In this document: one piece after another, positions 1-64,000 of the stretch | Numbering within the stretch: position 1 is the first letter of the stretch | Layout: every line of letters begins with the position of its first letter | Assembly: GCA_034176765.1 (NCBI GenBank) | Contig: JAXFTN010000131.1 | Span: 942-64,941, forward strand | Reading direction: 5' to 3' | Length of the DNA stretch: 64,000 bases | Source of the DNA: Bacilli bacterium | GTDB taxonomy: Bacteria > Bacillota_I > Bacilli_A > RFN20 > CAG-826 | The notes under the pieces: model-generated | What the model was told of the DNA's origin: nothing | The model's database searches: none | What the model saw: only the letters and a program-made list of their open reading frames with translations | Position numbers and translations under genes: made by a program

Positions 1-298
1 ATTCTAGAGAATAAAAAACATATTGAGAAGTCGTTATATAATTAATAATATATGGTTTTATAGATTTACAAGCTAGACAATTCGAACCATAAAAGATTAA
101 AACAAAATCATCTTTATCACTTATTTTCTTTGATAAATTATCAAGTGTTAATGAAACAGTATAATCTTTATAATCTTGTTTATTTTCATCATATATAATA
201 TTCTCATCTTTTATTACATTAACAGTAATATCATTTTTTGGACTGCAACTTGTTAATAGTAAAGATGTAATTATTATAGGTAAATAAAACTTGTTCAT
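1..298 (-). CDS. Thioredoxin-like lipoprotein, partial (runs off the window start)
   Basis: Reverse-strand ATG at 298 is preceded by GGAGGAC. Translation MNKFYLPIIITSLLLTSCS gives an L-L-T-S-C lipobox. There is no stop codon through position 1. A thioredoxin-type motif is present: FVLIFYGSNCLACKSIKPY, with C-L-A-C. Confidence 0.45.
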   Translation of the reverse strand, partial: MNKFYLPIIITSLLLTSCSPKNDITVNVIKDENIIYDENKQDYKDYTVSLTLDNLSKKISDKDDFVLIFYGSNCLACKSIKPYIINYITTSQYVFYSLE

Positions 299-413
299 AT
301 TGTCCTCCGTTAATTAATATTAAATAATTTTTTATTATCTTTCAATAAATAAATAGTAATCAATGCAGATATTAATTTTTGTGATATAATGATAACGCAA
401 AGGAGGTGCATTT

Positions 414-947
414 ATGAATATTTGGCATGATATTTCAAAAGAAAGAGTAAATCCTGAAGATTTTGTTGTTTGCATTGAGATTTCTAAAGGTAGTAAAAAC
501 AAATACGAGTTAGACAAAGAGACAGGTTCTTTAATTTTAGATCGTATTTTATATACCTCAACTCACTATCCACATAATTATGGCTTTATTCCAAAAACTT
601 ATGCCGAAGATAATGACCCGTTAGATGTTCTAGTAATTTGTTCGGAATCAATTGTTCCTTTAGCGTTAGTAAAGTGTTATCCAATTGGTGTCGTACATAT
701 GATTGATAATGGTGCAGTTGACGATAAAATTATTGCTATTTGTCAACATGATCCAATCTATAATAGTTATAAAGATATTTCGGAATTACCTGTACATATA
801 TTTGATGAAATTGAACATTTCTTTAATGTTTATAAAACACTTGAGGGTAAGAATACTCAAGTAATGTCCTGTTTAGGAAAAGAAGAAGCAATAAAAATTA
901 TTAAAAAATCAATTGATTCATATCAAGAAAAATTTGAAAAGAAATAG
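414..947 (+). CDS. ppa: Inorganic pyrophosphatase (family I)
   Basis: RBS AAAGGAGG lies 7 nt upstream. Hallmark family-I PPase motifs are present: EISKGSKNKYELDKETG and DPLDVLV. Length is 177 aa. Confidence 0.9.
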   Translation: MNIWHDISKERVNPEDFVVCIEISKGSKNKYELDKETGSLILDRILYTSTHYPHNYGFIPKTYAEDNDPLDVLVICSESIVPLALVKCYPIGVVHMIDNGAVDDKIIAICQHDPIYNSYKDISELPVHIFDEIEHFFNVYKTLEGKNTQVMSCLGKEEAIKIIKKSIDSYQEKFEKK

Positions 948-957
948 GAGAAACTAA

Positions 958-1593
958 ATGAAATTATTTATTGATACAGCTAACATTGAAGATATTCGCC
1001 AAGCTAGCCAATGGGGAGTAATATCTGGAGTAACTACTAATCCTTCCTTAATTGCTAAAGAAGGACGTAAATTAGAAGATGTAATAAAAGAAATCACAAC
1101 TTTAGTTGATGGCCCAATTAGTGCAGAAGTAGATGAGTCTACAAGTGAAGTAATGGTTGCCCAAGCTAAAGAATTAGTTAAAATTCATAAAAACATTGTT
1201 ATTAAATTGCCTATGACACCAGCTGGTATTAAGGCATGTAGGGAATTAACAAGTCTAGGAATTAAAACTAATGTAACTTTAGTTTTCTCTGTTCCTCAAG
1301 CTCTTATGGCATGTGAAGCAGGTGCTACATATATTTCACCATTTATGGGTCGAGTAGATGACTTTGGAGAAAGTGGAGCAGACTTAATAGAAAGAATTAT
1401 GGTTATGATTAATAATTATGGTTATGAAAGTCAAGTAATTGCAGCATCTATTCGTAATTTAGCTCATGTTGAACAAGCTTCTTTAGCAGGAGCAGATATT
1501 GCTACAATTCCTTTTGCTGTTTTAAAGAAAATGTTTTGCCACCCATTAACAGATGCTGGACTTGATATTTTTGCTAAAGCAAAAAAGCAATAA
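958..1593 (+). CDS. Transaldolase-family protein (short Tal / fructose-6-phosphate aldolase type)
   Basis: N-terminus [12 protein letters not shown]...[13 protein letters not shown] is typical of ~215-aa transaldolase/FSA enzymes. RBS AGGAGAAA is present. Confidence 0.85.
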
Positions 1594-1712
1594 TTCCATT
1601 TTATTTTTATTAAATTAAGAATAATTTTCATTAAATAATAAATTATATTAATTTTTTATTTGATTTGCTTAGTATTAATGATAAAATAATACTAACAAGG
1701 AGGAGAGATATA

Positions 1713-1919
1713 ATGAAAGATTTTGGTTTACCATGGATTGTCCACTGGATTTTAGGATGGTTTGCTGGTATCTGGTTCGGAATTGTTCGTATCGTTAGAG
1801 GACACGTACTTGGTGGTATTTTATATATCATTACAGCTGGATTCTTCGGCATTGGTTGGCTTATTGACCTAATCACTGTTTTATTAGGAAAACATCATAA
1901 ACCAGTTTTTATGTATTAA
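1713..1919 (+). CDS. TM2-domain small membrane protein
   Basis: RBS AAGGAGGAG precedes MKDF. There are two hydrophobic helices, with GWFAGIWFGIVRI...GWLIDLI (TM2-like). A rho-independent terminator follows. Confidence 0.55.
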   Translation: MKDFGLPWIVHWILGWFAGIWFGIVRIVRGHVLGGILYIITAGFFGIGWLIDLITVLLGKHHKPVFMY

Positions 1920-1924
1920 TCCTT

Positions 1925-1952
1925 AAAGAGACTTTAATTAGTCTCTTTTTTT
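1925..1952 (+). terminator. Rho-independent terminator
   Basis: Hairpin AAGAGACT-ttaatt-AGTCTCTT followed by a T7 run. Confidence 0.6.
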
Positions 1953-1984
1953 ATTTGTTTCATATATTTTATAAGGGGTATTAT

Positions 1985-2404
1985 ATGTCTAGAATTCCTT
2001 ATAATAGTAAAGAAATTGAATTGCTTGCTCGAATAATGAGAGCTGAAGCTATCGGAGAAGGAGTATTTGGTATGAAACTTGTTGGTAATGTCGTCGTAAA
2101 TCGAGTTGTAGCAACTTGCAAACCTTTTAAAAATAAAAATACAATCAATGAAGTAATATTTCAAAAAAATGCTTTTGAAGGAACAACTTCTCCTTTGTTT
2201 AATGGTCGACCAAACGAACAACTTAAAAAAATAGCTAAAGACTGTATAACTTTCTGGAGAGCAGAACCAGCTTATAGTGCTTTATATTTTTACGCACCAG
2301 GAAAAAATAATAAATGTAAAAGCTATTTCTGGGGAAATTATACTGGAAAATTTAAAAACCATTGTTTCTACGAAGCAGAAAACAATGGTGATTGTAACTT
2401 ATAG
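1985..2404 (+). CDS. Cell-wall hydrolase, SleB-type (Hydrolase_2) domain protein
   Basis: ELLARIMRAEAIGEGVFGMKLVGNVVVNRV matches the conserved SleB C-terminal catalytic-domain signature. Confidence 0.6.
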   Translation: MSRIPYNSKEIELLARIMRAEAIGEGVFGMKLVGNVVVNRVVATCKPFKNKNTINEVIFQKNAFEGTTSPLFNGRPNEQLKKIAKDCITFWRAEPAYSALYFYAPGKNNKCKSYFWGNYTGKFKNHCFYEAENNGDCNL

Positions 2405-2407
2405 ATA

Positions 2408-3238
2408 TTATTTAAATTCAAATCCGTTAAGCAAACGTTCTTTTTTAGTTTCAGCTATTTCTAAGTAAATGTCTTTACCTATTTTTCGATACATCATCAT
2501 AGCCCAATAGAACCATAAGTAATCTAAAAGAATAAAATAGTCTTTAATTTTATTTAGTAAATATGGTTTATAATAGCCATAAAAATATGTTTTTAAAAAT
2601 AATTCAACTGTTTTTAAATCAGTTATGTCATTTTCACTGAAAAAAGATGCTAAATCAAAGAATGGATCATTTAAGCTAGCAAATTCATAATCAATTATTC
2701 TTAACTCATTTTCGATGAATAGAATATTTCCTGGAACTAAATCATTATGACATAGACAAGTTGTTGAATAATCTAAATAAGTATGAGCTTTTTTTATAAG
2801 TTCTTTTTCTAATTGTTTATCTAAGTGTGCTCTTGAAAATAATTTGTAATATCTTAATCTTTTAAAATAGTCAAATTTTTGAGTAACTTTAGTCTCAATA
2901 TGATGCAAGTCCCTAATAGCTTCAGCTATTTTTTCAATTTGTTTATATGTATATTTCTTAGGATTAAATTGTTTTGCAAGTGGTTCATATATGGTAATTT
3001 TATTTCCTTTTTTATCATGATTTGTACAGTAAATATCAAGATGTAATTTTTTAATATCTTTCATTGCTTGAAATTCTGTTTTAGGATTGTAAAAATTTTT
3101 TCCAATATTATTTTTAATACGAAGGACATAACGATCATTAACTAGATAATTTTCATTCGAAAGACCTTTATCTATAGGAGTAATAGAATATAATTTCTCA
3201 TTAGATAATTTTTCAAAAATTTTTTTAAAATTAGCCAT
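2408..3238 (-). CDS. Phosphotransferase-family protein (APH / choline-ethanolamine kinase-like)
   Basis: Brenner and catalytic motifs are present: HNDLVPGNILF and IDYEFASLNDPFFDLA. RBS GGAGGAATAA is present. Confidence 0.6.
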   Translation of the reverse strand: MANFKKIFEKLSNEKLYSITPIDKGLSNENYLVNDRYVLRIKNNIGKNFYNPKTEFQAMKDIKKLHLDIYCTNHDKKGNKITIYEPLAKQFNPKKYTYKQIEKIAEAIRDLHHIETKVTQKFDYFKRLRYYKLFSRAHLDKQLEKELIKKAHTYLDYSTTCLCHNDLVPGNILFIENELRIIDYEFASLNDPFFDLASFFSENDITDLKTVELFLKTYFYGYYKPYLLNKIKDYFILLDYLWFYWAMMMYRKIGKDIYLEIAETKKERLLNGFEFK

Positions 3239-3313
3239 TCTTATTCCTCCTTCTTAATTTTTATTATATACTAATTGAGGAAAAGGAGAAAACTATTTTT
3301 CAAACTATTTATT

Positions 3314-3850
3314 ATGATTAATGTTATTTTATATCATCCAGAAATTCCTCAAAATACAGGAAATATAATGAGAACTTGTGTAGCAATGAATGCACGTTTA
3401 CATATTATTGGTCCATTACCTTTTTCAATCGATGATAAATCTTTAAAAAGAGCAGGTATGGATTATATAGATTCTTTAGAATTATTTTATTATCACAATT
3501 ATGAAGAATTTTATGAAAAATTCAGTGATAAAGAAATCTATTATATAACTAGGTATGCAAAAAAAACTTATAGTGATGTTCAATATAAAGATTATGTAAA
3601 TGATGATGTTTATGTTATGTTTGGGAGAGAATCAACAGGTATAGATCATGATATTTTGCGTGATCATTTGGATAGATGTTTAAGAATACCTATGGTTCCA
3701 AATGCTCGAAGTATGAATTTATCAAATTGTGTTGCAATAGTTGTAAGTGAAATTTGTCGTCAACATGATTTTATAAATCTTGCAAAACATGAAGTTATAA
3801 AAGGAGAAGACTTTCTAATTGAAGAAAAAAAATCAATCGCTAACGATTGA
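3314..3850 (+). CDS. trmL: tRNA (cytidine/uridine-2'-O)-methyltransferase, SpoU/TrmL family
   Basis: MINVILYHPEIPQNTGNIMRTCVAMNARLHIIGPLPF is the classic TrmL N-terminus. Start is taken at the internal ATG; the ORF track begins at a TTG 39 nt upstream. Confidence 0.8.
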   Translation: MINVILYHPEIPQNTGNIMRTCVAMNARLHIIGPLPFSIDDKSLKRAGMDYIDSLELFYYHNYEEFYEKFSDKEIYYITRYAKKTYSDVQYKDYVNDDVYVMFGRESTGIDHDILRDHLDRCLRIPMVPNARSMNLSNCVAIVVSEICRQHDFINLAKHEVIKGEDFLIEEKKSIAND

Positions 3851-4817
3851 TTTTTTCTATTAAGTTTAATTTATTAACAAGTATTACAAGAGATATAGAA
3901 ATAATACTATTAATACAAGCTTGTAAAGTATTCATTGGAAGACCAGATAATAATCCACTTAATTCAAAGAAAATTCCATCTGGTATTGTGTATAAAATAG
4001 GATTACATAAGGCACCAACAAATATTAATAAATATTTAAAGAATGGCTGTTTGAGTTTTTTAAATCCATAACCAGCAATTAAGGCTTCTAAAGCTTTAAT
4101 AACAATAGTAAATGGGACATACATTCCATATCCAGAAAATAAGTCAGCTAAACCCGCACCAATTGCACCAACTATAGCTCCTGAAACAGGGTCAATAATA
4201 CAAGCTGCTAGTAAAATAATTGCATCAGATAAATTTAAATAACCAGCACCATTAGAAATTGGTATTTGTAAGAAGAATGTAATAACAAATGTAATAGCTG
4301 CAAATAAAGCAACAAGACACATTTTTGTGATAAGTTGGTGAGTATTTAATTTTTTACTTTTTACACTATCAACATGTTCAACTTCTTTTAATAACGCATC
4401 AATATCGTTTTCTGTAAACACTTGAATTTTATTTTCTTTTAATAATTTAGCTGTTACACCATCGCCATCTATTATTGTGTTAGTAAATGTACCATCGTAA
4501 ATTTTGTTTGAGCCACAGCTTGGACTATTTGATTTTAATAAAGCTTTTGTAATATTTTGTTCTTTACAAATAGAAAGAGCAATTTCAGCACCTTTTTTAA
4601 AATAAGAAGTATTATCTTCATTTTCTTTATTGATTACTTTGTTGTTTTTAATTTCACTTGGAACACGTGGAGTTGGTAAACCTCCATCAACTTCAGGACA
4701 TACTGGTACGAGTTCATAGTATTGTTTTAATTTATTTAATTTTTCTAATTTGTTGCTTTTTCCGTCATAGCGACAATTGTTGCCTAATAGGCAACTACTA
4801 ATAAGTAGTTTTTCCAT
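3840..4817 (-). CDS. Fusion protein: N-terminal DUF523 (TudS-like [4Fe-4S] thiouracil desulfidase fold) plus a C-terminal polytopic membrane domain resembling an ECF-transporter S component
   Basis: The N-terminal ~150 aa carry the three DUF523 Cys motifs: SSCLLGNNCRYDG, VPVCPEVDGG and NSPSCGS. The C-terminal ~170 aa are strongly hydrophobic with 5-6 helices; the motif GAIVGAIGAGLADLFSGYG...FTIVIKALEALIAGYG resembles S components. Confidence 0.55.
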   Translation of the reverse strand: MEKLLISSCLLGNNCRYDGKSNKLEKLNKLKQYYELVPVCPEVDGGLPTPRVPSEIKNNKVINKENEDNTSYFKKGAEIALSICKEQNITKALLKSNSPSCGSNKIYDGTFTNTIIDGDGVTAKLLKENKIQVFTENDIDALLKEVEHVDSVKSKKLNTHQLITKMCLVALFAAITFVITFFLQIPISNGAGYLNLSDAIILLAACIIDPVSGAIVGAIGAGLADLFSGYGMYVPFTIVIKALEALIAGYGFKKLKQPFFKYLLIFVGALCNPILYTIPDGIFFELSGLLSGLPMNTLQACINSIISISLVILVNKLNLIEKINR

Positions 4818-4967
4818 TTTTAATCACCGATAATGATTATAGCATACATTTATTAAAGCTCAATAATGATTTTTATGCTTATTTTCAAAATAGTATTTGC
4901 TTTATATATTTATTGAGTGTAAAATATCTATAATTTAAGAAAGTATTTATTTGGAGAATTTAGGTTT

Positions 4968-5561
4968 ATGCAAAAGGGACTTTTGATTATTATTAGTGGA
5001 CCAAGTGGTGTTGGTAAAGGAACTGTTAGACGTCGTATTATGGAAGATGATAGTCTAAATCTTTCTTATTCCGTTTCAATGACTACTAGAGCTCCAAGAA
5101 ATAAAGAGGTCGATGGTGTTGACTATTTCTTTGTATCTAACGAAGAATTTGATCGTAATTTACAAAACGATAATTTTCTTGAGTGGGCTAATTTTGTAGG
5201 TAATCGTTATGGAACACCTAAAGATTATGTCGAAAAGCTTCGTGAAGAAGGAAAGAATGTTATTTTAGAAATTGAAATAGAAGGTGCTCAACAAGTATTA
5301 TCAAAATGTCAAGGTAATGATGTCATTTCAATTTTTTTAATGCCTCCTTCAATAGAACAACTTGAAGCACGTATTCGTGGTAGAAAAAGTGAATCTGAAG
5401 AAATTATTCAAGAACGTCTAGCAAAAGCAAGAAGAGAAATGTCTTCTCCAGCATTAAAATATCAATATCATTACATTGTATATAACGATAGAGTTGAAAG
5501 AGCTTCTGATGAGATTAAAAATATTATTAAAAGTAAACTTAATGCTAAGATAACAAAGTAA
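4968..5561 (+). CDS. gmk: Guanylate kinase
   Basis: P-loop IISGPSGVGKGTV is present and the ORF matches Gmk over its full length. RBS GGAGAA is present. Confidence 0.92.
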   Translation: MQKGLLIIISGPSGVGKGTVRRRIMEDDSLNLSYSVSMTTRAPRNKEVDGVDYFFVSNEEFDRNLQNDNFLEWANFVGNRYGTPKDYVEKLREEGKNVILEIEIEGAQQVLSKCQGNDVISIFLMPPSIEQLEARIRGRKSESEEIIQERLAKARREMSSPALKYQYHYIVYNDRVERASDEIKNIIKSKLNAKITK

Positions 5562-5571
5562 GGAGATAAAT

Positions 5572-6093
5572 ATGATTACTATATCAATACTAGGATTAGA
5601 TCAATTTGTTGTTGGTGATTACTCTCGTGAGATTACAAAAAAAATCGCTGATGCTTATGAAATTAACGAAGATGAAATTTTATTTTATGCTCCACAAGCT
5701 TTTATCTTCCATAAAGGATTTGATCAATCAGCTTACAATGTAGTTGTTAAAGTTGAAGCTGAAAGAAAATATGAAGTTTTTGAAAAAATTGTCTTTACTA
5801 TAATTTCAAAAACTTTATCTAAATATGTTATTCATATGAATATTCAATTTGTATATTTTGATGAAGAACATTGTTATTCATATAAAAATGAAGAATATCC
5901 ATTATATATGAGCGATTCAAATGTTGTTTATGATGGTGGTTATGAAGAAGAATCTGATGAAGATGTTGAAGTTTATGATGGAAACATTTTTGAAAATCTA
6001 GATGAATTAATCGAAGAAAAACAACGTGAACATGATGAACAAAATAATTGTGATTGTGATCATCACAATTGTGATTGTGGCCACAAGCATTAA
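5572..6093 (+). CDS. Hypothetical protein with an acidic linker and a Cys/His-rich C-terminal tail
   Basis: RBS AAGGAGA is present. A ~110-aa globular N-terminal part is followed by an E/D-rich low-complexity segment and the terminal CDCDHHNCDCGHKH. Confidence 0.4.
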   Translation: MITISILGLDQFVVGDYSREITKKIADAYEINEDEILFYAPQAFIFHKGFDQSAYNVVVKVEAERKYEVFEKIVFTIISKTLSKYVIHMNIQFVYFDEEHCYSYKNEEYPLYMSDSNVVYDGGYEEESDEDVEVYDGNIFENLDELIEEKQREHDEQNNCDCDHHNCDCGHKH

Positions 6094-6211
6094 CAATTTC
6101 ACCTCAAGTATTTATAAATTATTTAACTTGAGGTTTTTTATTTTAAAAAATAAATTGTTATATTGCTTATAATATTTTGACTTGTTAAAATATTAAAAGG
6201 GAGTGATTAGA

Positions 6212-7486
6212 ATGGTAAATATTATTAAAAGTAGCTTTGACATTACTTATAAAGTTTTAAAGAAAGATATTTCTCTTCATGAATGTATGCAGGAATATTT
6301 TGATTTACATGCTATGGCTCCTGAACATCGTAAAAGCGTTGTAAAAATATGTATTCATTTTTTCCGCAATAACTTAGCTTTGCAAGAATTATTAGAAGAT
6401 GCTTTTCCTAAACTAAGAACTAATGATTTCTTTATTTTAGGTGTGTCTTTAACTGATTATTTATTTGTTAATTCATTATGCAAAGAAGAAAATATTTGCA
6501 CCACTATTGAATTATTGAGAAGTAATAAATCAAATGTCTCTGAAGATATGGTTGAAAGATTATTTGATAGCATTCATCAATATAAAGATTTGATTCCTCA
6601 AAATATAAAAAATGGTACTAAAAAGTATCTTTCTTTGAGATATAATTTACCACTTTGGGTTGTCAATTTATGGACAAAACATTATGGTAGTAATGTAGCA
6701 GAAAAATTGATGCAACATGTTCGTAAATATGCATATAAAAATTTTAGAATTAATAGATTAAAAACAAATTATCAAAAAGTTATGAATAGTTCTAAAGATT
6801 TTGTTGGTGGACGTTCTTTAACACTCACAACAGTCGTATATAAATCTTTTAAAGATTGGAAAAATCTATCTTTATATGAAAATGGTGAAATTATTCCAAT
6901 TAGTGAGGGGATGAATCATTTAGTTAATAAGTTACATCTAAGAGCAAATGATGAAGTTTTAATTATTGACTATATGAAAACGAATGCTGCTTTAGCTATG
7001 GCAGAATCTTCAAATGACAAAGCTCATATTACTTTATATTGTGAAAATGAAGATGACAAATATACATTTAATTATAGAATTAAATCATATGGTTTTACTC
7101 ATGTTGAAGCAGGCGATGGTCCATTATCTAGACTATTTACTTATATTTCAAATTCTAAAGATTTAGTCTTTTTATGTCCTAAATCAACTAATTTTAATAA
7201 TATAAACAATAACCCTGATTTCTTTATACATTGTAAACAAGAATATCTAGATACAATTATTCAAGATGAAAGAGATATGTTAGAAGAAGGGGCTAAATAT
7301 GTAAATGACAATGGTTTATTAGTTTATGCTATTGAAACTGCTAATAATAAAGAAGGCTCATTATTAATAAGCGAGTTTTTAGATTTACATAATGATTTTA
7401 AATTAGTTGAACAACGACAAACATTGCAATTTGATAGAAGAGATACATCTTTCTATTTTGCGATTTTACGAAAGATAGGTAAATAA
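6212..7486 (+). CDS. RsmB/Sun-family protein with degenerate catalytic motifs (likely non-catalytic 16S rRNA m5C methyltransferase homolog)
   Basis: It sits in the conserved sun-rlmN-rsgA-rpe position. PLWVVNLWTKHYGSNVAEKLMQH...FRINRLKT matches the RsmB/Fmu core. The SAM motif (DxCAAPGGK) is replaced by IDYMKTNAALA. The motif-VI TC nucleophile is absent (NGLLVYAIETANN). Confidence 0.6.
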   Translation: MVNIIKSSFDITYKVLKKDISLHECMQEYFDLHAMAPEHRKSVVKICIHFFRNNLALQELLEDAFPKLRTNDFFILGVSLTDYLFVNSLCKEENICTTIELLRSNKSNVSEDMVERLFDSIHQYKDLIPQNIKNGTKKYLSLRYNLPLWVVNLWTKHYGSNVAEKLMQHVRKYAYKNFRINRLKTNYQKVMNSSKDFVGGRSLTLTTVVYKSFKDWKNLSLYENGEIIPISEGMNHLVNKLHLRANDEVLIIDYMKTNAALAMAESSNDKAHITLYCENEDDKYTFNYRIKSYGFTHVEAGDGPLSRLFTYISNSKDLVFLCPKSTNFNNINNNPDFFIHCKQEYLDTIIQDERDMLEEGAKYVNDNGLLVYAIETANNKEGSLLISEFLDLHNDFKLVEQRQTLQFDRRDTSFYFAILRKIGK

Positions 7487-7487
7487 A

Positions 7488-8525
7488 ATGATCAATTTAT
7501 ATGGTTTAGAAATTAAAAAATTAGAAAGTTTAATGCTTGCAGAAGGTCAAACAAAGTATAGGGCAACGCAACTTTATACTTGGTTATATGAAAAAAAAGC
7601 AAAGTCATTTGATGAAATGACTGACATTTCTCTTCGCTTTCGTGAAGTATTAAAAGAAAAATATTGTTTCGAAATACCTTCCATTTTTGTTAAGCAACAA
7701 AGTAAAGATGGTACTATTAAATGTTTATTAGAACTTAAAGATGGTTCTAAAATTGAGACTGTTTTAATGCGTTATAATTATGGAAATGTAATTTGTGTTA
7801 CTTCTCAAGTAGGATGTAACATGGGATGCAGTTTTTGTGCAAGTGGATTGTTAAAAAAGCAACGTGACTTATTACCTGAAGAAATGGTTGGTCAAGTTCT
7901 AGTAATGAATAATTTATTACAAGAAGAAGGAAATAATCAAAGAGTTACTCATGTTGTTGTTATGGGAACTGGCGAGCCTTTTGATAATTATGATAATGTA
8001 ATTGATTTTGTAAGGATTATAAACCACCAAAAAGCATTAGCAATAGGTGCTAGACATATTACTGTTTCAACATGTGGAATTCCTGATAAAATCATTAAAT
8101 ATGCAAATGAGGGTTTACAAATTAACCTAGCTATTTCTTTGCATGCACCTAATAATGAAATTCGTTCAAAGATTATGAAAATTAATAAAGCATATCCTTT
8201 AGAAGTTTTAATTCCTGCCGTAGCAGAATATAACAGAATTGCTGATAGAAGAGTTACATATGAATACATTTTATTAAAAGGAATAAATGATTCAATGGAA
8301 AATGCTGATGAACTAGCAAGACTAATTAAACCTACTTTTGCTTATGTTAATTTAATTCCATATAATGAAGTTGATGAACATGGTTATCGTCGTTCAGATA
8401 ATGTTAAAGCTTTTTTAGATAGATTAATTAAGAACAATGTTACTGCTACTATACGCAAAGAATTTGGTTCAGATATCGATGCAGCATGTGGGCAATTAAG
8501 AGCAAAACAAGAAGGTAAATTATAA
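7488..8525 (+). CDS. rlmN: 23S rRNA (adenine2503-C2)-methyltransferase, radical SAM
   Basis: Radical-SAM motif GCNMGCSFCASG is present and the ORF matches RlmN over its full length. Confidence 0.92.
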   Translation: MINLYGLEIKKLESLMLAEGQTKYRATQLYTWLYEKKAKSFDEMTDISLRFREVLKEKYCFEIPSIFVKQQSKDGTIKCLLELKDGSKIETVLMRYNYGNVICVTSQVGCNMGCSFCASGLLKKQRDLLPEEMVGQVLVMNNLLQEEGNNQRVTHVVVMGTGEPFDNYDNVIDFVRIINHQKALAIGARHITVSTCGIPDKIIKYANEGLQINLAISLHAPNNEIRSKIMKINKAYPLEVLIPAVAEYNRIADRRVTYEYILLKGINDSMENADELARLIKPTFAYVNLIPYNEVDEHGYRRSDNVKAFLDRLIKNNVTATIRKEFGSDIDAACGQLRAKQEGKL

Positions 8526-8528
8526 ACT

Positions 8529-9386
8529 ATGAAAGGAATAATTGTTTCTTCTATTTGTGGAACATATAAAGTTTTAATAAAAGGACAGGAGTATAATGTA
8601 ACAGCTCGTGGACTTTTTAAGCATCACAAAAGAAAACTAATTGTTGGTGATTATGTTGAAATTGATGAAAAAGAAAATATGATTACTAATTATTATGAAC
8701 AAACAAATTCATTCATTAGACCTAGTATTGCTAATGTTGATCAAGCAGCTGTTGTTATGTCTGCTATCGAACCTGAGTTTTCATTATTTTTAGTTGATAA
8801 ATTTTTAACTTATATAAATTTTAATAATGTTAATGGAATTGTTATTATTACAAAAGTTGATAAATTAAATAATAGAGATGAAATTGAAAAATATAAACGT
8901 ATTATTGAGTCATACGGTGTTAAGGTTATATATTTTTCTAAGGTTACTAAAGAAGGTGCATCAAGTCTTATTGAAGTATTTTCAAATAAAACAACGGTTT
9001 TAATGGGTCAGTCAGGAGTAGGAAAATCATCGCTCCTAAATGCTTTAATACCAGAATATAATCGTTTAATAGGTGAATATTCTAGCGCATTAGGTAGAGG
9101 TAAACATCAAACTAAAGAAGTAGTTTTATTACCTTTTTATAATGGATTTATTGCTGACACACCTGGATTTTCTAGTTTAGATATTGAACTAACACCCAAA
9201 CAAATCGCTATGAGTTTTCCAGTGATTAAAGAATATTATGGTACATGTTTTTTCGCTGACTGCTTGCATATCAGTGAAAAAGGTTGTAAAGTGAAAGAAA
9301 GAATAGATAATGGTTTTTCTTCATTATCTTATGAGAATTATTTAGTTCTTATTAAGGAAGCTAAGGAAAGGAAGGCTAAATATTAA
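8529..9386 (+). CDS. rsgA: Ribosome small-subunit-dependent GTPase A
   Basis: Circularly permuted GTPase with GQSGVGKSSLLNAL. C-terminal zinc finger CFFADCLHISEKGC is present. Confidence 0.88.
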   Translation: MKGIIVSSICGTYKVLIKGQEYNVTARGLFKHHKRKLIVGDYVEIDEKENMITNYYEQTNSFIRPSIANVDQAAVVMSAIEPEFSLFLVDKFLTYINFNNVNGIVIITKVDKLNNRDEIEKYKRIIESYGVKVIYFSKVTKEGASSLIEVFSNKTTVLMGQSGVGKSSLLNALIPEYNRLIGEYSSALGRGKHQTKEVVLLPFYNGFIADTPGFSSLDIELTPKQIAMSFPVIKEYYGTCFFADCLHISEKGCKVKERIDNGFSSLSYENYLVLIKEAKERKAKY

Positions 9387-9388
9387 TT

Positions 9389-10060
9389 ATGAAAGAAATT
9401 ATAGTTGCACCATCGCTTTTAGCATGTAAAAGAGAAGAAGCACCACATCAAGTTGCATTAATGCAACAATATGGAGCAAAATGGCTTCATTTTGATGTAA
9501 TGGATGGAATTTTTGTTCCAAATACTTCTTTTGCTTCCGATTATATTTATGAAATTAAAAAGTTTCATCATTTATTATTAGATGTTCATTTAATGGTCGA
9601 TAATCCACTTGATTATATTGACGAATATAAAGAAGCAGGAGCTAGTTATTTAACTTTTCATTATGAAAGTTTTTATGATGATGGCCAAAGATATGAAATG
9701 ATTAAAAGAATAAAAAAAGCAGGAATGAAAGCTGGTATGTCTATTAAACCAAATACTCCTGCAAGTGTATTATTTGATTTTTTGGAAGATTTAGATCTTG
9801 TTTTAATAATGTCAGTTGAACCTGGAAAAGGTGGTCAATCTTTTATAGAAACAAGTACTAAAAAGATTTTAAAAATAGCTAAGGAAAGAGAGCATATTAA
9901 TAATAAAAATCTTTTAATATCTGTTGATGGAGGAATTAATAATATTACTGGTGAATATTGTAAAGAAGCAGGAGCCGATGTTTTAGTAGCTGGCTCATAT
10001 TTATTCCATCAAGATAATATTGGAGAACGCATTAATAGATTGAAAGGTCGTATTAAATAA
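9389..10060 (+). CDS. rpe: Ribulose-phosphate 3-epimerase
   Basis: LHFDVMDGIFVPN and SVDGGIN motifs are present. Length is 223 aa. Confidence 0.9.
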   Translation: MKEIIVAPSLLACKREEAPHQVALMQQYGAKWLHFDVMDGIFVPNTSFASDYIYEIKKFHHLLLDVHLMVDNPLDYIDEYKEAGASYLTFHYESFYDDGQRYEMIKRIKKAGMKAGMSIKPNTPASVLFDFLEDLDLVLIMSVEPGKGGQSFIETSTKKILKIAKEREHINNKNLLISVDGGINNITGEYCKEAGADVLVAGSYLFHQDNIGERINRLKGRIK

Positions 10061-10695
10061 TGAATTTTACTTTTATTATTTGGGGGAGTGCAGTTTTATT
10101 AAGCTTCATCCTTTTGATAATTTTTGGATGCTTTTTATATAGGTTAGCTACTAAAAAGAAATATTCAATACTTTCTTTTTTTCCATTTGAAATTTTTCAA
10201 TATAAAAATGGTAATCTAAATATTATTCTACAAATTCTTTGTATTATATTCTGTGCTACTTATGGAATTTTTAATATTAACGTTTTTACTACATATTTTG
10301 GCACTTTCTTTAAAATAGAAATAGTATTTGTTTCTTTTATTACGATATTAACAATATGTATTTTTTACCTTCGAATTGGTAGTGATAAAGTTCATATTAT
10401 TGCATCTACATTCTTCTTAGTATTTTCAGCTATGAATTCGTTTTATTTATCCTATATTTTGTTTATAACAAATTATATTCTTGTATATAAAGCATTAAAT
10501 TACATAATCTTTGGTATAGCAATCATTAAGTTAGGTTTGATATTAAATCCGAAGATGAAAACATGTTTCAAACTCTATAAAGATGAAGATGGTGATTTAT
10601 ATAGACCAAAAGTGTTTTATTTAGCTTTTAGCGAATGGGCTATATTAATACTAAATATTGTTGAAGTTATTTTAATTGCTACAGGACTTAAGTAA
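10060..10695 (+). CDS. Hypothetical polytopic membrane protein
   Basis: ATG overlaps the rpe stop. About 6 predicted helices. No recognisable motif. Confidence 0.4.
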   Translation: MNFTFIIWGSAVLLSFILLIIFGCFLYRLATKKKYSILSFFPFEIFQYKNGNLNIILQILCIIFCATYGIFNINVFTTYFGTFFKIEIVFVSFITILTICIFYLRIGSDKVHIIASTFFLVFSAMNSFYLSYILFITNYILVYKALNYIIFGIAIIKLGLILNPKMKTCFKLYKDEDGDLYRPKVFYLAFSEWAILILNIVEVILIATGLK

Positions 10696-10701
10696 TAAAA
10701 A

Positions 10702-10736
10702 AATCATCTCATTACGAGATGATTTTTTAGTCTTCT
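10702..10736. terminator. Bidirectional rho-independent terminator (serves the + membrane-protein gene and the - strand rpmB)
   Basis: Hairpin ATCATCTC-attacg-AGATGAT flanked by A-run/T-run. Confidence 0.6.
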
Positions 10737-10921
10737 TTTGACATTTTATTAAGGGTTCTGTAGGCACGTGCAGACATACGAACTGTTTTAACTTGTCCGT
10801 CAACCATTACCTTATATGGTTGAAGATTAACGTTCCATTTACGACGTGTAGCTCTTAATGAGTGGGAACGATTGTTTCCGCTTAATGGGCCTTTACCTGT
10901 AACTGGGCAAACTCTTGACAT
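10727..10921 (-). CDS. rpmB: 50S ribosomal protein L28
   Basis: MSRVCPVTGKGPLSGNNRSHSLRATRRKWNVNLQ is the canonical L28 sequence. Confidence 0.92.
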   Translation of the reverse strand: MSRVCPVTGKGPLSGNNRSHSLRATRRKWNVNLQPYKVMVDGQVKTVRMSARAYRTLNKMSKED

Positions 10922-11062
10922 AATTCTTAACCTCCCTTAATTTTAACGATTCTTCATTGTGTAAATTTACTTACACACGCTTTATGATAATAACATTTAG
11001 CAGTTTTTTTTGCAATAAATATTTATATTTTTTTAATTTTTTTAGAAAAAAACATCGTTTTA

Positions 11063-11530
11063 TCACTTTATAAAACCGTTTTTTATCATTTCTTCTTTAG
11101 AGATAGTATTCTTACAATATTTTATTAAACAATCAAATAAAACATTTTTTCGATCTTTTGTAAGATAGATTGTTTGTCCTGTAGTTAAGAAAACAGCGAT
11201 ATAATTCTTCTTTTTATCATTAGCTGAATTTTCATCAATATATAAAATATCTTTGTACAATAGATTTACAACTCCATTTGGTTTTCTTACTTTTAAGCAA
11301 TCTGATGTAAACTCTATAGATGTTTTCTTAAGTGATACTCCATAGAAAAAAATAGCTGGTATATTTAAGACTAGATAGAAAACAATATGATATATAATTG
11401 AAGTTTTATCCATGCCATTTAATTTTGGTTGTATAAATGCCAAAAAATAGATTATATCAACTCCAATTAATGAAAATGTAAGTATAAGTGTGTTTCTTAA
11501 ATGATTAGGTTTTAAGACCATTTTGTTCAC
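11063..11530 (-). CDS. Hypothetical membrane protein (two N-terminal helices plus a soluble YdbS/PH-like domain)
   Basis: Hydrophobicity pattern only. No catalytic motifs. Confidence 0.35.
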   Translation of the reverse strand: MNKMVLKPNHLRNTLILTFSLIGVDIIYFLAFIQPKLNGMDKTSIIYHIVFYLVLNIPAIFFYGVSLKKTSIEFTSDCLKVRKPNGVVNLLYKDILYIDENSANDKKKNYIAVFLTTGQTIYLTKDRKNVLFDCLIKYCKNTISKEEMIKNGFIK

Positions 11531-11629
11531 CTCTTTTTTATTTTAGCATATTTGGAAAATAATAAAAAAATATTAATAAATATATATTCTTATGATATAA
11601 TTAAAAAATGACTTAAGGAGGAAAAAATT

Positions 11630-13057
11630 TTGAAATTATTTGATTATATTCCACAAAACTTTTTCTCTATTCTCTCTAGTAAAAATAAAGATATTTATGC
11701 TATTGCTTTAATAGTGCTTCATAAATCTCTTCAAACTGAGGAAATGTCAATTAAAAAAGAAGATTACATTAGAGTTTTAAAAGAAAAAGCTAATGATATC
11801 ATAAATAATTTGGATGTTGATAGTGAAGAAGAAGTAGATGATGATACCAAAGAATCTTTAGTAAATATATCTTCTAAAGTTGCTTTTATTGTTAGAAGAC
11901 TTGAAGAAACTGGATGGATCGAAACAGAATTAAGAACTGATACTTTTGATGAATACATAATTTTACCTACTTATTCAATTCAAATGTTAAATGTATTATA
12001 CAATTTTGTTTCTGATCAAGAAACTGCATATAATTCTCTTGTTCACTCAACATATATTGACTTGAAATTTGAAGATGATGAACCTGATGAATTTATGTAT
12101 GCTACATTAGTAAGAGTTTACGAGAATACAAAAAATTTAAAAGTTGAACTTATTACATTAGGGCATCAAATTAGGATGTATCAAAATCGTCTAAGTAAAT
12201 TCTTTACAACAAACGATATTTTACATGACCATTTTGATGAATATAAAGTTCGTATTTCAGATAAATTATATCACCCATTAAAAACTTTTGATTCTGTTAC
12301 TAAATTCAAAAGACCAATAATTAATATTTTACAAAAGTGGTTGCGTAGCGAAGAAATTCGTAGCCGTATTGTTATGCAAGCAGTTGCATATGGTCGAAGC
12401 AAATCTAAAGAAGAAGTTGAAGCTGATATTATTGAAAAGATAAATTATATTTGTGATATGTATGAACAAATTAATTTAATGGTATCTGATATTGATGCAA
12501 AGCATTCAGAATATACAAAATCATCAGCAACAAAAATTATTTATCTAAATAATTCAGATAAATCAATTAAAGGTCATTTAGAGACGATCTTTAAAGCTTA
12601 TGCAAAAGCAAATAATGACGGAAAAGGTCTTGCTAATATTTTATCTAATATGCAACAAAGCATAAACGTAACAAATCAAGGTTTCATTGATCCTGATTCA
12701 TTAACTTTACCTCTTGTTAGAAATAGTCGCGTAGATTATGAACCTATGAAAATTATAAATACTTCAGAAGAAGCTGGAGATTATATGATGGATATTTTCT
12801 TAAGGGAAGCTCAATCTTCTTACACTGATGAGATGATTTATGAATTTATGCAACGTGCTTTCCAAGGTGAAGAAGAAGTGTTAATTAGTGATATCCCACT
12901 TCCAAGTTTTGATGCCTTTGTATTATTAATTCTTGGCACACTTAAAAAAGACGATGAAAAATGTTTCTATGAAGTTATCCAAGAAGAAGGTAAACTTCAT
13001 TCACAAGGTTATGTCCTACCAAATATAAAATTTAAGAGAAAGGAAGTATTAAATTAA
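11630..13057 (+). CDS. jetA: JetA-like protein (DUF3375; MksF/kleisin-like subunit of a Wadjet/MksBEF-type SMC complex)
   Basis: TTG start 8 nt after AAGGAGG. A TGaTATAAT extended -10 is upstream. It is the first gene of a three-gene operon ending in an SMC-like ATPase. Size of 475 aa and acidic helical composition are typical of JetA. Confidence 0.6.
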   Translation: MKLFDYIPQNFFSILSSKNKDIYAIALIVLHKSLQTEEMSIKKEDYIRVLKEKANDIINNLDVDSEEEVDDDTKESLVNISSKVAFIVRRLEETGWIETELRTDTFDEYIILPTYSIQMLNVLYNFVSDQETAYNSLVHSTYIDLKFEDDEPDEFMYATLVRVYENTKNLKVELITLGHQIRMYQNRLSKFFTTNDILHDHFDEYKVRISDKLYHPLKTFDSVTKFKRPIINILQKWLRSEEIRSRIVMQAVAYGRSKSKEEVEADIIEKINYICDMYEQINLMVSDIDAKHSEYTKSSATKIIYLNNSDKSIKGHLETIFKAYAKANNDGKGLANILSNMQQSINVTNQGFIDPDSLTLPLVRNSRVDYEPMKIINTSEEAGDYMMDIFLREAQSSYTDEMIYEFMQRAFQGEEEVLISDIPLPSFDAFVLLILGTLKKDDEKCFYEVIQEEGKLHSQGYVLPNIKFKRKEVLN

Positions 13058-13058
13058 T

Positions 13059-13691
13059 ATGTTTGAAGAAGAAATTGTAAAACTTTCAAATCAAGAACAA
13101 AAACAATTTGCTCAAGTTGTAAACAATTTATTATCCCAATCATATATAGTTCGTGAATATTACGATAGCCGTGAAAAAATGATCAAAATGAGTAATGACT
13201 ATCGTTTCATTGAAAGATATTATGAAGTATTTGAAGAATATCTTAAATATTCAGGTTGGACATTGGATAAAGATACGGCAACTGGTGTTATCGCTATTCG
13301 TAATGATTTTGATCAAAATCGTTTAAAAGTTGATAGAGAAACTTCTTTGGTTTTATTTACATTAAGATTTATTTATGAAAATGAAAATTCAAAAAACAAT
13401 GCAGCTAATCTAGGTGTTGGAAAAAATGTTTACTTAACAACACCTGAATTAATGAAATTTATGGTTGAGTATGGAATAACAATGCAAGGCAAAAAATTAA
13501 CAGGTCGTGGTTTAGGCCGTTGTTTACGTTTTGCTAACCAACACAATATTATTTCTAAAGTTAGTGGTACATTTGATGAAGGTAATGTCACTTTCTATAT
13601 TTTACCTTCAATTGCATTTGCTGTTGATAGTCAAAAGATAGCTGCAATGAGTGATGCTTTAGAAAAGTTAAGAGCAATGGAGGGCGAGTAA
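13059..13691 (+). CDS. jetB: JetB-like protein (DUF4194; MksE-like)
   Basis: Length is 210 aa. It is coupled by 1-2 nt spacing to jetA and jetC. Position and size match JetB/MksE. Confidence 0.6.
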   Translation: MFEEEIVKLSNQEQKQFAQVVNNLLSQSYIVREYYDSREKMIKMSNDYRFIERYYEVFEEYLKYSGWTLDKDTATGVIAIRNDFDQNRLKVDRETSLVLFTLRFIYENENSKNNAANLGVGKNVYLTTPELMKFMVEYGITMQGKKLTGRGLGRCLRFANQHNIISKVSGTFDEGNVTFYILPSIAFAVDSQKIAAMSDALEKLRAMEGE

Positions 13692-13692
13692 T

Positions 13693-16600
13693 ATGAAATC
13701 ATTAAAGAAAATGAAATTAATTAACTGGCACTATTTCTGGAATCAAACTATTGAATTCCAACCACTTGTTTTCTTAACAGGTTTAAATGGTTCTGGTAAA
13801 TCTACACTTATTGATGCTATGCAAGTTTTATTACTTGGTGATACATCAGGAAGGTTCTTCAATAAAGCTGCAACAGAAAAATCATCACGTACACTTAAAG
13901 GATATTTAAAATGTGAATTAGGTGATGCTGAAGATGGTGGCTTTAGATATTTAAGAAACGGTCGTTTTACTTCATATATTGCTATGGAGTTTTATGATGA
14001 TGTTAATAAATCATCATTTACATTTGGTATTGTTTTCGATGTTTTTCCAGATGGTGGAGTTGATCATCGCTTTTTCTGTTTAGATGATAAAATACCTGAA
14101 AATGAATTTATCGTTGATGATACACCACTTGATTTTAAACAATTAAGTGCATATTTTGCTGAAAATTATCCAAGTAAATTTAAATTCTTGGATTCAAATA
14201 AACAATATCAAGAATTATTAAAGAGACGTTTTGGTGGGTTAAAAGAAAAATATTTCTCTTTATTTAAGAAGGCTGTTTCTTTTACTCCTATTACTGACAT
14301 TGAGACTTTTATTACTGAATATATATGTGATTCACAAGCAAACATTAACATTAGTTCTATGCAAGAAAATATTCTTCAATATAAAAAACTACAAAATGAA
14401 GCTAATGTAATGGCTAATCGTATTCAAAGATTAACTGAAATTTCTAATGCGTATATTCAACATCAACAACAAAAAGAATCAGAAACATTATTTTCTTATA
14501 TTGTTGAAAAAGCCGATTATGAAAATGATTTAGCACGTATTAAAACATATAAAGTTGCTATTGAAGATGCTCAAAAAAGACTTCGTGATATTGAAAGTGA
14601 TTTAGTATATAATGATGACCAAATCAAAATATTAACAAGAAAAAAAGAACAATTAATATCGGATAAACTAAATAACGATACCTATAAATTAACTGACGAT
14701 TTATGGGAAGAAAAGAAAAAGTATGAAGAATCTTTAGCACGTATTGAAAAAGATAAAAATGTTACAATTGAAAACTTAAATAAGTATGCTACTTCATATC
14801 TTGAAACAGCTCAATTAATTTCATCAACATTATCAACTTTTGATTTAACTTTAATCGAAAAAGAACATCTTGATGATATTAATAAATTAATAGAATTATC
14901 TAGTGAAGTTATTGAAAAATGTTTAGAATTCAAGAATGTATATCTTGTTAATATTGAATCTTTAACTTCATTTGCACTAAATGAGTGGAGACAATTATTA
15001 GAAAGCTTTAAACAAACTATTTCTGGTTTTAATTTTAATTTATCCAAAATCGTTGCAGCTACTGAACAAAAAGCAGCTGTATTAAGACAACAAGAAGTTG
15101 ATATGCGTAATGGTGGTAAATCATATGAACGTGGATTAGTTTATTTACGTAATGAATTAATGTCTGAATTATCTAGAAGATATAATAAGAAAATTGATGT
15201 TTATATTTATGCTGATTTAGTTGACATTAATGATGAAAAATGGGGTAAAGCTATTGAAGGCTTCTTATACAATCAAAAATTCAATTTATTTGTTGATCCA
15301 CTTTATTATGCTGAAGCTCATGATATTTTAAAGAACTTGATGCGTTCATGTAATTATTATCATACAAGTTTAGTCGACCAACAAAAAGTTATCGAAAGAA
15401 ATTTTATCTGTGAATCAGGCTCTTTAGCAGAAGAAATTATTACTGATCATCAAGGAGCTAGAGCATATACTAATTTCTTATTAGGACGATTAATTAAATG
15501 TGATACTGTTAAACAAGCACGTAACTCTGGAAATGGTATTACAATGGACTGTGATTTATATAGAAACTTTACATTGTCTGTAATTCAACCACAACTTTAT
15601 CAAACTGCATATATTGGTAGAAGAGTTGGCGAAGAACAAATTTTAGCTAAACATAAAGCAGTTGAAGACTGCCGTAAATTATGTGATTCTTATCGTAGTT
15701 TGCACGATATCATTTCTGAAGCTAATGAACTTGAAGTTATTAATACATATGAAGTTAATAATTCGATGGCATTGATTGAAAATGCTTCAAATATTAAAGC
15801 TATTAAAGAAAACTTGAAGTTTATTGAAGACGAATTAAATAAACATGATTTAACTCAAATTCAATCATATGAACAACGTATTAGCGATATTACAGAAGAT
15901 CTTGAACAATTAGCAAAAGAAAAAGAAGATTTGTTAATTGAAAAAGGTAATTTGATTTCTCAAATAAAGAATTATCAAGAAGAGAAATTACCAAAAGAAC
16001 AATGTGCAGCTAATGAACGTTTAGAACGTTTAGAAAATATGTATGATGGTTTCTTTATTGATGAAATCGGTAATGTTGAATATCAAAAATTAGTCGATCA
16101 AGGTAAGACTACTATTGAAATTGTTACTGAAACTAAAGTCAACTTATCTAAAGCTCAATATTTAGCTAATTCTTCTAAATCAGCTGTCATTAGATTACGT
16201 AAAGATTATATTAAAGATTATCGTCTTTCATATGATGTTGATTCTGATGACAATGATGTTTACGATAATGAGCTAAATGAAATGAGAGATATTAAGTTAC
16301 CTCAATATCAATTAGCAATTGATGACGCATATAATAAAGCAACAAAACAATTTAAAGATGACTTTATTAATAAGTTAAGAACAGCAATTGAAACTGTTGA
16401 ATCACAAATTGATGAATTGAATGTTGCTTTAGCATCTTCTACATTTGGTAATGATTCTTATCGCTTCTTAGTAAGACCTTCAGTTGAATATCGTAAATAT
16501 TACGATATGATTAAAGATGATTTATTACTACAAGTTGGTGAAGATGATTCTGCTTTTGTCGAAAAATATAAAGATGTCATGGATGATTTATTTAGACAAA

Positions 16601-17073
16601 TAGTTGATGTAGGTGGACATGATGAAAGACAAAGTGCAATTATTGCAAATGTTGAAAAATTCACCGATTATCGTTCTTATCTTGATTTTGATATTGTTGT
16701 TACTAATAAAGATGGTATCGAACAACACTTATCAAAAACAATTAAGAAAAAATCTGGTGGTGAAACACAAACTCCTTTCTATATTGCTGTTCTAGCATCT
16801 TTTGCTCAATTATATAGAGTAAATGAGCCTGGAGAATTAGGTAATTCATTTAGACTAATTATCTTTGATGAAGCATTCTCTAAAATGGATAGAGGACGTA
16901 TTAAAGAATCAATTAGATTGTTATCAAAATTCGGATTACAAGTTATATTATCAGCCCCATCTGATAAGGTTGGAGATATCTCTGAGCTTGTAGATGAAAC
17001 TCTAGTTGTATTACACGATAAGTCTTCTTCAAGTGTCCGTTTATATGCTGAAGAAAAGAAATTATTAAACTAA
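13693..17073 (+). CDS. jetC: JetC-like SMC-family ATPase (MksB-like)
   Basis: N-terminal LINWHYFWNQTIEF...LTGLNGSGKSTLIDA (Walker A). There is a long central coiled-coil region. C-terminal ABC signature SGGETQ and Walker B LIIFDEAFSKMD are present. Length is 1126 aa. Confidence 0.78.
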   Translation: MKSLKKMKLINWHYFWNQTIEFQPLVFLTGLNGSGKSTLIDAMQVLLLGDTSGRFFNKAATEKSSRTLKGYLKCELGDAEDGGFRYLRNGRFTSYIAMEFYDDVNKSSFTFGIVFDVFPDGGVDHRFFCLDDKIPENEFIVDDTPLDFKQLSAYFAENYPSKFKFLDSNKQYQELLKRRFGGLKEKYFSLFKKAVSFTPITDIETFITEYICDSQANINISSMQENILQYKKLQNEANVMANRIQRLTEISNAYIQHQQQKESETLFSYIVEKADYENDLARIKTYKVAIEDAQKRLRDIESDLVYNDDQIKILTRKKEQLISDKLNNDTYKLTDDLWEEKKKYEESLARIEKDKNVTIENLNKYATSYLETAQLISSTLSTFDLTLIEKEHLDDINKLIELSSEVIEKCLEFKNVYLVNIESLTSFALNEWRQLLESFKQTISGFNFNLSKIVAATEQKAAVLRQQEVDMRNGGKSYERGLVYLRNELMSELSRRYNKKIDVYIYADLVDINDEKWGKAIEGFLYNQKFNLFVDPLYYAEAHDILKNLMRSCNYYHTSLVDQQKVIERNFICESGSLAEEIITDHQGARAYTNFLLGRLIKCDTVKQARNSGNGITMDCDLYRNFTLSVIQPQLYQTAYIGRRVGEEQILAKHKAVEDCRKLCDSYRSLHDIISEANELEVINTYEVNNSMALIENASNIKAIKENLKFIEDELNKHDLTQIQSYEQRISDITEDLEQLAKEKEDLLIEKGNLISQIKNYQEEKLPKEQCAANERLERLENMYDGFFIDEIGNVEYQKLVDQGKTTIEIVTETKVNLSKAQYLANSSKSAVIRLRKDYIKDYRLSYDVDSDDNDVYDNELNEMRDIKLPQYQLAIDDAYNKATKQFKDDFINKLRTAIETVESQIDELNVALASSTFGNDSYRFLVRPSVEYRKYYDMIKDDLLLQVGEDDSAFVEKYKDVMDDLFRQIVDVGGHDERQSAIIANVEKFTDYRSYLDFDIVVTNKDGIEQHLSKTIKKKSGGETQTPFYIAVLASFAQLYRVNEPGELGNSFRLIIFDEAFSKMDRGRIKESIRLLSKFGLQVILSAPSDKVGDISELVDETLVVLHDKSSSSVRLYAEEKKLLN

Positions 17074-17085
17074 ATCAAGAAAATA

Positions 17086-17112
17086 ATGTTCGGAGCAATC
17101 CGAACATTTTTT
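17086..17112 (+). terminator. Rho-independent terminator after jetC
   Basis: Hairpin TGTTCGGAGCAATCCGAACA followed by a T7 run. Confidence 0.7.
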
Positions 17113-17213
17113 TGCATTATTTTTTTCGAATTTTTCGATGAATTATTTACTTTATGTACAAAATTTGAGAAAATAAGATGAACGAAGTAACTCACAATAA
17201 TAGGAGGATAAAA

Positions 17214-18329
17214 ATGAAAAATGAGATTGTTGCTATGCTTTTAGCTGGTGGAAAAGGAACTCGACTTGAATCATTAACAAAAAAGGTTGCTAAACCAGCT
17301 GTTAGCTATGGTGGTAAATATAGAATTATTGATTTTCCACTTTCAAATTGTGCAAATTCAGGCATTAATATAGTTGGTGTTTTAACTCAATATGAATCAG
17401 TTGATTTAAATAATTATTTGGGTGATGGTAAGAAATGGGGACTTGATGGTGTTCGTTCATTAATTTCACTTTTACCTGCTCGTCAGACTGAAACTGGAAT
17501 GAACTGGTATGCTGGTACAGCTGATGCTATATATCAAAATTTAGATTTTTTAGATAGTCAGGATCCTGAATATGTCTTGATTTTATCAGGCGATCATATC
17601 TATAAAATGAATTATGAAAAAATGCTTCAATATCATAAAAAGATGAATGCTGATGCTACTATTGCTGTTTTAAATGTTGACATAGAAGAAGCAAGTAGAT
17701 TTGGTATTATGAATGTTAATGATGACATGTCTATTTATGAATTCGAAGAAAAACCAAAACACCCTAAATCAACACTTGCATCAATGGGCATCTATATTTT
17801 CACATATTCTACTTTAAGAAAAGCTCTTGTAAAAGATGCTTCAAATGAAGCTTCATCTCATGATTTTGGAAAAGATATTATCCCTTATTTATTAAGTAAA
17901 AAGAAAAAGTTAATGGCTTATAAGTTTGAAGGATATTGGCGCGATGTTGGAACTATTCAATCTTTATGGCAAGCTAATATGGATCTATTAGGTAGTACTC
18001 AAGATGTAGGTATTTATAGTGATACAATGAAGATTTATTCAGAAGATACAAACTCAGTTCCACAATTTGTTGGTAAGATGGCTGATATTAAAGATTCATT
18101 GATTAATCAAGGAGCTATCGTTCTTGGAAAGGTATACCATAGTGTTGTTTTTAATGAAACAATTATTGGCAAAAAGTCTATGGTTGTTGATTCTGTAATT
18201 ATGCCTGGAGCAAAAATAGGTGAAAATTGTTGTATTAATAAAGCAATTATTCCAAATGACTGTGTAATTCCTGATAATACGGATGTTAATGTTAAATCTA
18301 ACACTGTCATTTTATATAAGGGTAAATAG
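17214..18329 (+). CDS. glgC: Glucose-1-phosphate adenylyltransferase
   Basis: RBS AGGAGGA is present. N-terminus [14 protein letters not shown]...[15 protein letters not shown]-terminal left-handed beta-helix region. Confidence 0.9.
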
Positions 18330-18340
18330 GGGGTATATGT

Positions 18341-19453
18341 ATGAGACGTGTAATCGGATTTTGTAATTTACATAATTCACCTTCACTTGGTGAACTAACA
18401 AAAAATCGTACTCTTGCTTCTACTTCATTTTTAGGAAGATTTGCTTTTATTGACTTCACACTTTCTAACTTTTCAAATTCTGGAGTCGATGAAATTGGTA
18501 TTTTATGTCAAGATCATGTACGTTCATTGACTAAACATTTAGGATTCCAAAATTCTTGGAATATCAATACAAAGATTGGTTCCAATATTGTTATGTATAA
18601 TGAAGAAAAATTTAATAATCCTCGTTATAATAATGACTTGAATAATATTAGAACAAATGACTGGTTTTTAATTAAATCAAATGCAGAGTTTGTAGTAATT
18701 GCTCCTGTACATTTCTTATGTACTATTGACTATAGTAAGGTTATTGATGAACATATTAAATCGGGAGCAGATGTTACTGTAGTTTATAAACGTATTGATT
18801 ATGCTAAAGAAGCAGCTATTGGTGTTAAAGCTCTTGAAGTTGATGACGATAAAAAAGTAATAAATATCTATGAAAATCGTGGCGCAAATAATGTTGCTAA
18901 TATATCACTCGAAAGTTATGTAATGACTAAAGATTATTTAAGAAAGATTCTTAAAGAATCATTGGAAATTTCATCTGTTTTTAGTTTGACTGATTATTTA
19001 TCGCATTGCATTAATTCTATTAATTTGAAAGGCTATGAATATACAGGATTTGTTAGATGTGTTGATAGTCTTGAAAAATATCTTGATGTATCGCTTGAAA
19101 TGTTTTCTTATGATAAGCGTAAAGAATTATTTAAAGAAGGATGGCCAATATATACTGTAACTCACGATACACCTCCAACTAGATATGGTAGCAATGCAAA
19201 AGTTAGTAATTCTATTGTTGCTAACGGTGCTATTATTGATGGAACAGTTGAAAATTCTATTATTTCACGTTCAGTAGTTGTCTCATCTGGTGCAAAGGTT
19301 ACTAACTCTATCATTTTAACTGAAACATATATTTCTAATGATACAGTTTTAGATTATTGTATTGTTGATAAATATTCACGTATATTATGTGTTAAGGAAT
19401 TAAAGGGTAAGAAAAATAACCCTATATATGTCAAGCAAGGAGATATTATTTAG
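18341..19453 (+). CDS. glgD: Glycogen biosynthesis protein GlgD (regulatory GlgC paralog)
   Basis: GlgC-like fold lacking the catalytic GGxGxRL loop. Immediately downstream of glgC, as in Firmicutes glgCDA operons. Confidence 0.8.
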   Translation: MRRVIGFCNLHNSPSLGELTKNRTLASTSFLGRFAFIDFTLSNFSNSGVDEIGILCQDHVRSLTKHLGFQNSWNINTKIGSNIVMYNEEKFNNPRYNNDLNNIRTNDWFLIKSNAEFVVIAPVHFLCTIDYSKVIDEHIKSGADVTVVYKRIDYAKEAAIGVKALEVDDDKKVINIYENRGANNVANISLESYVMTKDYLRKILKESLEISSVFSLTDYLSHCINSINLKGYEYTGFVRCVDSLEKYLDVSLEMFSYDKRKELFKEGWPIYTVTHDTPPTRYGSNAKVSNSIVANGAIIDGTVENSIISRSVVVSSGAKVTNSIILTETYISNDTVLDYCIVDKYSRILCVKELKGKKNNPIYVKQGDII

Positions 19454-19456
19454 TTT

Positions 19457-20893
19457 ATGAATATAGTTATGTCATGTAGTGAAGCTACTCCTCTAGCTAA
19501 AACCGGAGGACTAGCTGATGTAGTTCATGCTTTATCAGCTGAACTAGTAAAATTAAATCATAAGGTATATATTATAATGCCTTATTATCAATCGATTAGA
19601 AATAAATCTGAAGCTAATATAAGACCAATTGCAAAATACAAAGTTGATTTAGCTTGGAGAAAACAAGAATGTGAAGTTTACGAAACAATAATTAATGGAA
19701 TTACTTATATTCTTATTGGCAATGTTCAATATTTTAATAGACAAAATCTATATGGTTATGATGATGATAATGAAAGATTTGCTTTTTTAAGTTTGGCAAC
19801 AAGAAAAGTTATTGAAGAATTAGATTTAAAACCTGATATTATTCATTGTCATGATTGGCATGTTGGTATGTTACCTGTTTTAATAAAGGAACAAAATGCT
19901 AATGATATAAGATTTAAAAACGTTAGATTTGTTTTAACAATTCATAACCCAGCATTTAAGGGAATGTTTGATCCTTATTTCTTGGGTGATTATTATGGAT
20001 TAAGTGATGAATTATATTCAACAGGTAAGGTTCGTTATAATGGAGCTGTGTCTTCGTTAAAAGCTGCTATTATGTATTGCGATAAAATTACTACTGTTAG
20101 TCCAACTCATGCTGAGGAACTTTTATCTCCAGACTCAGGACATGATTTAAATACCGTTTTGGAATTAAGACGTTTAGATTTTTGTGGTATCCTAAATGGT
20201 ATCGATTATAGTGAATTTGATCCAGAAAAAGATGATAAAATATATCGCAATTTTAAAGAAAGAACATTAACTATAGGTAAAAGATTTAATAAATCAAAAC
20301 TTTTAGAAGAAATGCACTTAGATCAAAATTCAAAGCCATTGTATGGCATGGTATCTCGTCTTACTTGGCAAAAAGGATCCGAACTTGTTGTTGCTGCTGC
20401 TGAAAAAATTCTTCAATCAGGTTGTTCACTTATTATTTTAGGAAGTGGTGAATATAATTTTGAGCAAGAACTTGAAAGATTAAGAGCCAAATATCCTAAT
20501 CAGATGGGTATTTACATTGGTTATAATGATGTGCTTGCTCATAAGATCTATGCTGCTTGTGATATATTCTTAATGCCATCTTTATTTGAACCATGTGGCA
20601 TTAGCCAGATGATTGCTTTACGATATGGTGCTATTCCTCTAGTACGTATGACAGGTGGTTTAAACGATACAGTTATTCCATATGTTCAAGATAATAGAAA
20701 TATTGCTACAGGTTTTGGATTTTATGCTTATGAAAAGGAAGCAATCTGTAATACAGTAAGTTGGGCTAATTATTGTTTTGAAAATGAAGCATTATTTAAA
20801 AAATTACGTAAAAATGCAATTCAATGTAATAACGATTGGTCAAAATCTGCTAATGAATATTTAAATATTTATAAAGAAGCAATGAATAAATAA
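19457..20893 (+). CDS. glgA: Glycogen synthase (ADP-glucose type)
   Basis: N-terminal SEATPLAKTGGLADVV is the GlgA KTGGL motif. Length is 478 aa. Confidence 0.9.
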   Translation: MNIVMSCSEATPLAKTGGLADVVHALSAELVKLNHKVYIIMPYYQSIRNKSEANIRPIAKYKVDLAWRKQECEVYETIINGITYILIGNVQYFNRQNLYGYDDDNERFAFLSLATRKVIEELDLKPDIIHCHDWHVGMLPVLIKEQNANDIRFKNVRFVLTIHNPAFKGMFDPYFLGDYYGLSDELYSTGKVRYNGAVSSLKAAIMYCDKITTVSPTHAEELLSPDSGHDLNTVLELRRLDFCGILNGIDYSEFDPEKDDKIYRNFKERTLTIGKRFNKSKLLEEMHLDQNSKPLYGMVSRLTWQKGSELVVAAAEKILQSGCSLIILGSGEYNFEQELERLRAKYPNQMGIYIGYNDVLAHKIYAACDIFLMPSLFEPCGISQMIALRYGAIPLVRMTGGLNDTVIPYVQDNRNIATGFGFYAYEKEAICNTVSWANYCFENEALFKKLRKNAIQCNNDWSKSANEYLNIYKEAMNK

Positions 20894-20934
20894 TAATTAA
20901 TTTGATTCTTTCATATCATTTTAAGAGGATTGAT

Positions 20935-21936
20935 ATGAAAGAATATAAAATTGCTATTATTGGTGGCCATGGGCTAGTTGCTATTACTCTTTTAAAATTA
21001 TTATGTAACTCCTTTTATAAAGATAGTGATATTACACTTTTTGGTACAAAAAATAGTGAAGTTACTATTGGTGAAAGGAGTTTTAATATTGTTAGAATTG
21101 ATGAAGACTCTATTGAACATTATGATGTAGTATTTATGTGTTGTAGTAATGAAATAAGTGAAAAATACACCCCAATATTTATAAAACATGGAACTAAAGT
21201 TATTGATAATTCAAGTTTGTATAGACTAGAAAAGGATGTACCATTAGCAATTTGTGAAGTAAATCCATACGATTTATTAATGAATTCAAATGTTTTTTGT
21301 AATCCTAATTGTGTTGTTATAATGCTTGCTTTAGCTTTAAAGCCTCTTTATGATGCTTATAAAATTGAAAAAATAATTACATCTACATATCAATCCGTTT
21401 CTGGAGCTGGAAAAGAAGCATTAAACCAATTGGCTAAAGAAAATATTGGTCTTGATTGTGATAAGGTTTTACCAAATTCTAAGTCAATTAAGAAGAATAT
21501 ATACAATAACATAATACCTGTTGTGGATGAAATAGATTTTGAAACTAGTTATTCAAAAGAAGAGATTAAAATAATAAAAGAGATTAAAAAGATTTTTCAT
21601 GATGATACAATTGATATCATTGCAACTTGTGTTAGAATACCAACACGTATCGGTCATGGAGCTTCGGTATATGTAACATTTAAAAATAAAGTAGATATAA
21701 AATATGTTGAAAAATTATTTATGGAAAATGCATATATTAAATATTTTAAAGACTTGGATTATCCGACTTTTGATGATGTGAAAAATACAACAAAAATTGG
21801 AATTGGTAGATTAAGAAAAGATCCTAATTGTGATTATTCGCTAGCCTTTTTTGTAACTAGTGACAATTTAATAAGAGGTGCTGCGTACAATTCTTTATCA
21901 ATATTTTACAAATTAATAGAGTTTAAAATTATATGA
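20935..21936 (+). CDS. asd: Aspartate-semialdehyde dehydrogenase
   Basis: N-terminal Rossmann motif IAIIGGHGLV. Active-site CNPNCVVI and the QSVSGAGKEA motif are present. RBS AAGAGGA is present. Confidence 0.8.
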   Translation: MKEYKIAIIGGHGLVAITLLKLLCNSFYKDSDITLFGTKNSEVTIGERSFNIVRIDEDSIEHYDVVFMCCSNEISEKYTPIFIKHGTKVIDNSSLYRLEKDVPLAICEVNPYDLLMNSNVFCNPNCVVIMLALALKPLYDAYKIEKIITSTYQSVSGAGKEALNQLAKENIGLDCDKVLPNSKSIKKNIYNNIIPVVDEIDFETSYSKEEIKIIKEIKKIFHDDTIDIIATCVRIPTRIGHGASVYVTFKNKVDIKYVEKLFMENAYIKYFKDLDYPTFDDVKNTTKIGIGRLRKDPNCDYSLAFFVTSDNLIRGAAYNSLSIFYKLIEFKII

Positions 21937-22628
21937 TAATTACAAAACTTTCAATAAATAATAATGTGTTTTTATATGTCGAATCTAAATATAAAAATAA
22001 AATTAATCCCAAACTAATTTGCTCAAATTATTTAGATACATCAAGTGATGGAATTTTCTTCTATAAAAAAGATAAGAAAAATACTATTCAAGTTGAACTA
22101 TTTAATAAAGATGGTTCAAAAGCAAGTTTTTGTGGAAATGGGTTAATTGGCTTATCTTATTTATTATTAGATAATAGTCAGCAATCTAATGTTGTTTTCA
22201 ATCATATAAAATATTTAATTTATAAAGAAAAAAATCAGAATTTTTTAAAAATCCCTAACTTAATTTATTTTAAAGAAATCGATTATAAACTTTATTTAAT
22301 AAATGTTGGTAATACACACTTATTGAGAATAGTCGATAAGTTTTCATCTAACTATTTTAAAAATGATATTAATAATTATCCAAATTGTAATATTTCTCAA
22401 ATTATTATCAAAGATAAATTTAAAATCAAAACTTACGAAAGAGGAGTGGGATATACATCATGCTGTGGTAGTGCGGCAATAAGTTTTTATTATTTATTAA
22501 AATATTTAAATTTTAATATGACTAAATATGACATTATATCTCGTGGAGGTAAAACTACAATTCTTATGAAGGAGGATATGATGTTCTTAACTGGTCGAGT
22601 TAAAAAAATTAATAATTATGAGAGTTAA
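21933..22628 (+). CDS. dapF: Diaminopimelate epimerase (short variant)
   Basis: Both catalytic-Cys motifs are present: NKDGSKASFCGNGLIGL and GYTSCCGSAAISF. It is shorter than typical DapF (231 aa). Confidence 0.6.
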   Translation: MIITKLSINNNVFLYVESKYKNKINPKLICSNYLDTSSDGIFFYKKDKKNTIQVELFNKDGSKASFCGNGLIGLSYLLLDNSQQSNVVFNHIKYLIYKEKNQNFLKIPNLIYFKEIDYKLYLINVGNTHLLRIVDKFSSNYFKNDINNYPNCNISQIIIKDKFKIKTYERGVGYTSCCGSAAISFYYLLKYLNFNMTKYDIISRGGKTTILMKEDMMFLTGRVKKINNYES

Positions 22629-23778
22629 AAAGAAAAATGATATAACCAAAAACAGATTTCAAGAGATTCATGATTTAAAAGCGCAATATAAAGGTAAATT
22701 ACCTTTAATTGATATGGGTATTGGCGAAGATAAAACAATGCCTGATAATAAAATAATTAATACACTAATAGAAAGTCTTAAATTTACTTCGACTCATAAA
22801 TATGCTGATAATGGATTAGATTTATTAAAAAGCGAAGGTGTTAGATATCTAAAAGAACATTTCTACATAAATAAAAATGTATCTAATATCGCAATAACAA
22901 TGGGAACTAAACAAGCATTATCAATACTTGTGTTTTTATTGTGCAAACACAAAGACACAATAATTACAACAAAACCAGGATATGTTGTATTTGCAAATGT
23001 CAGTCGATTATTAGATGTGAATGTTTACGAGTTGCCTTTAAAAAAAGAAAATAATTTTTTACCAGATTTAGAGAGTATACCAAAATCAATATTAAAGAAA
23101 ACAAAAGTTTTTCAAATTAATTATCCTAATAATCCTACAGGTGCTGTTGCAACAAAAGAATTTTATTGTAGGCTTATTGAATTAGCAAAACAATATGGAT
23201 TTTATATTATTAATGATGCAGCATATTTAGATTTATCTTTTAAAAAACCATTATCTATTTTCTCAATTGAAACAGATTATTATAAGATTATTGAATTATA
23301 TACATTATCAAAGTCACATAATATGACAGGTTATAGAATTGGTTTATTAGTAAGTAATGAAATAATTGCAAGGAAATATGAAAGATTTAAAGATAATTTT
23401 GATTCTGGTCAATTCTTAGGTATTCAATATGCAGCTATCGAGGCTCTTAGTAATTATTCTATTTCTAGAGACTTAAGGATTAAGTATCACAATAGAGCTA
23501 AAAGGATTTATGCCATATTTAAAAAATATGGTTTTGAATTAAATGAACCAGAAGGAACATTTTTCCTTTATGTTAAAGCAATTAATGGATTTTCTTCATT
23601 TGAAATGGCATCAATGCTTTTAAATGATTATGGTATAGTCTCAATACCATACAATGATGCTTCTTCTTATCTTCGTTTTTCATTAACATATGAAACAGAA
23701 AATGAAGAAGGATTTTATGAAGAATTTGAAAAAAGAATTTCTTTATTTGCACAAAAAAAGTTAAGAGGTGTCTCTTAA
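22618..23778 (+). CDS. Class I/II PLP-dependent aminotransferase (candidate LL-diaminopimelate aminotransferase)
   Basis: NYPNNPTGAV and the SKSHNMTGYRIG PLP-lysine motif are present. Clustered with asd and dapF. Confidence 0.65.
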   Translation: MRVKKKNDITKNRFQEIHDLKAQYKGKLPLIDMGIGEDKTMPDNKIINTLIESLKFTSTHKYADNGLDLLKSEGVRYLKEHFYINKNVSNIAITMGTKQALSILVFLLCKHKDTIITTKPGYVVFANVSRLLDVNVYELPLKKENNFLPDLESIPKSILKKTKVFQINYPNNPTGAVATKEFYCRLIELAKQYGFYIINDAAYLDLSFKKPLSIFSIETDYYKIIELYTLSKSHNMTGYRIGLLVSNEIIARKYERFKDNFDSGQFLGIQYAAIEALSNYSISRDLRIKYHNRAKRIYAIFKKYGFELNEPEGTFFLYVKAINGFSSFEMASMLLNDYGIVSIPYNDASSYLRFSLTYETENEEGFYEEFEKRISLFAQKKLRGVS

Positions 23779-23798
23779 CTTTTAAAGTACTAATTTAC

Positions 23799-24269
23799 TT
23801 AGATTATATAAGCACGAGCAATGATAACTCTTTCTAATGGTCTATCATTTGCACCTGTTCTTGTAGACGCAATTTTATCAACGACTTCAATTCCATCTAC
23901 AACATGACCAAAAGCTGCGTATGATCCATCTAGATATGGAGCATCTTTATGCATTATGAAAAATTGTGAACCTGCTGAATTTGGATCACTAGCTCTTGCC
24001 ATAGATAAAGTTCCACGTGTATGTTTAATAGGGTTATCAACACCATTAGCTTTAAATTCACCTTTAATAGTATAACCAGGGCCACCAGTACCAGTACCGT
24101 TTGGGCATCCGCCTTGAATCATAAATCCTTTGATAACTCTATGGAATGTTAAACCATCATAAAATCCTTTTTTTACTAAATCTTCAAAATTTTTAGATGA
24201 AATAGGTGCATTATCATAATCTAATTCTAGAGTAATATCTCCATAACCTGGAATTTCTAACTTAATCAT
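23799..24269 (-). CDS. ppiB: Peptidyl-prolyl cis-trans isomerase, cyclophilin type
   Basis: FHRVIKGFMIQGGCP and GTGGPGY motifs are present. Confidence 0.9.
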   Translation of the reverse strand: MIKLEIPGYGDITLELDYDNAPISSKNFEDLVKKGFYDGLTFHRVIKGFMIQGGCPNGTGTGGPGYTIKGEFKANGVDNPIKHTRGTLSMARASDPNSAGSQFFIMHKDAPYLDGSYAAFGHVVDGIEVVDKIASTRTGANDRPLERVIIARAYII

Positions 24270-24322
24270 TATTCTTCCTCCTACTTATAATTATAGAAAG
24301 AATAAGAAATAAAGAAAAGTAA

Positions 24323-24547
24323 TTATTTTTTTAAATAATAATAATTACCTTCACGAGAATATATAATTTCAGCAGGTATGTAATGATTTGCATAAAATGC
24401 TCTAAGTTCGCTAATGTAACGATGAAATGTTTGTTTAGTAATGCCACATTCGGAACAGAAGTACTCAAGTACGACTTTTTCTCCTTCAAAGAATAAATCG
24501 TATAAATAAAGCAATGTCTGCGATTTATTCGACTTCATTTTCTTCAC
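24323..24547 (-). CDS. Small hypothetical protein (possible HTH)
   Basis: 74 aa. ITKQTFHRYISEL is helix-turn-helix-like. RBS GAGGTGAAGA is present. Confidence 0.3.
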   Translation of the reverse strand: MKKMKSNKSQTLLYLYDLFFEGEKVVLEYFCSECGITKQTFHRYISELRAFYANHYIPAEIIYSREGNYYYLKK

Positions 24548-24689
24548 CTCTTTTCTATCATAGAACTTAACATTATCAAAATTTGATAGTGTGATATTTT
24601 TTTTGTAACAATTAGTAAATAAATTAAAGTTTCTATTTGTTATTGACTTTATATTTTGATTTTGATTTAATAATTTTGATAAAAGTAGT

Positions 24690-24875
24690 AGTAATTACTT
24701 ATTAAGATTGTAGAGAGTTAGTGGTTGGTGAAAACTAATATTTTAAAGTAATGAACTCGACTTTGTGTAAAGTATCCGTTAATCTGCGTTAAAGATATTA
24801 ATGAGTGCACGAATCGTGAATTAAGGTGGTACCGCGCTTAAAGGCGTCCTTATGTTTTAAGGGCTTTTTTTATTT
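24690..24875 (+). promoter_or_regulatory. T-box leader (Leu-specific) controlling leuS
   Basis: Stem-I elements (AGAGAG, GTGGTTGGTG) are present. A CUC specifier sits in GAACTCGA. Conserved T-box sequence AATTAAGGTGGTACCGCG is at 24819-24837. It is followed by terminator GCGCTTAAAGGCGTCC...GGGCTTTTTTT. Confidence 0.7.
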
Positions 24876-24890
24876 TAAGGAGGAATATAT

Positions 24891-27284
24891 ATGGCCTACG
24901 ATTATTATAAAATTGAGAGAAAATGGCAAAAATATTGGGAAGATAACAATGTTTATTATTGTGATGTTTATGATTTCTCTAAAAAACCTTTTTATTCATT
25001 AGATATGTTTCCTTATCCATCGGGTGCTGGTTTACATGTTGGTCATCCTGAAGGCTATACTGCTAGTGATATTGTTTGCCGTAAAAAAAGAATGGAAGGA
25101 TATAATGTATTGCATCCAATGGGTTGGGATGCTTTTGGTCTTCCAGCAGAGCAATATGCATTAAAAACAGGTAACCATCCAGGAGAATTTACAAAACAAA
25201 ATATTGCAACTTTTAAAAAGCAAATTAAGATGTTAGGTTTTTCAATAGACTGGTCTAAAGAAATTTCTACAGCAGATCCTGAGTACTACAAATGGACACA
25301 ATGGATTTTTAAAAAGATGGTTGAAGATGGCTTAGCAAAACACGTTGATATGCCAGTCAACTGGTGTGAAGAATTAGGAACTGTTTTAGCAAATGATGAG
25401 ATTATTGACGGAAAATCTGAAAGAGGAGGTTATCCTGTTGTAAGAAAGAATATGAAACAATGGGTTATTGAAATACCTCGATACGCTGATAGATTGCTTG
25501 AAGGACTAGATAACATAGAATGGCCAGAATCTACTAAAGAAATTCAACGTAACTGGATTGGAAAATCTGTCGGCGCTAATATTACTTTTAAAGTAGCTGG
25601 AACAGATTACTCTTTTGAGGTATTTACAACTCGATGTGATACTTTGTTCGGTGCTACTTATGCTGTTTTAGCTCCTGAACATTCACTTGTTGATTCTATT
25701 ACAACAAAAGAACAACTTGATGAAGTTAAGCGTTATAAAGAACTATGTGCTAGAAAATCAGATTTAGAAAGAACTGAATTAAATAAAGATAAAACAGGCG
25801 TATTTACAGGTGCATATGCTATAAACCCAGTAAATGGAAAACAGATTCCTATATGGATTGGTGATTATGTTTTAGCAAATTATGGAACAGGCGCTGTTAT
25901 GGCTTGCCCTGCTCACGATCAAAGGGATTATGAATTTGCAAAAAAATATGGCTTGAATATTATACCTGTTTTAGAAGGTGGAGATATTACTAAAGAAGCT
26001 TTTGAAGGTGATGGACCTCATATTAATTCTTCTTTTATGGATGGATTAAATATTGACCAAGCTAAAAATAAAATGTTTGAATTCTTGGAAAACAATAATT
26101 GTGGTTCAAGAAAATCAAATTATAAATTACGTAACTGGATTTTTGCTCGTCAACGTTATTGGGGTGAACCAATCCCAGTAGTTCATTATGAAGATCATGA
26201 TGAATTATTAAGCGATGATGAACTTCCACTTGTTTTACCTGAGCTTGACCAATATAAGCCAAAAATTAATGGACAAGCACCTCTTGAAAACGCAACTGAA
26301 TGGGTAAATTATAAAGGTGGCAAAAGAGAAACCACAACTATGCCAGGTAGTGCAGCTTCATCATGGTATTTTATTAGATATTTAGATCCTCATAATGATA
26401 AAGAAATTGCTGATAAAAAATTAATGGAACATTGGTTACCTGTTAATTTATATATTGGTGGAGCAGAACATGCTGTCGGACATTTACTATATTCTCGTTT
26501 CTATACAAAATATTTACATGATAAAGGAATAGTACCTGTTGATGAACCTTTCAAAAGATTATTCCATCAAGGTATGATTCTTGGTGAAAACGGTGAAAAG
26601 ATGTCTAAATCAAAAGGAAATGTCGTAAATCCTGATGAGATTTGTAATCAATATGGTGCAGATGCATTGAGGCTATATGAAATGTTTATGGGACCACTTG
26701 AAGCATCTTTACCTTGGTCGACAGGTGGCTTAGAGGGAGCAAAACGCTTTTTAGATCGAGTTTATCGTATATTTAGTGATGAACAATTCTTAAAGAAGTT
26801 CACAAATAACAATGATGGTGCTTTAGATTATGCTTATAACGCTTGTGTTAAGAAAGTTAGTGAAGATTTTGAAGCCCTTGGATTTAATACTGCTATTTCT
26901 GCAATGATGATTTTTATTAATGAAGTTTATAAAGCTAACACACTTTATGTTCCTTACTTGGAAGGCTTTGTAAAAATGTTATTCTGTGTATGTCCTCATA
27001 TTGGTGAAGAACTTTGGGAAATGTTAGGCCATAAAGACATTATTGATTTTGAACCATGGCCAACATATGATGAGTCTAAACTTGTTAAAAATTCTGTTGA
27101 GATTGGTGTTCAAGTTAATGGCAAATTAAGAGGAACAATTGAAATAAATATTAATGACTCAGAAGATAAAGTTAAAGAAATAGCTTTGTCTAATGAAAAT
27201 GTTAAGAAATTTATTGATGGACACGATATTAAAAAAATAATTGTTGTAAAGAATAAAATTGTAAATATTGTTATTGCTATGTAA
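24891..27284 (+). CDS. leuS: Leucyl-tRNA synthetase
   Basis: HVGHPEGY (HIGH) and KMSKSKGN (KMSKS) motifs are present. Length is 797 aa. Confidence 0.95.
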
Positions 27285-27295
27285 AAATAAAAATT

Positions 27296-27322
27296 AGTGC
27301 ATTGTAAAATGCACTTTTTTCT
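27296..27322 (+). terminator. Rho-independent terminator after leuS
   Basis: Hairpin AGTGCATTGTAAAATGCACT followed by a T6 run. Confidence 0.7.
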
Positions 27323-27563
27323 ACAAAAAAAGATAATTATTTATGTTTATATGTAATAGGGATTATTTATGATAAATGTATGTTTGTTTAATGAAGATAA
27401 CATCGATGAATTACAAGACAAAATTAATTATTTTTTAAAGTATCTAGAAGAAATAAATCTTATTGATATTAAATATCAAACAAATTTTTATATTGGACAA
27501 AATAACCAATATGTCTATTCTTATAGCGCTTTAATTATTTATCGCGTTATGGTAAAATAACAA

Positions 27564-28061
27564 ATGGTGAAAATTATGAAAAAATTTTGTTTGTTATTAA
27601 GTTCATTGTTACTTATATCTTGTGGAGAAAAGTCCCAATATGATTATGAATTATTTCAAAACGTTACTAATTATATGGTTAGTCCGAGTTTTGTTTATCA
27701 AGATTATAATAATGAATTATTTGATATTAAAGGGACATATAAAGAAGAAAATAATAAATTCTTGATTACGTTAGAGCTTTATAATCCTTTAAATGATTAT
27801 GAAAATATTAGATTAGTGGCAATGTCATATGAGATGAATGATATAAATTCTAATGAATATGCATGTATGGGTTTTAAAAATGAAAATCCCATTAATTTTA
27901 CATTAGAAAATAATGGTTTTAAAGGAAATAGAGATAAACTATCTTTATATTGGTATAGTAGTGAAGATGAATTAAGTTATGTAAAAATTTATTTTTCATA
28001 TTTAAAAGATGATACAAGACATGGTTATTATATTAGAGAGTCATTAAATAAAGAAATTTAG
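27564..28061 (+). CDS. Hypothetical lipoprotein
   Basis: Signal peptide with lipobox LLISCG. No catalytic motifs. Confidence 0.5.
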   Translation: MVKIMKKFCLLLSSLLLISCGEKSQYDYELFQNVTNYMVSPSFVYQDYNNELFDIKGTYKEENNKFLITLELYNPLNDYENIRLVAMSYEMNDINSNEYACMGFKNENPINFTLENNGFKGNRDKLSLYWYSSEDELSYVKIYFSYLKDDTRHGYYIRESLNKEI

Positions 28062-28076
28062 TAGGAGTATATTATT

Positions 28077-30230
28077 ATGGAAATTTCAAAAATTATTGCT
28101 GAAGAATTATCTATTAAAGAAGAACAAGTAAATGCTGTTATTACTTTAATAGATGAAGGAAATACAATTCCTTTTATTGCACGTTATCGTAAAGAAGTAC
28201 ATGGATCTTTAGATGATGAAACATTAAGAAAACTTGATACACGTTTACAATATTTAAGAAATATGGAAGAACGTATGCAAACTATTCTTAAATCAATAGA
28301 AGAGCAAGGTTTATTAACTGATGATATAAAAACTAGTGTTTTAAATGCTAAAACAATGACTGAATTAGAAGATATCTATCGTCCTTTTAAACCTAAAAAG
28401 AAAACAAAAGCAGGTATTGCAAAAGAAAAAGGATTGCAACCTTTAGCTGATTATATTTTGGCTCAAAAAGAAGATAAACCTTTAATGGAATACGCTGCTA
28501 CTTTTATTTCTGAAGAGAAGAAAGTTGCTTCTGCCCAAGAAGCAATTGAAGGTGCTTTAGATATTATTTCTGATGCTATTTCAGATGAAGTTAAGTATCG
28601 TAATTTTGCGCGTAAAATTTTTAAACAATTTGGTAAGGTCGTTACAAAAGAAAATATCCGAGATGAAAAAGGTATTTTTGATATGTATAAAGATTATAGT
28701 GAAGGACTTGCTAATATTGCTAACCATCGTATTTTAGCAATTAATCGAGGAGAAAAATTAAAAGCATTAAAAGTAACTTATGAGTTACCTGATGATGAAA
28801 TTATTAATTATATAAAGAAACATGTTATTAAATTGAATTCACCTTTTGAATCTTTATTATGTGATGCTATTGATGATAGTTATAAGCGTTTAATTCTTCC
28901 TTCAGTTGAAACAGAGATTTGCAATGAATTAACTGAAAGAGCAGAAGATGCTTCAATCTTAGTTTTCAAGGCTAATTTGCATCAACTTTTACTAGTTGCA
29001 CCTATTAAAAATAAAGTGGTTTTAGGATTTGACCCTGGTTATGCACATGGTTGTAAAATTGCTGTTGTTGATGCATATGGTAAAGTTTTAGATACAAATG
29101 TAGTTTATCCAACTCCACCTCGTAATCAAATTGATCGAGCTAAAGAAATAGTTTCTACATTAATTAAAAAACATAATGTTAATTTAATAGCTATAGGAAA
29201 TGGTACCGCAAGTAGAGAATCTCAATCATTTATTGCTTCTTTAATTGAAGAATTACCTGAACCATATAAAAGTGAATGTAAATTTACTGTAGTTTCAGAA
29301 GCTGGTGCATCTGTTTATAGTGCTACAAAATTAGCTGCAAAAGAATTCCCAGATTACGATGTCAATCTAAGAAGTGCTGTTTCTATTGCACGTCGTATTC
29401 AAGATCCACTTGCTGAACTTGTAAAAATACCACCAGAAGCAATTGGAGTAGGGCAATATCAACATGATATGAATCAAAAGAAATTAAATACTGTTTTGGG
29501 TGGTGTTGTTGAAGACTGTGTTAATATGGTTGGTGTTGATGTCAACTCAGCATCTCCATCTTTACTAGAATATGTTTCTGGAATTAGTTCAACTATTGCT
29601 GAAAATATTGTTAAATATAGAGAAGAGAAAGGCCCTTTTAAAACTCGTTCAGATTTATTAAATGTTAATAAATTAGGACCAAAAGCATATGAACAATGTG
29701 CAGGTTTCTTAAGAATTACTAATGGTGATGCTTTAGAAAACACAGGCGTTCATCCAGAAAGTTATGATGCTACTATTAAACTTTTAAAAGAACTTGGTTT
29801 AACTACTAAAGATTTAAATACAGAAAAATGTGTATCATTATTAAATGGTATTGAAAACACAAGTGAACTTGCTAAGAAATTAGGTATCGGTGAACCAACA
29901 TTAGTTGATATTATAGAAGAACTTAAAAAACCAGGTCGTGACCCACGTGATGAAGCTCAATCTGCTTCATTAAGACAAGATGTTTTAGAAATAAAAGATC
30001 TAAAAGAGGGCATGATACTAGAAGGTACTGTAAGAAATATTATGGACTTTGGAGTATTTGTTGATATAGGTGTTCATCATGATGGATTTATACATATATC
30101 TAAATTATCTAATAAGTTTGTAAAACATCCACTTGATATTGTAAAACTTAATGATATTGTAAAAGTTAAAGTAATCGGTGTTGATGTTGAAAAGGAACGT
30201 ATTTCTTTATCATTAAAAGATGTTGAATAA
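28077..30230 (+). CDS. tex: Transcription accessory protein Tex (YqgF/HhH/S1 domains)
   Basis: N-terminus IAEELSIKEEQVNAVITLIDEGNTIPFIARYRKE. C-terminal S1 domain GTVRNIMDFGVFVDIG. Confidence 0.9.
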   Translation: MEISKIIAEELSIKEEQVNAVITLIDEGNTIPFIARYRKEVHGSLDDETLRKLDTRLQYLRNMEERMQTILKSIEEQGLLTDDIKTSVLNAKTMTELEDIYRPFKPKKKTKAGIAKEKGLQPLADYILAQKEDKPLMEYAATFISEEKKVASAQEAIEGALDIISDAISDEVKYRNFARKIFKQFGKVVTKENIRDEKGIFDMYKDYSEGLANIANHRILAINRGEKLKALKVTYELPDDEIINYIKKHVIKLNSPFESLLCDAIDDSYKRLILPSVETEICNELTERAEDASILVFKANLHQLLLVAPIKNKVVLGFDPGYAHGCKIAVVDAYGKVLDTNVVYPTPPRNQIDRAKEIVSTLIKKHNVNLIAIGNGTASRESQSFIASLIEELPEPYKSECKFTVVSEAGASVYSATKLAAKEFPDYDVNLRSAVSIARRIQDPLAELVKIPPEAIGVGQYQHDMNQKKLNTVLGGVVEDCVNMVGVDVNSASPSLLEYVSGISSTIAENIVKYREEKGPFKTRSDLLNVNKLGPKAYEQCAGFLRITNGDALENTGVHPESYDATIKLLKELGLTTKDLNTEKCVSLLNGIENTSELAKKLGIGEPTLVDIIEELKKPGRDPRDEAQSASLRQDVLEIKDLKEGMILEGTVRNIMDFGVFVDIGVHHDGFIHISKLSNKFVKHPLDIVKLNDIVKVKVIGVDVEKERISLSLKDVE

Positions 30231-30269
30231 TTAAGATTTATATTATGTAAAGAAAGAAGGTGAGCGTAG

Positions 30270-31178
30270 ATGAAGAAAAAGTTATCATTGCTTGGATTAG
30301 CAACTTTTGTTTTATTCTCACAAACAGGTTGTTCACTTAAAGATGAGATTGAAATGAAGGAGAAAATTTACGCAATTGAAGGTGATTCTAATTATGGTAT
30401 CATCACTAAATATACTTATACTTGTAATACATATCGTTACGACTTTGAGATTTCTTTAGAAAAGCAACTAAAACAAAAAGGTGTACCTTTAAATGAGATG
30501 GTTGAAAGAAATATTTCTTATAAATATGGACTAAATAGAAGGATGTTTTATACATGTCAATATTCAGAATCTAGTTATGTTGTTGGTTATTATGACTTAA
30601 TTCCAGACGGCGATATTGTTTTTCATTATGTTAATGAACCTGCTTATGATCTTTATGTATACCAAGTAAATTCTAATTACGCTATTTATATTGCATATCA
30701 AGGTGTAATTAATGAAAGCACAGAATTCTATATTTTAAATAGAACCACTGGTGAATTTTATATGGATAATGATTATGAAAAGTATATTGATGAAAATAAT
30801 CAAAATAAAGATGTAGGTAGCTATTTTAAATATACTGAAAATGGTATTAATTACAATTTATTAACTAATAAAGATGGAGCACACATTACTTCTGAAACTG
30901 GAGATTTTAAATTATCTATTGATTATAACTATATTTTAGATAGAAGTGAAAAATTACAAGAAATAGATAGTATTGTAGGTAAAAAGAAGAAAAAAATCTT
31001 GTATAACTTTTATGCATACAACGATGAACTCTATATTTATATTCAATCAAAAAGTAGTATGTTTGGAAGAGGATGGTTATGTCCTGTATATTTTAAATAT
31101 AATATTGAGCATGATGAGTTCTCATATATTGGTGCATCAGATTTTTATGTATTTTCTTTTATTGAAAAATATGCCTAG
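30270..31178 (+). CDS. Hypothetical lipoprotein
   Basis: Signal peptide with lipobox FSQTGCS. Tyr/Asn-rich mature part. Confidence 0.5.
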   Translation: MKKKLSLLGLATFVLFSQTGCSLKDEIEMKEKIYAIEGDSNYGIITKYTYTCNTYRYDFEISLEKQLKQKGVPLNEMVERNISYKYGLNRRMFYTCQYSESSYVVGYYDLIPDGDIVFHYVNEPAYDLYVYQVNSNYAIYIAYQGVINESTEFYILNRTTGEFYMDNDYEKYIDENNQNKDVGSYFKYTENGINYNLLTNKDGAHITSETGDFKLSIDYNYILDRSEKLQEIDSIVGKKKKKILYNFYAYNDELYIYIQSKSSMFGRGWLCPVYFKYNIEHDEFSYIGASDFYVFSFIEKYA

Positions 31179-31186
31179 TAAATAAA

Positions 31187-31216
31187 ATGTTACATATTAT
31201 TTGTAACATTTTTTTA
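31187..31216 (+). terminator. Rho-independent terminator
   Basis: Hairpin ATGTTACATATTATTTGTAACAT followed by a T7 run. Confidence 0.6.
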
Positions 31217-31317
31217 TTATCTTAAAAATTGAATATTACATTTGTATTTATTTTTAAAAAGGCATACAATAATGTCGCACGATAGTTATATTAGATAACG
31301 TCGTAGCAGGAGGTTTT

Positions 31318-32085
31318 ATGGTTATTACTATTGATATGGGAAATACCAATATCTTTCTTGGTGTTTACGAAGATGGAACTCTTGTCCATACTTTTAGAAC
31401 TCTAACTGATCGTAGTAAGAGTTATGATGAATATCTCCAATTATTTAGGGATTTCATTAAATCGAAAGAACTTAATAACCACTTTGAGGGAGCAATACTT
31501 TGTTCAGTTGTCCCTTCATTAACGGTGGTAGTTTCTAAGGCTATAAGAGATGCTTTTATAACGGAAGTAAAAATTGTTGGCCCTGGAATGAAAACAGGAT
31601 TACAAGTTAAAACGAATAATCCTTGTGAAGTTGGAACGGATTTAATTTCTGTTTCTGTTGGAGCATTAGCTAAATATGGTAAACCATGTTTAATTGCTGA
31701 TTTAGGTACAGCTTCTAAAATTTTACTTGTTGATAAAGAAGGATGTTTTAGTGGTGTAGTTGTCATGCCAGGAATTATGATTTCGGCAAAAGCTTTAGCA
31801 AATAATGCAGCTCAACTTAGTGAAACATCATTAGAAGTTCCACCAACTGTATTAGGTCGTAATACTGTTGATGCAATGAATTCTGGATCAATTTATGGAA
31901 CAGTTGCACAAATAAAAGGTTTGTGTGAAATGATAGAAAAAGAAATCGGATATAATTGTCAAAAGATTTTAACAGGTGGATATGCCCCACTTATTAAAAC
32001 TTTTTTAGGTGACTTCCAATATGATAGAAACCTTATTTTAGATGGTTTATATAAATTATATGAGAAAAACAGAAAGGAAAAATAA
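31318..32085 (+). CDS. coaX: Type III pantothenate kinase
   Basis: ITIDMGNTNI at the N-terminus and the GTD...GTA ASKHA-fold motifs are present. Length is 255 aa. Confidence 0.85.
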   Translation: MVITIDMGNTNIFLGVYEDGTLVHTFRTLTDRSKSYDEYLQLFRDFIKSKELNNHFEGAILCSVVPSLTVVVSKAIRDAFITEVKIVGPGMKTGLQVKTNNPCEVGTDLISVSVGALAKYGKPCLIADLGTASKILLVDKEGCFSGVVVMPGIMISAKALANNAAQLSETSLEVPPTVLGRNTVDAMNSGSIYGTVAQIKGLCEMIEKEIGYNCQKILTGGYAPLIKTFLGDFQYDRNLILDGLYKLYEKNRKEK

Positions 32086-32116
32086 TTTATTTTAAATAAA
32101 TTTAAATAATAATAAT

Positions 32117-32761
32117 ATGAAAAATAATAGAAGAATTAGACAAATTACAGGAATAGCTTTGCTATCTGCATTAGCTATTGCTTTACAATTCTTATCAAAT
32201 TTTATTGCATCAATTGGTATTGCTAGTATTACGTTAGCATTAATACCAATTGTTGTTGCGGCTTGTGTGTATGGACCTTATGCTGGCTTATTAATAGGTG
32301 TTCTAGTTGGGGCATCTGTTTTGCCTGGAGCAGTATTTTTCTTAAGTTTTAGTCCAGTAGTTACAGTTTTTGTTTGTTTACTTAAGACGGGTTTAGCTGG
32401 ATTGTTAGCAGGATTTATTTTCAAATGGCTATGCAATAAAAATACATTATTAGCAGTTATTATAGCTTCTATTTCTGTTCCGCTTGTTAATACTGGTTTA
32501 TACTTAATAGCAGTTTATGTTTTCTATATTCCAGCTTTTGAAGCAGTACTCGAAGAAGGTACTAATGTATACACATATGTACTTGTTGCGACATTGTCAA
32601 TTAATTTCTTATTAGAATTCTTATTAAACTCATGCCTATCACCAGTTATTCATCGTTTAATTTTATTATTAAATAAGAAATATGATATTGGGATGATTAA
32701 CTATAATAAAAAAGATAATGAAGTAGAAGATAATAATAATGATAATAAATCTATAGACTAA
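32117..32761 (+). CDS. ECF-transporter S-component-like membrane protein (substrate unknown; adjacent to coaX)
   Basis: About 6 helices and ~200 aa. Gly/Ala-rich helix packing typical of S components. Followed by a terminator. Confidence 0.4.
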   Translation: MKNNRRIRQITGIALLSALAIALQFLSNFIASIGIASITLALIPIVVAACVYGPYAGLLIGVLVGASVLPGAVFFLSFSPVVTVFVCLLKTGLAGLLAGFIFKWLCNKNTLLAVIIASISVPLVNTGLYLIAVYVFYIPAFEAVLEEGTNVYTYVLVATLSINFLLEFLLNSCLSPVIHRLILLLNKKYDIGMINYNKKDNEVEDNNNDNKSID

Positions 32762-32865
32762 ATATGAGTGCTCATATATGAATATAATTCATATATGATG
32801 CACTTATTCTTTTTTAATATAAAAAATAGTGATATAATAATATGTTGATTAAAGGAGGAATTTTT

Positions 32866-34221
32866 ATGGATTACAATCAAATTGTAAGAGAATATTATGA
32901 TGAGGCTATTTCAAAATTGAAAGAATGGATTCAAATAGATTCTGTTTACGATCAACAAACAGTAACTGTAGAACATCCTTTTGGTGAAGGAGTGCATCAA
33001 GCACTTGAATTTATTGCATCATTAGCTGAAAAAAAAGGCTTTGAAGTTGATAGATGTGATGGCTATTGTACTGAAATTGCTTATGGAACAGGTCCTAAAT
33101 TAATTGGTATATTTGCTCATGCTGATGTTGTTCCTGTATCTGGAGAATGGAAGCACGCACCTTTTGGTGGTGAAATTGTCGACGATACAATGTTTGGAAG
33201 AGGAACTAGTGATGATAAAGGACCTGCAATGGCTGCTTTTTATGCATTATGTGCTTTAAAAGATGCTGGATTAATTAGAGGATACCGTGTTACTTTAGTA
33301 ATTGGTGGTAATGAAGAAAGTGGGTCAGCATGTTTAGAACATTATTATAATGTAATGTTAAAAAAGTACCCAGATTATGGATTTACTCCAGATGGTGAGT
33401 TCCCTTTAATTTATGGAGAAAAAGGCATTGTTAATTATAAAGTTACTGGTGTTAGTGATTTATATCCTATTTTAAGGCTCCATGGTGGGGTTGTTGCTAA
33501 TTCAGTAATAGATAAAGCTGAAGCAATTCTTGTTAGAGATGATAGTATTGAAGAAGATTTAGCAAAAACAAATTATGATTATGTGGTAGAACATGATGAT
33601 AATAATACATTTGTTAAATTTTTTGGTAAAGCAGCTCACGGTTCTACTCCTCAATTAGGAGTCAATGCAGGGCTTCAATTATTAGATTTTTTAGGTCAAA
33701 AATATGATTTTGAAGAATTAAAGCAACTTGCATATGCTTATAAAGATCCTAGTGGTAAAAATATGGATGAAAAATATTCATCAAAGGAACTTCATGAGAC
33801 AACATATAATGTTGGGTTAATCAATTATGATAATATGAAATTTGAAATGGTGGTTAATTTCAGATATCCTGAAAATGTTCAAGTACATCCATTAATTACA
33901 AGAATTGACAGTAAGACACCATTTAAATCTGAAATAATAGGTGAACCTTCTGCACCTTTATTATTTGATCCTGAATGCAAGATGGTAAAAGCACTAGAAG
34001 AAGTATATATCAAAGAAACAGGTGACACTGTTAATAAGAAAATGACAATTGGTGGAGGAACTTATGCAAAAGAAACAAAGAATACTATTGCATTTGGTTC
34101 TGCTTTCCCTGGAGTAGATTGTCGTATTCACAATAGTGACGAATTTATTTTATTAGAACATTTTAGAAAGAGTATGGCTATTTACGCACATGCGATAATG
34201 GCACTTGGTATTGAAATATGA
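32866..34221 (+). CDS. pepV: M20-family dipeptidase (PepV-like)
   Basis: RBS AAAGGAGGAA is present. HADVVPVSGEW, TSDDKGP and GGNEESGS metal-site motifs are present. Confidence 0.8.
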   Translation: MDYNQIVREYYDEAISKLKEWIQIDSVYDQQTVTVEHPFGEGVHQALEFIASLAEKKGFEVDRCDGYCTEIAYGTGPKLIGIFAHADVVPVSGEWKHAPFGGEIVDDTMFGRGTSDDKGPAMAAFYALCALKDAGLIRGYRVTLVIGGNEESGSACLEHYYNVMLKKYPDYGFTPDGEFPLIYGEKGIVNYKVTGVSDLYPILRLHGGVVANSVIDKAEAILVRDDSIEEDLAKTNYDYVVEHDDNNTFVKFFGKAAHGSTPQLGVNAGLQLLDFLGQKYDFEELKQLAYAYKDPSGKNMDEKYSSKELHETTYNVGLINYDNMKFEMVVNFRYPENVQVHPLITRIDSKTPFKSEIIGEPSAPLLFDPECKMVKALEEVYIKETGDTVNKKMTIGGGTYAKETKNTIAFGSAFPGVDCRIHNSDEFILLEHFRKSMAIYAHAIMALGIEI

Positions 34222-34865
34222 GAATGAAGCATAAACCCTGGGCTGAACCTTTTTTAGAAAGCCATAAAGAATTTGTAATAACTCTAGATAATTTTAATGA
34301 TAAAGAAGTTATTGAATTCTTAAATAACGAGAATATATATATGGAAATAGGAACTGGAAAAGGTGGGTTCTTATTAGGAATGGCTAAAAAGAATCCTGAT
34401 AAATTTTATTTAGGTGTTGAAATTAATGAAACAGCTGCGGGATTTTGTGCTAAAAAAATTTATGAAAATGAACTTAAAAATGTAAAGCTCATTAATATTG
34501 ATGTTAAATATTTATTTGATCATTTACCTCAAAATCATTTTGATGGTATTTATTTAAATTTTTCTGATCCATGGCCAAAAAGAAGACACGAAAAAAGAAG
34601 ACTTACACACCCTTCTTATTTAAATGGATATCATAAAATTTTAAAGGATAAAGGTTTAATTATTCAAAAAACAGACAATAAAGAATTATTCGATTATTCT
34701 TTAGAAAAGTTTGATGAAAATGGATGGAATATTACATCTGTTGATTATAATTACAAGTTATTAGATGATGATGTCTCGACTGAATATGAAATTAAATTTA
34801 GAGAAAAGGGCACTTTAATTAATAGAGCTATTATTGAAAAAGGAGATGACCATAATGGGAATTAG
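34218..34865 (+). CDS. trmB: tRNA (guanine46-N7)-methyltransferase
   Basis: YMEIGTGKGGF SAM motif and DPWPK motif are present. ATGA overlap with pepV. Confidence 0.85.
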   Translation: MRMKHKPWAEPFLESHKEFVITLDNFNDKEVIEFLNNENIYMEIGTGKGGFLLGMAKKNPDKFYLGVEINETAAGFCAKKIYENELKNVKLINIDVKYLFDHLPQNHFDGIYLNFSDPWPKRRHEKRRLTHPSYLNGYHKILKDKGLIIQKTDNKELFDYSLEKFDENGWNITSVDYNYKLLDDDVSTEYEIKFREKGTLINRAIIEKGDDHNGN

Positions 34866-35937
34866 TAATCATTCATTAGAATTATTAAAAACATTAACAC
34901 AATTAAACGGTATTTCAGGACATGAAAGTGAAGTACGTAATTATTTAAAAGAAACATATACATCTTTAGGTTATGAAACAATTAAAGATAATCTTGGTTC
35001 AATATTTGCAATTAAGAAATGTGGTAAGGCAAATGCAAAAAAAGTATTAGTTGTTTCTCATATGGATGAAGTTGGATTCATGGTTACAGGAATCACATCT
35101 AATGGTATGATTAAAGCTACTGCTGTTGGTGGTTTAAATGATCAAACATTATTGTCATCTAGAGTTTTATTAAAAGGTGAAAAAGGTTATCTTTATGGAA
35201 CTATTGGAAGTGTACCACCTCATCTAATGTCATCAGCTGATAGAGAAAAACCTACCCCACTATCTTCAATGTTATTTGACTTTGGCTTTACTTCTAAAGA
35301 AGACGCTTTAGAAGCTGGTGCTTATATTGGAGCAATGATGGTTTTAGAAGGTAAATTCGAAGTTTTAAATAATGGTAAAAGATTATTAGCAAAAGCTTTT
35401 GATGATCGTCTTGGTTTAGCTGTAGGAATTGAACTTTTAGAACAATTAAAAGAACAAGAATTAGATTATGATTTATATATTGGTGGATCTGTTCAAGAAG
35501 AAGTTGGATGTCGTGGTGCATTAACATCTTCTACATTAGTAAAACCAGATTTGACAATTGTTATTGATTGTTCTCCTTCAAGAGATTCTTCAGGAAATAA
35601 AGAAGAATTAGGTCAACTAGGAGAAGGTGTTTTATTAAGAGTAATAGATGGAAGCATGATTGCTTTCCCTAAATTAATAAAGTATCAAAAAGAGCAAGCA
35701 GCAGAATGTGGAGTAAAGGTTCAATATTTTACTTCTCCTGGTGGAACTGATGCTGGTGCTATTCATAAAAATTATGATGGTATATTAACATTTACTCAAT
35801 GTCTTTGTGCTAGATCTATTCATACTTGCTCTACCATTTTGGATAGTGATGATTATGTCTCTTGTTTAAATTTAACTTTACATATGCTTAAAACATTAAC
35901 AAGTGCAAAGATTATAAGCTTACAAGAGGAAGATTAA
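34855..35937 (+). CDS. M42-family aminopeptidase (glutamyl aminopeptidase / cellulase-like)
   Basis: VVSHMDEVGFMVTGI and the DDRLG...EEVGCRGA metal motifs are present. RBS AAAGGAG precedes the ATG at 34855. Confidence 0.8.
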   Translation: MGISNHSLELLKTLTQLNGISGHESEVRNYLKETYTSLGYETIKDNLGSIFAIKKCGKANAKKVLVVSHMDEVGFMVTGITSNGMIKATAVGGLNDQTLLSSRVLLKGEKGYLYGTIGSVPPHLMSSADREKPTPLSSMLFDFGFTSKEDALEAGAYIGAMMVLEGKFEVLNNGKRLLAKAFDDRLGLAVGIELLEQLKEQELDYDLYIGGSVQEEVGCRGALTSSTLVKPDLTIVIDCSPSRDSSGNKEELGQLGEGVLLRVIDGSMIAFPKLIKYQKEQAAECGVKVQYFTSPGGTDAGAIHKNYDGILTFTQCLCARSIHTCSTILDSDDYVSCLNLTLHMLKTLTSAKIISLQEED

Positions 35938-35938
35938 T

Positions 35939-36550
35939 ATGAATAAGTATTCGATGTTTTATAATTACCATATTATTGGTGATATCTTGATGATTGTATT
36001 TAATCATAAAGAAAAACCTACTCATTATACTAAAAAAGATGATGTTGTCGGTATTTATCATAATGAAGAATTAATAGGTATTAATATTTTTGATTTTTCA
36101 AATATTTGTAAAATTAAATCAGAAGGTTTAATTATTTTGCCACCTAAAGAATTAATTGATGCTATTAACTCAAAATTATTAAATGCTGGTTTTGAAAAAT
36201 TAGAATATATTAATGAATCAGGTTTTAAAATTGGTAAAGTATTAACATGTGAAGAACATCCTGATAGTGATCATTTACATGTTTTAACAGTTGATATCGG
36301 AAATGAAATTTTAGATATTGTATGTGGTGCACCTAACGTTGAAGAAGGACAAAAGGTAGTAGTTGCTACTCCATATACAACAATGTTTGATGGAAGTGAA
36401 ATAATTCCTTCTGAATTAAGGGGAATAAAAAGTAATGGTATGTTATGTTCTCCTAGAGAACTACATTTAGAAAACGCTCCTGCAAAAAGAGGAATTCTTG
36501 TTTTAGAAGATGACGCTGAAGTTGGAAGTGATTTCTTTTTAAGAGGATAA
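35939..36550 (+). CDS. ytpR: YtpR-type tRNA-binding protein (C-terminal Trbp111/CsaA-like tRNA-binding domain)
   Basis: GKVLTCEEHPDSDHLHVLTVDIGNEILDIVCGAPN is the tRNA_bind OB-fold signature. Confidence 0.7.
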   Translation: MNKYSMFYNYHIIGDILMIVFNHKEKPTHYTKKDDVVGIYHNEELIGINIFDFSNICKIKSEGLIILPPKELIDAINSKLLNAGFEKLEYINESGFKIGKVLTCEEHPDSDHLHVLTVDIGNEILDIVCGAPNVEEGQKVVVATPYTTMFDGSEIIPSELRGIKSNGMLCSPRELHLENAPAKRGILVLEDDAEVGSDFFLRG

Positions 36551-36554
36551 AATT

Positions 36555-37652
36555 ATGGTAAATGAAGTTGAATTAAAAAAAGAAGGTAAAATATCTCGTT
36601 TAACAAATAAAACTTTTAATTTTCCAAAAGAACTAAAAGAAGGCTTTTATTCTGCTAATTATTTTTTAAAGACTAGAGAAATAGTAAAAAAACATCTTGC
36701 GAATAATAAAGTGACGATGCAATTTTTCCAAAGAGCTGATGATGTAATGGTTTGTGGACTTGATGAAGTAATTGCTATGCTTCATACTTGTGCAGAAAAT
36801 CCTCAAGATTTAGAAATATTTGCTTTAAATGATGGAGACCTTATTTCTAATGGTGAACCAGTTTTAAAAATTACTGGTAGATACGAAGATTTTGGATTTC
36901 TTGAATCAGCAATTGATGGAATTTTGGCTCGTCGCAGTAGTGTTGCAACAAATACTATGCGTGTTATGAGAGTCACAAATGGTAAACGTGTTTTAAATAT
37001 GGGAGATCGTCAAGATGATTTTAGAACTCAAATTGGTGATGGTTATGCTTCATATGTTGCTGGTTTAAGTGTTGTTTCTACTGATGCTCAAGCTTATTGG
37101 TATGGTGGAAAAGGTGGAGGAACAATGCCTCACGCTTTAATTCAAATGTGTGATGGAGATATATGTAAAGCAGCTGATATTTATTTAGACACATTCCCTG
37201 ATAGAAAAGTAACAGCTTTAATTGATTATCATAACAATGTTGTTTATGATTCCGTTATGCTAGCTAAACATATGAAGGGTATGTTACAAGCTGTTCGTGT
37301 TGATACATCAAAATCATTAATTGATCATTATTTTGATGATAAAGACACAAGTGGCTTTGATCCTCATGGAGTATGTAAAGAATTGATTTTTGCACTTCGT
37401 GAAGAATTAGATAAAGCTGGCTTTAAAGATGTTCAAATTATTGTTTCATCTGGCTTTACTTGGGAGAAAATTAAAGAGTGGGAAGATTTAAATGTTCCTG
37501 TTGATGTTTATGGAGTAGGAAGTTCTTTACTTCCTGTAACTGTAGGATTTACTGGAGACCTTGTTAATTTAAACGGCAAACCTCAAGCTAAAGAAGGTCG
37601 CGAAGAGATTCCTTCTAATAGATTAAAGAAAGTTAATTTTCCTATTTATTAA
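36555..37652 (+). CDS. Nicotinate/quinolinate phosphoribosyltransferase-superfamily protein (short NAPRTase-like)
   Basis: Family-level resemblance only. No decisive motif recognised. Confidence 0.45.
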   Translation: MVNEVELKKEGKISRLTNKTFNFPKELKEGFYSANYFLKTREIVKKHLANNKVTMQFFQRADDVMVCGLDEVIAMLHTCAENPQDLEIFALNDGDLISNGEPVLKITGRYEDFGFLESAIDGILARRSSVATNTMRVMRVTNGKRVLNMGDRQDDFRTQIGDGYASYVAGLSVVSTDAQAYWYGGKGGGTMPHALIQMCDGDICKAADIYLDTFPDRKVTALIDYHNNVVYDSVMLAKHMKGMLQAVRVDTSKSLIDHYFDDKDTSGFDPHGVCKELIFALREELDKAGFKDVQIIVSSGFTWEKIKEWEDLNVPVDVYGVGSSLLPVTVGFTGDLVNLNGKPQAKEGREEIPSNRLKKVNFPIY

Positions 37653-37738
37653 TAAAACAAGCTTTGGCTTGTTTTTTTACTATTTGCAAAAATATTATAT
37701 TATTGTTAAAATTTAATTAAGGAATCTGGAGGTATATC

Positions 37739-38236
37739 ATGAAAGTATATTTAGAGAATAAATTTATATCTATTGGTGGTGATTCCAAAGTTTGTGATGA
37801 ACAAGGAAATCAATTATTTTTTGTTGATGGGAAAGCTTTATCTTTTACAAGTAAAAAATTAATTAAAGAAATGCCTTCCAAAAAAGTATTATACATAGTA
37901 AAAAACCGTCCTTTCTTCAATATTTTTTCTTATAAAACTCATGTATATAATGATAAACATGAAAAAATATTTACTTTAAAGATTAGTAAAATCACTTTTA
38001 AATATAAAGTTTTGAATTCTAAGCATAATATTGTTTTTGATAAAAAATTATTAAAAACTAGTGCTCCTGTTTTAATTGATAATGTAGAAGTTGGAAAAAT
38101 CAATTTGGAATTATTTTCAACTCTTTTTACAGATTGTTTTTCAATTGAAACAGAAGATCCTTCATTACTTCCACTATTAATAGCAATTGTTGTCGCATTT
38201 GATAACATTAGAGATAATCAGGCAAGAGATATATGA
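37739..38236 (+). CDS. LURP-one-related / YxjI-like (tubby C-terminal-like fold) hypothetical protein
   Basis: Size of 165 aa. N-terminus MKVY...FISIGGDSKVCDEQGNQLFFVDGKALSF is typical of the family. Confidence 0.4.
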   Translation: MKVYLENKFISIGGDSKVCDEQGNQLFFVDGKALSFTSKKLIKEMPSKKVLYIVKNRPFFNIFSYKTHVYNDKHEKIFTLKISKITFKYKVLNSKHNIVFDKKLLKTSAPVLIDNVEVGKINLELFSTLFTDCFSIETEDPSLLPLLIAIVVAFDNIRDNQARDI

Positions 38237-39036
38237 GAATTCAACCTATTTTAAACGTTTTAGTTACTGGTGCTGGTAATGGCATTGGTAAATCAGTTTG
38301 TGAATATTATTATAGTAAAGGCATAAATGTAATTGGTATAGATATTATCTTTAATGAAAAAGCACCATACCCTACATTTGTTGCAGATATTACTAACAAA
38401 GAAAGTTTACAAATTGTCAGTGACTATTTAAATAAAAATAAAATTATTTTAGATGCAATTGTAAATATTGCAGGTGTTTTTACTATCGGTTCTTTTATTG
38501 AACATGATTTTGATAAAATTAAAAAAGTAATGGATGTTAATGTTTTAGGAACGATGCTTGTTAATCAGATTATGTATAAACATCTTTCTAAAAAAGGAAG
38601 AATCATTGTTACAAGTAGTGAAGTAGCTCCTCTTGATCCAATGCCTTTTAATGGTATCTATAATGTTTCTAAGACTGCAATTGATAGTTATAGTCAATCA
38701 TTACGTCAAGAATTAAATTTATTAGGTCAAAAAGTAATAACTATTCGACCTGGAGCTGTAAAGACTAATTTAAGTGAAGGGTCATTAACTAAAACTTTGG
38801 AATTAACAAAAAATACTGTTCTTTACAAAGAACAGTCTAATAATTTTTATAAATTAGTTAAGAATTTTATGGGTACTCCAATTGCTCCTATAAAAATGGC
38901 TAAAACTTATTACAAGGCCTTAGTTAGTAAACATCCAAGATATATTTATAATAAGCATCGTAATCCAGGTTTAGTCTTATTAAGTATTTTACCAAAGAAA
39001 TGGCAATGTGCGATTGTTAAAGCATTAGTAAAATAA
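38233..39036 (+). CDS. SDR-family oxidoreductase
   Basis: VLVTGAGNGIGKS (TGxxxGxG) motif and the NISKTA catalytic Y/K region are present. Confidence 0.8.
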   Translation: MRIQPILNVLVTGAGNGIGKSVCEYYYSKGINVIGIDIIFNEKAPYPTFVADITNKESLQIVSDYLNKNKIILDAIVNIAGVFTIGSFIEHDFDKIKKVMDVNVLGTMLVNQIMYKHLSKKGRIIVTSSEVAPLDPMPFNGIYNVSKTAIDSYSQSLRQELNLLGQKVITIRPGAVKTNLSEGSLTKTLELTKNTVLYKEQSNNFYKLVKNFMGTPIAPIKMAKTYYKALVSKHPRYIYNKHRNPGLVLLSILPKKWQCAIVKALVK

Positions 39037-39041
39037 TAATT

Positions 39042-39866
39042 TTATTCTTTAGTCATTTGATTACTTGAATCAATTTTCTTTTTTGATGCAATCTTTCTTC
39101 TAATAATTTCAATTACTAAGAATATTGCATAAGGTATGAAACACATAATAAAGAAACTTATTAGAAAAACAATATAGTAAACTGGAAATGGAACATATGG
39201 CTTAACTAATGTATCAATAATAGGAAAAGTTGCTGGAGTTAATGGATGAAGATAAAAGAAGTTAACAACTGTATCACTATTAACGCTATGAGCAATAAAA
39301 TTACATGTAACAGCTATTAAAGAGAAAACTATAAATATTATAAATGAAAATGGATAATACTTTAGGTTTTCTTTTTTTCCTGCTTCAAATGATACAAAAG
39401 TAAGAGAATTTATTCCTACAAGAAGCACATGGAAAATCGCACTATAAAATGATAGAAAAACATAATCTGGTTTTAACATAGCTGTAGGATTGACAAAATA
39501 GGCAATAGAAGCTGTTAAACCAACAAATGAAAGATAACTAATAAAAGTCTTTTTAATTTTTTCATTTTTAATAAAATAAATTGGAATTAATAAATACATA
39601 GGAGTTGAGCAAAGTTGAAAAGGAATTAAAGTTAAATCTGCAACTCCAACGGCAAAAGAAAAGATAACTTTAACAACTTCTAGACCAATTAAATAAAAAC
39701 CAAATATAGTTAATAATAATTTCTTTTTCTTTTCATATTTTTCGTCTTGATAACGATATCCAAAAAATGTACTAACGGCAAAAGTAATGACAGCAATTAT
39801 TATCATTATAATATGCAATGTACCAAATTTTTCTGGTTTATTTGTCCACATAAATATCACTTCCAC
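39042..39866 (-). CDS. Hypothetical polytopic membrane protein (YwaF-like)
   Basis: 7-8 helices. No catalytic motifs. Confidence 0.4.
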   Translation of the reverse strand: MEVIFMWTNKPEKFGTLHIIMIIIAVITFAVSTFFGYRYQDEKYEKKKKLLLTIFGFYLIGLEVVKVIFSFAVGVADLTLIPFQLCSTPMYLLIPIYFIKNEKIKKTFISYLSFVGLTASIAYFVNPTAMLKPDYVFLSFYSAIFHVLLVGINSLTFVSFEAGKKENLKYYPFSFIIFIVFSLIAVTCNFIAHSVNSDTVVNFFYLHPLTPATFPIIDTLVKPYVPFPVYYIVFLISFFIMCFIPYAIFLVIEIIRRKIASKKKIDSSNQMTKE

Positions 39867-39969
39867 TTCCTAAATTTTAATGATTAAATTACATATATTT
39901 GTTAATTAAATTATGAAGAAATATTTTGTTTTAGTCAAATATTTTCTTAGCTTAATGTATTTTTGCATA

Positions 39970-40008
39970 TAAAAAAACATTGTTACAAATGAATGCAACA
40001 ATGTTTTT
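39970..40008. terminator. Bidirectional rho-independent terminator at the 3' end of the mrp operon
   Basis: Hairpin AACATTGTTGCATTCATTTGTAACAATGTT (minus-strand sense) followed by a T7 run. Confidence 0.65.
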
Positions 40009-40018
40009 AGAGTGAAAA

Positions 40019-42061
40019 TTATATTAATATAACAACAAAAGTTAGAGCTAAAACTAGAACGAATCCGAAACAAACCATTCCTAGAGCAAATGAGAATGTT
40101 GATGTTTCATCGTGGAAATAGTCATTAACAGTTAATGCTATACCATAATATTTTTCAGCATATTTATGTGGATTCTTTTTATTTGGTTTTATCTTATCAA
40201 TTAACATACCTATCTTATAACTTAATGGATATTTATTATAGTGATAAGTATGAGATCTTAATATTGTTTTTCTTAATAAATAAATTGATCCATCTATAAT
40301 TATAGAGAAAGATTTTAATATTAATAAACAAATTGTCATTACTATTCTAATAATAAAGATATAACCTTTTTCTAAATCCAAGAATGAAGGCCATAAATTT
40401 AGATATTCCTTGTTTTTAATTAATAATAAACGAACAATTACACCATAAATAAATGCACCGATTAATAGAGAAATTAATGCACCTTTAATGCTTTCCCATG
40501 AAAAGAAATGAATCGTGTGTTCGAGTGGTTCAACATTAAAGAATTCCATTGCTGCTCCAGATAAAGGAACATTGATTATATTTGGAACTACACCAAGAAT
40601 TGGAATAATAAGTGAAGAAATAATGAGAACAACTGTTGTAAGTGGGGAACAATAATTTTTCATGTTGTCAAATTGTAGTTGTTTTTCATCATCACTATTT
40701 TTTTCAATAAACAAGTTAACAAATAGTTTAGTCATATAAGCTATTGTTAATCCACCTGAGATTAAGAAAATCCATTCTACAATTTTAAAATAAACAAGTT
40801 GTCCACCAGTTAATTCATTAATATGAATATATTCAACGATGGATTCATGAATCATTGTTTTAGATACATATCCATTAAGACCTGGTATACCCATAATTCC
40901 TAAGGCACCAATTAAAAATACAATCATAAATAATGGTTTCTTACGACCAAAACCTTTGATATCATTAAGGTTTAATGTATGTAAGTTCATCGCTACTAAA
41001 CCAGCACTCATAAATAAAACTAATTTAATTGATGAGTGATTGATCATATGTAATAATGCACCTTGACCAGCAAGAGCACCTTCCTCTCCTAAAAGTGTCA
41101 TCATAGCAATACCTACTAATATAAAGCCTATTTGAGACATTGAAGAGCAAGCAAGTGTTCTTTTTAAATCAATTGAGAATAAAGCGAGTATTGCACCAAA
41201 GAACATTGTTATTACTGCAAAAACTAATAATGTTTGTCCCCAAGATGCATTAGCAAAGAAGATGTTTGATGTAATAACAATAATTCCATAAACACCAGTT
41301 TTTGTAAGAATACCTGAAAGTAATGCACTTGCAGGAGCAGGAGCTACTGGGTGAGCTTTAGGTAACCAAATATGAAGTGGATACATACCAGCCTTTGCTC
41401 CAAAACCTAATAACATCAAAATACCAGATGTAAAAATAAATGGTGTTACTCCGTTTAAAGTAATGTAATCTTTAATTCCTTCAAATGAATATGTTCCGGT
41501 TTTAAAATATAGCATAAACATACCCATTAATAAAATCATACCTGAAACGACTGCGACAGCTAGATAAGTACCACCAGCTTTCATTGTTTCTTCTTTTTCA
41601 TCATGAACAACTAAAGGATAAGATGCGAATGACATTAACTCAAAGAAAATAAATGTTGTAAATAAGTCATTGGAAAAGAAGACTCCAACAACACCAGATA
41701 AAGTTAATAAATAGAAGAAATAGTAACGATCTTTATTTATGTAATGACGCATATAGTCTTTTGAAAATGTAATCGTTGCAAGCCATAAAAAGATAGATAC
41801 AGTTGCATAAATAATTCTAAATGCATCAGCTTTAAAAGATAAAGACATTCCACAAAGCGAAGGAATAAGTAATTCTTTATTTCCATTTATAACAAATAAT
41901 ATAATCAAAATAATCATTGATATCATTTCAATTAAATTAATACTTATTGCGAAAATTTCTCTAAGTTTAGGGAATCTTTTTGAAATAAAGAATGAAATCG
42001 TTCCAAATACCATAGGGAAGAATATTAAGAATAAGATTAAAAAGATCATATTATAGAACAC
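40019..42061 (-). CDS. Mrp antiporter subunit A-like (NuoL/ND5-family large subunit with C-terminal extension)
   Basis: WLPKAHPVAPAPASALLSGIL antiporter-subunit signature. 680 aa, ~20 helices. Last gene of the cluster. Confidence 0.8.
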   Translation of the reverse strand: MFYNMIFLILFLIFFPMVFGTISFFISKRFPKLREIFAISINLIEMISMIILIILFVINGNKELLIPSLCGMSLSFKADAFRIIYATVSIFLWLATITFSKDYMRHYINKDRYYFFYLLTLSGVVGVFFSNDLFTTFIFFELMSFASYPLVVHDEKEETMKAGGTYLAVAVVSGMILLMGMFMLYFKTGTYSFEGIKDYITLNGVTPFIFTSGILMLLGFGAKAGMYPLHIWLPKAHPVAPAPASALLSGILTKTGVYGIIVITSNIFFANASWGQTLLVFAVITMFFGAILALFSIDLKRTLACSSMSQIGFILVGIAMMTLLGEEGALAGQGALLHMINHSSIKLVLFMSAGLVAMNLHTLNLNDIKGFGRKKPLFMIVFLIGALGIMGIPGLNGYVSKTMIHESIVEYIHINELTGGQLVYFKIVEWIFLISGGLTIAYMTKLFVNLFIEKNSDDEKQLQFDNMKNYCSPLTTVVLIISSLIIPILGVVPNIINVPLSGAAMEFFNVEPLEHTIHFFSWESIKGALISLLIGAFIYGVIVRLLLIKNKEYLNLWPSFLDLEKGYIFIIRIVMTICLLILKSFSIIIDGSIYLLRKTILRSHTYHYNKYPLSYKIGMLIDKIKPNKKNPHKYAEKYYGIALTVNDYFHDETSTFSFALGMVCFGFVLVLALTFVVILI

Positions 42062-43517
42062 CTCCTAAAAGTATAGAAGATATTAGTTCGACAAATGGTT
42101 GAGAGATAATACCTAAGATAATCGATAAGGCACTAAAAACAATAAATGTTGATAGATATAATTTATTAGGTTCTTGAGATTTATCATAAATTTCTTGATT
42201 TATTTCATTTGGTTTATACATAAATGCTCTAAAAGGAATATTTAATGTATATACAGCAGTAAGTAGTGCTGACACTAAAATACAACCTATACCTATATAA
42301 CTAAAAGCATTACCTAATTCAATACTTGCCATACCGATATACCATTTAGAAATAAAACCAGCAAATAGTGGGACTCCGATTAATGATAATGATGCAATTG
42401 TAAAGTTAATGAATGTAATTGGCATCTTTTTTCCAAGCCCATTAAGTTCATATACATAATGAGCATGAGAATTTTTAATGATAGCACCACAAGTAAAGAA
42501 TAAACAAATTTTAGCAAATGAATGGAATAACATATGTAATACAGCTGCTAATAATCCAGTCTTATTCATAAACGAAACTGCTAATAAAATATAAGATAAG
42601 TTTGATATAGTTGAGTAAGCAAGTCTTCTTTTGAAATGTTGCTCCTTTAATGCCATCATCGAACCATATAGAATTGTAATAGATGACATTATTATAGTAA
42701 CTACTTGTACCCATGAATTAGACATCAAATTATAATTGAAATTATAAAAAGTTGATCTCATAATTGCAAAGACACCAGCTTTAACAACTGCAACTGCATG
42801 GAGTAATGCAGTAGTAGGAGTAGGAGCAGCACCAGCCATTGGTAACCAGAAGCATAAAGGGAAGACAGCTGATTTTACACCAAATCCTAAGAAAGTTAAT
42901 AGATAAGCAACTAAGGATATAGTACTATTAGATTCAATCAAACCTCCAAAAGTAAACTCACATGATCCACTTAAATGTAAAAGAATAATCAATCCAACAA
43001 GAGCAATAGATGAACCTGTTAATGAAAAATATAAATAATAGCGTCCAGCCTTTCTAGCTTCAGGAGTATAAGTATGTACAATAAGTGGTAATGTAACGAT
43101 TGTTAATAATTCATAAAAGATAAATAAAGTAAATAAATTGCTTGCAAATGAAATACCAAGAACAACACCAAAAGTCATAACATAATAAGCATTATATTTT
43201 TCTTTTCGTTCTTCATCCTTCATATAAGCATAAGAATATAAAAGTGAAAATGGCCATAAAAGCGAAACCATACCAGCAAATATTTTACCTAAACCATCAA
43301 GCTTTATTCCTAGGTTTATTTTTTCAGATAAAATAATAATTTTTGAAGTTTCAGTATTAATAGTAAATAAGAATACAAAAGTAATTAGTGAAGTTAATAT
43401 AACGCTAACTAAAGAAATAATTTTATATATTTTTTCATTAGTAATATTAACTATTCGTAATATAATGCCGGTAATAATCGGTAATAATATAGGAATTAAT
43501 AAAAATAAGCTACTCAT
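42051..43517 (-). CDS. Mrp antiporter subunit D-like (NuoM/N family), paralog 3
   Basis: WLPMAGAAPTPTTALLHA signature. Start taken at the internal ATG preceded by AGAGG; the ORF track extends to 43580. Confidence 0.72.
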   Translation of the reverse strand: MSSLFLLIPILLPIITGIILRIVNITNEKIYKIISLVSVILTSLITFVFLFTINTETSKIIILSEKINLGIKLDGLGKIFAGMVSLLWPFSLLYSYAYMKDEERKEKYNAYYVMTFGVVLGISFASNLFTLFIFYELLTIVTLPLIVHTYTPEARKAGRYYLYFSLTGSSIALVGLIILLHLSGSCEFTFGGLIESNSTISLVAYLLTFLGFGVKSAVFPLCFWLPMAGAAPTPTTALLHAVAVVKAGVFAIMRSTFYNFNYNLMSNSWVQVVTIIMSSITILYGSMMALKEQHFKRRLAYSTISNLSYILLAVSFMNKTGLLAAVLHMLFHSFAKICLFFTCGAIIKNSHAHYVYELNGLGKKMPITFINFTIASLSLIGVPLFAGFISKWYIGMASIELGNAFSYIGIGCILVSALLTAVYTLNIPFRAFMYKPNEINQEIYDKSQEPNKLYLSTFIVFSALSIILGIISQPFVELISSILLGGVL

Positions 43518-43527
43518 AATAATACCT

Positions 43528-45003
43528 CTAGAATAAGAATCCTTGAACTGCAGAAATAATGTAATTTGAAAAAATACCAATTAATACTGCAGAAACAGTT
43601 AAAATAATCAAGACAGTAGACATCAATTTATTTTCTTTTACTTTTGAAAATTCTTGATTTTTATCTCCTGGGAAGAATGCTTTTATTGTAATAGGTAATA
43701 AGTAAAGGGCTGTAAAAACAGCTGAAGTTAATAAAACAATACAAGCGATAATACCAACTGCTGTTGATCCACTATTTAAAGCACCCATAGCTAGATACCA
43801 TTTTGAAGTGAATGGACCAGTAGGTGGAATACCAATTAATCCTAGTGAACATATTGTATAGCACCACATTGTGATTGGCATTTGTTTTCCAACACCTGTT
43901 AATTCATCAACATTATGTTTTTGTAAATTGTGGATCATAATACCAGCTACTAAGAATAAGCAAACTTTAATACAAGCATGAGAAGCAATGTGTATAAAAG
44001 AACCTGCTAGTGATTGTTCGTTTAATAAACTGATACCTAATAAAATATAAGATAATTGAGAAACAGAAGAGTAAGCTAAACGTTTCTTAAAATTATTTTG
44101 TAATAAAGCAAGACCAGAGCCTAATAAAATTGTGATTAAAATTAATGTAATCCAAGTATATTGCAACCATGTTCCTTTTATAAAGTCTGTACCTACTATA
44201 AAAAATAAAATACGAACGATAAATAAGACACCAGCTTTAGTAATGATACCAGAAAGAACGGCTGATGCAGGAGCTGGAGCAACAGGGTGAGCTGTTGGTA
44301 GCCATTCTTGTAATGGGAACATACCTGCTTTTGTACCAAAACCAATAAATGCAAGTAGTAATGAAACTAAAATCAATGTTTTGTGTGCGTTAGCTTCAGT
44401 TAAATCTAGTGATCCACCTAAAACAAATTCGCAACCATTTGTTGTATAAGCATATAAAACAAAGACAGCAAATAATCCTAAAAAGGCACCACCTATTGAA
44501 TAAATTAAATATTTAATAGCAGCTCTAATTGATTCTTTAGTTTTATCATAAAGAACTAGTGGCATTGAAAGAAGTGTTAGCATTTCAAATCCAAGATAAA
44601 GGGTTATTAAGTTACCTGAATAACATAATAATAAAAGTGTTGCTTCAGACATTAAGTAGAAAGAGAAGAATTTATTTGAGTTCTCATCGTGTTCAAAATA
44701 TCTAAAAGCATATAAGCTAACTAATAAGAATATAACTGAAATGATGATAGCAAAGAAATTTGAAACCCCATCATTTTTAAATAAAATCAACAAATTATCA
44801 GTTAATTTAAAAAGTTCTACTCTTTGTCCACTAAAAATAGTTAAAAGAATGACGCTTATTACTATTAAACTTGATAGTGAAGAAATCAAAATGTTAATTA
44901 ATTTTTTATTTTGTGTTTTTAAAAAGTGAACTACTATTCCTAATATTAATGGAACAAGTATAGAAATAAACATAAAAATAAACATATCTTCCCTCCTATG
45001 CAA
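43528..45003 (-). CDS. Mrp antiporter subunit D-like, paralog 2
   Basis: WLPTAHPVAPAPASAVLSGI signature. Length is 491 aa. Confidence 0.75.
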   Translation of the reverse strand: MHRREDMFIFMFISILVPLILGIVVHFLKTQNKKLINILISSLSSLIVISVILLTIFSGQRVELFKLTDNLLILFKNDGVSNFFAIIISVIFLLVSLYAFRYFEHDENSNKFFSFYLMSEATLLLLCYSGNLITLYLGFEMLTLLSMPLVLYDKTKESIRAAIKYLIYSIGGAFLGLFAVFVLYAYTTNGCEFVLGGSLDLTEANAHKTLILVSLLLAFIGFGTKAGMFPLQEWLPTAHPVAPAPASAVLSGIITKAGVLFIVRILFFIVGTDFIKGTWLQYTWITLILITILLGSGLALLQNNFKKRLAYSSVSQLSYILLGISLLNEQSLAGSFIHIASHACIKVCLFLVAGIMIHNLQKHNVDELTGVGKQMPITMWCYTICSLGLIGIPPTGPFTSKWYLAMGALNSGSTAVGIIACIVLLTSAVFTALYLLPITIKAFFPGDKNQEFSKVKENKLMSTVLIILTVSAVLIGIFSNYIISAVQGFLF

Positions 45004-46489
45004 ACATATCTAAACCTTTTTGTATTACTACAATAATATAAGGTAGAGAGCCAATAACTATATTAATTAATGAAAAACCAATAACACTCAATTTAAAAGC
45101 AAATGAGCTTTTTTCTTTAATGGTTTCATTAGTAGCAACTTCAAGAGGAGAGTAAATAGTAATAATTGTTCTTAAGAAATAAATTGTATTTAATAATGTA
45201 GAGATAACTAATGATGCAAGAGCAAGTGATACTTGTAAAGTTGATATTGTTGCGTCTAGAGCACCCATAATTAATAAACATTTAGTAGCAAATCCAGCAA
45301 AGAATGGGAAACCGACCATAGATAGAGAACCTATCGTATATCCAATTCCTGCGATAATATCTTTCTTTCCAGACCCCTTTAAAGATCTAAATCTTGCATC
45401 CCCATTCGATACGCTAATTAATCTATTACTAGAAACAAATAATAAAGGTTTAGTACATGCATGACATAAAATTTGTATTATTGCACCAACAATACCTGCA
45501 GGTCCTAAGCCAATACCCATATAGATATAACCAATTTGAGCTGCTGATGAAAAAGAAATCATACGATTTATTTTTCCTTGTCTTATAGCTGAAAGAGAAC
45601 CAAATATCATACCTAGAGCACCAACGATTAAATAAACACCAGTAAGTTTTAAAGAGTTAATAGTATCCCAACCGAATGTACGATAAATCATTTTAATTAG
45701 TAAAATAATGTAACCTTTTGAAATAACACCAGATACGATTGATGCAGAAGTTGTTGTAGATTCACCATATGCATCTGGCATCCAAAAGTAAAATGGGAAC
45801 ATACCACTTTTAATGCCTAATCCAACTGAAATTAATAAACATGAACAAATAATTGCTGGAGTATTTTTGTTATTAGTTACTAAAGTTGTTAATGCTTCTT
45901 TAATGTAACTCATAGATAAATAACCAGTTAAGTCATATAAGAAAATAATACCAAGTAAGAATAGACCAGAGCCGATCAAATTAAATATCATATATCTTAT
46001 TGCAGCTACTGTAGTATTGCCTTTTTCTTTAATCATAATTAGGCCAATACTTGCGAGTGTAGATATTTCTAAGAAGACATAGCCTGTAAAGACGTCGTTA
46101 GTATAAATTAATGCAATTAAAGCAACTAGTACTAAGTTTAATAAAACATACATAAAGTGTTCTTTATTTTCACTTATATCTTCTTTAATATCTTTTTGTC
46201 CTCCGAGTAATGATAATAAAATAATAAGAGGAAAAAATATTGCAAATATTGATTCTAGAACACCAAATCTAATTTCATTACAAAATGGAGCAGGGAAATG
46301 ACCCATTGGATATTCTATGCTTCCTTCTTTTAGGGTTAGCATTAGAACACATATTCCAAATGCAACAGAAATACTATCAACAATAATTGTAATAATTCGT
46401 GATGCTTTTCCTTTTAATATTGCACATAAAACTACAGCAACAAAAGCTAAAATGATTGTAAACAAGGGGAAATTTTTAAAGAATTCCAT
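44996..46489 (-). CDS. Mrp antiporter subunit D-like, paralog 1
   Basis: WMPDAYGESTTTSASIVSGV is a degenerate version of the same signature. Length is 497 aa. Confidence 0.72.
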   Translation of the reverse strand: MEFFKNFPLFTIILAFVAVVLCAILKGKASRIITIIVDSISVAFGICVLMLTLKEGSIEYPMGHFPAPFCNEIRFGVLESIFAIFFPLIILLSLLGGQKDIKEDISENKEHFMYVLLNLVLVALIALIYTNDVFTGYVFLEISTLASIGLIMIKEKGNTTVAAIRYMIFNLIGSGLFLLGIIFLYDLTGYLSMSYIKEALTTLVTNNKNTPAIICSCLLISVGLGIKSGMFPFYFWMPDAYGESTTTSASIVSGVISKGYIILLIKMIYRTFGWDTINSLKLTGVYLIVGALGMIFGSLSAIRQGKINRMISFSSAAQIGYIYMGIGLGPAGIVGAIIQILCHACTKPLLFVSSNRLISVSNGDARFRSLKGSGKKDIIAGIGYTIGSLSMVGFPFFAGFATKCLLIMGALDATISTLQVSLALASLVISTLLNTIYFLRTIITIYSPLEVATNETIKEKSSFAFKLSVIGFSLINIVIGSLPYIIVVIQKGLDMFA

Positions 46490-46491
46490 AT

Positions 46492-46872
46492 CTAGTCCTC
46501 CTTGTGTTTGTGTATTGCATGATACACTTCATCTAAATTAAGAGTGTGATATTTTGAATATAACCTTACTGTTAGTGCTAAAGATATAGCTGTAACAGAA
46601 ACAGAAACAACAATACCTGTTAAGACTAGACCAGCAGGAATAGGATTTACATAAGATGAAGGATCGGTACTACCATTATTTAAGATTGGTGGGACACGAT
46701 CACCTTGAATATATCCCATAGATGCAAGAAATAAGTATGTTCCTGTATCCATAATATTTAACCCAATAATTTTCTTTAATAAGTTACGATGGAATAAGAG
46801 TAGAGCAAACCCAATGCCAAATAATAAGATGGCAACTACTTCTACTAAATGATCAAGTAAAGCTTGTAGCAT
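46492..46872 (-). CDS. Mrp antiporter subunit C-like (NuoK-like)
   Basis: LLFGIGFALLLFHRNLLKKIIGLNIMDTGTYLFL motif. ATGA overlap with the upstream gene. Confidence 0.7.
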   Translation of the reverse strand: MLQALLDHLVEVVAILLFGIGFALLLFHRNLLKKIIGLNIMDTGTYLFLASMGYIQGDRVPPILNNGSTDPSSYVNPIPAGLVLTGIVVSVSVTAISLALTVRLYSKYHTLNLDEVYHAIHKHKED

Positions 46873-46873
46873 A

Positions 46874-47767
46874 TTAGATTTCTCCTTTCTTAAATAATGA
46901 ATAGAATCCAAACATTGTGCATGTAACAACTAATCCGACACAAACATTTAAAATAAAGATTATGCCTCCACTTAAGATAGCACCAGGTTCGCCTAATGGA
47001 ATTACTGAATGCATACCATTAGCACCTGTAAAGAATGAATATGTTTTACATCCACAATATGTTAATAAAGATAGTGAAGTAATAACTTTGAAAGATTTTT
47101 GCTTGAAGAATCTTTCCGAATTATTAAAGCCAAATGCAATTGAATAAAGAATTAATCCTGCACCCATGATAGCTCCGCCGGAGAAACCTCCTCCAGGAGA
47201 AATGGATCCATTTAATACTACATATGCACCGAATAATAAAATAATAGGAACAAGGATAGAACAAGTAATTTGTAAAATTGGATCTTGTACAATTTTAAAT
47301 TTTTCTTTTAATGTTGCATTGTCTTTAAAACCTTGTAATAAAATCATTACACAAGTAACAGCAGTAAAAAGAACAAAAGATTCACCAAGAGTATCAAATG
47401 CACGATAATCTAAAATCATACCTGTTACAAAGTTGGTTGCGCCTGTATCACCAATACCATCCTTAATATATTTATCAATTATTTCATTTAGAGTAGGATT
47501 ATTTAATTCATCTCCAAAGACTGGTAAGAATGTAACACAATATAATAAGGAACAAATAAATAATAATGATGCAACAATTGCTATAAAATAATAAATTCCA
47601 GATTCAAATTTATGAGATTTCTTTTTAATTGCAGCAGTTGCTTGTTTGTTAGGTTTTTTAGCTTTTATAGTATCATCATAATTAACAACTAAATCTTCAT
47701 CGTTTTCAATATTTGAAAGCAAATCTTGACTTTCACCTAAAAAGTTTTTATTTTTCATGAGATTCAC
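46874..47767 (-). CDS. Mrp antiporter subunit B-domain protein with hydrophilic N-terminal extension
   Basis: GMILDYRAFDTLGESFVLFTAV is the MnhB signature. Confidence 0.65.
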   Translation of the reverse strand: MNLMKNKNFLGESQDLLSNIENDEDLVVNYDDTIKAKKPNKQATAAIKKKSHKFESGIYYFIAIVASLLFICSLLYCVTFLPVFGDELNNPTLNEIIDKYIKDGIGDTGATNFVTGMILDYRAFDTLGESFVLFTAVTCVMILLQGFKDNATLKEKFKIVQDPILQITCSILVPIILLFGAYVVLNGSISPGGGFSGGAIMGAGLILYSIAFGFNNSERFFKQKSFKVITSLSLLTYCGCKTYSFFTGANGMHSVIPLGEPGAILSGGIIFILNVCVGLVVTCTMFGFYSLFKKGEI

Positions 47768-48080
47768 CTTCTTTTATTTCTACTTGAGATGATTCTTCAA
47801 GTACACTATTTTCATTGTGTTTATCATCGACTTTATTTAAGTTAGAATCAATTTGTTTAATCTTCTTTAAAGTTAAGAAAAATAAAACACTTGTTACACC
47901 TGCACCAACAGCAGCTTCCGTAATTGCTAAATCAGGTGCTTGTAATAAAACCCAAATAACAGACATGACTACTGAATATGAACTAAAGATTATAATAGAT
48001 GTTAATAAATTCTTACTTAATCCAGCAGCAATAGCACAGACAACTAAAAAAACTAATAAAATAATTTCAAATATTTCCAT
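47748..48080 (-). CDS. Small MnhB-N-terminal-like (DUF4040-type) membrane protein
   Basis: Three helices. Occupies the MbhD/E position of Mbh-type clusters. Confidence 0.5.
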   Translation of the reverse strand: MEIFEIILLVFLVVCAIAAGLSKNLLTSIIIFSSYSVVMSVIWVLLQAPDLAITEAAVGAGVTSVLFFLTLKKIKQIDSNLNKVDDKHNENSVLEESSQVEIKEGESHEK

Positions 48081-48442
48081 TAGTTGTCACCTTCTTCCTT
48101 ATCTTCTACTTTTTCACTAGAATCAACTTGCGTTTGATTAACTTCTTTTTTTACTTGATCGTCAGTTAAGACTTCAAGTTTAGAAATAAAGTGACTTGCT
48201 ACAGGACTTGTTAGCCATAAAAAGATAACAATAAAGAATAATTTTATAGATGTTGCATTAAATCCATTAGCAATAGCAATTCCTAAGATAATACAAAATA
48301 AACCCATCGTATCTAATAAAGCTGCTGAGTGCATTTTGTTTAAAACGAATTTAAATTTATAAATTCCAATAACTCCTATAATAAATAGGAAAAGGCCTAA
48401 AAGAATAAAGAAAGCAGAAAAACCAAAAGTTACCCAAGTCAT
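48080..48442 (-). CDS. Mrp antiporter subunit G-like
   Basis: VLNKMHSAALLDTMG matches the MnhG RxHAA region. Length is 120 aa. Confidence 0.7.
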   Translation of the reverse strand: MTWVTFGFSAFFILLGLFLFIIGVIGIYKFKFVLNKMHSAALLDTMGLFCIILGIAIANGFNATSIKLFFIVIFLWLTSPVASHFISKLEVLTDDQVKKEVNQTQVDSSEKVEDKEEGDN

Positions 48443-48795
48443 TATTTTTCATCCTCCTTTTCTTCTTTTTTATTATCTTCTTCAATTGTAGGAATAATAT
48501 TAGTTGCTTTATGTTCTTCGATATAGCGATTAATAAAGACATTACTTAAAACGACAACTGATAAGAAAGATATTAAAACATAAATAATACATACATCACT
48601 TAAGTATGATTGCTTTAAAAATACTGAAAGAATAGCAATAATTGAAGTAACAAAAGTACCAGTCATATTGATAGTAACAATACGATCAGTTACACGAGGG
48701 CCTATAATAGTTTTAATAAGAATAAATAATAGACCAATACCTAAAAGGCATAATGTTCCAATAATTAGATATTCAAAAGCTAGTTCTGGTGTCAT
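48442..48795 (-). CDS. Mrp antiporter subunit F-like
   Basis: Three helices, 117 aa, positioned between the E and G subunits. Confidence 0.6.
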   Translation of the reverse strand: MTPELAFEYLIIGTLCLLGIGLLFILIKTIIGPRVTDRIVTINMTGTFVTSIIAILSVFLKQSYLSDVCIIYVLISFLSVVVLSNVFINRYIEEHKATNIIPTIEEDNKKEEKEDEK

Positions 48796-49289
48796 TATTT
48801 TTTGCCCTCCATTCTTCTTAATAGTTTAACTAATGTACTATTTTCAATTCCTTCAAAGTATTCTTTTCTTAAACAATGAACAATAAAAACACCACCATTT
48901 TTCTTTGTTTTATCACAAGAAATAGTGATAGTTCCTGGAGTAAGAGTAATAGAATTTGCTAGTAATGAAATTAGTAATTCGTTTTCTAAATCAATGTGTA
49001 TTTTGATAATCTGTGGTTCAGGAGTTTGTTTTCTTTTTAATATTAAAGAGACAACTTTTAAATTTGAAACTATAACATTAATAAATAAAACAATTCCATA
49101 AGCAATAAATAAATGAATGTGCTTTATAAAAAAAATATCTGTTTTAAAGCTCCATTTTGTAAATTTAATCATAAACCAATATATTAATGCACTTAATAAA
49201 AGGCCAATGATAACAATTTGTAGAAATTTTGTATCAAATGCAAAATGAGCATTCAATAATAACCATATTAAAAAAATGATTATAAACAT
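48795..49289 (-). CDS. Mrp antiporter subunit E-like
   Basis: LANSITLTPGTITI is the MnhE signature. RBS AAGGTGGAG precedes the ATG at 49289. First gene of the minus-strand operon. Confidence 0.7.
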   Translation of the reverse strand: MFIIIFLIWLLLNAHFAFDTKFLQIVIIGLLLSALIYWFMIKFTKWSFKTDIFFIKHIHLFIAYGIVLFINVIVSNLKVVSLILKRKQTPEPQIIKIHIDLENELLISLLANSITLTPGTITISCDKTKKNGGVFIVHCLRKEYFEGIENSTLVKLLRRMEGKK

Positions 49290-49469
49290 TTCTCCACCTT
49301 CTTTCACCTTTAAAACTATACCACTATAAGATTTTTAAATCAATTATTACATAGTAATAATATAGTATTTATCATAAATATTTTTTTATTAATGAAATAT
49401 GTTTTTCTTAACAATAAAGTACAAAAAAAATAAAATTTGTTTTTTTTTATCAAAACTAGTCGTTATTAG

Positions 49470-49478
49470 TGCTATAAT
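49470..49478 (+). promoter_or_regulatory. Candidate extended -10 (TGcTATAAT) for the rnf operon
   Basis: TGCTATAAT lies 25 nt upstream of the rnfC RBS AAAGGAGAG. Confidence 0.4.
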
Positions 49479-49503
49479 ACTTTTGTTAAAGGAGAGATTT
49501 TAA

Positions 49504-50811
49504 ATGAGTTTATTTAGTTCTAGCATAGGTAGACATTTAAACGGCCATAAAGAATTATCAAAACATGCCGAAATAATTGATCTTCGTGCGAAAGCTGGAC
49601 AAAAAGTTTATTTCCCTACTATTTGTTCAAATAATACTCCACTTAATGTTTTAGTTAAACCTGGAGATAAAGTTAAAGCTGGACAAAAAATAGCAGAAAG
49701 AACTGATTTTTATGTTCCAATTTATGCATCTGTATCTGGCACTGTTTTAGATGAAGAAGTCCTATTTAGTACAAATGTCAATAAACCTATCAAACACATC
49801 GTTATTGAAAGCGATGGTACTCACAAACAAAATAGGAAACTAAAAACTGTTACTTTAGAAAGTACTCAAGAAGAAATTTTCAAGGCTATTAAAGAAGCAG
49901 GTTTAGTTGGTCTAGGGGGTGCTGGGTTCCCTACTTATGTAAAATATAATAACCCACAAAATATCCACACATTACTTGTTAACGGAGTAGAATGTGAACC
50001 ATTCTTAACAACTGACTATGTTCAAATGTCAAGAGAAGTTGAATATTTAATGAGTGGTTGTGAATTATTAATGAAAGCAAGTGGAGCTGAAAAAGCTATC
50101 ATTGCTATTAAAGTTCATAAAGAAGATGTTAAAAATGCGGTTAATAGTAAATTAGCAGAACATCCTAATATTAAATTAGTTGAAGTTCCTGATAAATACC
50201 CAATGGGTTGGGAAAGAACTTTAATTAGACAAATATTTAAGAAGACTTATAACAAATTACCTTCTGAAGTTGGTATTGTTATAAATAACGGTCAAACAGT
50301 TATAGAACTTGCAAAAGTATTATTAGAAGGTCATCCTATGACTGAAAGAATGGTAACTGTTTCAGGTGACGCAATTAAAGAACCACATAATGTTTTAATT
50401 AATATTGGTACTCAAGCTAAAGAATTAATTGAAGCATGTGGTGGTATCACAGAAGAAGACTGTAATTTAATTCCTGGTGGTCCAATGTGTTCAAAGGCTG
50501 TTAATAATGATGTATTCCCATTAAATATGCAAATGGGTGCACTTACTATATTAAAAGTAAGAACATTTGTCGAAGAACCATGCTTAAGATGTGGTGCTTG
50601 TACAGGTCATTGTCCAGCAGGTCTTCAACCAGTTGAAATTAGAAGTGCTTTAAAAGCAAAAGATTACGATAGATTATTAAAACTTGATGTCTTATCTTGT
50701 GTCGAATGTGGTATGTGTTCATATACATGTCCTTCTCGTATTGAACTTACAGATGCTGTTAAGAACGCAAAACCAGTTGTCAAATTCAAGATGGCACAAG
50801 CAAAGAAATAA
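49504..50811 (+). CDS. rnfC: Rnf complex subunit C (NADH-binding, 2x[4Fe-4S])
   Basis: GLGGAGFPT NADH-binding loop. Ferredoxin motifs CLRCGACTGHCP and CVECGMCSYTCP are present. Confidence 0.9.
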   Translation: MSLFSSSIGRHLNGHKELSKHAEIIDLRAKAGQKVYFPTICSNNTPLNVLVKPGDKVKAGQKIAERTDFYVPIYASVSGTVLDEEVLFSTNVNKPIKHIVIESDGTHKQNRKLKTVTLESTQEEIFKAIKEAGLVGLGGAGFPTYVKYNNPQNIHTLLVNGVECEPFLTTDYVQMSREVEYLMSGCELLMKASGAEKAIIAIKVHKEDVKNAVNSKLAEHPNIKLVEVPDKYPMGWERTLIRQIFKKTYNKLPSEVGIVINNGQTVIELAKVLLEGHPMTERMVTVSGDAIKEPHNVLINIGTQAKELIEACGGITEEDCNLIPGGPMCSKAVNNDVFPLNMQMGALTILKVRTFVEEPCLRCGACTGHCPAGLQPVEIRSALKAKDYDRLLKLDVLSCVECGMCSYTCPSRIELTDAVKNAKPVVKFKMAQAKK

Positions 50812-50823
50812 GGAGGTAAGAAA

Positions 50824-52434
50824 ATGGCTTTTAAGACAAATTCAGCTCCTTATCAAAGAGCTAAAAAATCAACTCTACAAATTATGATAGAGTTAGCAAT
50901 TGCACTTGCAATTGTTTGGATTGCTGCGATTGTTACAACATTTATTAAATTAGGTTCTCCATATGGTGTTAAATCTATTTTGTTAATGGTTGTATCATTA
51001 GCTACTACAGCAGTTTGTGATGTTTTAACAACATTATTTAGAAATTTTAGAGTTCTAAAAGGTAAAGAACTTGGAAAAAAGATACTTTATGATTTAGTTC
51101 ATAATTATTCTTGGATTACTGCAATGATTCTTACTTTAATTTGCCCTGTCTGGACAAGTTATTATGCAATCATTTGTGGTTCAATCTTTGCTACTTTAGT
51201 TGTTAAAAATTTATTTGGTGGTTTTGGATCAAACATTTTCAACCCAGCTGCTTTTGGTAGAATTTTTATTCAACTATGTTTCTCATTAGCAGTTCCTGCA
51301 GGAATTACTAATGGTGTTGTTTCTGGAGCTACATTAACAGGTGTTGTTAATTCAAGTCAACAATGGCTTGGTGCTTTAGAAATCGATGGCTTTGGAATTA
51401 AAGAAATCTTATTAGGTACTTATTTTGGTACAATGGGTGAAACATTTACTATTCTTCTTTTAGTTTTAGGTGTTGTCCTTGCTATTAGAGGAGATATTAA
51501 CTGGAGAGCTCCTGTATTCTATGTAGGTACTGTCGCTGTTACTTCAATAATAATTGCATTAGTATTAGGATTTGAAAATCCTTTATTATATGTTGTATAT
51601 CATCTAGGTTTAGGTGGATTAATGTTTGGTGCTGTATTTATGATTACAGACCCTGTCACAACTCCTACTGCACCTGTTGGTAATTGCTTTGTTGGAGTAT
51701 TTGCAGCATTAATGACTGTTTTATTAAGAATTGCTACAAATGGTCCTGAAGGTGTTGTTTACTCAATTGCACTTGTTAACTTAATTACTCCAGCTATTGA
51801 TAGAATCTGTGTTGGTAAAACATCTGCTCATAAAGGAGTTAAATATGGTGTAACATTTGGTACTCTAGCAGCTTCTATCTTATTGTGTGTAGGTTGTTCA
51901 TGGGCTTTAAACGGTGGTCGTGAAGTCAATGAAATTAATGGAATTTCACGTAAAGAATATGATGAATTAAAATCATATGTAAATTTTGAATTCATGGATG
52001 AAAAAGGTTATGAATTCATGAAATATGAAAAAACAATTGGCTCATATAGTAGTCTAACTTCTGTTGGCAATTGTTCATCTGCATATAGTATCATTGATGA
52101 AAATAATAATGTAGTTGCTGCTGTTTACTGTGTTCAAGTTAGTGGTATTTCAATTGATAATGGATATAATGTTTCTGAGAAAACTGGTGTTGCTTACGTT
52201 GCTATTTCAACAACAACTGATCAAATTATTGATATGTCACTAGTTAAAGTTCCATATGTTGGAGCATATTTAGATAAAGTTAATGGTGGAGTTAATGATT
52301 TTGATTATGCAAATAATAATATTTTAGATAAAGAACCAAATCAGATTATTACAGGTGCTACTTATTCAGCAATAGGTATTAAAAATCTTGCACAAGCTGC
52401 CGTTGATGTTTATCAAGGCGAATATAAAGCATAG
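50824..52434 (+). CDS. rnfD: Rnf complex subunit D fused to a C-terminal FMN-binding (RnfG/NqrC-like) domain
   Basis: NqrB/RnfD core with FMITDPVTTPTAPVG. A ~170-aa extension contains the flavinylation-type motif IITGATYSAIG. Confidence 0.8.
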   Translation: MAFKTNSAPYQRAKKSTLQIMIELAIALAIVWIAAIVTTFIKLGSPYGVKSILLMVVSLATTAVCDVLTTLFRNFRVLKGKELGKKILYDLVHNYSWITAMILTLICPVWTSYYAIICGSIFATLVVKNLFGGFGSNIFNPAAFGRIFIQLCFSLAVPAGITNGVVSGATLTGVVNSSQQWLGALEIDGFGIKEILLGTYFGTMGETFTILLLVLGVVLAIRGDINWRAPVFYVGTVAVTSIIIALVLGFENPLLYVVYHLGLGGLMFGAVFMITDPVTTPTAPVGNCFVGVFAALMTVLLRIATNGPEGVVYSIALVNLITPAIDRICVGKTSAHKGVKYGVTFGTLAASILLCVGCSWALNGGREVNEINGISRKEYDELKSYVNFEFMDEKGYEFMKYEKTIGSYSSLTSVGNCSSAYSIIDENNNVVAAVYCVQVSGISIDNGYNVSEKTGVAYVAISTTTDQIIDMSLVKVPYVGAYLDKVNGGVNDFDYANNNILDKEPNQIITGATYSAIGIKNLAQAAVDVYQGEYKA

Positions 52435-52446
52435 GAGGTAAGTACG

Positions 52447-53007
52447 ATGAATAAATTAGTTAAATTGCCATTATTCCTAGGCGCAGTCGGATGTATTTGT
52501 GGTGGCGTTCTTGCTGCTGTAAATTTTGTTACAGAACCAGTTATTGCTGCTAATGAAGAAAAGAAAGCAAATGCTGCTTTCTATGAACATTTTTCTAATT
52601 TTAGTAAGAAAAATGTTGTAACAGTAAAAGATGAGCTTGCTTCTGCAGGTATTACTCAAAAATTTTATTGTTTTGATGAATCATTAACATTTATTGGTAC
52701 TGTATATGAATGTTCAGTCGTTGGATATGCTGGTAAAAGTACACCAATCAAATTTACAGTTTCATTTGCTAATGGAGCTCCTAATCACTATGTTGAATTA
52801 AGTAACGGCGAATCTGCTGAAGGCAAAAAATTTATGGATTGGCTTAAAGAAGATGTCAATGGAAATCGTTTATCAAATCTAGAAGAAGGTAAAACAGTTT
52901 CAGGTTCATCTATTTCATATAAAGCAGTTGATGGTGCAGTAAAGGCATGTTCAGCTGACTACCTTGCGGAACTTGAACATGTTCCAACTTTTATAGAAAA
53001 TGAATAG
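52447..53007 (+). CDS. rnfG: Rnf complex subunit G (FMN-binding)
   Basis: N-terminal membrane anchor. FMN_bind-like motif KTVSGSSISYKAVDGAV near the C-terminus. Confidence 0.75.
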   Translation: MNKLVKLPLFLGAVGCICGGVLAAVNFVTEPVIAANEEKKANAAFYEHFSNFSKKNVVTVKDELASAGITQKFYCFDESLTFIGTVYECSVVGYAGKSTPIKFTVSFANGAPNHYVELSNGESAEGKKFMDWLKEDVNGNRLSNLEEGKTVSGSSISYKAVDGAVKACSADYLAELEHVPTFIENE

Positions 53008-53021
53008 GAGGGTAAATAGTT

Positions 53022-53681
53022 ATGAAAAAATTACAAACATTTTTAAATGGTTTATTATTTGAAAATCCTACTCTTGTTATTTTCTTAGGTATGTGCCCTG
53101 CTTTAGGAACAACAAATACTGTTGAAAATGCTACATATATGTCATTATGTGTATTATTTGTTTTACTTCTTTCAAATATTATTATTTCATTGATTAGAAA
53201 AATCGTTCCAAATGAAGTAAGAATTCCTGTTTACATTATTATCATTGCAACTCTTGTTACAATTGTTGATATGTTATTCCATGCATATTTACCAGATAAA
53301 GTTTATTCTTCATTAGGTTCATTTATATCATTGATTGTTGTTAACTGTATTATTTTAGGAAGAGCAGAATCATTTGCTTCTAAAAATAAAATCGGTGATT
53401 CAATTATCGATGCATTAGGTTACAGTGCTGGTTTTGCTGGAGCTATTATTATTGTAGCTTTCTTCAGAGAATTATTAGGCACAGGATGTTTATCATGGGG
53501 TAGCAGTTCTGTTGATCTATTCTCTGATTATAAAATTTCTTTATTTGCATCTAATGCTGGGGCATTTATTGCATTGGGTATCGTAGTAGGTATTTATTCA
53601 GCAATTATGAGTGCTATAAAAAATCATAAGGCAAAAAAAGCTGCATTAGCTAAAGAAGCTAATGTTGAAGCTACAAAGTAA
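53022..53681 (+). CDS. rnfE: Rnf complex subunit E
   Basis: ENPTLVIFLGMCPALGTTNTVENA matches the RnfE/NqrD signature. Confidence 0.9.
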   Translation: MKKLQTFLNGLLFENPTLVIFLGMCPALGTTNTVENATYMSLCVLFVLLLSNIIISLIRKIVPNEVRIPVYIIIIATLVTIVDMLFHAYLPDKVYSSLGSFISLIVVNCIILGRAESFASKNKIGDSIIDALGYSAGFAGAIIIVAFFRELLGTGCLSWGSSSVDLFSDYKISLFASNAGAFIALGIVVGIYSAIMSAIKNHKAKKAALAKEANVEATK

Positions 53682-53696
53682 GGAGGAATAAAAGAA

Positions 53697-54275
53697 ATGG
53701 ATTTATTTGCTATCGCATTTGCTGCTTTACTTGGCAGTAATATTATTCTTTCAAGATTTTTAGGTATTTGTCCTTTCTTAGGAGTTTCTAAAAAAACTTC
53801 TAGTGCTGTTGGCATGGGTTTAGCATTAATTGCTGTTGTTACTTTATCAGCTTTATTATGTTTTGCACTTGATAAACTACTTGTTTTATTAGGAATGGCA
53901 TCTTATCTAGAATTAGTTGTTTTCATTCTTGTAATTGCTTCATTCGTTCAATTATTAGAATTTTTCTTAAAGAGATTTGTTCCAAGTTTATATAAATCAC
54001 TAGGTGTTTATCTTCCTTTAATTACAACAAACTGTGTTGTTTTACAAGTATGTTTAGATCTTGTTTCAAGAGAATATAACTTATTACAAACTTTAGTTTA
54101 CGCAGTTAGTGTATCAGCAGGTTATATGCTAATCATTGTTCTTTTCTCTTTAATTAGAACTCGTTTAGATAATCAACCTAATATGCCTAAAGCATTTAAA
54201 GGAAATGCAATTGCCTTAATTACAGCTGGATTAATGGCTATGGCTTTCATTGCATTTAGTGGTTTTAGCTTCTAA
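53697..54275 (+). CDS. rnfA: Rnf complex subunit A
   Basis: ILSRFLGICPFLGVSKK matches the RnfA/NqrE signature. Confidence 0.9.
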   Translation: MDLFAIAFAALLGSNIILSRFLGICPFLGVSKKTSSAVGMGLALIAVVTLSALLCFALDKLLVLLGMASYLELVVFILVIASFVQLLEFFLKRFVPSLYKSLGVYLPLITTNCVVLQVCLDLVSREYNLLQTLVYAVSVSAGYMLIIVLFSLIRTRLDNQPNMPKAFKGNAIALITAGLMAMAFIAFSGFSF

Positions 54276-54493
54276 TGATATTCACTCAAGAAACTGGTAA
54301 TATATGGGTTCAAATAGGTATTTTACTTGTATGTATTGCATTATTTGTAGGTACTTATTTATTGAATAGACATACAAAAAAGCCAGATGGATGTGAAAAT
54401 GTTAGTGAGCATTGTACAGGTTGTACAATCTCTTCCTGTTCTCATCATCCAAATAATTCTAAAGAAGAAAAAGGAGAAGAAAAAAATGATTAA
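54275..54493 (+). CDS. Small single-pass membrane protein with Cys-rich tail (CxnCxxCxxxxCxHH)
   Basis: Translationally coupled between rnfA (ATG overlaps its stop) and rnfB (8-nt overlap). One helix, then CENVSEHCTGCTISSCSHH. Confidence 0.4.
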   Translation: MIFTQETGNIWVQIGILLVCIALFVGTYLLNRHTKKPDGCENVSEHCTGCTISSCSHHPNNSKEEKGEEKND

Positions 54494-54800
54494 AATTTTA
54501 TTAGCTATGGCTGTTTCTTTAGGAATAGCAGCTATATTAGGTTTTGGACTTGCACTTGCTGATAAATTCCTTAAAGTTGAAGAAGATCCACGTATTGAAA
54601 AAGTTACTTCAATGCTACCTGGTGCAAACTGTGGTGGTTGTGGCTTCCCTGGATGTTCTGGTTATGCATGTGCATTAGTTGAAAAGAAAGTTGATTCTTT
54701 AGCAGCTTGTAAAGTATCAAAACCAGAAGCAAAAGAACAAATTAAAGCTTATTTAAAAGAGACACCAGGACCTGATGGAACTACTCTTGATTTAAAATAA
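54486..54800 (+). CDS. rnfB: Truncated RnfB: N-terminal membrane anchor and Cys-cluster module only, no polyferredoxin domains
   Basis: RBS AAAGGAGAAG is present. LPGANCGGCGFPGCSGYACAL matches the RnfB N-terminal Fe-S module. The ORF stops after 104 aa with no CxxCxxCxxxCP ferredoxin motifs. An immediate terminator follows. Confidence 0.65.
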   Translation: MIKILLAMAVSLGIAAILGFGLALADKFLKVEEDPRIEKVTSMLPGANCGGCGFPGCSGYACALVEKKVDSLAACKVSKPEAKEQIKAYLKETPGPDGTTLDLK

Positions 54801-54803
54801 ATT

Positions 54804-54828
54804 AAATGGCCGAAAGGCCATTTTTTTA
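54804..54828 (+). terminator. Rho-independent terminator after rnfB
   Basis: Hairpin AAATGGCCGAAAGGCCATTT followed by a T-run. Confidence 0.75.
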
Positions 54829-54938
54829 TTGAGTTTATGGTTAAAAACAATAATAATATTTCGATAAAAATATATTGATTTAAATATATGTATTTGTTAA
54901 AATATATGTGTCTTAAAAATGGAGGTAGACAGAAAATT

Positions 54939-55901
54939 ATGAAAAAATCAAAATTATTATTAATTCCTGCTGTTCTTGCTCTTGGATCATTAGCATCATG
55001 TGGCGGAACAAAAGAAGTTTCTCTTGGATTAGGCTATGTAGCTTCATTTGCTGATTCACATGGAAAAATGCAATTAGAAGTTAGTGTAGCTTCAGTTGGT
55101 TTTGATAAAGATGGTAAAGTTCTTGATGCAAGATTTGACACAATTCAAGTCACACATGCTGCTGCTAAAAACGCTGATGGATCAATTACTTTCAGCACAC
55201 CATCTGCAACAAACGATAATGGCGTTAAATCTAAACTAGAATTAGGTAAAGATTACAACATGAAACCTGTTAGTGCTTTAGGTCTTGAAGTCGATACTCA
55301 AATTGAAACTTTTGCTGATTTCTGTGTTGGTAAAACAGTAGAAGAAATTAAAGCAGCTGAATCTGTTGAAGGTGTTTCAATTGTTGTTTCAAGTTATGTT
55401 AGCGCATTAGAAAAAGCATATGCTTCAAAAAGAGAAGCTGTTTCTTACAAAGGCGAATTAAAAGCTGGCGTTGGTATGGCTGGTACACTTAATGCAAAGA
55501 AAAATGAAACTTCAATTACAGTTAATGCTTCATTAGTAGCTGATTCTAAAGTTGTTGCATCTTATACAGACTGTGTTGTTCACCAATTCAGCGGTGCTGT
55601 TGAAGGTGACAAAGTGGTTGTTTCATCTAAAGCAGACCAAAAATATGTTGTAAATGGAAAAATCACATCTAAATATGATTTACACGAAGCTTATGGTATG
55701 GGCCAAACTGGTGAAAAAGTTATCTTAGAATGGGACGTTCAAGCAGAAAACTTTGATGCTGCAGTTATTGGTAAAACAGCAGATGAAATTAAAGCATTAA
55801 AAGATATCGAAGGTTGTACAATGGTAATTACAGATATGATTGGTGCTACTGTTGAAGCTGTTACATACTCAGGTATGGAACACGTTGGTCCACAAGCTTA
55901 A
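54939..55901 (+). CDS. Surface lipoprotein with two internal repeats; candidate flavinylated (FMN-binding-like) ApbE substrate
   Basis: RBS GGAGG is present. Lipobox LASCGG. The two halves are related (VEEIKAAESVEGVSIVVSS versus ADEIKALKDIEGCTMVITDMIGATVEAV). The second half carries a D-x-x-x-G-A-T motif. Confidence 0.45.
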   Translation: MKKSKLLLIPAVLALGSLASCGGTKEVSLGLGYVASFADSHGKMQLEVSVASVGFDKDGKVLDARFDTIQVTHAAAKNADGSITFSTPSATNDNGVKSKLELGKDYNMKPVSALGLEVDTQIETFADFCVGKTVEEIKAAESVEGVSIVVSSYVSALEKAYASKREAVSYKGELKAGVGMAGTLNAKKNETSITVNASLVADSKVVASYTDCVVHQFSGAVEGDKVVVSSKADQKYVVNGKITSKYDLHEAYGMGQTGEKVILEWDVQAENFDAAVIGKTADEIKALKDIEGCTMVITDMIGATVEAVTYSGMEHVGPQA

Positions 55902-55919
55902 TAATTTAAATTAGCTTTT

Positions 55920-55949
55920 AAAGTTGCTACATATGTAGCAACTTTTTTT
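55920..55949 (+). terminator. Rho-independent terminator
   Basis: Hairpin AAGTTGCTACATATGTAGCAACTT followed by a T6 run. Confidence 0.7.
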
Positions 55950-55995
55950 GTTTATTTTAAATAATGAATAGGGTAATATATAGATGGGTGAAATT

Positions 55996-57174
55996 ATGAA
56001 AAAGGCGTCAGTTTATTTATTACTAATTTGTTTATTATCATCATGCAGTTTGAAATATAATTATGAAGTTAATCCATATGATGTTATGGGTGTTATTGAT
56101 GATAATGGTGAATATATACCAGCTTTGAATTCATTTGTAAAATTGCAGATGTATAATGAAAATGAATTAAAAGAAGTAAGATCTTCTTTTTCGAGTACAA
56201 TTCAAAAAGTACATATTATTTCAGATAGTTATCATTCTTATTTTGGAAATAATAATGTAAAAACAATTAATGAAAACTATGGTAAAGAAGCTATAAATGT
56301 TGACCCTTTACTTATTGATTTAGTTAATAAAGGTATTGAATTAACAAAATTAACAAAAGGCATTTTTAATATTACTATGGGACAGACTATTTCTTTATGG
56401 AGTGATGCTTTTAATAATATCGATAATTCGTTAACAGCTGATGATCCTAATCATGAAGAAATAGAAAAAAGTTTAACTTCTATTATAAATTATGAAGAGA
56501 TTGATAATTATATTAAAATAGACCAAGAAAATTCAACTATTAAAATAGAAACTAAAGAAGATGCCTTAATGCCTGTTTTATTAAATTTTGGAGGCATTTC
56601 AAAAGGATTTGCTTTAGATCAAGTAAATGATTTGTTTTTAAATAATCAACCAGGAATAATTTCGGCTGGTTCTTCTTCAATATCATTAAAAGGTACGTTT
56701 CCTTTAAGTAATCGGAAATATTATTTAATTAATATTCGAGAACCTTCTTTTTATAAGTCTTCTCAACAAGAAGTGTTTTTACAAATAGCTCTAGAAAAAT
56801 ACAATAACATTTCAAATTCGGGTGATTATGAAAAGTTTTTCTTTACCAAAGATACAAATACTTTAAGATCTCATATTATAAATGCTTCGACTGGATTTAG
56901 TGATAATTATCATCGTTCTGCGATTGTGTTTAGTGAAACATATTCATATGTATTAGACGTTTTATCAACAACACTTATGAACCTTGAAACTATAGACGAA
57001 ATTGAAGAAATGGTAAAAAGATTTGAAGATTTTTATAAGACTTCAATTGCATATTGTATTATTGATGATTTTGAAAATGGATTTAAATTATCTGTTAATG
57101 AAAAGTTTAATGAATGTATTGTTGAAAATAAAATATCCTCGATAATCAAGGATATTCAAGTAATTAAGAATTAA
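55996..57174 (+). CDS. apbE: FAD:protein FMN transferase (ApbE family), lipoprotein, copy 1
   Basis: Lipobox LLSSCS. ApbE motifs are present: FGGISKGFALDQV, ISAGSSS, SHIINASTG and LDVLSTT. Confidence 0.7.
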   Translation: MKKASVYLLLICLLSSCSLKYNYEVNPYDVMGVIDDNGEYIPALNSFVKLQMYNENELKEVRSSFSSTIQKVHIISDSYHSYFGNNNVKTINENYGKEAINVDPLLIDLVNKGIELTKLTKGIFNITMGQTISLWSDAFNNIDNSLTADDPNHEEIEKSLTSIINYEEIDNYIKIDQENSTIKIETKEDALMPVLLNFGGISKGFALDQVNDLFLNNQPGIISAGSSSISLKGTFPLSNRKYYLINIREPSFYKSSQQEVFLQIALEKYNNISNSGDYEKFFFTKDTNTLRSHIINASTGFSDNYHRSAIVFSETYSYVLDVLSTTLMNLETIDEIEEMVKRFEDFYKTSIAYCIIDDFENGFKLSVNEKFNECIVENKISSIIKDIQVIKN

Positions 57175-57703
57175 ATAAGTGTTCAATGTGATGGTCAACT
57201 TTTAATAAAACAAGAGAAGTTAATAAAGCAGTAAGTAGACCTGTTATAATTCCTGAAATCATTAAAATAGGATAATACATAACTAGACCAAAAGTATTAT
57301 ATATAATTGATACAGCAATCATTTGACCAACACCATGGAAAACAGCACTTACACATGAAAGTCCATAAATTGAAAATTTCTTTAGGTAATATAATATAAC
57401 AACGATTAATGTTGATAAAAACCACCCACTAAGACTTAAAATGAAAGCTACAGAAAATAGACCTGTTCTTAAAAGACCAACAATTAAAACTCTTAAGAAG
57501 CCAATAGAAATATATTCTTTTGGTGAATAATAATATAATATAACTAATCCAATTGTATTTGCTAATCCTAGTTTTACGCCAGGAATAGCTATTGGAAGAG
57601 GTATCATTGATTCAACTAGATTTAAGATAATTCCTAATGCTAGGAATAAACTTAATCTAGTTATTTTTTTGATTGTTTTACTAGATTTAGAAGTGTTTTC
57701 CAT
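57164..57703 (-). CDS. Gx-transporter-family membrane protein (heptaprenyl-diphosphate-synthase-component-I-like)
   Basis: IPLPIAIPGVKLGLANTIGLV matches the family's PGxKLGLAN signature. About 5-6 helices. Its start overlaps the upstream NusG-II gene's stop. Confidence 0.55.
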   Translation of the reverse strand: MENTSKSSKTIKKITRLSLFLALGIILNLVESMIPLPIAIPGVKLGLANTIGLVILYYYSPKEYISIGFLRVLIVGLLRTGLFSVAFILSLSGWFLSTLIVVILYYLKKFSIYGLSCVSAVFHGVGQMIAVSIIYNTFGLVMYYPILMISGIITGLLTALLTSLVLLKVDHHIEHLFNS

Positions 57704-58148
57704 AATTTATTACACCTCCATATCCAAGTGTTTCATTACCTTCGCTATCATCTGTTGAATTGATTACTACACGTACATCGTTTGGAATACATACAATTGG
57801 TAAATTAGCGATATTAACCCATCCTTGTTTTTCACATGTTAAGTTAGGACAAGTAACATCGTGAACACGTATTCCTTTATCTTTATTAATATCAATATAA
57901 AAATCTCCAAGTAAATCAGGATATTTTTCTTTAGTTAAAACAATTGTATAAGTTTCATCAAGGTTATCAATATCAGTTCGATATTCTTTTAATTCTTCAC
58001 TTTTATAATAAATACAAACATATCTATTGCCAGAAAAGGCGCTATTATAAATAAAAATACCCACCATTAAAGAAATTGATGCTAGTGCACTAACAGCAAT
58101 TATGATAATATCAATAATTTTGAACTTTAATGAAAAATTTCTATTCAT
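57687..58148 (-). CDS. NusG-domain-II-containing small membrane-anchored protein
   Basis: N-terminal helix plus a ~110-aa beta-rich domain. Conserved partner of Gx-transporter/ApbE genes. ATG overlaps the upstream apbE stop. Confidence 0.45.
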   Translation of the reverse strand: MNRNFSLKFKIIDIIIIAVSALASISLMVGIFIYNSAFSGNRYVCIYYKSEELKEYRTDIDNLDETYTIVLTKEKYPDLLGDFYIDINKDKGIRVHDVTCPNLTCEKQGWVNIANLPIVCIPNDVRVVINSTDDSEGNETLGYGGVINYGKHF

Positions 58149-59454
58149 AATACACCTTACAATTTGAAGCTTTAATTTCTACATCTTTTTTTAAAGAACT
58201 ATCAATATAAATGTTTAGCTTATTATCTTTGTCTGTATCCATAATAATTAGGGAAAGATCTTTATCAGGATATTTAGCTAATAAATTATTTCTGTATGTG
58301 AAACATTGTTCTAGAGGCAAATTAACAAACATTGTTGAAAGAGCATCAAGTTGAGCATTAGAAAATGTCTTAGAAATAATAGTTACACTTGAATGTTCTT
58401 GACTACAATCACCAGTATAAGGATTAATAATGTGATGACGATATAATTTATTATTATCATCAGTATTAATATAATATGAATTATGATTATAATTACCAGA
58501 TGTTGAAATACCGTAATCATAATTTACACTTAAAGAAAAAGCTATATCTCTAATAATAGAGTTTCCTGTGCGAGGATCAGCAAAATTAAATAATTGATAT
58601 CCTTTTTCAAAAAAAGTAGGCGCAGTTAAAGAAGCTAATGAACTAGAACCAGCATTAATAACTCCATCAGTATAATTTAATGATAAGAATTTTTCTTTAA
58701 TGTAATCAACTGCTAACCCTTTTGCAATACCACCTGTAGTTATAACGGGACGATATTTAGAAGTGACTTTATTTCTTTCTAGTATGGAACCATTATATTC
58801 TTTATTATCAATAGCATTAAATGTAATTTCTTTTTTTTCATCATTAAAAGTAAACAATTCTTTAACTTCATCCATAGTTGGTGTAGCATTTGCGTATTTT
58901 AACATTTCAAGATTTTGTTCTTGACTATAGTAAGGGTCATAAAGATGAACATCATTACCTTCATCTAAGACATTGTAAAAAATGTCATCCCAAAAAGAAT
59001 TTAATTTACCAACAAAGAAATTAAAATAACCATTAGTTTCCAGTGTCATATCATATCCAACTTTTAGTAAAGAATATACTTTATCATCACATTTAATTGG
59101 AACATTACTACCATATGAATCGTTAATTACTTTAATCGAGGTAATAATGTTGCCATCTTCATCTTTATAGTTATAGTGTCTATCAAATAATTTATGTAAA
59201 GAATTGATTTGATCTAAAAAGATACTTTTAACTTTTTCATCAAAATTATCTTCATAAGTTTTCTTTTCGTTTTTAAAGTATTTAAAAGTCATTACCGTAT
59301 TAAATGGGACTACAGGTATATTAGTAGATGTTAAAACTGAAGCTGTACTATTAGATACAACTAACCATTCTCCTTTATTAATGACTTTATCTGCGCATGA
59401 AATTAGCGAAGAGGAGCAAAGTAAAATTGATAAATATTTGAATTTGTTTTTCAT
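58141..59454 (-). CDS. apbE: FAD:protein FMN transferase (ApbE family), lipoprotein, copy 2
   Basis: Lipobox LISCAD. ApbE motifs are present: TGGIAKGLAVDYI, INAGSSS, HHIINPYTGD and LDALSTMF. Confidence 0.72.
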   Translation of the reverse strand: MKNKFKYLSILLCSSSLISCADKVINKGEWLVVSNSTASVLTSTNIPVVPFNTVMTFKYFKNEKKTYEDNFDEKVKSIFLDQINSLHKLFDRHYNYKDEDGNIITSIKVINDSYGSNVPIKCDDKVYSLLKVGYDMTLETNGYFNFFVGKLNSFWDDIFYNVLDEGNDVHLYDPYYSQEQNLEMLKYANATPTMDEVKELFTFNDEKKEITFNAIDNKEYNGSILERNKVTSKYRPVITTGGIAKGLAVDYIKEKFLSLNYTDGVINAGSSSLASLTAPTFFEKGYQLFNFADPRTGNSIIRDIAFSLSVNYDYGISTSGNYNHNSYYINTDDNNKLYRHHIINPYTGDCSQEHSSVTIISKTFSNAQLDALSTMFVNLPLEQCFTYRNNLLAKYPDKDLSLIIMDTDKDNKLNIYIDSSLKKDVEIKASNCKVYYE

Positions 59455-59498
59455 ATTGTCCCTCCTTACTATTTTATATTTTATATAAAATATAAAAA

Positions 59499-59536
59499 AA
59501 TAGCAATTTAATTATATATTAAATAAATTGCTATTC
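59499..59536 (-). terminator. Rho-independent terminator for the LacI-family gene
   Basis: Inverted repeat AATAGCAATTT...AAATTGCTATT followed, on the minus strand, by a T7 run. Confidence 0.55.
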
Positions 59537-59553
59537 TTTCTTAAAACTTTATG

Positions 59554-60549
59554 TTACTTTTCCGATCTCTCAATAACAGAATTTCTTTCTACTATTTGTC
59601 CTCTTAAAGTTACTCTTTGTGGAGATTTATTAATGAAAAGTGAAGATAATAACTCAAATGCTGTTTTTCCCATTTTTGCAAAATCTTGTCTAACTGTAGT
59701 TAAAGAAGGTTTAATGTGTTCTGCAATATCTAAATCATCAAAACCAGTAATTGAAATATCTTCAGGAACTCTAATACCTTTGCTTGTAAAACCTTCAATT
59801 AATCCAATAGCCATTAAATCTGAACTACAAACAACAGCAGTTATTCCTTTATTTAAAAAGAAATCACTTAAATTTTCAGCAGATGTTTTTGTATAGTCAC
59901 CATTAATTACAAAGTCTGGATTATATTCAATATTATTATTTGATAGACCAATTATATAGCCTGCTAATCTTTCATTAGAAACAAATGAATGTTTTTCACC
60001 ATTTAAGAAGCCAATGTTACGATGGCCTTTTGAAACCAAATAAGAAACGATTTTACTAATAGAATTTAAGTTATCAATACCAACAGTTGATACATTATCT
60101 GCTGTATAGTTGTTATCATATAAAACAACAGGATGGTTGATATTATCTAGTTGATCGAATAATTTAGAATGATAATTAATTCCAACAATAAAAGTACCAT
60201 CAAACTTATTGTCTTCTAAATAAGATGAAAGATTAAATGATTCATCTTTATTTGATAAAGCTTCTATAACTACTTCACAGTTATTTGCAGTAGCTTCTGT
60301 TGAAAATGATGTTGCTAAAGGATAAAAAATATTTCCTTGAGCATTAAGATTCATATTATCGAATAAAATACAAATACGACGACGATGTTTACTAACTTTA
60401 CGTTCTTCTTTTGTTTGATATCCACATTCTTTTACATAATTTAATACTAATTGCCTTGTTGTTTCAGATACATCAAAAGCACCAGTGATAGCTTTTGATA
60501 CTGTACTAATTGATAGATTCAAGGCTTCCGCAATGTCTTTAATTCTCAT
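59554..60549 (-). CDS. LacI-family transcriptional regulator
   Basis: N-terminal HTH MRIKDIAEALNLSISTVSKAI plus a periplasmic-binding-protein-like sugar-binding core. RBS GAGGGAG precedes the ATG at 60549. Confidence 0.85.
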   Translation of the reverse strand: MRIKDIAEALNLSISTVSKAITGAFDVSETTRQLVLNYVKECGYQTKEERKVSKHRRRICILFDNMNLNAQGNIFYPLATSFSTEATANNCEVVIEALSNKDESFNLSSYLEDNKFDGTFIVGINYHSKLFDQLDNINHPVVLYDNNYTADNVSTVGIDNLNSISKIVSYLVSKGHRNIGFLNGEKHSFVSNERLAGYIIGLSNNNIEYNPDFVINGDYTKTSAENLSDFFLNKGITAVVCSSDLMAIGLIEGFTSKGIRVPEDISITGFDDLDIAEHIKPSLTTVRQDFAKMGKTAFELLSSLFINKSPQRVTLRGQIVERNSVIERSEK

Positions 60550-60713
60550 AATAATACTCCCTCTTTCCAATTATATTTTAATATTTTCGAATATTTTTTC
60601 AAGTATTTTCGATAAATATACTAAAAAAGTTCGAATTTTTGCGATAATTGATATATAAATTGACTTTATTGGCAAATATTTATACTATATATATGAAAAT
60701 AAAAATAAATTTT

Positions 60714-60725
60714 ACCGAAAATTTT
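60714..60725. promoter_or_regulatory. Candidate operator: perfect 12-bp palindrome CGAAAATTTTCG between the LacI-family gene and malQ
   Basis: Perfect dyad located 7 nt upstream of the malQ RBS region. Central CG is typical of LacI-family half-sites. Confidence 0.3.
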
Positions 60726-60741
60726 CGAGAAAGGGATTATT

Positions 60742-62250
60742 ATGTTTAATAAAAATCGTGAAGCAGGTATTCTTTTACACATCACTTCTTTACCATCTAA
60801 ATATGGAGTAGGTACAGTTGGTAAGAAGGCTTATTCATTTATTAGATGGATGAAAAAAGCAGGACTTAAAATCTGGCAAATTTTACCATTAGGTCCTACA
60901 AGTTACGGAGACTCTCCATATCAATCTGTATCAGCTATGGCAGTCAATTATTATTTAATTGATTTAGATATGTTAAAAGATGAGGGCTTACTTGAAGAAA
61001 AAGATTATAAGAATGTTGATTTTGGTAATGATCCAAAAAGAGTAAATTATGAAAAATTATTCAATAATCGTATTACAGTTTTAAAGAAAGCATTTTCTCG
61101 CTTTAACAAAAAGAATAAAGAATTTGTTGAGTTTTGTAAAAATGAAGATTATTTAGACTTTGGTGTCTTTATGACTATTAAAGCTATGAATAATTATAAT
61201 GCTTGGACAGAATGGCCTGAAGAATATAGAAACTATTCTCAAGAAGTTGTAGAAAAAGTTTTAAATAAATATGGTAATGAAGTTAAATTTTGGCAATTTA
61301 CTCAATTTAAATTCTTACAACAATGGAAAGCATTAAAATCTTTTGCTAATAGTAATGGAATTGAAATTATGGGTGATATTCCTCTATATATTGGTGGAGA
61401 TAGTGTCGAATTATGGAAATATCCTGAATTATTTATTACAGATGAAAATCATCGTCCAACTTTAGTTGCTGGCTGTCCACCTGATTGTTTTACAGAATTT
61501 GGACAATTATGGGGAAATCCTGTTTATGACTGGGATTATAGCAAAAAAACAAATTATGCTTGGTGGAATAAACGTATTTATAATACCTTCAATTTAGTTG
61601 ATATTTTACGTATTGATCACTTTAGAGGCCTAGATAGATGGTATGCTATTGAAAATGGTAGACCAGATGCAAAAATTGGTGAATGGAAAGATGGCCCTAA
61701 ATTTGATTTATTCAAAGATAAAACAGATTTATGTATCGTCGCTGAAGATTTAGGATTTATCGATGAAGGTGTAAGAATTCTAATGAGACAAACTGGTTAT
61801 CCTGGTATGAAAATTCTAGAATTTGCATTTGATGGTCATGACGATAATGAACATAAACCTACAAATACTACACCTAACTATGTTGTTTATACAGGTACTC
61901 ATGACAATATGCCTTTAAGACAATATATTGATGATTTAAATGGTCATGAAAGATGGGTCTTTGTTGAAGATTTAAAAAATCAATGTAATAGAATCAATGT
62001 TCCTTATACTGAAGAAGAATTATCTACTAGTGTTGGATTAACTAATAAAGCTGTCGAGTTAGCATTTGCTTCTGTTGCTAATACTGCTATTATTCCAATG
62101 CAAGATTTCTTAGCTTTAGGTGGAGAATCTCGTATGAATTTACCAAGTACTGTATCTACTGCTAACTGGTCATATAGATTAAATCGTGGTGATACTTCTA
62201 TTGAATTAGCTAAGCGAATTAAGAGTTTAGTTAAAACTTATAATAGATAA
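60742..62250 (+). CDS. malQ: 4-alpha-glucanotransferase (amylomaltase)
   Basis: N-terminus REAGILLHITSLPSKYGVGT and LGPTSYGDSPYQS motifs are present. Length is 502 aa. Confidence 0.9.
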   Translation: MFNKNREAGILLHITSLPSKYGVGTVGKKAYSFIRWMKKAGLKIWQILPLGPTSYGDSPYQSVSAMAVNYYLIDLDMLKDEGLLEEKDYKNVDFGNDPKRVNYEKLFNNRITVLKKAFSRFNKKNKEFVEFCKNEDYLDFGVFMTIKAMNNYNAWTEWPEEYRNYSQEVVEKVLNKYGNEVKFWQFTQFKFLQQWKALKSFANSNGIEIMGDIPLYIGGDSVELWKYPELFITDENHRPTLVAGCPPDCFTEFGQLWGNPVYDWDYSKKTNYAWWNKRIYNTFNLVDILRIDHFRGLDRWYAIENGRPDAKIGEWKDGPKFDLFKDKTDLCIVAEDLGFIDEGVRILMRQTGYPGMKILEFAFDGHDDNEHKPTNTTPNYVVYTGTHDNMPLRQYIDDLNGHERWVFVEDLKNQCNRINVPYTEEELSTSVGLTNKAVELAFASVANTAIIPMQDFLALGGESRMNLPSTVSTANWSYRLNRGDTSIELAKRIKSLVKTYNR

Positions 62251-62262
62251 TTAATTAAAATT

Positions 62263-62290
62263 AAGGCACTTCACAAGTGCCTTATTTTAT
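62263..62290 (+). terminator. Rho-independent terminator after malQ
   Basis: Hairpin AAGGCACTTCACAAGTGCCTT followed by a T-rich tail. Confidence 0.7.
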
Positions 62291-62340
62291 ATTGAGTATA
62301 TATATGATAAAATAACAATTGTTGAAAAGAGGATTCTTAA

Positions 62341-64000
62341 ATGAGTGAAAGTTTGAAAAGTCTTAAAAATTATAAGAAGCAACTTATTTTAGGTCCTATA
62401 TTCAAGTTAACTGAAGCTGTTTTTGAACTTATTGTACCTTTATTCATGGCTTATATTATTGACTATGGTATCTCACTAGATAGTAATAATAATGTTATTG
62501 GTGGAGATATGGGTGTAATTCTTAAGACAGGATCAATGATAGTTGCACTTGGAATATTAGGATTACTATGTTCAATCATTTGTCAATATTTTGCATCAAG
62601 AGCTGGTCAAGGATTTGGCACTGAATTACGTAATAAAATGTTAAAACATATTTTTAAATTGCCAATGAGTGAACAAGATAAATTAGGCAGTGCTAAGTTA
62701 GAAAATATTATGATTAATGATATTAATCAGTTACAAACAGCTGTTAATATGTTTATTCGTCTTGTTGTTAGAGCTCCGTTTTTAGTAGTTGGTGGTATCG
62801 TTTGTGCTTTTTTAATTAATGTTAAAGTAGCACTTATTTTTGTGGCTTCTCTTCCATTTTTTATATTAGTTTTAGTATTTGTTTTAAAAGCAAGTAGCAA
62901 AAGACATGTAAAAATACAAGCTTCATTAGATGTTATAAATAAATCTGTTAACGAAGGAGTTACAGGACAAAGAGTAGTAAGAGTTTTTAATGCTCAAGAC
63001 ATGATGATAAATGATTATAAAAAAACAAATGATCAATTATATAAAGATAATAATAATGTAAGTAAAATCACATCTTTATTAAGTCCTTTAACCTTTATAA
63101 TTGTTAATGTTGCTACAGTCTTTATTGTTTATTTTGCTGCTAAATTTGTTGATTTTGGAGAATTAACTCAAGGTGATGTTTTTACTCTAGTTAATTATAT
63201 GAATCAAATTCTATTAGCTTTAATTGTTGTTTCTAATCTAGTGGTTATTTTTACAAAAGCTTTTGCTTCATTAAAAAGAACTGATTCTTTGTTTGCTTTA
63301 AAAGAGGAAGAAAGTAAAGATTATGTTGAACTTGGTTTTGATAAAACAAAACCACTATTATCATTAAATAAAGTTTCTTTTAAATTTGATAATTCTTTAA
63401 ACTATATTTTACAAAATATTACATTTGAGTTAAATAAAGGTGAATCTTTAGGAATTATAGGTGGGACTGGTAGTGGTAAGTCTACTTTATGTAATTTAAT
63501 ATCTGGTTTTTTTGATCCATCAAAAGGTAAAATTAGTTTATATGGTAAAGATATTACTACTTTAAAAAAAGAGGATATTAATAATTTAGTTTCAATGGCT
63601 TCTCAAAAAGCATATTTATTTACAGGTACTGTAAAAGATAATTTCTTAATGGCAAAAAATGATGCAACTGATAAAGAAATTATTGATTGTTTAAAACTTG
63701 CTAAAGCATATTCGTTTGTAAATAAATATGAAGATGGTCTTGATCATTATTTAGAAGAAAGTGGTCGTAATCTATCGGGAGGACAAAAGCAAAGATTATC
63801 TTTAGCTCGTACTTTATTAAAAAATAGTGATTTAATTATTTTAGATGATGTTACAAGTGCTCTAGATGCTATTACAACTAAACAAGTTCTATTAAATCTT
63901 GAAAAGTTAAATGATAAAGCTAAGATTATCGTTTCTCAAAAAATCAGTGCCATAAAAAATTGTGATAAGATTTTAGTTATTGAAAATGGTAAAAATTGTG
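62341..64000 (+). CDS. ABC transporter permease/ATP-binding fusion (exporter type), 3'-truncated by the window end
   Basis: Six N-terminal helices. NBD with Walker A GGTGSGKST, signature LSGGQKQR and Walker B IILDDVTSALD. No stop before position 64000. Confidence 0.85.
   Translation, partial: MSESLKSLKNYKKQLILGPIFKLTEAVFELIVPLFMAYIIDYGISLDSNNNVIGGDMGVILKTGSMIVALGILGLLCSIICQYFASRAGQGFGTELRNKMLKHIFKLPMSEQDKLGSAKLENIMINDINQLQTAVNMFIRLVVRAPFLVVGGIVCAFLINVKVALIFVASLPFFILVLVFVLKASSKRHVKIQASLDVINKSVNEGVTGQRVVRVFNAQDMMINDYKKTNDQLYKDNNNVSKITSLLSPLTFIIVNVATVFIVYFAAKFVDFGELTQGDVFTLVNYMNQILLALIVVSNLVVIFTKAFASLKRTDSLFALKEEESKDYVELGFDKTKPLLSLNKVSFKFDNSLNYILQNITFELNKGESLGIIGGTGSGKSTLCNLISGFFDPSKGKISLYGKDITTLKKEDINNLVSMASQKAYLFTGTVKDNFLMAKNDATDKEIIDCLKLAKAYSFVNKYEDGLDHYLEESGRNLSGGQKQRLSLARTLLKNSDLIILDDVTSALDAITTKQVLLNLEKLNDKAKIIVSQKISAIKNCDKILVIENGKNC

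Follow-up and report, generated by a model that had tools for sequence, protein, structure and literature searches.

Does an enzyme that is fused to a transporter subunit act on the molecule which that subunit carries? The question is raised by a gene in the stretch of DNA analysed here (64,000 nt, hereafter the window), which belongs to the genome of an uncultured, low-GC, gut-type member of the Bacilli. The complete fusion gene occupies positions 3840..4817 of the minus strand, on which all of its parts described below are also numbered. According to the ORF list and the sequence, it runs from an ATG start through 325 codons to a TAG stop. The result is a single unbroken 325-aa ORF that begins with a TudS/DUF523 domain and ends with an ECF S-component, and reading of the sequence revealed no internal start codon from which a separate S-component could be made. 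Where an enzyme and a transporter subunit are fused and the fusion is conserved, a shared substrate is usually implied, a precedent that counts against independence of the two halves.

The combination of TudS and an ECF S-component is very rare. Searches across billions of proteins found the fusion confined to one lineage and three clusters, where it is unbroken in P0001 (96% identity, in a cluster with 179 member sequences), in P0002 from an NCBI MAG (90% identity) and in P0004 (approximately 50% identity, 321 aa, present in two assemblies). An exhaustive representative search, of which the best 150 matches had scores down to about 128 bits, contained P0004 as the only two-domain match among those 150. 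In the literature searched, no description of an S-component with an N-terminal cytoplasmic enzyme was found; the sole paper containing both 'DUF523' and 'ECF' was on an unrelated topic, and a 2024 survey of S-component-fold fusions mentioned neither DUF523 nor a desulfidase or other enzyme as a partner. Comparison of the window with the orthologous locus L001 gave a dN/dS of 0.106 in the TudS part and 0.057 in the S part, but of 0.50 in the linker; purifying selection on the two halves is therefore strong, whereas the linker is relaxed. We also note that survival of the fusion to about 50% sequence identity speaks against independence of the halves.

The N-terminal half (residues 1-135, positions 4413..4817) was assigned as a TudS/DUF523 [4Fe-4S] desulfidase domain by Pfam, phmmer and Foldseek, which agrees with the domain assignment made in the earlier note. 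The 2-thiour_desulf family (PF04463) matched residues 5-138 with a score of 158.1 bits (cutoff 34.7; E 1.8e-46), spanning profile positions 2-141 of 141. Using phmmer, TudS 6z92 was reached at E 1.3e-32, and identity to the crystallised TudS was 43% over residues 2-143. The predicted structure superposed on 6z92/6zw9 with a TM-score of 0.89 (normalised by target length) and an rmsd of 2.0-2.3 Å. Roles of the active-site residues have been described for TudS_A (PMC10611767), and residue alignment to 6z92 located their equivalents. Cys9 (codon at 4791..4793) is the first cluster ligand, corresponding to TudS_A Cys10, and Arg16 (4770-4772) is the equivalent of the phosphate-binding Arg17. Cys40-Pro41-Glu42 (4692..4700) provides the second cluster ligand and the catalytic Glu, matching Cys43 and Glu45, while Ser98-Pro99-Ser100-Cys101 (4515..4526, codons read by eye) provides the catalytic serines and the third ligand, matching Ser101, Ser103 and Cys104. 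All three cysteines previously suggested to bind the cluster (C9, C40 and C101) are thus aligned to TudS ligands. The protein carries the motifs SSC9LLGNNCRYDG, C40PE42VDGG and S98PS100C101GS, and shares with TudS (6z92, 6z96) the blocks CLLG..RYDG, CPEV.GGLPTPR and SPSCGS. P0004 retains the three cluster cysteines and has Lys at the position of the phosphate-binding Arg.

Characterised TudS proteins are soluble and have a single domain, whereas the TudS of the fusion is covalently attached to a membrane domain of six helices, and an extra Cys15 beside Arg16 also sets it apart from them. Of the idea that this is a membrane-tethered DUF523 enzyme of new specificity, the tether, which is the better half of that interpretation, stood; the new specificity did not, since the motifs are essentially those of crystallised TudS. 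RudS, a TudS-DUF1722 protein that removes the s4U modification from tRNA, likewise combines TudS with a C-terminal partner which possibly redirects its use (PMC11417400), but its partner is the tRNA-binding DUF1722 and that of the fusion is an integral membrane transporter subunit. RudS identity was rejected, as Pfam gave no DUF1722 match and the C-terminal half is PF07155. DUF1722 had been considered the usual partner that is replaced here. It is absent, as noted, but it is not the usual partner in the nearest Firmicutes relatives, which have NUDIX, GNAT, HAD and others instead. A hand count among 120 listed matches gave NUDIX (~48), GNAT (~15), HAD (5), methyltransferase (5), DapF (3), CCA-adding enzyme (3) and several singletons as fusion partners. 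These Firmicutes fusions (TudS with NUDIX, GNAT, HAD, DapF, CCA-adding enzyme or Lys-rich tails) are of the same subfamily (46-59% identity) and usually have TudS at the N-terminus, as in the fusion studied here, although their partners are soluble. Since many of the partners are nucleotide or RNA enzymes (NUDIX, HAD, cytidine deaminase, DHH, CCA-adding enzyme and DeoC), TudS fusions are not all random. Three stand-alone TudS loci (P0048, P0031 and P0006) shared no common neighbours, their surroundings being scattered and mostly unrelated genes, and neither an S gene nor a pyrimidine gene was found beside these three TudS genes.

The C-terminal half (residues 163-325, positions 3843..4331) was assigned as an ECF S-component domain by two Pfam families, the structural model and Foldseek. 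ECF-ribofla_trS (PF07155) matched residues 163-314 with 94.9 bits against a cutoff of 26.7 (E 7e-27), and ECF_trnsprt (PF12822) scored 39.3 bits against 30.7 (E 9e-10). Both are transporter families, which confirms the ECF-S-component-like membrane domain that had been recognised from the letters alone. In the AlphaFold model of the fusion protein (pLDDT 88.6), this half is predicted to form six helices (163-182, 197-207, 210-227, 231-254, 258-283 and 286-316). An S-component fold was found when the model was compared with solved structures: the HmpT/PdxU2 chain 4hzu_S matched with a TM-score of 0.82 and an rmsd of 2.1 Å, TmRibU with 0.75 and ThiT with 0.67-0.70, the range over RibU, ThiT, BioY, FolT and PanT being 0.54-0.75 for the modelled domain. 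The helix-1 motif AxxxA, A170-L-F-A-A174 (4296..4310), aligns with A13...A17 of HmpT in 4hzu_S. In known S-components, this motif docks the protein on EcfT (PMC11109136). P0004 has G-I-L-S-S in its place, that is, the small residues G...S.

Lys and Arg residues are absent from the three outward loops, compared to about 12 on the N-linker, the SH4-SH5 turn and the C-terminus. From this distribution both termini and the Fe-S domain are predicted to be cytoplasmic. The linker (residues 136-162, positions 4332..4412), characterised by DSSP and dN/dS, comprises the final helix of TudS together with a basic stretch (KSKK). It is modelled as a helix continuous with SH1 (DSSP helix 136-182), with a pLDDT of 68 at residues 151-160. 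It is poorly conserved and 4-5 residues shorter in P0004. Two constrained halves joined by a relaxed linker of varying length argue against a fixed inter-domain geometry.

Among solved structures, HmpT/PdxU2 of the L. brevis ECF transporter (4hzu_S) is the best match, whether judged by sequence (E 1.1e-5) or by structure. The AxxxA motifs are aligned and both proteins belong to PF07155, yet identity is only 23%. HmpT/PdxU2 is a pyridoxamine carrier that was originally predicted to carry HMP, and its pocket residues have been described (PMC4860826). PdxR, pdxK and pdxU are linked, and PdxU and HmpT have been placed in PF07155 (PMC5320631, PMC9997740, PMC11619246). Because the S-domain of the fusion is also in PF07155, we infer that it belongs to COG4720. 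Seven residues that form the pocket core were located from alignment columns within positions 3921..4226 (D198, Y233, T237, K241, Y276, N296 and Q299), corresponding to E41, W76, S80, H84, Y120, N140 and Q143 of HmpT. All seven columns are invariant among the fused proteins and the relatives that adjoin MocR, DUF436 or kinase genes. Of the six pocket residues conserved in HmpT, four persist here (E41 as D, Y120, N140 and Q143), and His84 and Gln87 are replaced by Lys and Glu, respectively. The most likely ligand would be a vitamin-B6 vitamer, with an HMP-type pyrimidine second.

Unlike HmpT/PdxU, the fusion has a 160-aa N-terminal extension, lacks a MocR or pdxK neighbour and lies on a separate branch of the tree. 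A rough NJ tree groups the fused S-domains on this branch with P0121 and L087 and places the branch outside the MocR/DUF436 clade, so transfer of a ligand from the MocR/DUF436 relatives is not secure. RibU (3p5n, 5kbw) has its Pfam family name in common with the S-domain, whose predicted fold it also shares (TM 0.72-0.75), but RibU forms the outgroup of the tree and no FMN riboswitch is present at the fused gene. Among the NCBIfam models, those for RibU (24.6 bits vs cutoff 99) and the FolT family (33.9 vs 60) were rejected, as were TIGR04002 (55.8 vs 120) and TIGR04522 (score under its cutoff), and EcfS_MSC_0063 also missed its cutoff (49.7 vs 60).

Stand-alone relatives of the S-domain were used as a second source of evidence on its role. 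None of 80 such loci (565 kb) had a TudS gene nearby, and no pdxK was found in them. A divergent MocR/PdxR-type regulator adjoins 12 of 41 distinct relatives (clusters), and P0125 overlaps a Phos_pyr_kin gene of the pyridoxal/HMP-kinase family. The neighbours of P0121, P0124, P0277, P0337 and L087 were scattered, mostly unrelated and uninformative. At the fused gene itself, PdxR (MocR) and pdxK are absent in the window, L005 and L003, and no second TudS, second PF07155 domain or pdxK was found elsewhere in the window. Neighbours differ by lineage, being trmL and gmk in the window and a Na+/H+ exchanger and BipA in P0004, and none is conserved between the two fused lineages. The window contains another S-component, which is PanT-like (32117-32761) and adjoins coaX. 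No EcfA, EcfA' or EcfT was recognised by reading the translated ORFs of the window (Pfam on ~10 ORFs). The presence of the PanT-like S-component suggests that the genome probably uses a shared ECF module encoded elsewhere.

The leader of the fused gene is very short. A consensus scan identified a promoter-like site (TTGAGC, 16 nt, TG-TATAAT) with a GGTGAT ribosome-binding site at 4823..4863 on the minus strand, but such sites were fewer than in shuffled sequence, so the scan is no evidence of promoter function. No Rfam match, riboswitches included, was found in 4700-5050, the whole window holding only a T-box, and no riboswitch was found at 20 loci of stand-alone S relatives. With respect to vitamin B6 as ligand, it counts against this reading that the fused gene has no MocR regulator, pdxK or riboswitch nearby, that no NCBIfam specificity model was reached and that Lys and Glu take the places of HmpT His84 and Gln87.

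The explanation to which we give about half of our confidence is a lineage-specific fusion, in which an ordinary TudS has been tethered to a PdxU/HmpT-like S-component to give a bifunctional membrane protein with independent halves. The C-terminal half would function as a group-II ECF S-component and belong to the HmpT/PdxU clade (COG4720, PF07155), its two ends lying in the cytoplasm. It would bind a small polar N-heteroaromatic micronutrient through a pocket of Asp, Lys, Tyr, Tyr, Thr, Asn and Gln, and would dock via the AxxxA of helix 1 on a shared EcfAA'T module encoded elsewhere, delivering the ligand inward. The TudS half may sit at the inner face of the membrane on its loosely conserved basic helical tether, where it would convert 4-thio-UMP, 4-thiouracil or 2-thiouracil, supplied by RNA turnover or the environment, to a uracil compound and sulfide. 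The protein could then be one of many TudS fusions in Firmicutes, which was here tolerated and kept. Since the membrane half resembles a carrier of the vitamin-B6/HMP type, the two halves probably act on different molecules, and most likely they are not steps of one pathway.

An alternative that we consider less likely by a good measure is that the S-domain imports a thiolated pyrimidine (4-thiouracil, 2-thiouracil, 4-thiouridine or a thio-analogue of HMP) and the tethered TudS strips the sulfur on arrival in the cytoplasm, so that the toxic thio-base never enters UPRT-dependent salvage. The fusion is conserved with purifying selection on both halves, TudS is predicted to lie on the side of substrate release and the fused S-domains have a branch of their own, all of which would fit. 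HmpT, the nearest characterised S-component, was first predicted as a carrier of the pyrimidine HMP (PMC4860826), other bacteria are able to grow on externally supplied thiouracil by means of TudS (PMC11417400), and 4-thiouracil toxicity runs through the salvage pathway according to PMC12210855. However, TudS prefers 4-thio-UMP (PMC10611767), a preference for monophosphates restated in PMC11417400. The linker is variable in length and sequence, and the TudS active site gives no sign of a new specificity. To our knowledge, no ECF system imports a nucleotide of the 4-thio-UMP kind. The earlier note had proposed that the S-domain captures a sulfur-modified nucleobase for processing by TudS. This proposal is disfavoured by the lack of TudS at all 80 stand-alone S loci, by the MocR/PdxR-type regulators and the Phos_pyr_kin gene next to S relatives, and by a nearest solved structure that is a pyridoxamine carrier; the three stand-alone TudS genes are likewise without S or pyrimidine neighbours, and the pocket core is the same in the fused proteins as in the stand-alone relatives found in regulator and kinase contexts. 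A bolder version, slightly less probable again, would be vectorial import and detoxification, in which the S-component has been retuned to thiolated pyrimidines derived from tRNA in the gut and hands them over directly to the tethered desulfidase. If true, ECF transport would, as far as we know, gain its first substrate of the nucleobase type, and an ECF S-component would for the first time be found in physical connection with the enzyme acting on its cargo.

It is improbable that the S-fold half performs no transport and is a membrane anchor or a ligand sensor gating the Fe-S enzyme, by analogy to the 5TMR receptors. The S-component fold does indeed recur in receptors, where it is joined to soluble domains (PMC11109136), the AxxxA positions are G...S in the P0004 lineage, and no ECF module is visible within the window. 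On the other hand, A170...A174 is retained in the window protein, the pocket core is invariant and the S part is the most constrained by dN/dS, another S-component is present in the window, and the Pfam match is to transporter S-components and not to PF07694. The 5TMR receptors (PF07694) lack AxxxA and normally have the membrane fold N-terminal to soluble signalling domains, whereas the fusion has AxxxA and a soluble domain that is N-terminal and enzymatic; a C-terminal 5TMR fold is called exceptional in PMC11109136. Finally, an artefact in which neighbouring genes were fused through assembly or sequencing error is effectively already refuted by independent assemblies. Truncated or chimeric cluster members (P0003, P0005) do indicate errors or rearrangements of the gene in some assemblies, but the same in-frame junction, lying in orthologous ORFs without interruption, is common to the window, L001, L005, L003, L004 and the 179-member cluster and is retained down to about 50% identity, which bears out the absence of a frameshift.

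Both halves belong to well-defined families, so neither new chemistry nor a new fold is implied. If they share a substrate, ECF transport would be extended to modified nucleobases and the protein would show transport and detoxification coupled in nature. Otherwise, an S-component would be seen to tolerate an N-terminal load of 150 aa, which bears on the toppling mechanism. The fusion would then also be a cautionary case for inferring function from fusion, given the variety of partners to which TudS is joined, and it would highlight a large S-component family of ~168 aa, as yet unnamed by NCBIfam specificity models, that is linked to MocR regulators and DUF436.

The fusion gene (3840..4817, minus strand) is a single open reading frame of 325 codons that begins with ATG and ends with TAG, in a window of 28% G+C that the standard bacterial code reads cleanly. 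Pfam assigned 2-thiour_desulf (PF04463, formerly DUF523) to residues 5-138 (E 1.8e-46) and ECF-ribofla_trS (PF07155) to residues 163-314 (E 7e-27), two domains that do not overlap, and ECF_trnsprt (PF12822) matched the same stretch as PF07155. The fusion within one gene, as claimed in the earlier note, was confirmed by the same architecture in several independent sources, namely the related proteins P0001 (96% identity, a cluster with 179 members), P0002 (90%, NCBI MAG LOHA10_bin.022) and P0004 (about 50%, 321 aa, from an NCBI MAG and an ENA assembly). Identity of P0004 to the window protein was 58% in the TudS part and 44% in the S part, and dN/dS between the window and the orthologous locus L001 (Nei-Gojobori) was 0.106 and 0.057 for these parts and 0.50 for the linker. 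Thus both halves are maintained as functional, unlike the linker, which is also 4-5 residues shorter in P0004. P0005, a 223-aa protein on a 4.8 kb NCBI MAG contig, matches the window TudS domain almost exactly over its first ~128 residues and is unrelated thereafter; either its assembly is chimeric or the fusion gene has a rearranged allele.

The fusion architecture is rare. Among the matches listed when 5.8 billion proteins were searched by word index, both domains occurred together only in P0001, P0002 and P0004. An exhaustive HMMER scan, which covered 1.84 billion cluster representatives, listed P0004 as its only full-length match (326 bits), followed by a TudS-only match at 181 bits. Stand-alone S-components are numerous, with more than 1,600 matched by the S-domain profile search, and the best 120 of these included N-terminal fusions only in the close orthologues P0001 and P0002. 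Automated annotation calls the protein just 'ECF transporter S component' or 'DUF523 domain-containing protein'. 'MAG: Bacilli bacterium' is the nearest source with a name, and no description of a TudS-S-component fusion was found in the literature searched; in its architecture the protein is a new variant that combines two known kinds of protein.

The N-terminal half is 43% identical to crystallised TudS (6z92; E 1.3e-32). C9, C40 and C101 align with its three cluster ligands, E42, S98 and S100 with its catalytic residues, and R16 with the phosphate-binding Arg17 (roles from PMC10611767). The AlphaFold model of the fusion protein (mean pLDDT 88.6, pTM 0.62) superposed on TudS with a TM-score of 0.89 and an rmsd of 2.0-2.3 A. 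Compared with 6z92, the active-site motifs gave no hint of a new specificity. Among the closest TudS homologues from Firmicutes, many have Lys/Arg-rich low-complexity C-terminal tails of 80-220 aa, some with repeats such as KRSYGDKKPYGE (P0006, P0010, P0132, P0141, P0142, P0146, P0147, P0173, P0181, P0216, P0219, P0221 and P0225); these tails might bind RNA, in the role that DUF1722 has in RudS.

The membrane half was modelled as six helices (163-182, 197-207, 210-227, 231-254, 258-283 and 286-316) with an S-component fold, as had been proposed. Normalised by target length, TM-scores were highest for HmpT/PdxU2 (4hzu_S; 0.82, rmsd 2.1 A), which was also the best solved match by sequence (E 1.1e-5), followed by TmRibU (0.75), ThiT (0.67-0.70), FolT (about 0.65) and BioY (0.58). 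A170...A174 in helix 1 aligns with A13...A17 of HmpT, the AxxxA motif required for docking on EcfT (PMC11109136). The three outward loops are free of Lys and Arg, with about twelve such residues placed in the N-linker, SH4-SH5 turn and C-terminus; the predicted topology is therefore N-in/C-in, which would place the Fe-S domain in the cytoplasm, as the earlier note had hoped. All NCBIfam specificity models tried scored below cutoff: TIGR04002 (55.8 bits against 120), TIGR04522 (49.7 against 60), FolT family (33.9 against 60) and RibU (24.6 against 99). Reading the translated ORFs of the window by eye, with Pfam run on only about ten, brought no gene for an ECF ATPase or T protein to light. coaX (type III pantothenate kinase) is followed by a second, 214-aa S-component at 32117-32761 (both in 31318-32761, plus strand; PF12822, weak Thia_YuaJ match), likely a PanT-type pantothenate carrier. 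This second S-component indicates that the genome uses ECF transport, so that a shared ECF module is expected elsewhere in it.

For the S-domain ligand, 80 metagenome loci encoding stand-alone relatives (565 kb in total) were surveyed. A divergent MocR-type regulator (GntR HTH plus aminotransferase-like domain) lies immediately upstream in 18 of them (12 of 41 clusters at 80% identity), a DUF436 gene is adjacent in 11 (6 clusters), and two have both; the P0125 gene overlaps a Phos_pyr_kin (PdxK/ThiD family) gene. DUF436 (PF04260) may be a member of a B6-type salvage regulon. PdxU and PdxU2/HmpT are classed in COG4720/PF07155, pdxU and pdxK are in the regulon of the MocR-family regulator PdxR (PMC9997740, PMC5320631, PMC11619246), and HmpT has been found to bind pyridoxamine (PMC4860826). 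Seven pocket columns (D198, Y233, T237, K241, Y276, N296 and Q299; E41, W76, S80, H84, Y120, N140 and Q143 in HmpT) are invariant across fused proteins and MocR-, DUF436- and kinase-associated relatives. Taken together, the MocR and kinase contexts of the relatives, the PdxU/HmpT literature and the pocket suggest that the ligand most likely belongs to the class of B6 vitamers or HMP-like small heteroaromatics. Three observations limit this reading. A rough NJ tree puts the fused S-domains on a separate branch together with P0121 and L087, next to HmpT plus P0125 and not within the MocR/DUF436 clade. Next to the fused gene itself, neither a MocR gene nor pdxK nor a riboswitch was found, and a search of 20 loci of related S-components gave no riboswitch either. 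The MocR/DUF436-linked S-components (L026, L037 and 16 further loci among L013-L092) are ~168 aa PF07155 proteins below every NCBIfam specificity cutoff, and some MocR-type regulators are only ~360 aa, their aminotransferase-like domain missing its C-terminal part.

Elsewhere in the window, a convergent trmL-like SpoU-family methyltransferase gene (3275-3850) shares its last 11 bp (3840-3850) with the 3′ end of the fusion gene, an arrangement shared by the orthologous locus L005. Also conserved in position there is a 173-aa ORF after gmk (5572-6093, plus strand) with a Cys/His-rich tail (NNCDCDHHNCDCGHKH) and no Pfam match. JetA (PF18982), DUF4194 JetB-like and SMC-like JetC (1126 aa) genes in a row (11630-17073, plus strand), with no JetD/Toprim gene and a glgC-like gene, by sequence, next downstream, resemble either a condensin of the MksBEF type or a Wadjet system without nuclease. 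A T-box leader (24667-24854, plus strand, 107 bits) directly precedes a 797-aa ORF (24891-27284), a predicted leucyl-tRNA synthetase. Translations indicated a multi-subunit Mrp/Mnh-type cation/proton antiporter operon (40019-49307, minus strand) adjoining an Rnf-like operon (49504-54800), which is followed by two ApbE-like genes. A Hpre_diP_synt_I (PF07456) protein, a further small membrane protein with several helices whose role is uncertain, is encoded next to a small 153-aa ORF and between ApbE-like genes (57164-58148, minus strand).

The proposal that the S-domain captures, and TudS processes, the same thiolated compound is unlikely, although fusion conservation to about 50% identity, the many nucleotide or RNA enzymes among TudS partners and a pyrimidine as the first-predicted cargo of the nearest characterised S-component leave it some weight. 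TudS was found within about 6 kb of stand-alone S relatives in none of the 80 loci, and no TudS-S linkage was seen outside this lineage; neighbouring genes differ between the two fused lineages, the three stand-alone TudS genes examined from the same subfamily have unrelated surroundings, and the linker is unconstrained in sequence and in length. Fusions in that subfamily involve many different partners: by hand count among 120 listed matches, NUDIX (about 48), GNAT (about 15), HAD (5), methyltransferase (5), DapF (3) and CCA-adding enzyme (3), with single cases that include cytidine deaminase, DHH, Macro, DeoC, HPPK, FtsK, GGDEF and a DNA-alkylation-repair domain; other members have long Lys/Arg-rich tails. 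To our knowledge, 4-thio-UMP is not a typical ECF cargo. It is the compound that TudS prefers (PMC10611767, PMC11417400).

The functions suggested in the earlier note are only partly supported: a membrane-tethered TudS enzyme is the better part of them, the missing linkage in the 80 loci speaks against capture and processing, and the ordinary active-site motifs speak against a new specificity. In the best-supported reading, a loose basic helix ties a TudS desulfidase of the ordinary kind to an ECF S-component resembling PdxU/HmpT, in a protein that a lineage-specific gene fusion would have produced.

What the first reader, a model, noticed from the sequence alone, without database searches (positions are those of the whole stretch)
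11630..17073. Stand-alone JetABC (MksF/E/B-like) SMC operon with no JetD/MksG nuclease gene
What the sequence shows: three tightly coupled genes of 475, 210 and 1126 aa sit behind a TGaTATAAT extended -10 and a TTG-initiated first gene. The last encodes an SMC-family ATPase with an N-terminal Walker A (LTGLNGSGKST), a long coiled-coil middle, and C-terminal SGGE signature plus Walker B (IIFDEAFSKMD). The operon ends at a clean terminator at 17086-17112. It is flanked by rpmB/membrane genes and glgC, and no Toprim/DUF2220 (JetD/MksG) ORF lies on either side. What follows from established knowledge: in Wadjet anti-plasmid systems the DNA-cleaving JetD subunit is encoded with jetABC; MksBEF modules lacking MksG act as condensins. 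Inference: this is either a chromosomal MksBEF-type condensin in a low-GC Gram-positive genome (unusual, since such genomes normally rely on Smc-ScpAB), a nuclease-less Wadjet remnant, or a JetABC that partners with a nuclease encoded elsewhere. Composition looks native (as AT-rich as its neighbours), which argues for a domesticated function.
Basis: partly seen in the sequence, partly recalled or inferred. Interest (0 to 1): 0.72.

Follow-up and report, generated by a model that had tools for sequence, protein, structure and literature searches.

The report
Nuclease-free Wadjet SMC operon, domesticated
This is an intact three-gene DNA-motor operon descended from an anti-plasmid defence system whose DNA-cutting subunit is absent from every related locus examined; a large group of uncultured low-GC gut and digester bacteria has kept it as conserved as a housekeeping gene, making it a natural example of a defence machine probably turned chromosome organiser.

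Summary
Genes at 11630-13057, 13059-13691 and 13693-17073 encode type I Wadjet JetA (kleisin), JetB (KITE) and JetC (SMC ATPase), with promoter, RBS, TTG start and terminator as described. No JetD-like sequence occurs in the 64-kb window, nor within about 10 kb of jetABC in roughly 50 related genomes. The operon is neither a remnant nor a mobile defence island. In 43 species-level relatives (JetC 42-98% identical) it lies in the same core-genome position, next to glgC-glgD-glgA and usually after rpmB. It diverges in step with its neighbours and as slowly as they do. dN/dS is about 0.02 and the ATPase motifs are invariant. The nearest Clostridial relatives carry jetD directly after jetC, next to transposases in two of three loci. 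All sampled Bacilli branches lack it and form one group nested among them, which fits a single old loss. The JetC loop that aligns with the JetD-docking Phe919 of E. coli is hydrophobic/aromatic in the Clostridial relatives, all three of which checked for context carry JetD. In the JetD-less lineage it is shorter and acidic. The best reading is a domesticated, nuclease-independent loop-extruding SMC complex of the MksBEF type. I could not check whether Smc-ScpAB, or a jetD elsewhere, exists in these genomes.

The parts
11573..11601 (+). Candidate sigma-70-type promoter: -35-like TTAATA, 17-nt spacer, extended -10 TGATATAAT
   Evidence: It is one of only two + strand sites in the scanned region matching 10 of 12 positions, and the only one of those with a TG extension, and it sits just upstream of jetA. 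It is a consensus match only.
11615..11621 (+). Shine-Dalgarno AAGGAGG, 8 nt before the TTG start
11630..13057 (+). jetA: kleisin subunit, 475 aa, type I JetA/DUF5716 family
   Evidence: Pfam PF18982 at 2.5e-94, covering model positions 2-434 of 434. PADLOC JetA1 PDLC00449 at 4.5e-132. dN/dS is 0.018 against L001.
13059..13691 (+). jetB: KITE subunit, 210 aa, DUF4194/MukE-like
   Evidence: Pfam PF13835 at 1.3e-16. PADLOC JetB1 PDLC00502 at 3.2e-67. A profile of JetB sequences hits the solved JetB chains 8dk1_E and 8as8_C at 1e-9.
13693..17073 (+). jetC: SMC-family ATPase, 1126 aa
   Evidence: PADLOC JetC1 PDLC00519 at E = 0, 1124 bits, residues 1-1123. Pfam AAA_29 plus SbcC_Walker_B. The closest solved chains are E. 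coli and P. aeruginosa JetC, 9qxt, 8as8 and 8dk1.
13780..13806 (+). JetC Walker A, GLNGSGKST (aa 30-38)
   Evidence: The core residues are conserved in 41 of 42 clade sequences.
16531..16554 (+). JetC 'larynx' loop QVGEDDSA (aa 947-954): acidic, with no aromatic residue; it aligns with the JetD-docking F919 segment of E. coli JetC
   Evidence: In the Clostridial relatives (JetD confirmed in the 3 checked) this loop is 9-11 residues, hydrophobic and aromatic.
16753..16770 (+). JetC ABC signature motif SGGETQ (aa 1021-1026)
   Evidence: Invariant in 42 of 42 clade sequences.
16858..16890 (+). JetC Walker B / D-loop IIFDEAFSKMD (aa 1056-1066)
   Evidence: Ten of the 11 positions are invariant in 42 of 42 sequences and one in 40 of 42.
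17085..17113 (+). Intrinsic terminator: 10-bp stem, 4-nt loop, T-run
10727..11530 (-). Conserved upstream context: rpmB (10727-10921) and a 155-aa membrane-like ORF (11063-11530), divergent from jetA
   Evidence: rpmB lies upstream of jetA in 26 of the 43 related loci, and the 155-aa ORF has homologues in 28 of the 43 (29 counting L060). Neither matches a Pfam or PADLOC family.
17178..20893 (+). Conserved downstream context: glgC, glgD, glgA
   Evidence: glgC follows jetC in 41 of 43 related loci; of the other two, one contig ends at jetC. The same adjacency appears in the deeper JetD-less branches L153 and L156.

Best explanation
The locus is a type I Wadjet-derived SMC complex: JetA kleisin, JetB KITE dimer and JetC ATPase. 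The JetD Toprim nuclease was lost in the ancestor of a large lineage of uncultured low-GC Bacilli, and the rest has been inherited vertically as a core chromosomal operon ever since.

Shown here: (1) the three proteins are full-length members of the same PADLOC sub-families as a genuine JetABCD system of Desulforamulus; (2) no jetD occurs in the window or near jetABC in about 50 related genomes; (3) the operon keeps a fixed core-genome position, diverges in step with its neighbours and is under housekeeping-level purifying selection; (4) the ATPase motifs are invariant; (5) the JetC surface loop that aligns with the JetD-docking phenylalanine of E. coli JetC has become a shorter, acidic loop.

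Inferred: the complex still assembles as a kleisin-bridged dimer of SMC motors and extrudes DNA loops using ATP. Without a nuclease, and without the docking site for one, it acts on the host chromosome as a condensin-like organiser and segregation aid. That is the role shown for the nuclease-less MksBEF of Pseudomonas aeruginosa and proposed for the origin of MukBEF.
For: Family. The window proteins, the second JetD-less group (L153) and the JetD+ Desulforamulus system all hit the same best models (PDLC00449, PDLC00502 where tested, PDLC00519).

No JetD: (home-made profile on 2.46 Mb of window plus loci; only the positive controls hit). Precomputed Pfam lists show no PF09983 in L060, L148-150 or L153-156.

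Synteny.

Co-divergence and rate: mean pairwise identity is JetC 57%, JetA 57% and JetB 60%, against GlgA 54%, GlgD 50%, Rpe 53% and RsgA 46%. JetC distances correlate with GlgD (rho 0.91), JetA (0.90) and GlgA (0.82).

Selection: dN/dS is 0.018-0.025 for jetA, jetB and jetC at dS about 0.4-0.6, equal to glgC and glgD.

Motifs.

Polarity of the loss: jetD lies directly after jetC in the Clostridial relatives L151, L152 and L158, with transposases nearby in the first two. The NJ tree nests the two JetD-less Bacilli groups together among them.

Docking loop: in the JetD-less groups (n = 129 and 36) the linker is 8 aa with 2.7-3.1 acidic and 0-0.01 aromatic residues. In the Clostridial groups (n = 80) it is 9-11 aa with about 1.0 aromatic and 0.25-0.5 acidic residues. 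E. coli JetC F919E abolishes restriction (10.1101/2023.11.03.565488).

Against: No functional data exist, and all members are uncultured.

Only the window (64 kb) and about 10 kb either side of jetABC in relatives were searchable. A jetD or another effector elsewhere in the genome is therefore not excluded, and the presence of Smc-ScpAB is unknown.

The loop contrast reflects essentially one evolutionary transition, so it is a correlate and not proof. Its equivalence to E. coli F919 rests on a sequence alignment at about 25% identity. One verified JetD+ relative, Caldicoprobacter, has Ala at the aligned column, although an aromatic residue lies two positions earlier.

The extreme N-terminus of JetB (MF-E-[FY]) is retained from the JetD+ relatives (MW-E-[WY]). 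If that segment corresponds to the JetD-binding IFDR peptide of E. coli JetB, a docking partner may still exist.

Strong vertical conservation is also seen for some bona fide defence systems.
Confidence: 0.6

Rival explanations
1. The complex still performs plasmid or episome defence, but without cutting. JetABC extrudes small circular DNA completely, stalls on it and holds, compacts or silences it, or interferes with its partition. This would resemble Smc5/6 silencing of episomal DNA.
For: The JetABC sensing module is fully intact and belongs to the same sub-family as active restriction systems. In type I JET, shape and size sensing reside in JetABC, and a stalled state holding U-shaped DNA forms without JetD (10.1101/2023.11.03.565488). 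The JetB N-terminal segment is retained.
Against: In every Wadjet system tested, restriction needs the nuclease; in C. glutamicum a mksG null behaves like a mksB null (PMC10123090). The housekeeping-like rate, fixed core position and lack of a defence-island context are atypical for defence genes.
Confidence: 0.2
2. JetABC works with a nuclease encoded elsewhere in the genome: either a relocated jetD or a non-homologous effector that docks at a different site.
For: Only 64 kb of this genome and about 10 kb flanks in relatives were searched. The JetB N-terminus is conserved. Two other lineages lacking jetD in cis, Amphritea and Agathobacter rectalis, keep the hydrophobic docking motif, so trans arrangements or recent losses may exist in nature.
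Against: In all JetD+ relatives examined, jetD directly follows or overlaps jetC. The JetC loop aligned with the JetD-docking Phe is replaced by acidic residues throughout the Bacilli lineage, and the analogous F919E change inactivates E. coli JET. No candidate effector is conserved next to the operon: the optional neighbours are membrane proteins, a DUF3137-family protein where Pfam-tested and otherwise without Pfam matches.
Confidence: 0.12
3. The operon is a decaying or functionless remnant of a Wadjet system that lost its effector.
For: jetD is missing.
Against: All three ORFs are intact in every one of the 43 species-level relatives whose contig spans them, and in deeper branches too. dN/dS is about 0.02. 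The signature and Walker B motifs are essentially invariant and the Walker A core residues are conserved in 41 of 42 sequences. Promoter, RBS and terminator are in place.
Confidence: 0.02

Closest known systems
Type I Wadjet / JET nuclease (JetABCD; E. coli GF4-3, P. aeruginosa PA14, B. cereus Q1; here the Desulforamulus ferrireducens and Caldicoprobacter faecalis loci L151 and L152)
   Same: The same three sensor and motor subunits in the same order. The same best PADLOC sub-models as the Desulforamulus system. JetC is 37-40% identical to the nearest JetD+ Clostridial proteins. The closest solved structures are JetC and JetB of E. coli and P. aeruginosa.
   Different: There is no jetD. The JetC loop aligned with the JetD-docking F919 is shorter and acidic. 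The operon has a fixed core-genome location and vertical inheritance, rather than the transposase-flanked, patchy occurrence of L151 and L152. Its evolutionary rate matches housekeeping genes.
MksBEF condensins without MksG (P. aeruginosa MksBEF; mycobacterial MksB)
   Same: A kleisin-KITE-SMC operon that lacks the nuclease, is chromosomal, and is thought to derive from a Wadjet-like ancestor by loss of JetD (PMC10586767). The P. aeruginosa complex promotes chromosome contacts and backs up segregation (10.1101/2020.05.18.101659), and the mycobacterial one positions the replication machinery (PMC11329512).
   Different: It is in a different phylum (Bacillota, class Bacilli). The direct type I ancestry is still recognisable at E = 0, with identifiable JetD+ sister lineages. 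From memory, not tested here, the P. aeruginosa kleisin belongs to the DUF3375 family rather than DUF5716. No functional data exist for this clade.
MukBEF of Enterobacteria and relatives
   Same: An SMC/kleisin/KITE complex with a dimer-of-motors architecture. It is hypothesised to be a domesticated Wadjet relative that became a lineage-wide, vertically inherited chromosome organiser.
   Different: Sequence similarity is marginal (Pfam MukB N-terminal domain at 24.7 bits against a cutoff of 23; no MukE or MukF match). MukBEF replaced Smc-ScpAB in its hosts, and whether that happened here is unknown.

Membership tests
Wadjet type I (JetABCD) | JetA kleisin of the PF18982/DUF5716 family | tested here: met
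   PF18982 at 2.5e-94; PADLOC JetA1 at 4.5e-132.
Wadjet type I (JetABCD) | JetB KITE subunit (DUF4194) | tested here: met
   PF13835 at 1.3e-16; JetB1 at 3.2e-67; the JetB profile hits solved JetB chains at 1e-9.
Wadjet type I (JetABCD) | JetC SMC-type ATPase with intact Walker A, signature and Walker B motifs | tested here: met
   JetC1 at E = 0, matched end to end. The signature and Walker B motifs are essentially invariant across 42 clade sequences, and the Walker A core residues are conserved in 41 of 42.
Wadjet type I (JetABCD) | JetD Toprim/aCAP nuclease encoded in the operon | tested here: not met
   No JetD profile hit in the window or in any JetD-less locus, while positive controls scored 1e-93 to 1e-179. 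No PF09983 appears among the called neighbours.
Wadjet type I (JetABCD) | Hydrophobic 'larynx' residue of JetC that docks the JetD aCAP pocket (E. coli F919) | tested here: not met
   The aligned loop is QVGEDDSA here. JetD-less lineages average about 3 acidic and 0 aromatic residues, against about 1 aromatic in the Clostridial relatives, which carry JetD in the 3 checked. The equivalence is by sequence alignment only.
Wadjet type I (JetABCD) | JetB N-terminal peptide (IFDR motif) that binds JetD aCAP | tested here: inconclusive
   The solved proteobacterial JetB chains have an N-terminal extension of about 33-45 residues that is absent here. The short MF-E-[FY] N-terminus is shared with JetD+ Clostridial JetB, which has MW-E-[WY]. 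Its correspondence to IFDR is unknown.
Wadjet type I (JetABCD) | ATP-dependent cleavage or restriction of small circular DNA | not testable with these tools
   This needs biochemistry or a heterologous plasmid-restriction assay.
Wadjet type I (JetABCD) | Patchy, horizontally spread occurrence typical of defence systems | tested here: not met
   The syntenic position is fixed in 43 species-level genomes, and the operon co-diverges with its neighbours. Composition is native. By contrast, the JetD+ loci L151 and L152 lie next to transposases.
MksBEF-type nuclease-less condensin | Kleisin-KITE-SMC operon without MksG/JetD | tested here: met
MksBEF-type nuclease-less condensin | Maintained by purifying selection as a chromosomal gene set | tested here: met
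   dN/dS is about 0.02. The rate is equal to or slower than GlgA, GlgD, Rpe and RsgA.
MksBEF-type nuclease-less condensin | Contributes to chromosome folding or segregation | not testable with these tools
   This needs Hi-C, a deletion or heterologous complementation.
MksBEF-type nuclease-less condensin | Relation to Smc-ScpAB in the same genome (co-existence or replacement) | not tested
   No smc, scpA or scpB lies in the 64-kb window.
MukBEF | MukB, MukE and MukF family membership | tested here: not met
   Only a marginal match to the MukB N-terminal domain (24.7 bits, cutoff 23). No MukE or MukF match.
Smc-ScpAB | Canonical Smc (SMC_N and hinge) with ScpA and ScpB partners | tested here: not met
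   SMC_N scores 21.8 bits, below the cutoff of 40. The partner proteins are JetA and JetB, not ScpA and ScpB.

The most novel reading that the evidence does not exclude
In this lineage of small-genome uncultured Bacilli, the nuclease-free type I JetABC has become the principal or sole chromosome-organising SMC complex, replacing Smc-ScpAB. That would be a second, independent MukBEF-like takeover and the first in Gram-positive bacteria, with its JetD-bearing sister systems still extant for comparison. The evidence does not exclude this. The operon is as conserved as core genes across the clade, some members assemble into contigs of about 1 Mb, and no smc or scpAB was seen in any sequence examined. 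However, only about 23 kb per genome was examined.
Probability: 0.17. Interest if true: 0.85.

Novelty: new member of a known kind. Interest (0 to 1): 0.55.

Why it matters
The SMC field currently proposes, without a worked natural example, that the chromosome organisers MukBEF and MksBEF arose when a Wadjet anti-plasmid system lost its nuclease and was kept for host genome maintenance. This locus looks like that process caught at an early, still legible stage. The three motor subunits are unmistakably type I Wadjet. The closest relatives in Clostridia still carry the nuclease, two of three in mobile contexts. An entire lineage of Bacilli lacks the nuclease, has remodelled the loop that aligns with its docking site on JetC, and preserves the motor under housekeeping-level constraint. 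That yields matched pairs for experiments: JetD+ Desulforamulus or Caldicoprobacter systems against the JetD-less Bacilli systems. Such pairs can show what changes are needed to convert a DNA-restricting SMC into a chromosomal one. The finding also warns annotators that JetABC hits without JetD in such genomes should not be scored as broken defence systems.

Tried and rejected
1. Exact look-up of the window's JetC: not on record. A 99% identical copy, P0001, gave only a 12-kb gut-metagenome contig.
2. NCBIfam has no curated family for JetA or JetB, and only sub-threshold hits for JetC.
3. The glgC-anchored metagenome scan was meant to test, without selecting on JetC, whether jetABC is always upstream of glgC in the clade. 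It returned only other lineages (GC 0.28-0.65) with no jetABC or rpmB hit, so it says nothing about universality within the clade.
4. Whole-genome searches for jetD, smc, scpA and scpB in the near-complete relatives were not possible. Finding Smc through the protein search was judged unworkable, because only the best 120 hits are listed.
5. Single-sequence PDB searches with JetA and JetB found nothing. Only a JetB profile reached the solved JetB chains.
6. A first attempt to locate the F919 equivalent using only distant JetD+ sequences was ambiguous. I initially suspected that the conserved F955 was the equivalent. With closer JetD+ relatives it proved conserved in both JetD+ and JetD- proteins, so it is structural.
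7. Equivalence of the JetB N-terminus to the IFDR motif remains unresolved.
8. The optional gene between jetC and glgC, and the DUF5677 gene upstream in some relatives, were considered as substitute effectors and rejected. The former is a membrane protein, DUF3137-family in the one Pfam hit (L005) and without a significant Pfam match in the others tested. Neither gene is universally present.
9. Amphritea, tested as an independent replicate of docking-loop erosion, did not show it: SLFD is retained.
10. Searches (mistaken reference; time-out; bad coordinates) produced nothing usable.
Full report
**1. The observation**

The three ORFs are exactly as described: 11630-13057 (475 aa, TTG start), 13059-13691 (210 aa) and 13693-17073 (1126 aa). 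They are separated by single nucleotides and all end in TAA.

Upstream lies TTAATA, a 17-nt spacer and TGATATAAT (11573-11601). AAGGAGG sits 8 nt before the TTG. Downstream, a 10-bp stem and T-run at 17085-17113 forms a terminator; the scan found 6 terminator-like sites against 1.2 expected. Promoter-like hexamers as a class are not enriched in this AT-rich DNA (38 against 48.6 expected). The promoter is therefore plausible by position and TG extension only.

JetC carries Walker A (aa 30-38), the signature SGGETQ (1021-1026) and Walker B (1056-1066). GC is 0.279 against 0.282 for the window, and GC3 is 0.13-0.16, which matches the neighbouring genes.

**2. Family**

Pfam gives JetA (PF18982, 2.5e-94, full model), DUF4194 (1.3e-16), and AAA_29 plus SbcC_Walker_B. 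PADLOC gives JetA1 (4.5e-132), JetB1 (3.2e-67) and JetC1 (E = 0, 1124 bits, end to end). This is the sensor and motor part of a type I Wadjet system, and the kleisin is DUF5716-type, not DUF3375.

The nearest solved structures are E. coli and P. aeruginosa JetC and, by profile, JetB. MukB and Smc matches are marginal or below cutoff.

**3. No nuclease**

I collected annotated JetD proteins from Wadjet loci on plasmids and later from two Clostridial genomes. I searched their profile against all six-frame fragments of at least 30 aa in the window and in every locus fetched: 155 sources, 2.46 Mb, heuristic filters off. Only the seven known JetDs scored (1e-93 to 1e-179), and nothing else fell below E = 1.7.

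The rest of the window is ordinary core chromosome. It holds ppa, tal, gmk, rsmB-like, rlmN, rsgA, rpe, rpmB, glgCDA, asd, dapF, leuS behind a T-box, tex, coaX, peptidases, an Mrp antiporter, Rnf, ApbE and malQ. There is no smc, scpA, scpB or Toprim gene, and no defence hit among the unannotated ORFs.

**4. Relatives**

A scan of one genome per species found 43 loci from uncultured Bacilli. The records label them variously as Bacilli, Erysipelotrichales, Mollicutes/Tenericutes and Candidatus Onthovivens. Their JetC is 47-98% identical to the window's.

- In every locus whose contig spans them, jetA-jetB-jetC is intact and no gene of about 400 aa resembling jetD follows.
- glgC-glgD-glgA follows jetC in 41 of 43 loci, sometimes after an optional membrane protein (DUF3137-family in the one Pfam hit).
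- rpmB and a small membrane-like ORF precede jetA in most loci.
- A relative at 52% JetC identity, assembled into contigs of more than 1 Mb, shares the larger order rpmB-jetABC-glgCDA-...-leuS-tex-coaX with the window.

**5. Mode of evolution**

All-against-all comparisons give these mean pairwise identities:

| Protein | Mean pairwise identity |
|---|---|
| JetC | 57% (minimum 42%) |
| JetA | 57% |
| JetB | 60% |
| GlgC | 64% |
| GlgA | 54% |
| GlgD | 50% |
| Rpe | 53% |
| RsgA | 46% |
| RpmB | 75% |

JetC distances correlate with those of JetA (rho 0.90), GlgD (0.91) and GlgA (0.82).

Between the window and L001 (dS about 0.4-0.6), dN/dS is 0.018, 0.025 and 0.022 for jetA, jetB and jetC. For glgC and glgD it is 0.021 and 0.028. 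The signature and Walker B motifs are invariant in 42 of 42 sequences, apart from one Walker B position at 40 of 42, and the Walker A core residues are conserved in 41 of 42.

The operon therefore behaves like a vertically inherited core gene set. It is not a remnant, and it is not a mobile defence island.

**6. Where the nuclease was lost**

An exhaustive search of 1.84 billion representative proteins showed that the syntenic clade collapses to about three 50%-identity clusters. Below that lies a continuum of JetC relatives from 41% down to 28% identity. I sampled the gene contexts of the nearest of these.

- Three Clostridial branches carry JetD (PF09983) directly after jetC: Desulforamulus ferrireducens, Caldicoprobacter faecalis and P0127. 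The first two lie next to transposases.
- Four further Bacilli branches lack it: L153, L154, L155 and L156. Two of them again have glgCDA downstream, and L156 also has asd.
- One contig (L157) ends at jetC, so its status is unknown.

A neighbour-joining tree groups the window's clade and these further JetD-less Bacilli as sisters, nested among the JetD+ Clostridial systems. The window proteins, L153 and the JetD+ Desulforamulus system share the same best PADLOC sub-models. In Desulforamulus these are accompanied by a JetD1 of type PDLC00533. The simplest history is one ancient loss of jetD, followed by vertical descent.

**7. A molecular correlate**

In E. coli JET, the JetD aCAP domain docks on the JetC head 'larynx' through F919, and F919E abolishes restriction. 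A JetB N-terminal IFDR peptide also binds aCAP (10.1101/2023.11.03.565488; 10.1101/2025.03.10.642339).

With the closer JetD+ relatives as guides, the loop aligned to F919 differs sharply between the groups:

| Group | n | Loop length | Example | Aromatic | Acidic |
|---|---|---|---|---|---|
| Clostridial groups (JetD confirmed in the 3 checked for context) | 80 | 9-11 aa | EGLTLFSAS, QAGHNIFSAA, EGYNIASQI | about 1.0 | 0.25-0.5 |
| JetD-less, window's clade | 129 | 8 aa | QVGEDDSA | 0.01 | 3.1 |
| JetD-less, second Bacilli group | 36 | 8 aa | NVGDAEDV | 0 | 2.7 |

The Phe just downstream (F955 here) is conserved in both sets, so it is structural.

This argues that the nuclease partnership has truly been abandoned. 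There are several caveats:
- It reflects one evolutionary transition.
- The equivalence to F919 is by alignment only.
- Caldicoprobacter has Ala at the exact column.
- The regular expression parsed only about 60% of the sequences held.
- The JetB N-terminus is retained (MF-E-[FY] against MW-E-[WY] in JetD+ relatives), and its relation to IFDR is unresolved.
- Two other lineages lacking jetD in cis, Amphritea and Agathobacter rectalis, keep the hydrophobic motif. The erosion is therefore specific to the Bacilli lineage.

**8. Mechanism**

Shown: an intact kleisin/KITE/SMC-ATPase set with no nuclease and no recognisable nuclease-docking loop, under core-gene constraint.

Inferred from established knowledge of type I JET and of MksBEF and MukBEF: JetA bridges JetC heads and dimerises two motor units, JetB dimers bind JetA, and ATP hydrolysis drives DNA loop extrusion. 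Without JetD the outcome is DNA folding rather than cleavage.

The most likely role is chromosome organisation and segregation, as for P. aeruginosa MksBEF (PMC10586767; 10.1101/2020.05.18.101659). I put this at about 0.6. The rivals are non-nucleolytic plasmid control (about 0.2), a trans-encoded effector (about 0.12) and a dead remnant (about 0.02).

**9. Novelty**

Nuclease-less Wadjet relatives are a known kind (MksBEF, MukBEF). Their origin by domestication of Wadjet is an explicit hypothesis in the literature (PMC10586767; 10.1101/2025.03.10.642339). Searches of the held library found no description of a type I-derived, JetD-less, vertically inherited lineage in Bacilli.

I file it as a new member of a known kind, of above-average interest, because both the JetD+ sister systems and the remodelled docking loop are visible. 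The open point that would raise its importance is whether Smc-ScpAB is absent from these small genomes. I could not test this.

Noticed in passing
L011, L042, L030, L027, L023, L028, L002 and others (jetC-glgC junction); window 17074-17177: In many relatives the gap between the jetC stop and the glgC start is only 4-30 nt. This suggests that jetABC and the glycogen-synthesis genes glgC-glgD-glgA are co-transcribed. In the window they are 104 nt apart with a terminator between them. The jetC-glgC adjacency persists even in the deepest JetD-less branches (L153, L156).
   Followed up: partly
L044-L058 (Amphritea spp.; L059 is Aliamphritea spongicola), e.g. L058:7831-13456: In the Amphritea loci long enough to show the region, a PADLOC type I JetA1/B1/C1 operon has no JetD hit within about 10 kb. 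It is conserved in synteny immediately downstream of a YcaO-family gene (Pfam-tested in L047). Unlike the Bacilli clade, it keeps the hydrophobic SLFD motif at the F919-aligned position. In L059 (Aliamphritea) the jet ORFs appear fragmented.
   Followed up: partly
L062 (Agathobacter rectalis NZ_CP143948.1, 251-kb record labelled plasmid): A type I jetABC is followed directly by carbonic anhydrase, an MFS transporter and other housekeeping genes, with no jetD. This is another candidate nuclease-less lineage, this time in a cultured gut Clostridium.
   Followed up: partly
L005:13421-14335, L016:13397-14254, L010:13441-14307, L153:9501-10532, L156:6640-7713: A subset of relatives carries an extra membrane-protein gene of about 285-357 aa between jetC and glgC. 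Of the three run through Pfam, L005 hit DUF3137 and L016 and L010 had no significant match; L153 and L156 have no precomputed Pfam hit. None shows similarity to JetD.
   Followed up: partly
L016:6753-7823 (also L018, L020, L021, L038, L039): A DUF5677 protein of about 356 aa is inserted on the minus strand between the rpmB-side genes and jetA in one subclade. Its function is unknown.
   Followed up: no
window 24667-24854: A T-box leader (Rfam RF00230, 107 bits) lies upstream of leuS (24891-27284).
   Followed up: no
window 40019-59454: A dense ion-motive cluster: a multi-subunit Mrp-type antiporter on the minus strand (about 40019-49307), Rnf complex genes on the plus strand (about 49504-54800) and two ApbE flavin-transferase genes (55984-57174 on the plus strand, 58141-59454 on the minus strand).
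   Followed up: no
window 4968-10921: The gene order gmk, rsmB-like, rlmN, rsgA, rpe, membrane protein, rpmB mirrors a conserved Bacillus subtilis region. From memory, not tested, that region continues some 15 kb later into rnc-smc-ftsY. Here jetABC-glgCDA follows rpmB instead, and no smc is present in the window.
   Followed up: no
window 3840-4817 (- strand): A single ORF combines a 2-thiouracil desulfurase domain (PF04463) with an ECF-transporter S component (PF07155), which is an unusual fusion.
   Followed up: no
L148:50-1922: In a relative with a contig of more than 1 Mb, two type I restriction S-subunit genes flank a phage-integrase-family recombinase about 6-8 kb upstream of jetA. This looks like a shufflon-type phase-variable RM locus.
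   Followed up: no
L065 (Salipiger sp. CCB-MM3 plasmid), about 7423-8217: jetABC is followed by an unannotated gap of about 800 nt where jetD would be expected. The JetD profile finds nothing there, so the gene may have been deleted or be highly degraded.
   Followed up: partly

Follow-up and report, generated by a model that had tools for sequence, protein, structure and literature searches.

The window analysed here, a 64,000-nucleotide (64-kb) stretch, carries ten co-directional genes on the minus strand between positions 40019 and 49289. Their Pfam matches run, in gene order, MNHE, MrpF_PhaF, PhaG_MnhG_YufB, MbhD, MbhE plus MnhB, Oxidored_q2 and four times Proton_antipo_M, giving the order E-F-G-MbhD-MbhE/B-C-D1-D2-D3-L. 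A first-pass annotation of the sequence had placed a ten-gene Mrp antiporter cluster at this position, and both the gene calls and the Pfam order bear this out. The features of the locus are as follows:

49504..54800, plus strand: divergent rnfCDGEAB operon, a neighbour outside the complex
49315..49343, minus strand: candidate operon promoter, TTGATT-17 nt-TG-extended TATAGT (consensus scan; match counts equal those in shuffled sequence)
48795..49289, minus strand: MrpE/MbhA-like subunit, 164 aa (Pfam MNHE, 2.2e-28; ATG at 49289, as in the L081 gene call)
48442..48795, minus strand: MrpF/MbhB-like subunit, 117 aa (Pfam MrpF_PhaF; best PDB match MbhB, 6cfw_B)
48080..48442, minus strand: MrpG/MbhC-like subunit, 120 aa (Pfam PhaG_MnhG_YufB, 1.6e-21)
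47748..48080, minus strand: MbhD/MbsD-like subunit, 110 aa (Pfam MbhD, 2.1e-22; best PDB match MbsD, 6u8y_D)
46874..47758, minus strand: MbhE+MnhB fusion, 294 aa (Pfam MbhE and MnhB; best PDB match MbsE, 6u8y_E, then MbhF and MbhE)
46492..46872, minus strand: MrpC/MbhG/NuoK-like subunit, 126 aa (Pfam Oxidored_q2; best PDB match MbsG, 84.8 bits)
44996..46489, minus strand: D1, MbsH/MbhH-like, 497 aa, next to the small-subunit module (Proton_antipo_M; best PDB matches MbsH and MbhH)
43528..44985, minus strand: D2, 485 aa (Proton_antipo_M; an extra D3-type paralogue, missing from three-subunit relatives)
42051..43517, minus strand: D3, 488 aa (Proton_antipo_M; NuoL/MrpA-type His on TM8)
40019..42049, minus strand: L, the distal subunit, 676 aa (Proton_antipo_M; 14-TM core, TM15, a long amphipathic lateral-helix-like stretch and TM16)

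All ten genes begin with an ATG preceded by a GGAGG-like site, the start positions being backed by gene calls on a near-identical contig (L081), and the intergenic spacing of -11 to +10 nt indicates that they form one operon. Together, the Pfam, NCBIfam and PDB matches of the ten genes place all seven Mrp subunit families in this single tightly coupled operon, every one of the NCBIfam matches falling far below its curated cut-off. As the operon promoter, the element at 49315..49343 has weak evidence in its favour; an extended -10-like element lies at the equivalent site in three related Bacilli loci.

The first-pass annotation had given the gene order as E-F-G-B'-B-C-D-D-D-A. The order stands, but the labels B' and A and the location of the B motif do not. 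Rather than an MrpB paralogue, the gene labelled B' encodes an MbhD-type piece of the MrpA C-terminal domain, the counterpart of its first part, in which an invariant Glu55 aligns with MbhD Glu69. The gene that follows is the counterpart of MbsE, with the remainder of the MrpA C-terminal domain joined to MrpB; NCBI names this MbhE-containing protein a hydrogenase subunit. The motifs quoted earlier are present, with TLTPGT in E and KMHSAAL in G; however, DYRAFDTLGE, taken for an MnhB motif, is located in the MbhE part of the fusion, and WLPxAHPVAPAPASA, ascribed to the D/A-type subunits, is confined to D2 and L. In the fusion, Glu129 of DTLGE and Phe195 of PGGGF are invariant, as are MrpC Asp61, which aligns with MbhG Asp37 (81 of 81 sequences), and MrpF D37 and R38 across the family. 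MrpG H38, D44, P80 and H84 are conserved, and Pro124 (of TLTPGT) and His144 of MrpE reach at least 95% conservation across 72 loci. Conservation of at least 95% is seen in the following residues of the proposed cation path: MbhD-like E55, E129 and F195 of the fusion, MrpC D61, MrpF D37, MrpG H38 and P80, and MrpE P124 and H144.

The second Asp of MrpF (D35 in A. flavithermus, D38 in B. pseudofirmus) is replaced by Asn43 in 77 of 77 family members. An Asn is common also to the multi-D clusters of Peptoclostridium and Haloarcula, whereas every characterised Mrp, MBH and MBS, group 1/2 Mrp included, has an Asp. This Asp has been called invariably conserved, and its mutation to Leu inactivates the Anoxybacillus Mrp, while an Asp-to-Asn change at the B. 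subtilis site has a mild effect (PMC7419157). Since the Asn is universal in the family, the cation may enter by a different route, or the ion itself may be a different one. An alternative is thus another substrate or direction: K+/H+, Ca2+/H+ or proton-only transport, in view of this change, or else Na+-gradient-driven H+ extrusion under acid stress, a role proposed for the stand-alone Mrp of P. furiosus (PMC8415708). The sharing of Asn43 with the Peptoclostridium and Haloarcula clusters, set against Asp in characterised systems, is consistent with such a departure, and Mrp homologues specific for K+ or for Ca2+ have been described (PMC5703873). However, conservation holds for the other acidic and the His/Pro positions along the proposed Na+ path, the substitution is mild in B. 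subtilis, and, with turnover in all four channels, driving several H+ out per Na+ taken in would be thermodynamically unfavourable. On balance, we consider this alternative unlikely.

The four large subunits carry complete sets of proton-channel residues, as judged from 67–78 orthologues of each at a median identity of ~44%. The invariant positions are E141, K227, K258, H343, K347 and K403 in D1 (78 sequences), E140, K225, K256, H342, K346 and K401 in D2 (72 sequences), E157, K236, H261, H349, H353, K357 and K412 in D3 (71 sequences), and E141, K223, K254, H342, K346 and K401 in L (67 sequences). Thus the TM5 Glu, TM7 Lys, TM8 Lys (with a His in addition in D3), TM11 His/Lys and TM12 Lys are invariant in all four. 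In a neighbour-joining tree, the MrpA clade (91% bootstrap) and the MrpD clade (92%) leave out every one of the four, and none of them shares a clade with E. coli NuoL, NuoM or NuoN. D1 forms a separate clade with 100% support; D2 forms one with 93%, nested within a D2+D3 group supported at 90%; D3 clusters with the pSymA MrpD-like protein and with the second large subunit of both Peptoclostridium and Haloarcula; and L, lying outside the MrpA/NuoL clade, joins subunit 3 of Peptoclostridium (99%). A simple rearrangement of group 1 Mrp is therefore not what the phylogenetic placement suggested earlier returns: the large subunits lie outside the group 1/2 MrpA and MrpD clades. Three D-type genes do precede a long L gene as the first-pass annotation had it, but 'MrpD triplication' is an imprecise label, since pairwise identities of 23–35% mark the large subunits, by sequence comparison, as old paralogues and not products of a recent triplication.

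The final subunit had been called MrpA-like. This holds for its MrpA/NuoL-like architecture: in a Foldseek search the best matches of the L model are MrpA (7qru_A) and NuoL (8e9g_L), with a TMq of 0.73. It does not hold for orthology, the protein being no MrpA orthologue and the MrpA C-terminal domain being encoded elsewhere in the cluster. L corresponds to an antiporter-like subunit of the N-terminal type only, extended at its C-terminus. In the AF2 model, 71 of the 92 residues between TM15 and TM16 are helical; overall pLDDT is 87 but only 44–82 in the C-terminal part, so that the span of the lateral helix is uncertain.

The same ten genes occur in the same order in all 66 complete related loci, and the family spans at least 576 species, mostly gut Lachnospiraceae and Oscillospiraceae together with Bacilli MAGs. 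The ten-gene arrangement is a fixed architecture of the family and not a novelty of this window. By contrast, the flanking genes are not conserved, the commonest neighbour, an ABC transporter, being found in 11 of 80 loci. The absence of a redox module, noted at first sight of the locus, extends to these relatives. Hydrogenase or Nuo catalytic genes, the contiguous presence of which would have spoken for a redox complex, were found nowhere in the 64-kb window; neither the window nor the recurring flank clusters of the 80 loci hold genes for an MbhM/NuoH-like anchor, for NuoB/C/D/I-like or MbhJ/K/L/N proteins, or for NuoH, NuoA and a Q-module alongside NuoL/M/N; and the Pfam-annotated contigs of related loci lack redox subunit genes.

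These absences bear on whether the cluster encodes the membrane arm of a redox pump, docking a hydrogenase-like enzyme, Rnf or another ferredoxin oxidoreductase encoded elsewhere, in the manner of MBH and MBS. In its favour, the cluster shares its gene order with the Mrp modules of MBS/MBH and has its nearest sequence relatives there, and the hydrogenase name given by NCBI would point the same way. However, besides the missing anchor and NuoB/C/D/I-like genes in the window and the flanks of 80 loci, the redox module of MBH and MBS binds the MbhH/MbsH' face that D2-D3-L would fill here (PMC7419157, PMC8165549). We regard such docking as highly improbable.

Comparison with known systems leaves the category unchanged: this is an Mrp-type antiporter. 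Group 3 Mrp systems are described as having an irregular gene order, no full-length mrpA and at least one mrpD-like gene (Ito 2017; Haja 2021; PMC5703873, PMC8415708), all of which apply to the cluster. The features of the CPA3 family are likewise present, in the form of all subunit families, the TM5 Glu, TM7 Lys, TM8 Lys/His and TM12 Lys, and cation-path residues conserved at 95% or above. The cluster has its subunit families and most key residues in common with groups 1 and 2 (Bacillus pseudofirmus 7QRU, Anoxybacillus flavithermus 6Z16, Dietzia 7D3U), and the L model superposes best on their MrpA, but the order is EFG...CD instead of ABCDEFG, MrpA is split into L, the MbhD-like protein and the MbhE part of the fusion, there are four channels instead of two, the large subunits fall outside their MrpA and MrpD clades, and MrpF carries Asn. 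By its sequence features, the cluster is assigned to the already named group 3 Mrp as a four-channel form, two channels being usual.

An Mbh/Mbx-type order, as first described, is indeed found (E-F-G-...-C-D), and it is also that of the stand-alone Mrp of P. furiosus, PF1147-53 (mrpEFGBB'CD), for which Na+ is the coupling ion (PMC8415708). The two share the order of the first seven genes, the lack of a full-length mrpA and of a redox module, and an MrpA C-terminal domain encoded as small genes. However, the P. furiosus system is archaeal and has one antiporter-like subunit instead of four, including a distal one with a lateral-helix-type extension, and in the present cluster MbhE and MnhB are fused and MrpF has Asn for Asp. 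The Mrp modules of the Pyrococcus complexes MBS (6U8Y) and MBH (6CFW) provide the best matches for D1, the MbhD-like protein, the MbhE+MnhB fusion, C and F, in the same order; here MbsM/J/K/L/N (or MbhI-N) are absent, and three further antiporter-like subunits replace the single MbsH'. Several antiporter-like genes in a row have a precedent in Nitrospira (PMC7784846). They also follow E-F-G-MbhD-MbhE-MnhB-C in the plasmid clusters of Peptoclostridium acidaminophilum and Haloarcula marina, the former with orthologues of D1, D3 and L; these clusters have three large subunits and no D2, and MbhE and MnhB are separate genes in Peptoclostridium, while Haloarcula fuses MbhD with MbhE. Complex I (NuoL/M/N/K/J) shares a row of at least three antiporter-like subunits with Lys/Glu chains, NuoK- and NuoJ-like elements and a distal lateral helix, but the cluster lacks NuoH, NuoA and the Q-module and has an E/F/G/B module of the Na+ type, which is missing from complex I.

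With gene content, operon structure, family-wide and residue conservation and the absence of a linked redox module as observed, we favour, at a probability of roughly 0.6, the reading that the products of all ten genes make up a single membrane complex, a cation/proton antiporter of the group 3 Mrp type (CPA3) that stands alone and consists of two modules. A free-standing four-channel antiporter had been suggested at the outset and, the channel residues being complete in all four large subunits, is the best reading. What we infer is the subunit order in the membrane, the identity of the ion, the direction and the stoichiometry. E, F, G, the MbhD-like protein, the MbhE+MnhB fusion and C would be the module that translocates Na+ (or K+/Li+) and couples the two fluxes, as their counterparts are in Mrp, MBH and MBS. 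The four large subunits would be the proton module, a row with D1 beside the small subunits, followed by D2, D3 and, at the far end, L, whose amphipathic C-terminal helix and final TM helix probably clamp the row of large subunits. H+ moving down the proton motive force along as many as four Lys/Glu channels would, by electrostatic coupling, drive cations out through the small subunits. For two-channel Mrp, an electrogenic 2 H+/Na+ model has been put forward (PMC9568556); the exchanger proposed here would be strongly electrogenic, with more H+ per cation than this ~2:1, and could hold cytoplasmic Na+ at a low level, or convert Na+ and H+ gradients into one another, in fermenting gut anaerobes, whose membrane potentials are low.

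The divergent rnf operon had prompted the speculation that the antiporter pairs functionally with Rnf. As a general feature this fails: only four loci, all from Bacilli (the window, L001, L091 and L093), have Rnf next to the cluster, and it is missing there in L092 and the remaining complete related loci, so rnf linkage is not conserved across the family. In the Bacilli lineage alone, the complex could be co-regulated with Rnf and convert the Na+ (or H+) gradient made by Rnf into that of the other ion without docking, a physiological role layered on the antiporter mechanism and not a separate mechanism. In the four loci, the divergent rnfC-mrpE arrangement is kept at 54–61% identity of the Mrp proteins while the other flank differs, and a circuit of Rnf and Mrp has been proposed for Methanosarcina acetivorans (Jasso-Chavez 2013, cited in PMC5703873). 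Yet there is no Rnf within 10 kb in the Erysipelotrichaceae locus or in the other related loci examined, mostly from Clostridia, the rnfC-mrpE intergenic region shows no shared operator or Rex-like box, no riboswitch was found, and with few related genomes the adjacency may reflect inherited synteny. We hold this role to be less likely than not.

The ion-pumping arms of complex I, MBH and MBS presumably descend from Mrp antiporters, and debate continues on how distant proton channels are linked to each other and to the cation site. A more far-reaching reading of the sequences, which we think doubtful, is that the gut-Firmicutes complex may be a redox-independent complex-I-like arm with four working H+ channels and one cation site, an H+/cation ratio far above that of any Mrp characterised so far and an altered site of cation entry, where MrpF has Asn for Asp. 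In fermenting gut anaerobes it would act as the main Na+/H+ circuit converter beside Rnf and ATP synthase, and it would represent, in living cells, the stage of multi-channel Mrp proposed to precede acquisition of the Q-module. A natural stand-alone Mrp with four intact channels and no redox module would allow tests, free of redox chemistry, of long-range coupling, of how stoichiometry depends on channel number and of what the lateral helix does, and may bear on how abundant gut Firmicutes manage their Na+/H+ circuits. Such experiments are practical, as the family is present in cultured gut bacteria including Hungatella, Enterocloster and Schaedlerella.

Ten abutting ORFs occupy positions 40019-49307 of the minus strand of the window, where the first-pass annotation had read a Mrp antiporter with the gene order E-F-G-B'-B-C-D-D-D-A. 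Start codons were adjusted to agree with the genes called on a near-identical contig from a metagenome; with these starts each of the ten genes begins with ATG and has a GGAGG-like site ahead of it, the intergene spacing is -11 to +10 nt, and the cluster is one translationally coupled operon covering exactly the extent originally claimed. The features of the region are as follows:

40019-49289, minus strand: ten-gene mrp operon
48442-48795, minus strand: mrpF, second gene of the operon
39042-39851, minus strand: gene for a TMEM164-family membrane protein
49290-49503: intergenic region between mrp and rnf
49504-57174, divergent from mrp: Rnf operon region

Pfam assigned, in transcription order, MNHE, MrpF_PhaF, PhaG_MnhG_YufB, MbhD, MbhE and MnhB in a single protein, Oxidored_q2 (of the NuoK/MrpC type) and four copies of Proton_antipo_M; we refer to these last four, the large subunits, as D1, D2, D3 and L. 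The NCBIfam families agree with Pfam for the ten proteins, with all scores far under the curated cut-off, so none of them is an equivalog of a named protein. The motifs quoted in the first-pass annotation are all present, but DYRAFDTLGE falls within the MbhE portion of the fusion protein and not in the MnhB domain, and WLPxAHPVAPAPASA is exact in D2 and L only among the cluster proteins. The G+C content of the DNA is about 28%, its nearest relatives are found in animal-gut metagenomes and among uncultured Bacilli MAGs, and an exact-sequence look-up of D1 matched no record. On a near-identical contig from another sample (L081, positions 7413-9546), the L gene is disrupted: between residues 536 and 538 the frame changes and about 100 nt are inserted, and no gene was called. 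Either the assembly is at fault or this copy is a natural pseudogene.

A PDB search identified the Mrp modules of the Pyrococcus respiratory complexes MBS and MBH as the best matches in solved structures: MbhB for F, MbsD for the MbhD-like protein, MbsE, itself the same fusion, for the MbhE+MnhB protein, MbsG for C (84.8 bits), and MbsH and MbhH for D1. MbhH or MbsH was also the top match for D2, D3 and L, with the next-ranked matches pointing toward NuoL and MrpA for D3 and toward MrpD, HycC and NuoM for L. We then placed the large subunits in a neighbour-joining tree (457 columns, 200 bootstraps) with E. coli NuoL/M/N and HyfB/D/F, two canonical MrpA/MrpD pairs, MbhH, MbsH and MbsH' as references, which also took in two MrpD from solved structures and the clusters of Peptoclostridium, Haloarcula and Sinorhizobium pSymA. 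Four separate orthologous clades were recovered (bootstrap 99-100% for D1, 93% for D2, 91% for D3 and 92-99% for L), all lying outside the canonical MrpA (91%), MrpA+NuoL+HyfD (86%) and MrpD (92%) clades. D2 and D3 form one group with subunit 2 of Peptoclostridium, subunit 2 of Haloarcula and the pSymA MrpD-like protein (90%), and L pairs with Peptoclostridium subunit 3 (99%). The tree and the best PDB matches rule out a rearranged group 1 Mrp, a placement that the first-pass annotation had left to phylogeny. Recent triplication of mrpD is likewise ruled out, by the 23-35% identity among the four paralogues and by their separate orthologous clades across species. At this level of identity 'D-D-D-A' stands as architectural shorthand only: the subunits are old paralogues, and the last is no MrpA orthologue. 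The Sinorhizobium meliloti pSymA locus (L087, 8981-20815) is of the complex I type, with nuoJ, nuoK, the MrpD-like gene, a small gene, a gene for a 586-aa 'Na+/H+ antiporter D', nuoM and nuoN; its MrpD-like protein clusters with the window's D3, and Asn replaces the TM7 Lys in both the 586-aa protein and Haloarcula subunit 3.

L was modelled with AlphaFold2 from 43 homologues (mean pLDDT 87, pTM 0.84). In the model a 14-helix core is followed by TM15 (522-547), by amphipathic helical segments at 563-599, 613-624 and 633-654, which make 71 of the 92 residues of this stretch helical, and by a very hydrophobic final helix (658-679). Foldseek ranked MrpA (7qru_A, TMq 0.73) and NuoL (8e9g_L, 0.73) first, above the extension-less D/M/N types (0.60-0.65), and L thus has the MrpA-N/NuoL architecture. 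The lateral helix of complex I is about as long as the helical stretch of L, which could plausibly run along the three neighbouring subunits (pLDDT 44-82 in this part of the model). Lateral-helix length showed no clean correlation with the number of large subunits, the C-terminal part of L measuring 242-431 residues in four-subunit members versus 254 in the three-subunit Peptoclostridium cluster. As in MBH and MBS, the MbhD-like gene together with the MbhE portion of the fusion provides what L lacks of MrpA, namely the C-terminal domain.

When the large subunits are mapped onto E. coli NuoL/M/N, each of the four keeps the TM5 Glu, TM7 Lys, TM8 Lys, TM11 His-x3-Lys and TM12 Lys, and D3 additionally has the TM8 His of the NuoL/MrpA type. 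Among 67-78 orthologues of each subunit, whose median identity is about 44%, these channel residues are invariant except at two positions: the first TM11 His may also be Gln or Tyr, and the TM8 Lys of D3 is Lys in 61 sequences and Asn in 10. Such invariance provides strong evidence for selection on all four channels. The cation-path residues of the small subunits, placed by the Mrp and MBH structures (PMC7419157, PMC9568556), are at least 95% conserved: Glu55 of the MbhD-like protein (MbhD Glu69), the DTLGE Glu129 of the MbhE+MnhB fusion, the PGGGF Phe195 (B. pseudofirmus MrpB Phe41), MrpC Asp61 (MbhG Asp37), MrpF Asp37 (A. flavithermus Asp29), MrpG His38 and Pro80, and MrpE Pro124 and His144. 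The one clear exception on this path is MrpF residue 43, which is Asn in 77/77 family members and also in the multi-D clusters of Peptoclostridium and Haloarcula; the position is Asp in MBH, MBS and group 1/2 Mrp. This second MrpF Asp (A. flavithermus Asp35, B. pseudofirmus Asp38) has been termed invariably conserved, and its mutation to Leu inactivates the Anoxybacillus Mrp, while the Asp-to-Asn change is mild in B. subtilis (PMC7419157). Asn43 need not, therefore, abolish transport, and it marks this clade.

Scanning one genome per species with an alignment of the MbhE+MnhB protein as the query, we found a relative in at least 576 species, and annotated the best 80 loci by BLAST against the window's proteins. 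The order E-F-G-MbhD-MbhE/MnhB-C-D1-D2-D3-L was found in 66/66 loci, among these best 80, with a contig spanning the cluster, and in these complete loci the best match of every large subunit was its positional counterpart. Thirteen further loci are collinear as far as the contig end, and one stops in an ambiguous 112-aa fragment. The hosts are chiefly gut Lachnospiraceae and Oscillospiraceae, with Hungatella hathewayi, Enterocloster aldenensis, Schaedlerella arabinosiphila and Fusibacillus kribbianus among the cultured ones. A literature search found no description of the cluster in gut Firmicutes or haloarchaea and no test of any member.

The first-pass annotation had also reported the absence of a redox module, and this holds over a wider range: Pfam and NCBIfam identified no hydrogenase or Nuo catalytic genes in the whole 64-kb window, the remainder of which encodes housekeeping functions, a Wadjet system and glycogen genes, and none appeared in the recurrent flank clusters of the 80 loci, obtained by clustering the flanking ORFs and running Pfam on the recurrent clusters. 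Together these surveys rule out a nearby redox module. The clustering revealed no conserved neighbour among the 80 loci; the most frequent flank gene, an ABC transporter, occurs in 11 of 80, and the other recurrent ones encode a sigma factor, AraC-type regulators, a carboxypeptidase and similar proteins. The ten genes thus form a self-contained unit that is mobile in context and has no linked redox module. That the ten subunits might serve, like the modules they match in MBS and MBH, as the membrane arm of an unlinked redox module is highly improbable.

The stand-alone Mrp of P. furiosus (PF1147-53) is a group 3 system with the order E-F-G-B-B'-C-D and without mrpA, for which genetics show a role in pH homeostasis with Na+ as the coupling ion (PMC8415708). 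Group 3 is described as lacking mrpA, with mrpD 'sometimes with multiple copies' (PMC8415708), and as having an irregular gene order (PMC5703873). The window cluster shares the P. furiosus gene order, including the lack of mrpA, and falls within the group 3 definition; it lacks the features that define group 1/2 Mrp, MBH/MBS and complex I, respectively. The Peptoclostridium acidaminophilum cluster runs E-F-G-MbhD-MbhE-MnhB-C followed by three large subunits, Haloarcula marina has an analogous nine-gene cluster, and a Nitrospira genome carries two additional NuoM/L-like genes behind mrpD (PMC7784846). What sets the window cluster apart from its three-subunit relatives is the additional D2 and the fusion of MbhE with MnhB. 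It is a four-channel variant of group 3 Mrp, itself a known kind, and is widespread and uncharacterised.

With four intact channels and no linked redox genes, a free-standing four-channel antiporter, as initially suggested, is the best-supported reading. The sequence data show the gene content, the operon structure, collinearity throughout the family, the conservation of key residues and the lack of a linked redox module; from these we infer the membrane order, ion, direction and stoichiometry of the complex as follows. Judging from the homologous Mrp, MBH and MBS complexes of solved structure, the small subunits would provide the cation path and the coupling site, adjoining D1; D2, D3 and L would prolong the row of proton channels, which the lateral helix of L would tie together; and inward movement of H+ through the channels would drive the cation out. 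Use of a different ion, or operation in the reverse direction, seems unlikely. Four intact channels would make the exchanger more electrogenic than the two-channel Mrp, for which 2 H+/Na+ has been proposed (PMC9568556), and higher electrogenicity, if so, would be of use to cells that live in the Na+-rich gut on a small proton-motive force. The main value of the system lies in making coupling in the complex I superfamily accessible to experiment.

Upstream of mrp, and divergent from it, lie rnfCDGEAB, a 337-aa gene of no known family and apbE. The functional pairing with Rnf that had been proposed finds real adjacency in the window and in three other Bacilli loci (L001, L091 and L093), whose Mrp proteins share 54-61% identity with those of the window; in L091 and L093 the opposite flank is unlike that of the window. 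The pairing is weak and lineage-specific, however: among the related loci examined the divergent arrangement occurs in these four only, and Rnf was not within reach in an Erysipelotrichaceae MAG or in the others, mostly from Clostridia. Aligning the intergenic regions of the four loci revealed no shared mrp/rnf operator and no convincing Rex box; TG-extended -10-like elements occur at conserved positions for both operons (TGCTATAAT ahead of rnfC and TGGTATAGT ahead of mrpE), and nothing else is conserved between the regions. A promoter/terminator scan of this AT-rich DNA was uninformative, since match counts equalled those in shuffled sequence. Rfam returned nothing at E up to 1 for 38800-50000, and no Na+/Li+ riboswitch 5' of mrpE in eight related loci chosen for their long leaders. 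Since Rnf adjoins the cluster in four Bacilli loci only and no operator is shared, the linkage is specific to one lineage, in which it leaves room for a physiological connection, and is not defining for the system. A complex acting there as a gradient converter that serves Rnf is conceivable, if rather doubtful. The Rnf operon region is itself atypical: RnfD (536 aa) carries about 200 additional residues at its C-terminus, with a weak FMN_bind match in a homologue, the RnfG candidate has a weak N-terminal match only, and RnfB (137 aa) consists of a membrane helix and an Fe-S domain, without 4Fe-4S ferredoxin domains.

On the other side, the TMEM164-family gene lies 167 nt 3' of the operon on the same strand, beside a short-chain dehydrogenase gene. 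It is present in L081 too, bacA takes its place in L091 and L093, and its product is probably not part of the mrp system. The Wadjet-type defence system (11630-17073) comprises JetA, a short JetB-sized gene and a 1126-aa SMC-like JetC. In L093, too, the mrp cluster has Wadjet genes at a distance of a few kb. The glycogen genes (17178-20893 and 60742-62250) encode two glucose-1-phosphate adenylyltransferase-like proteins, a glycogen synthase and a 4-alpha-glucanotransferase.
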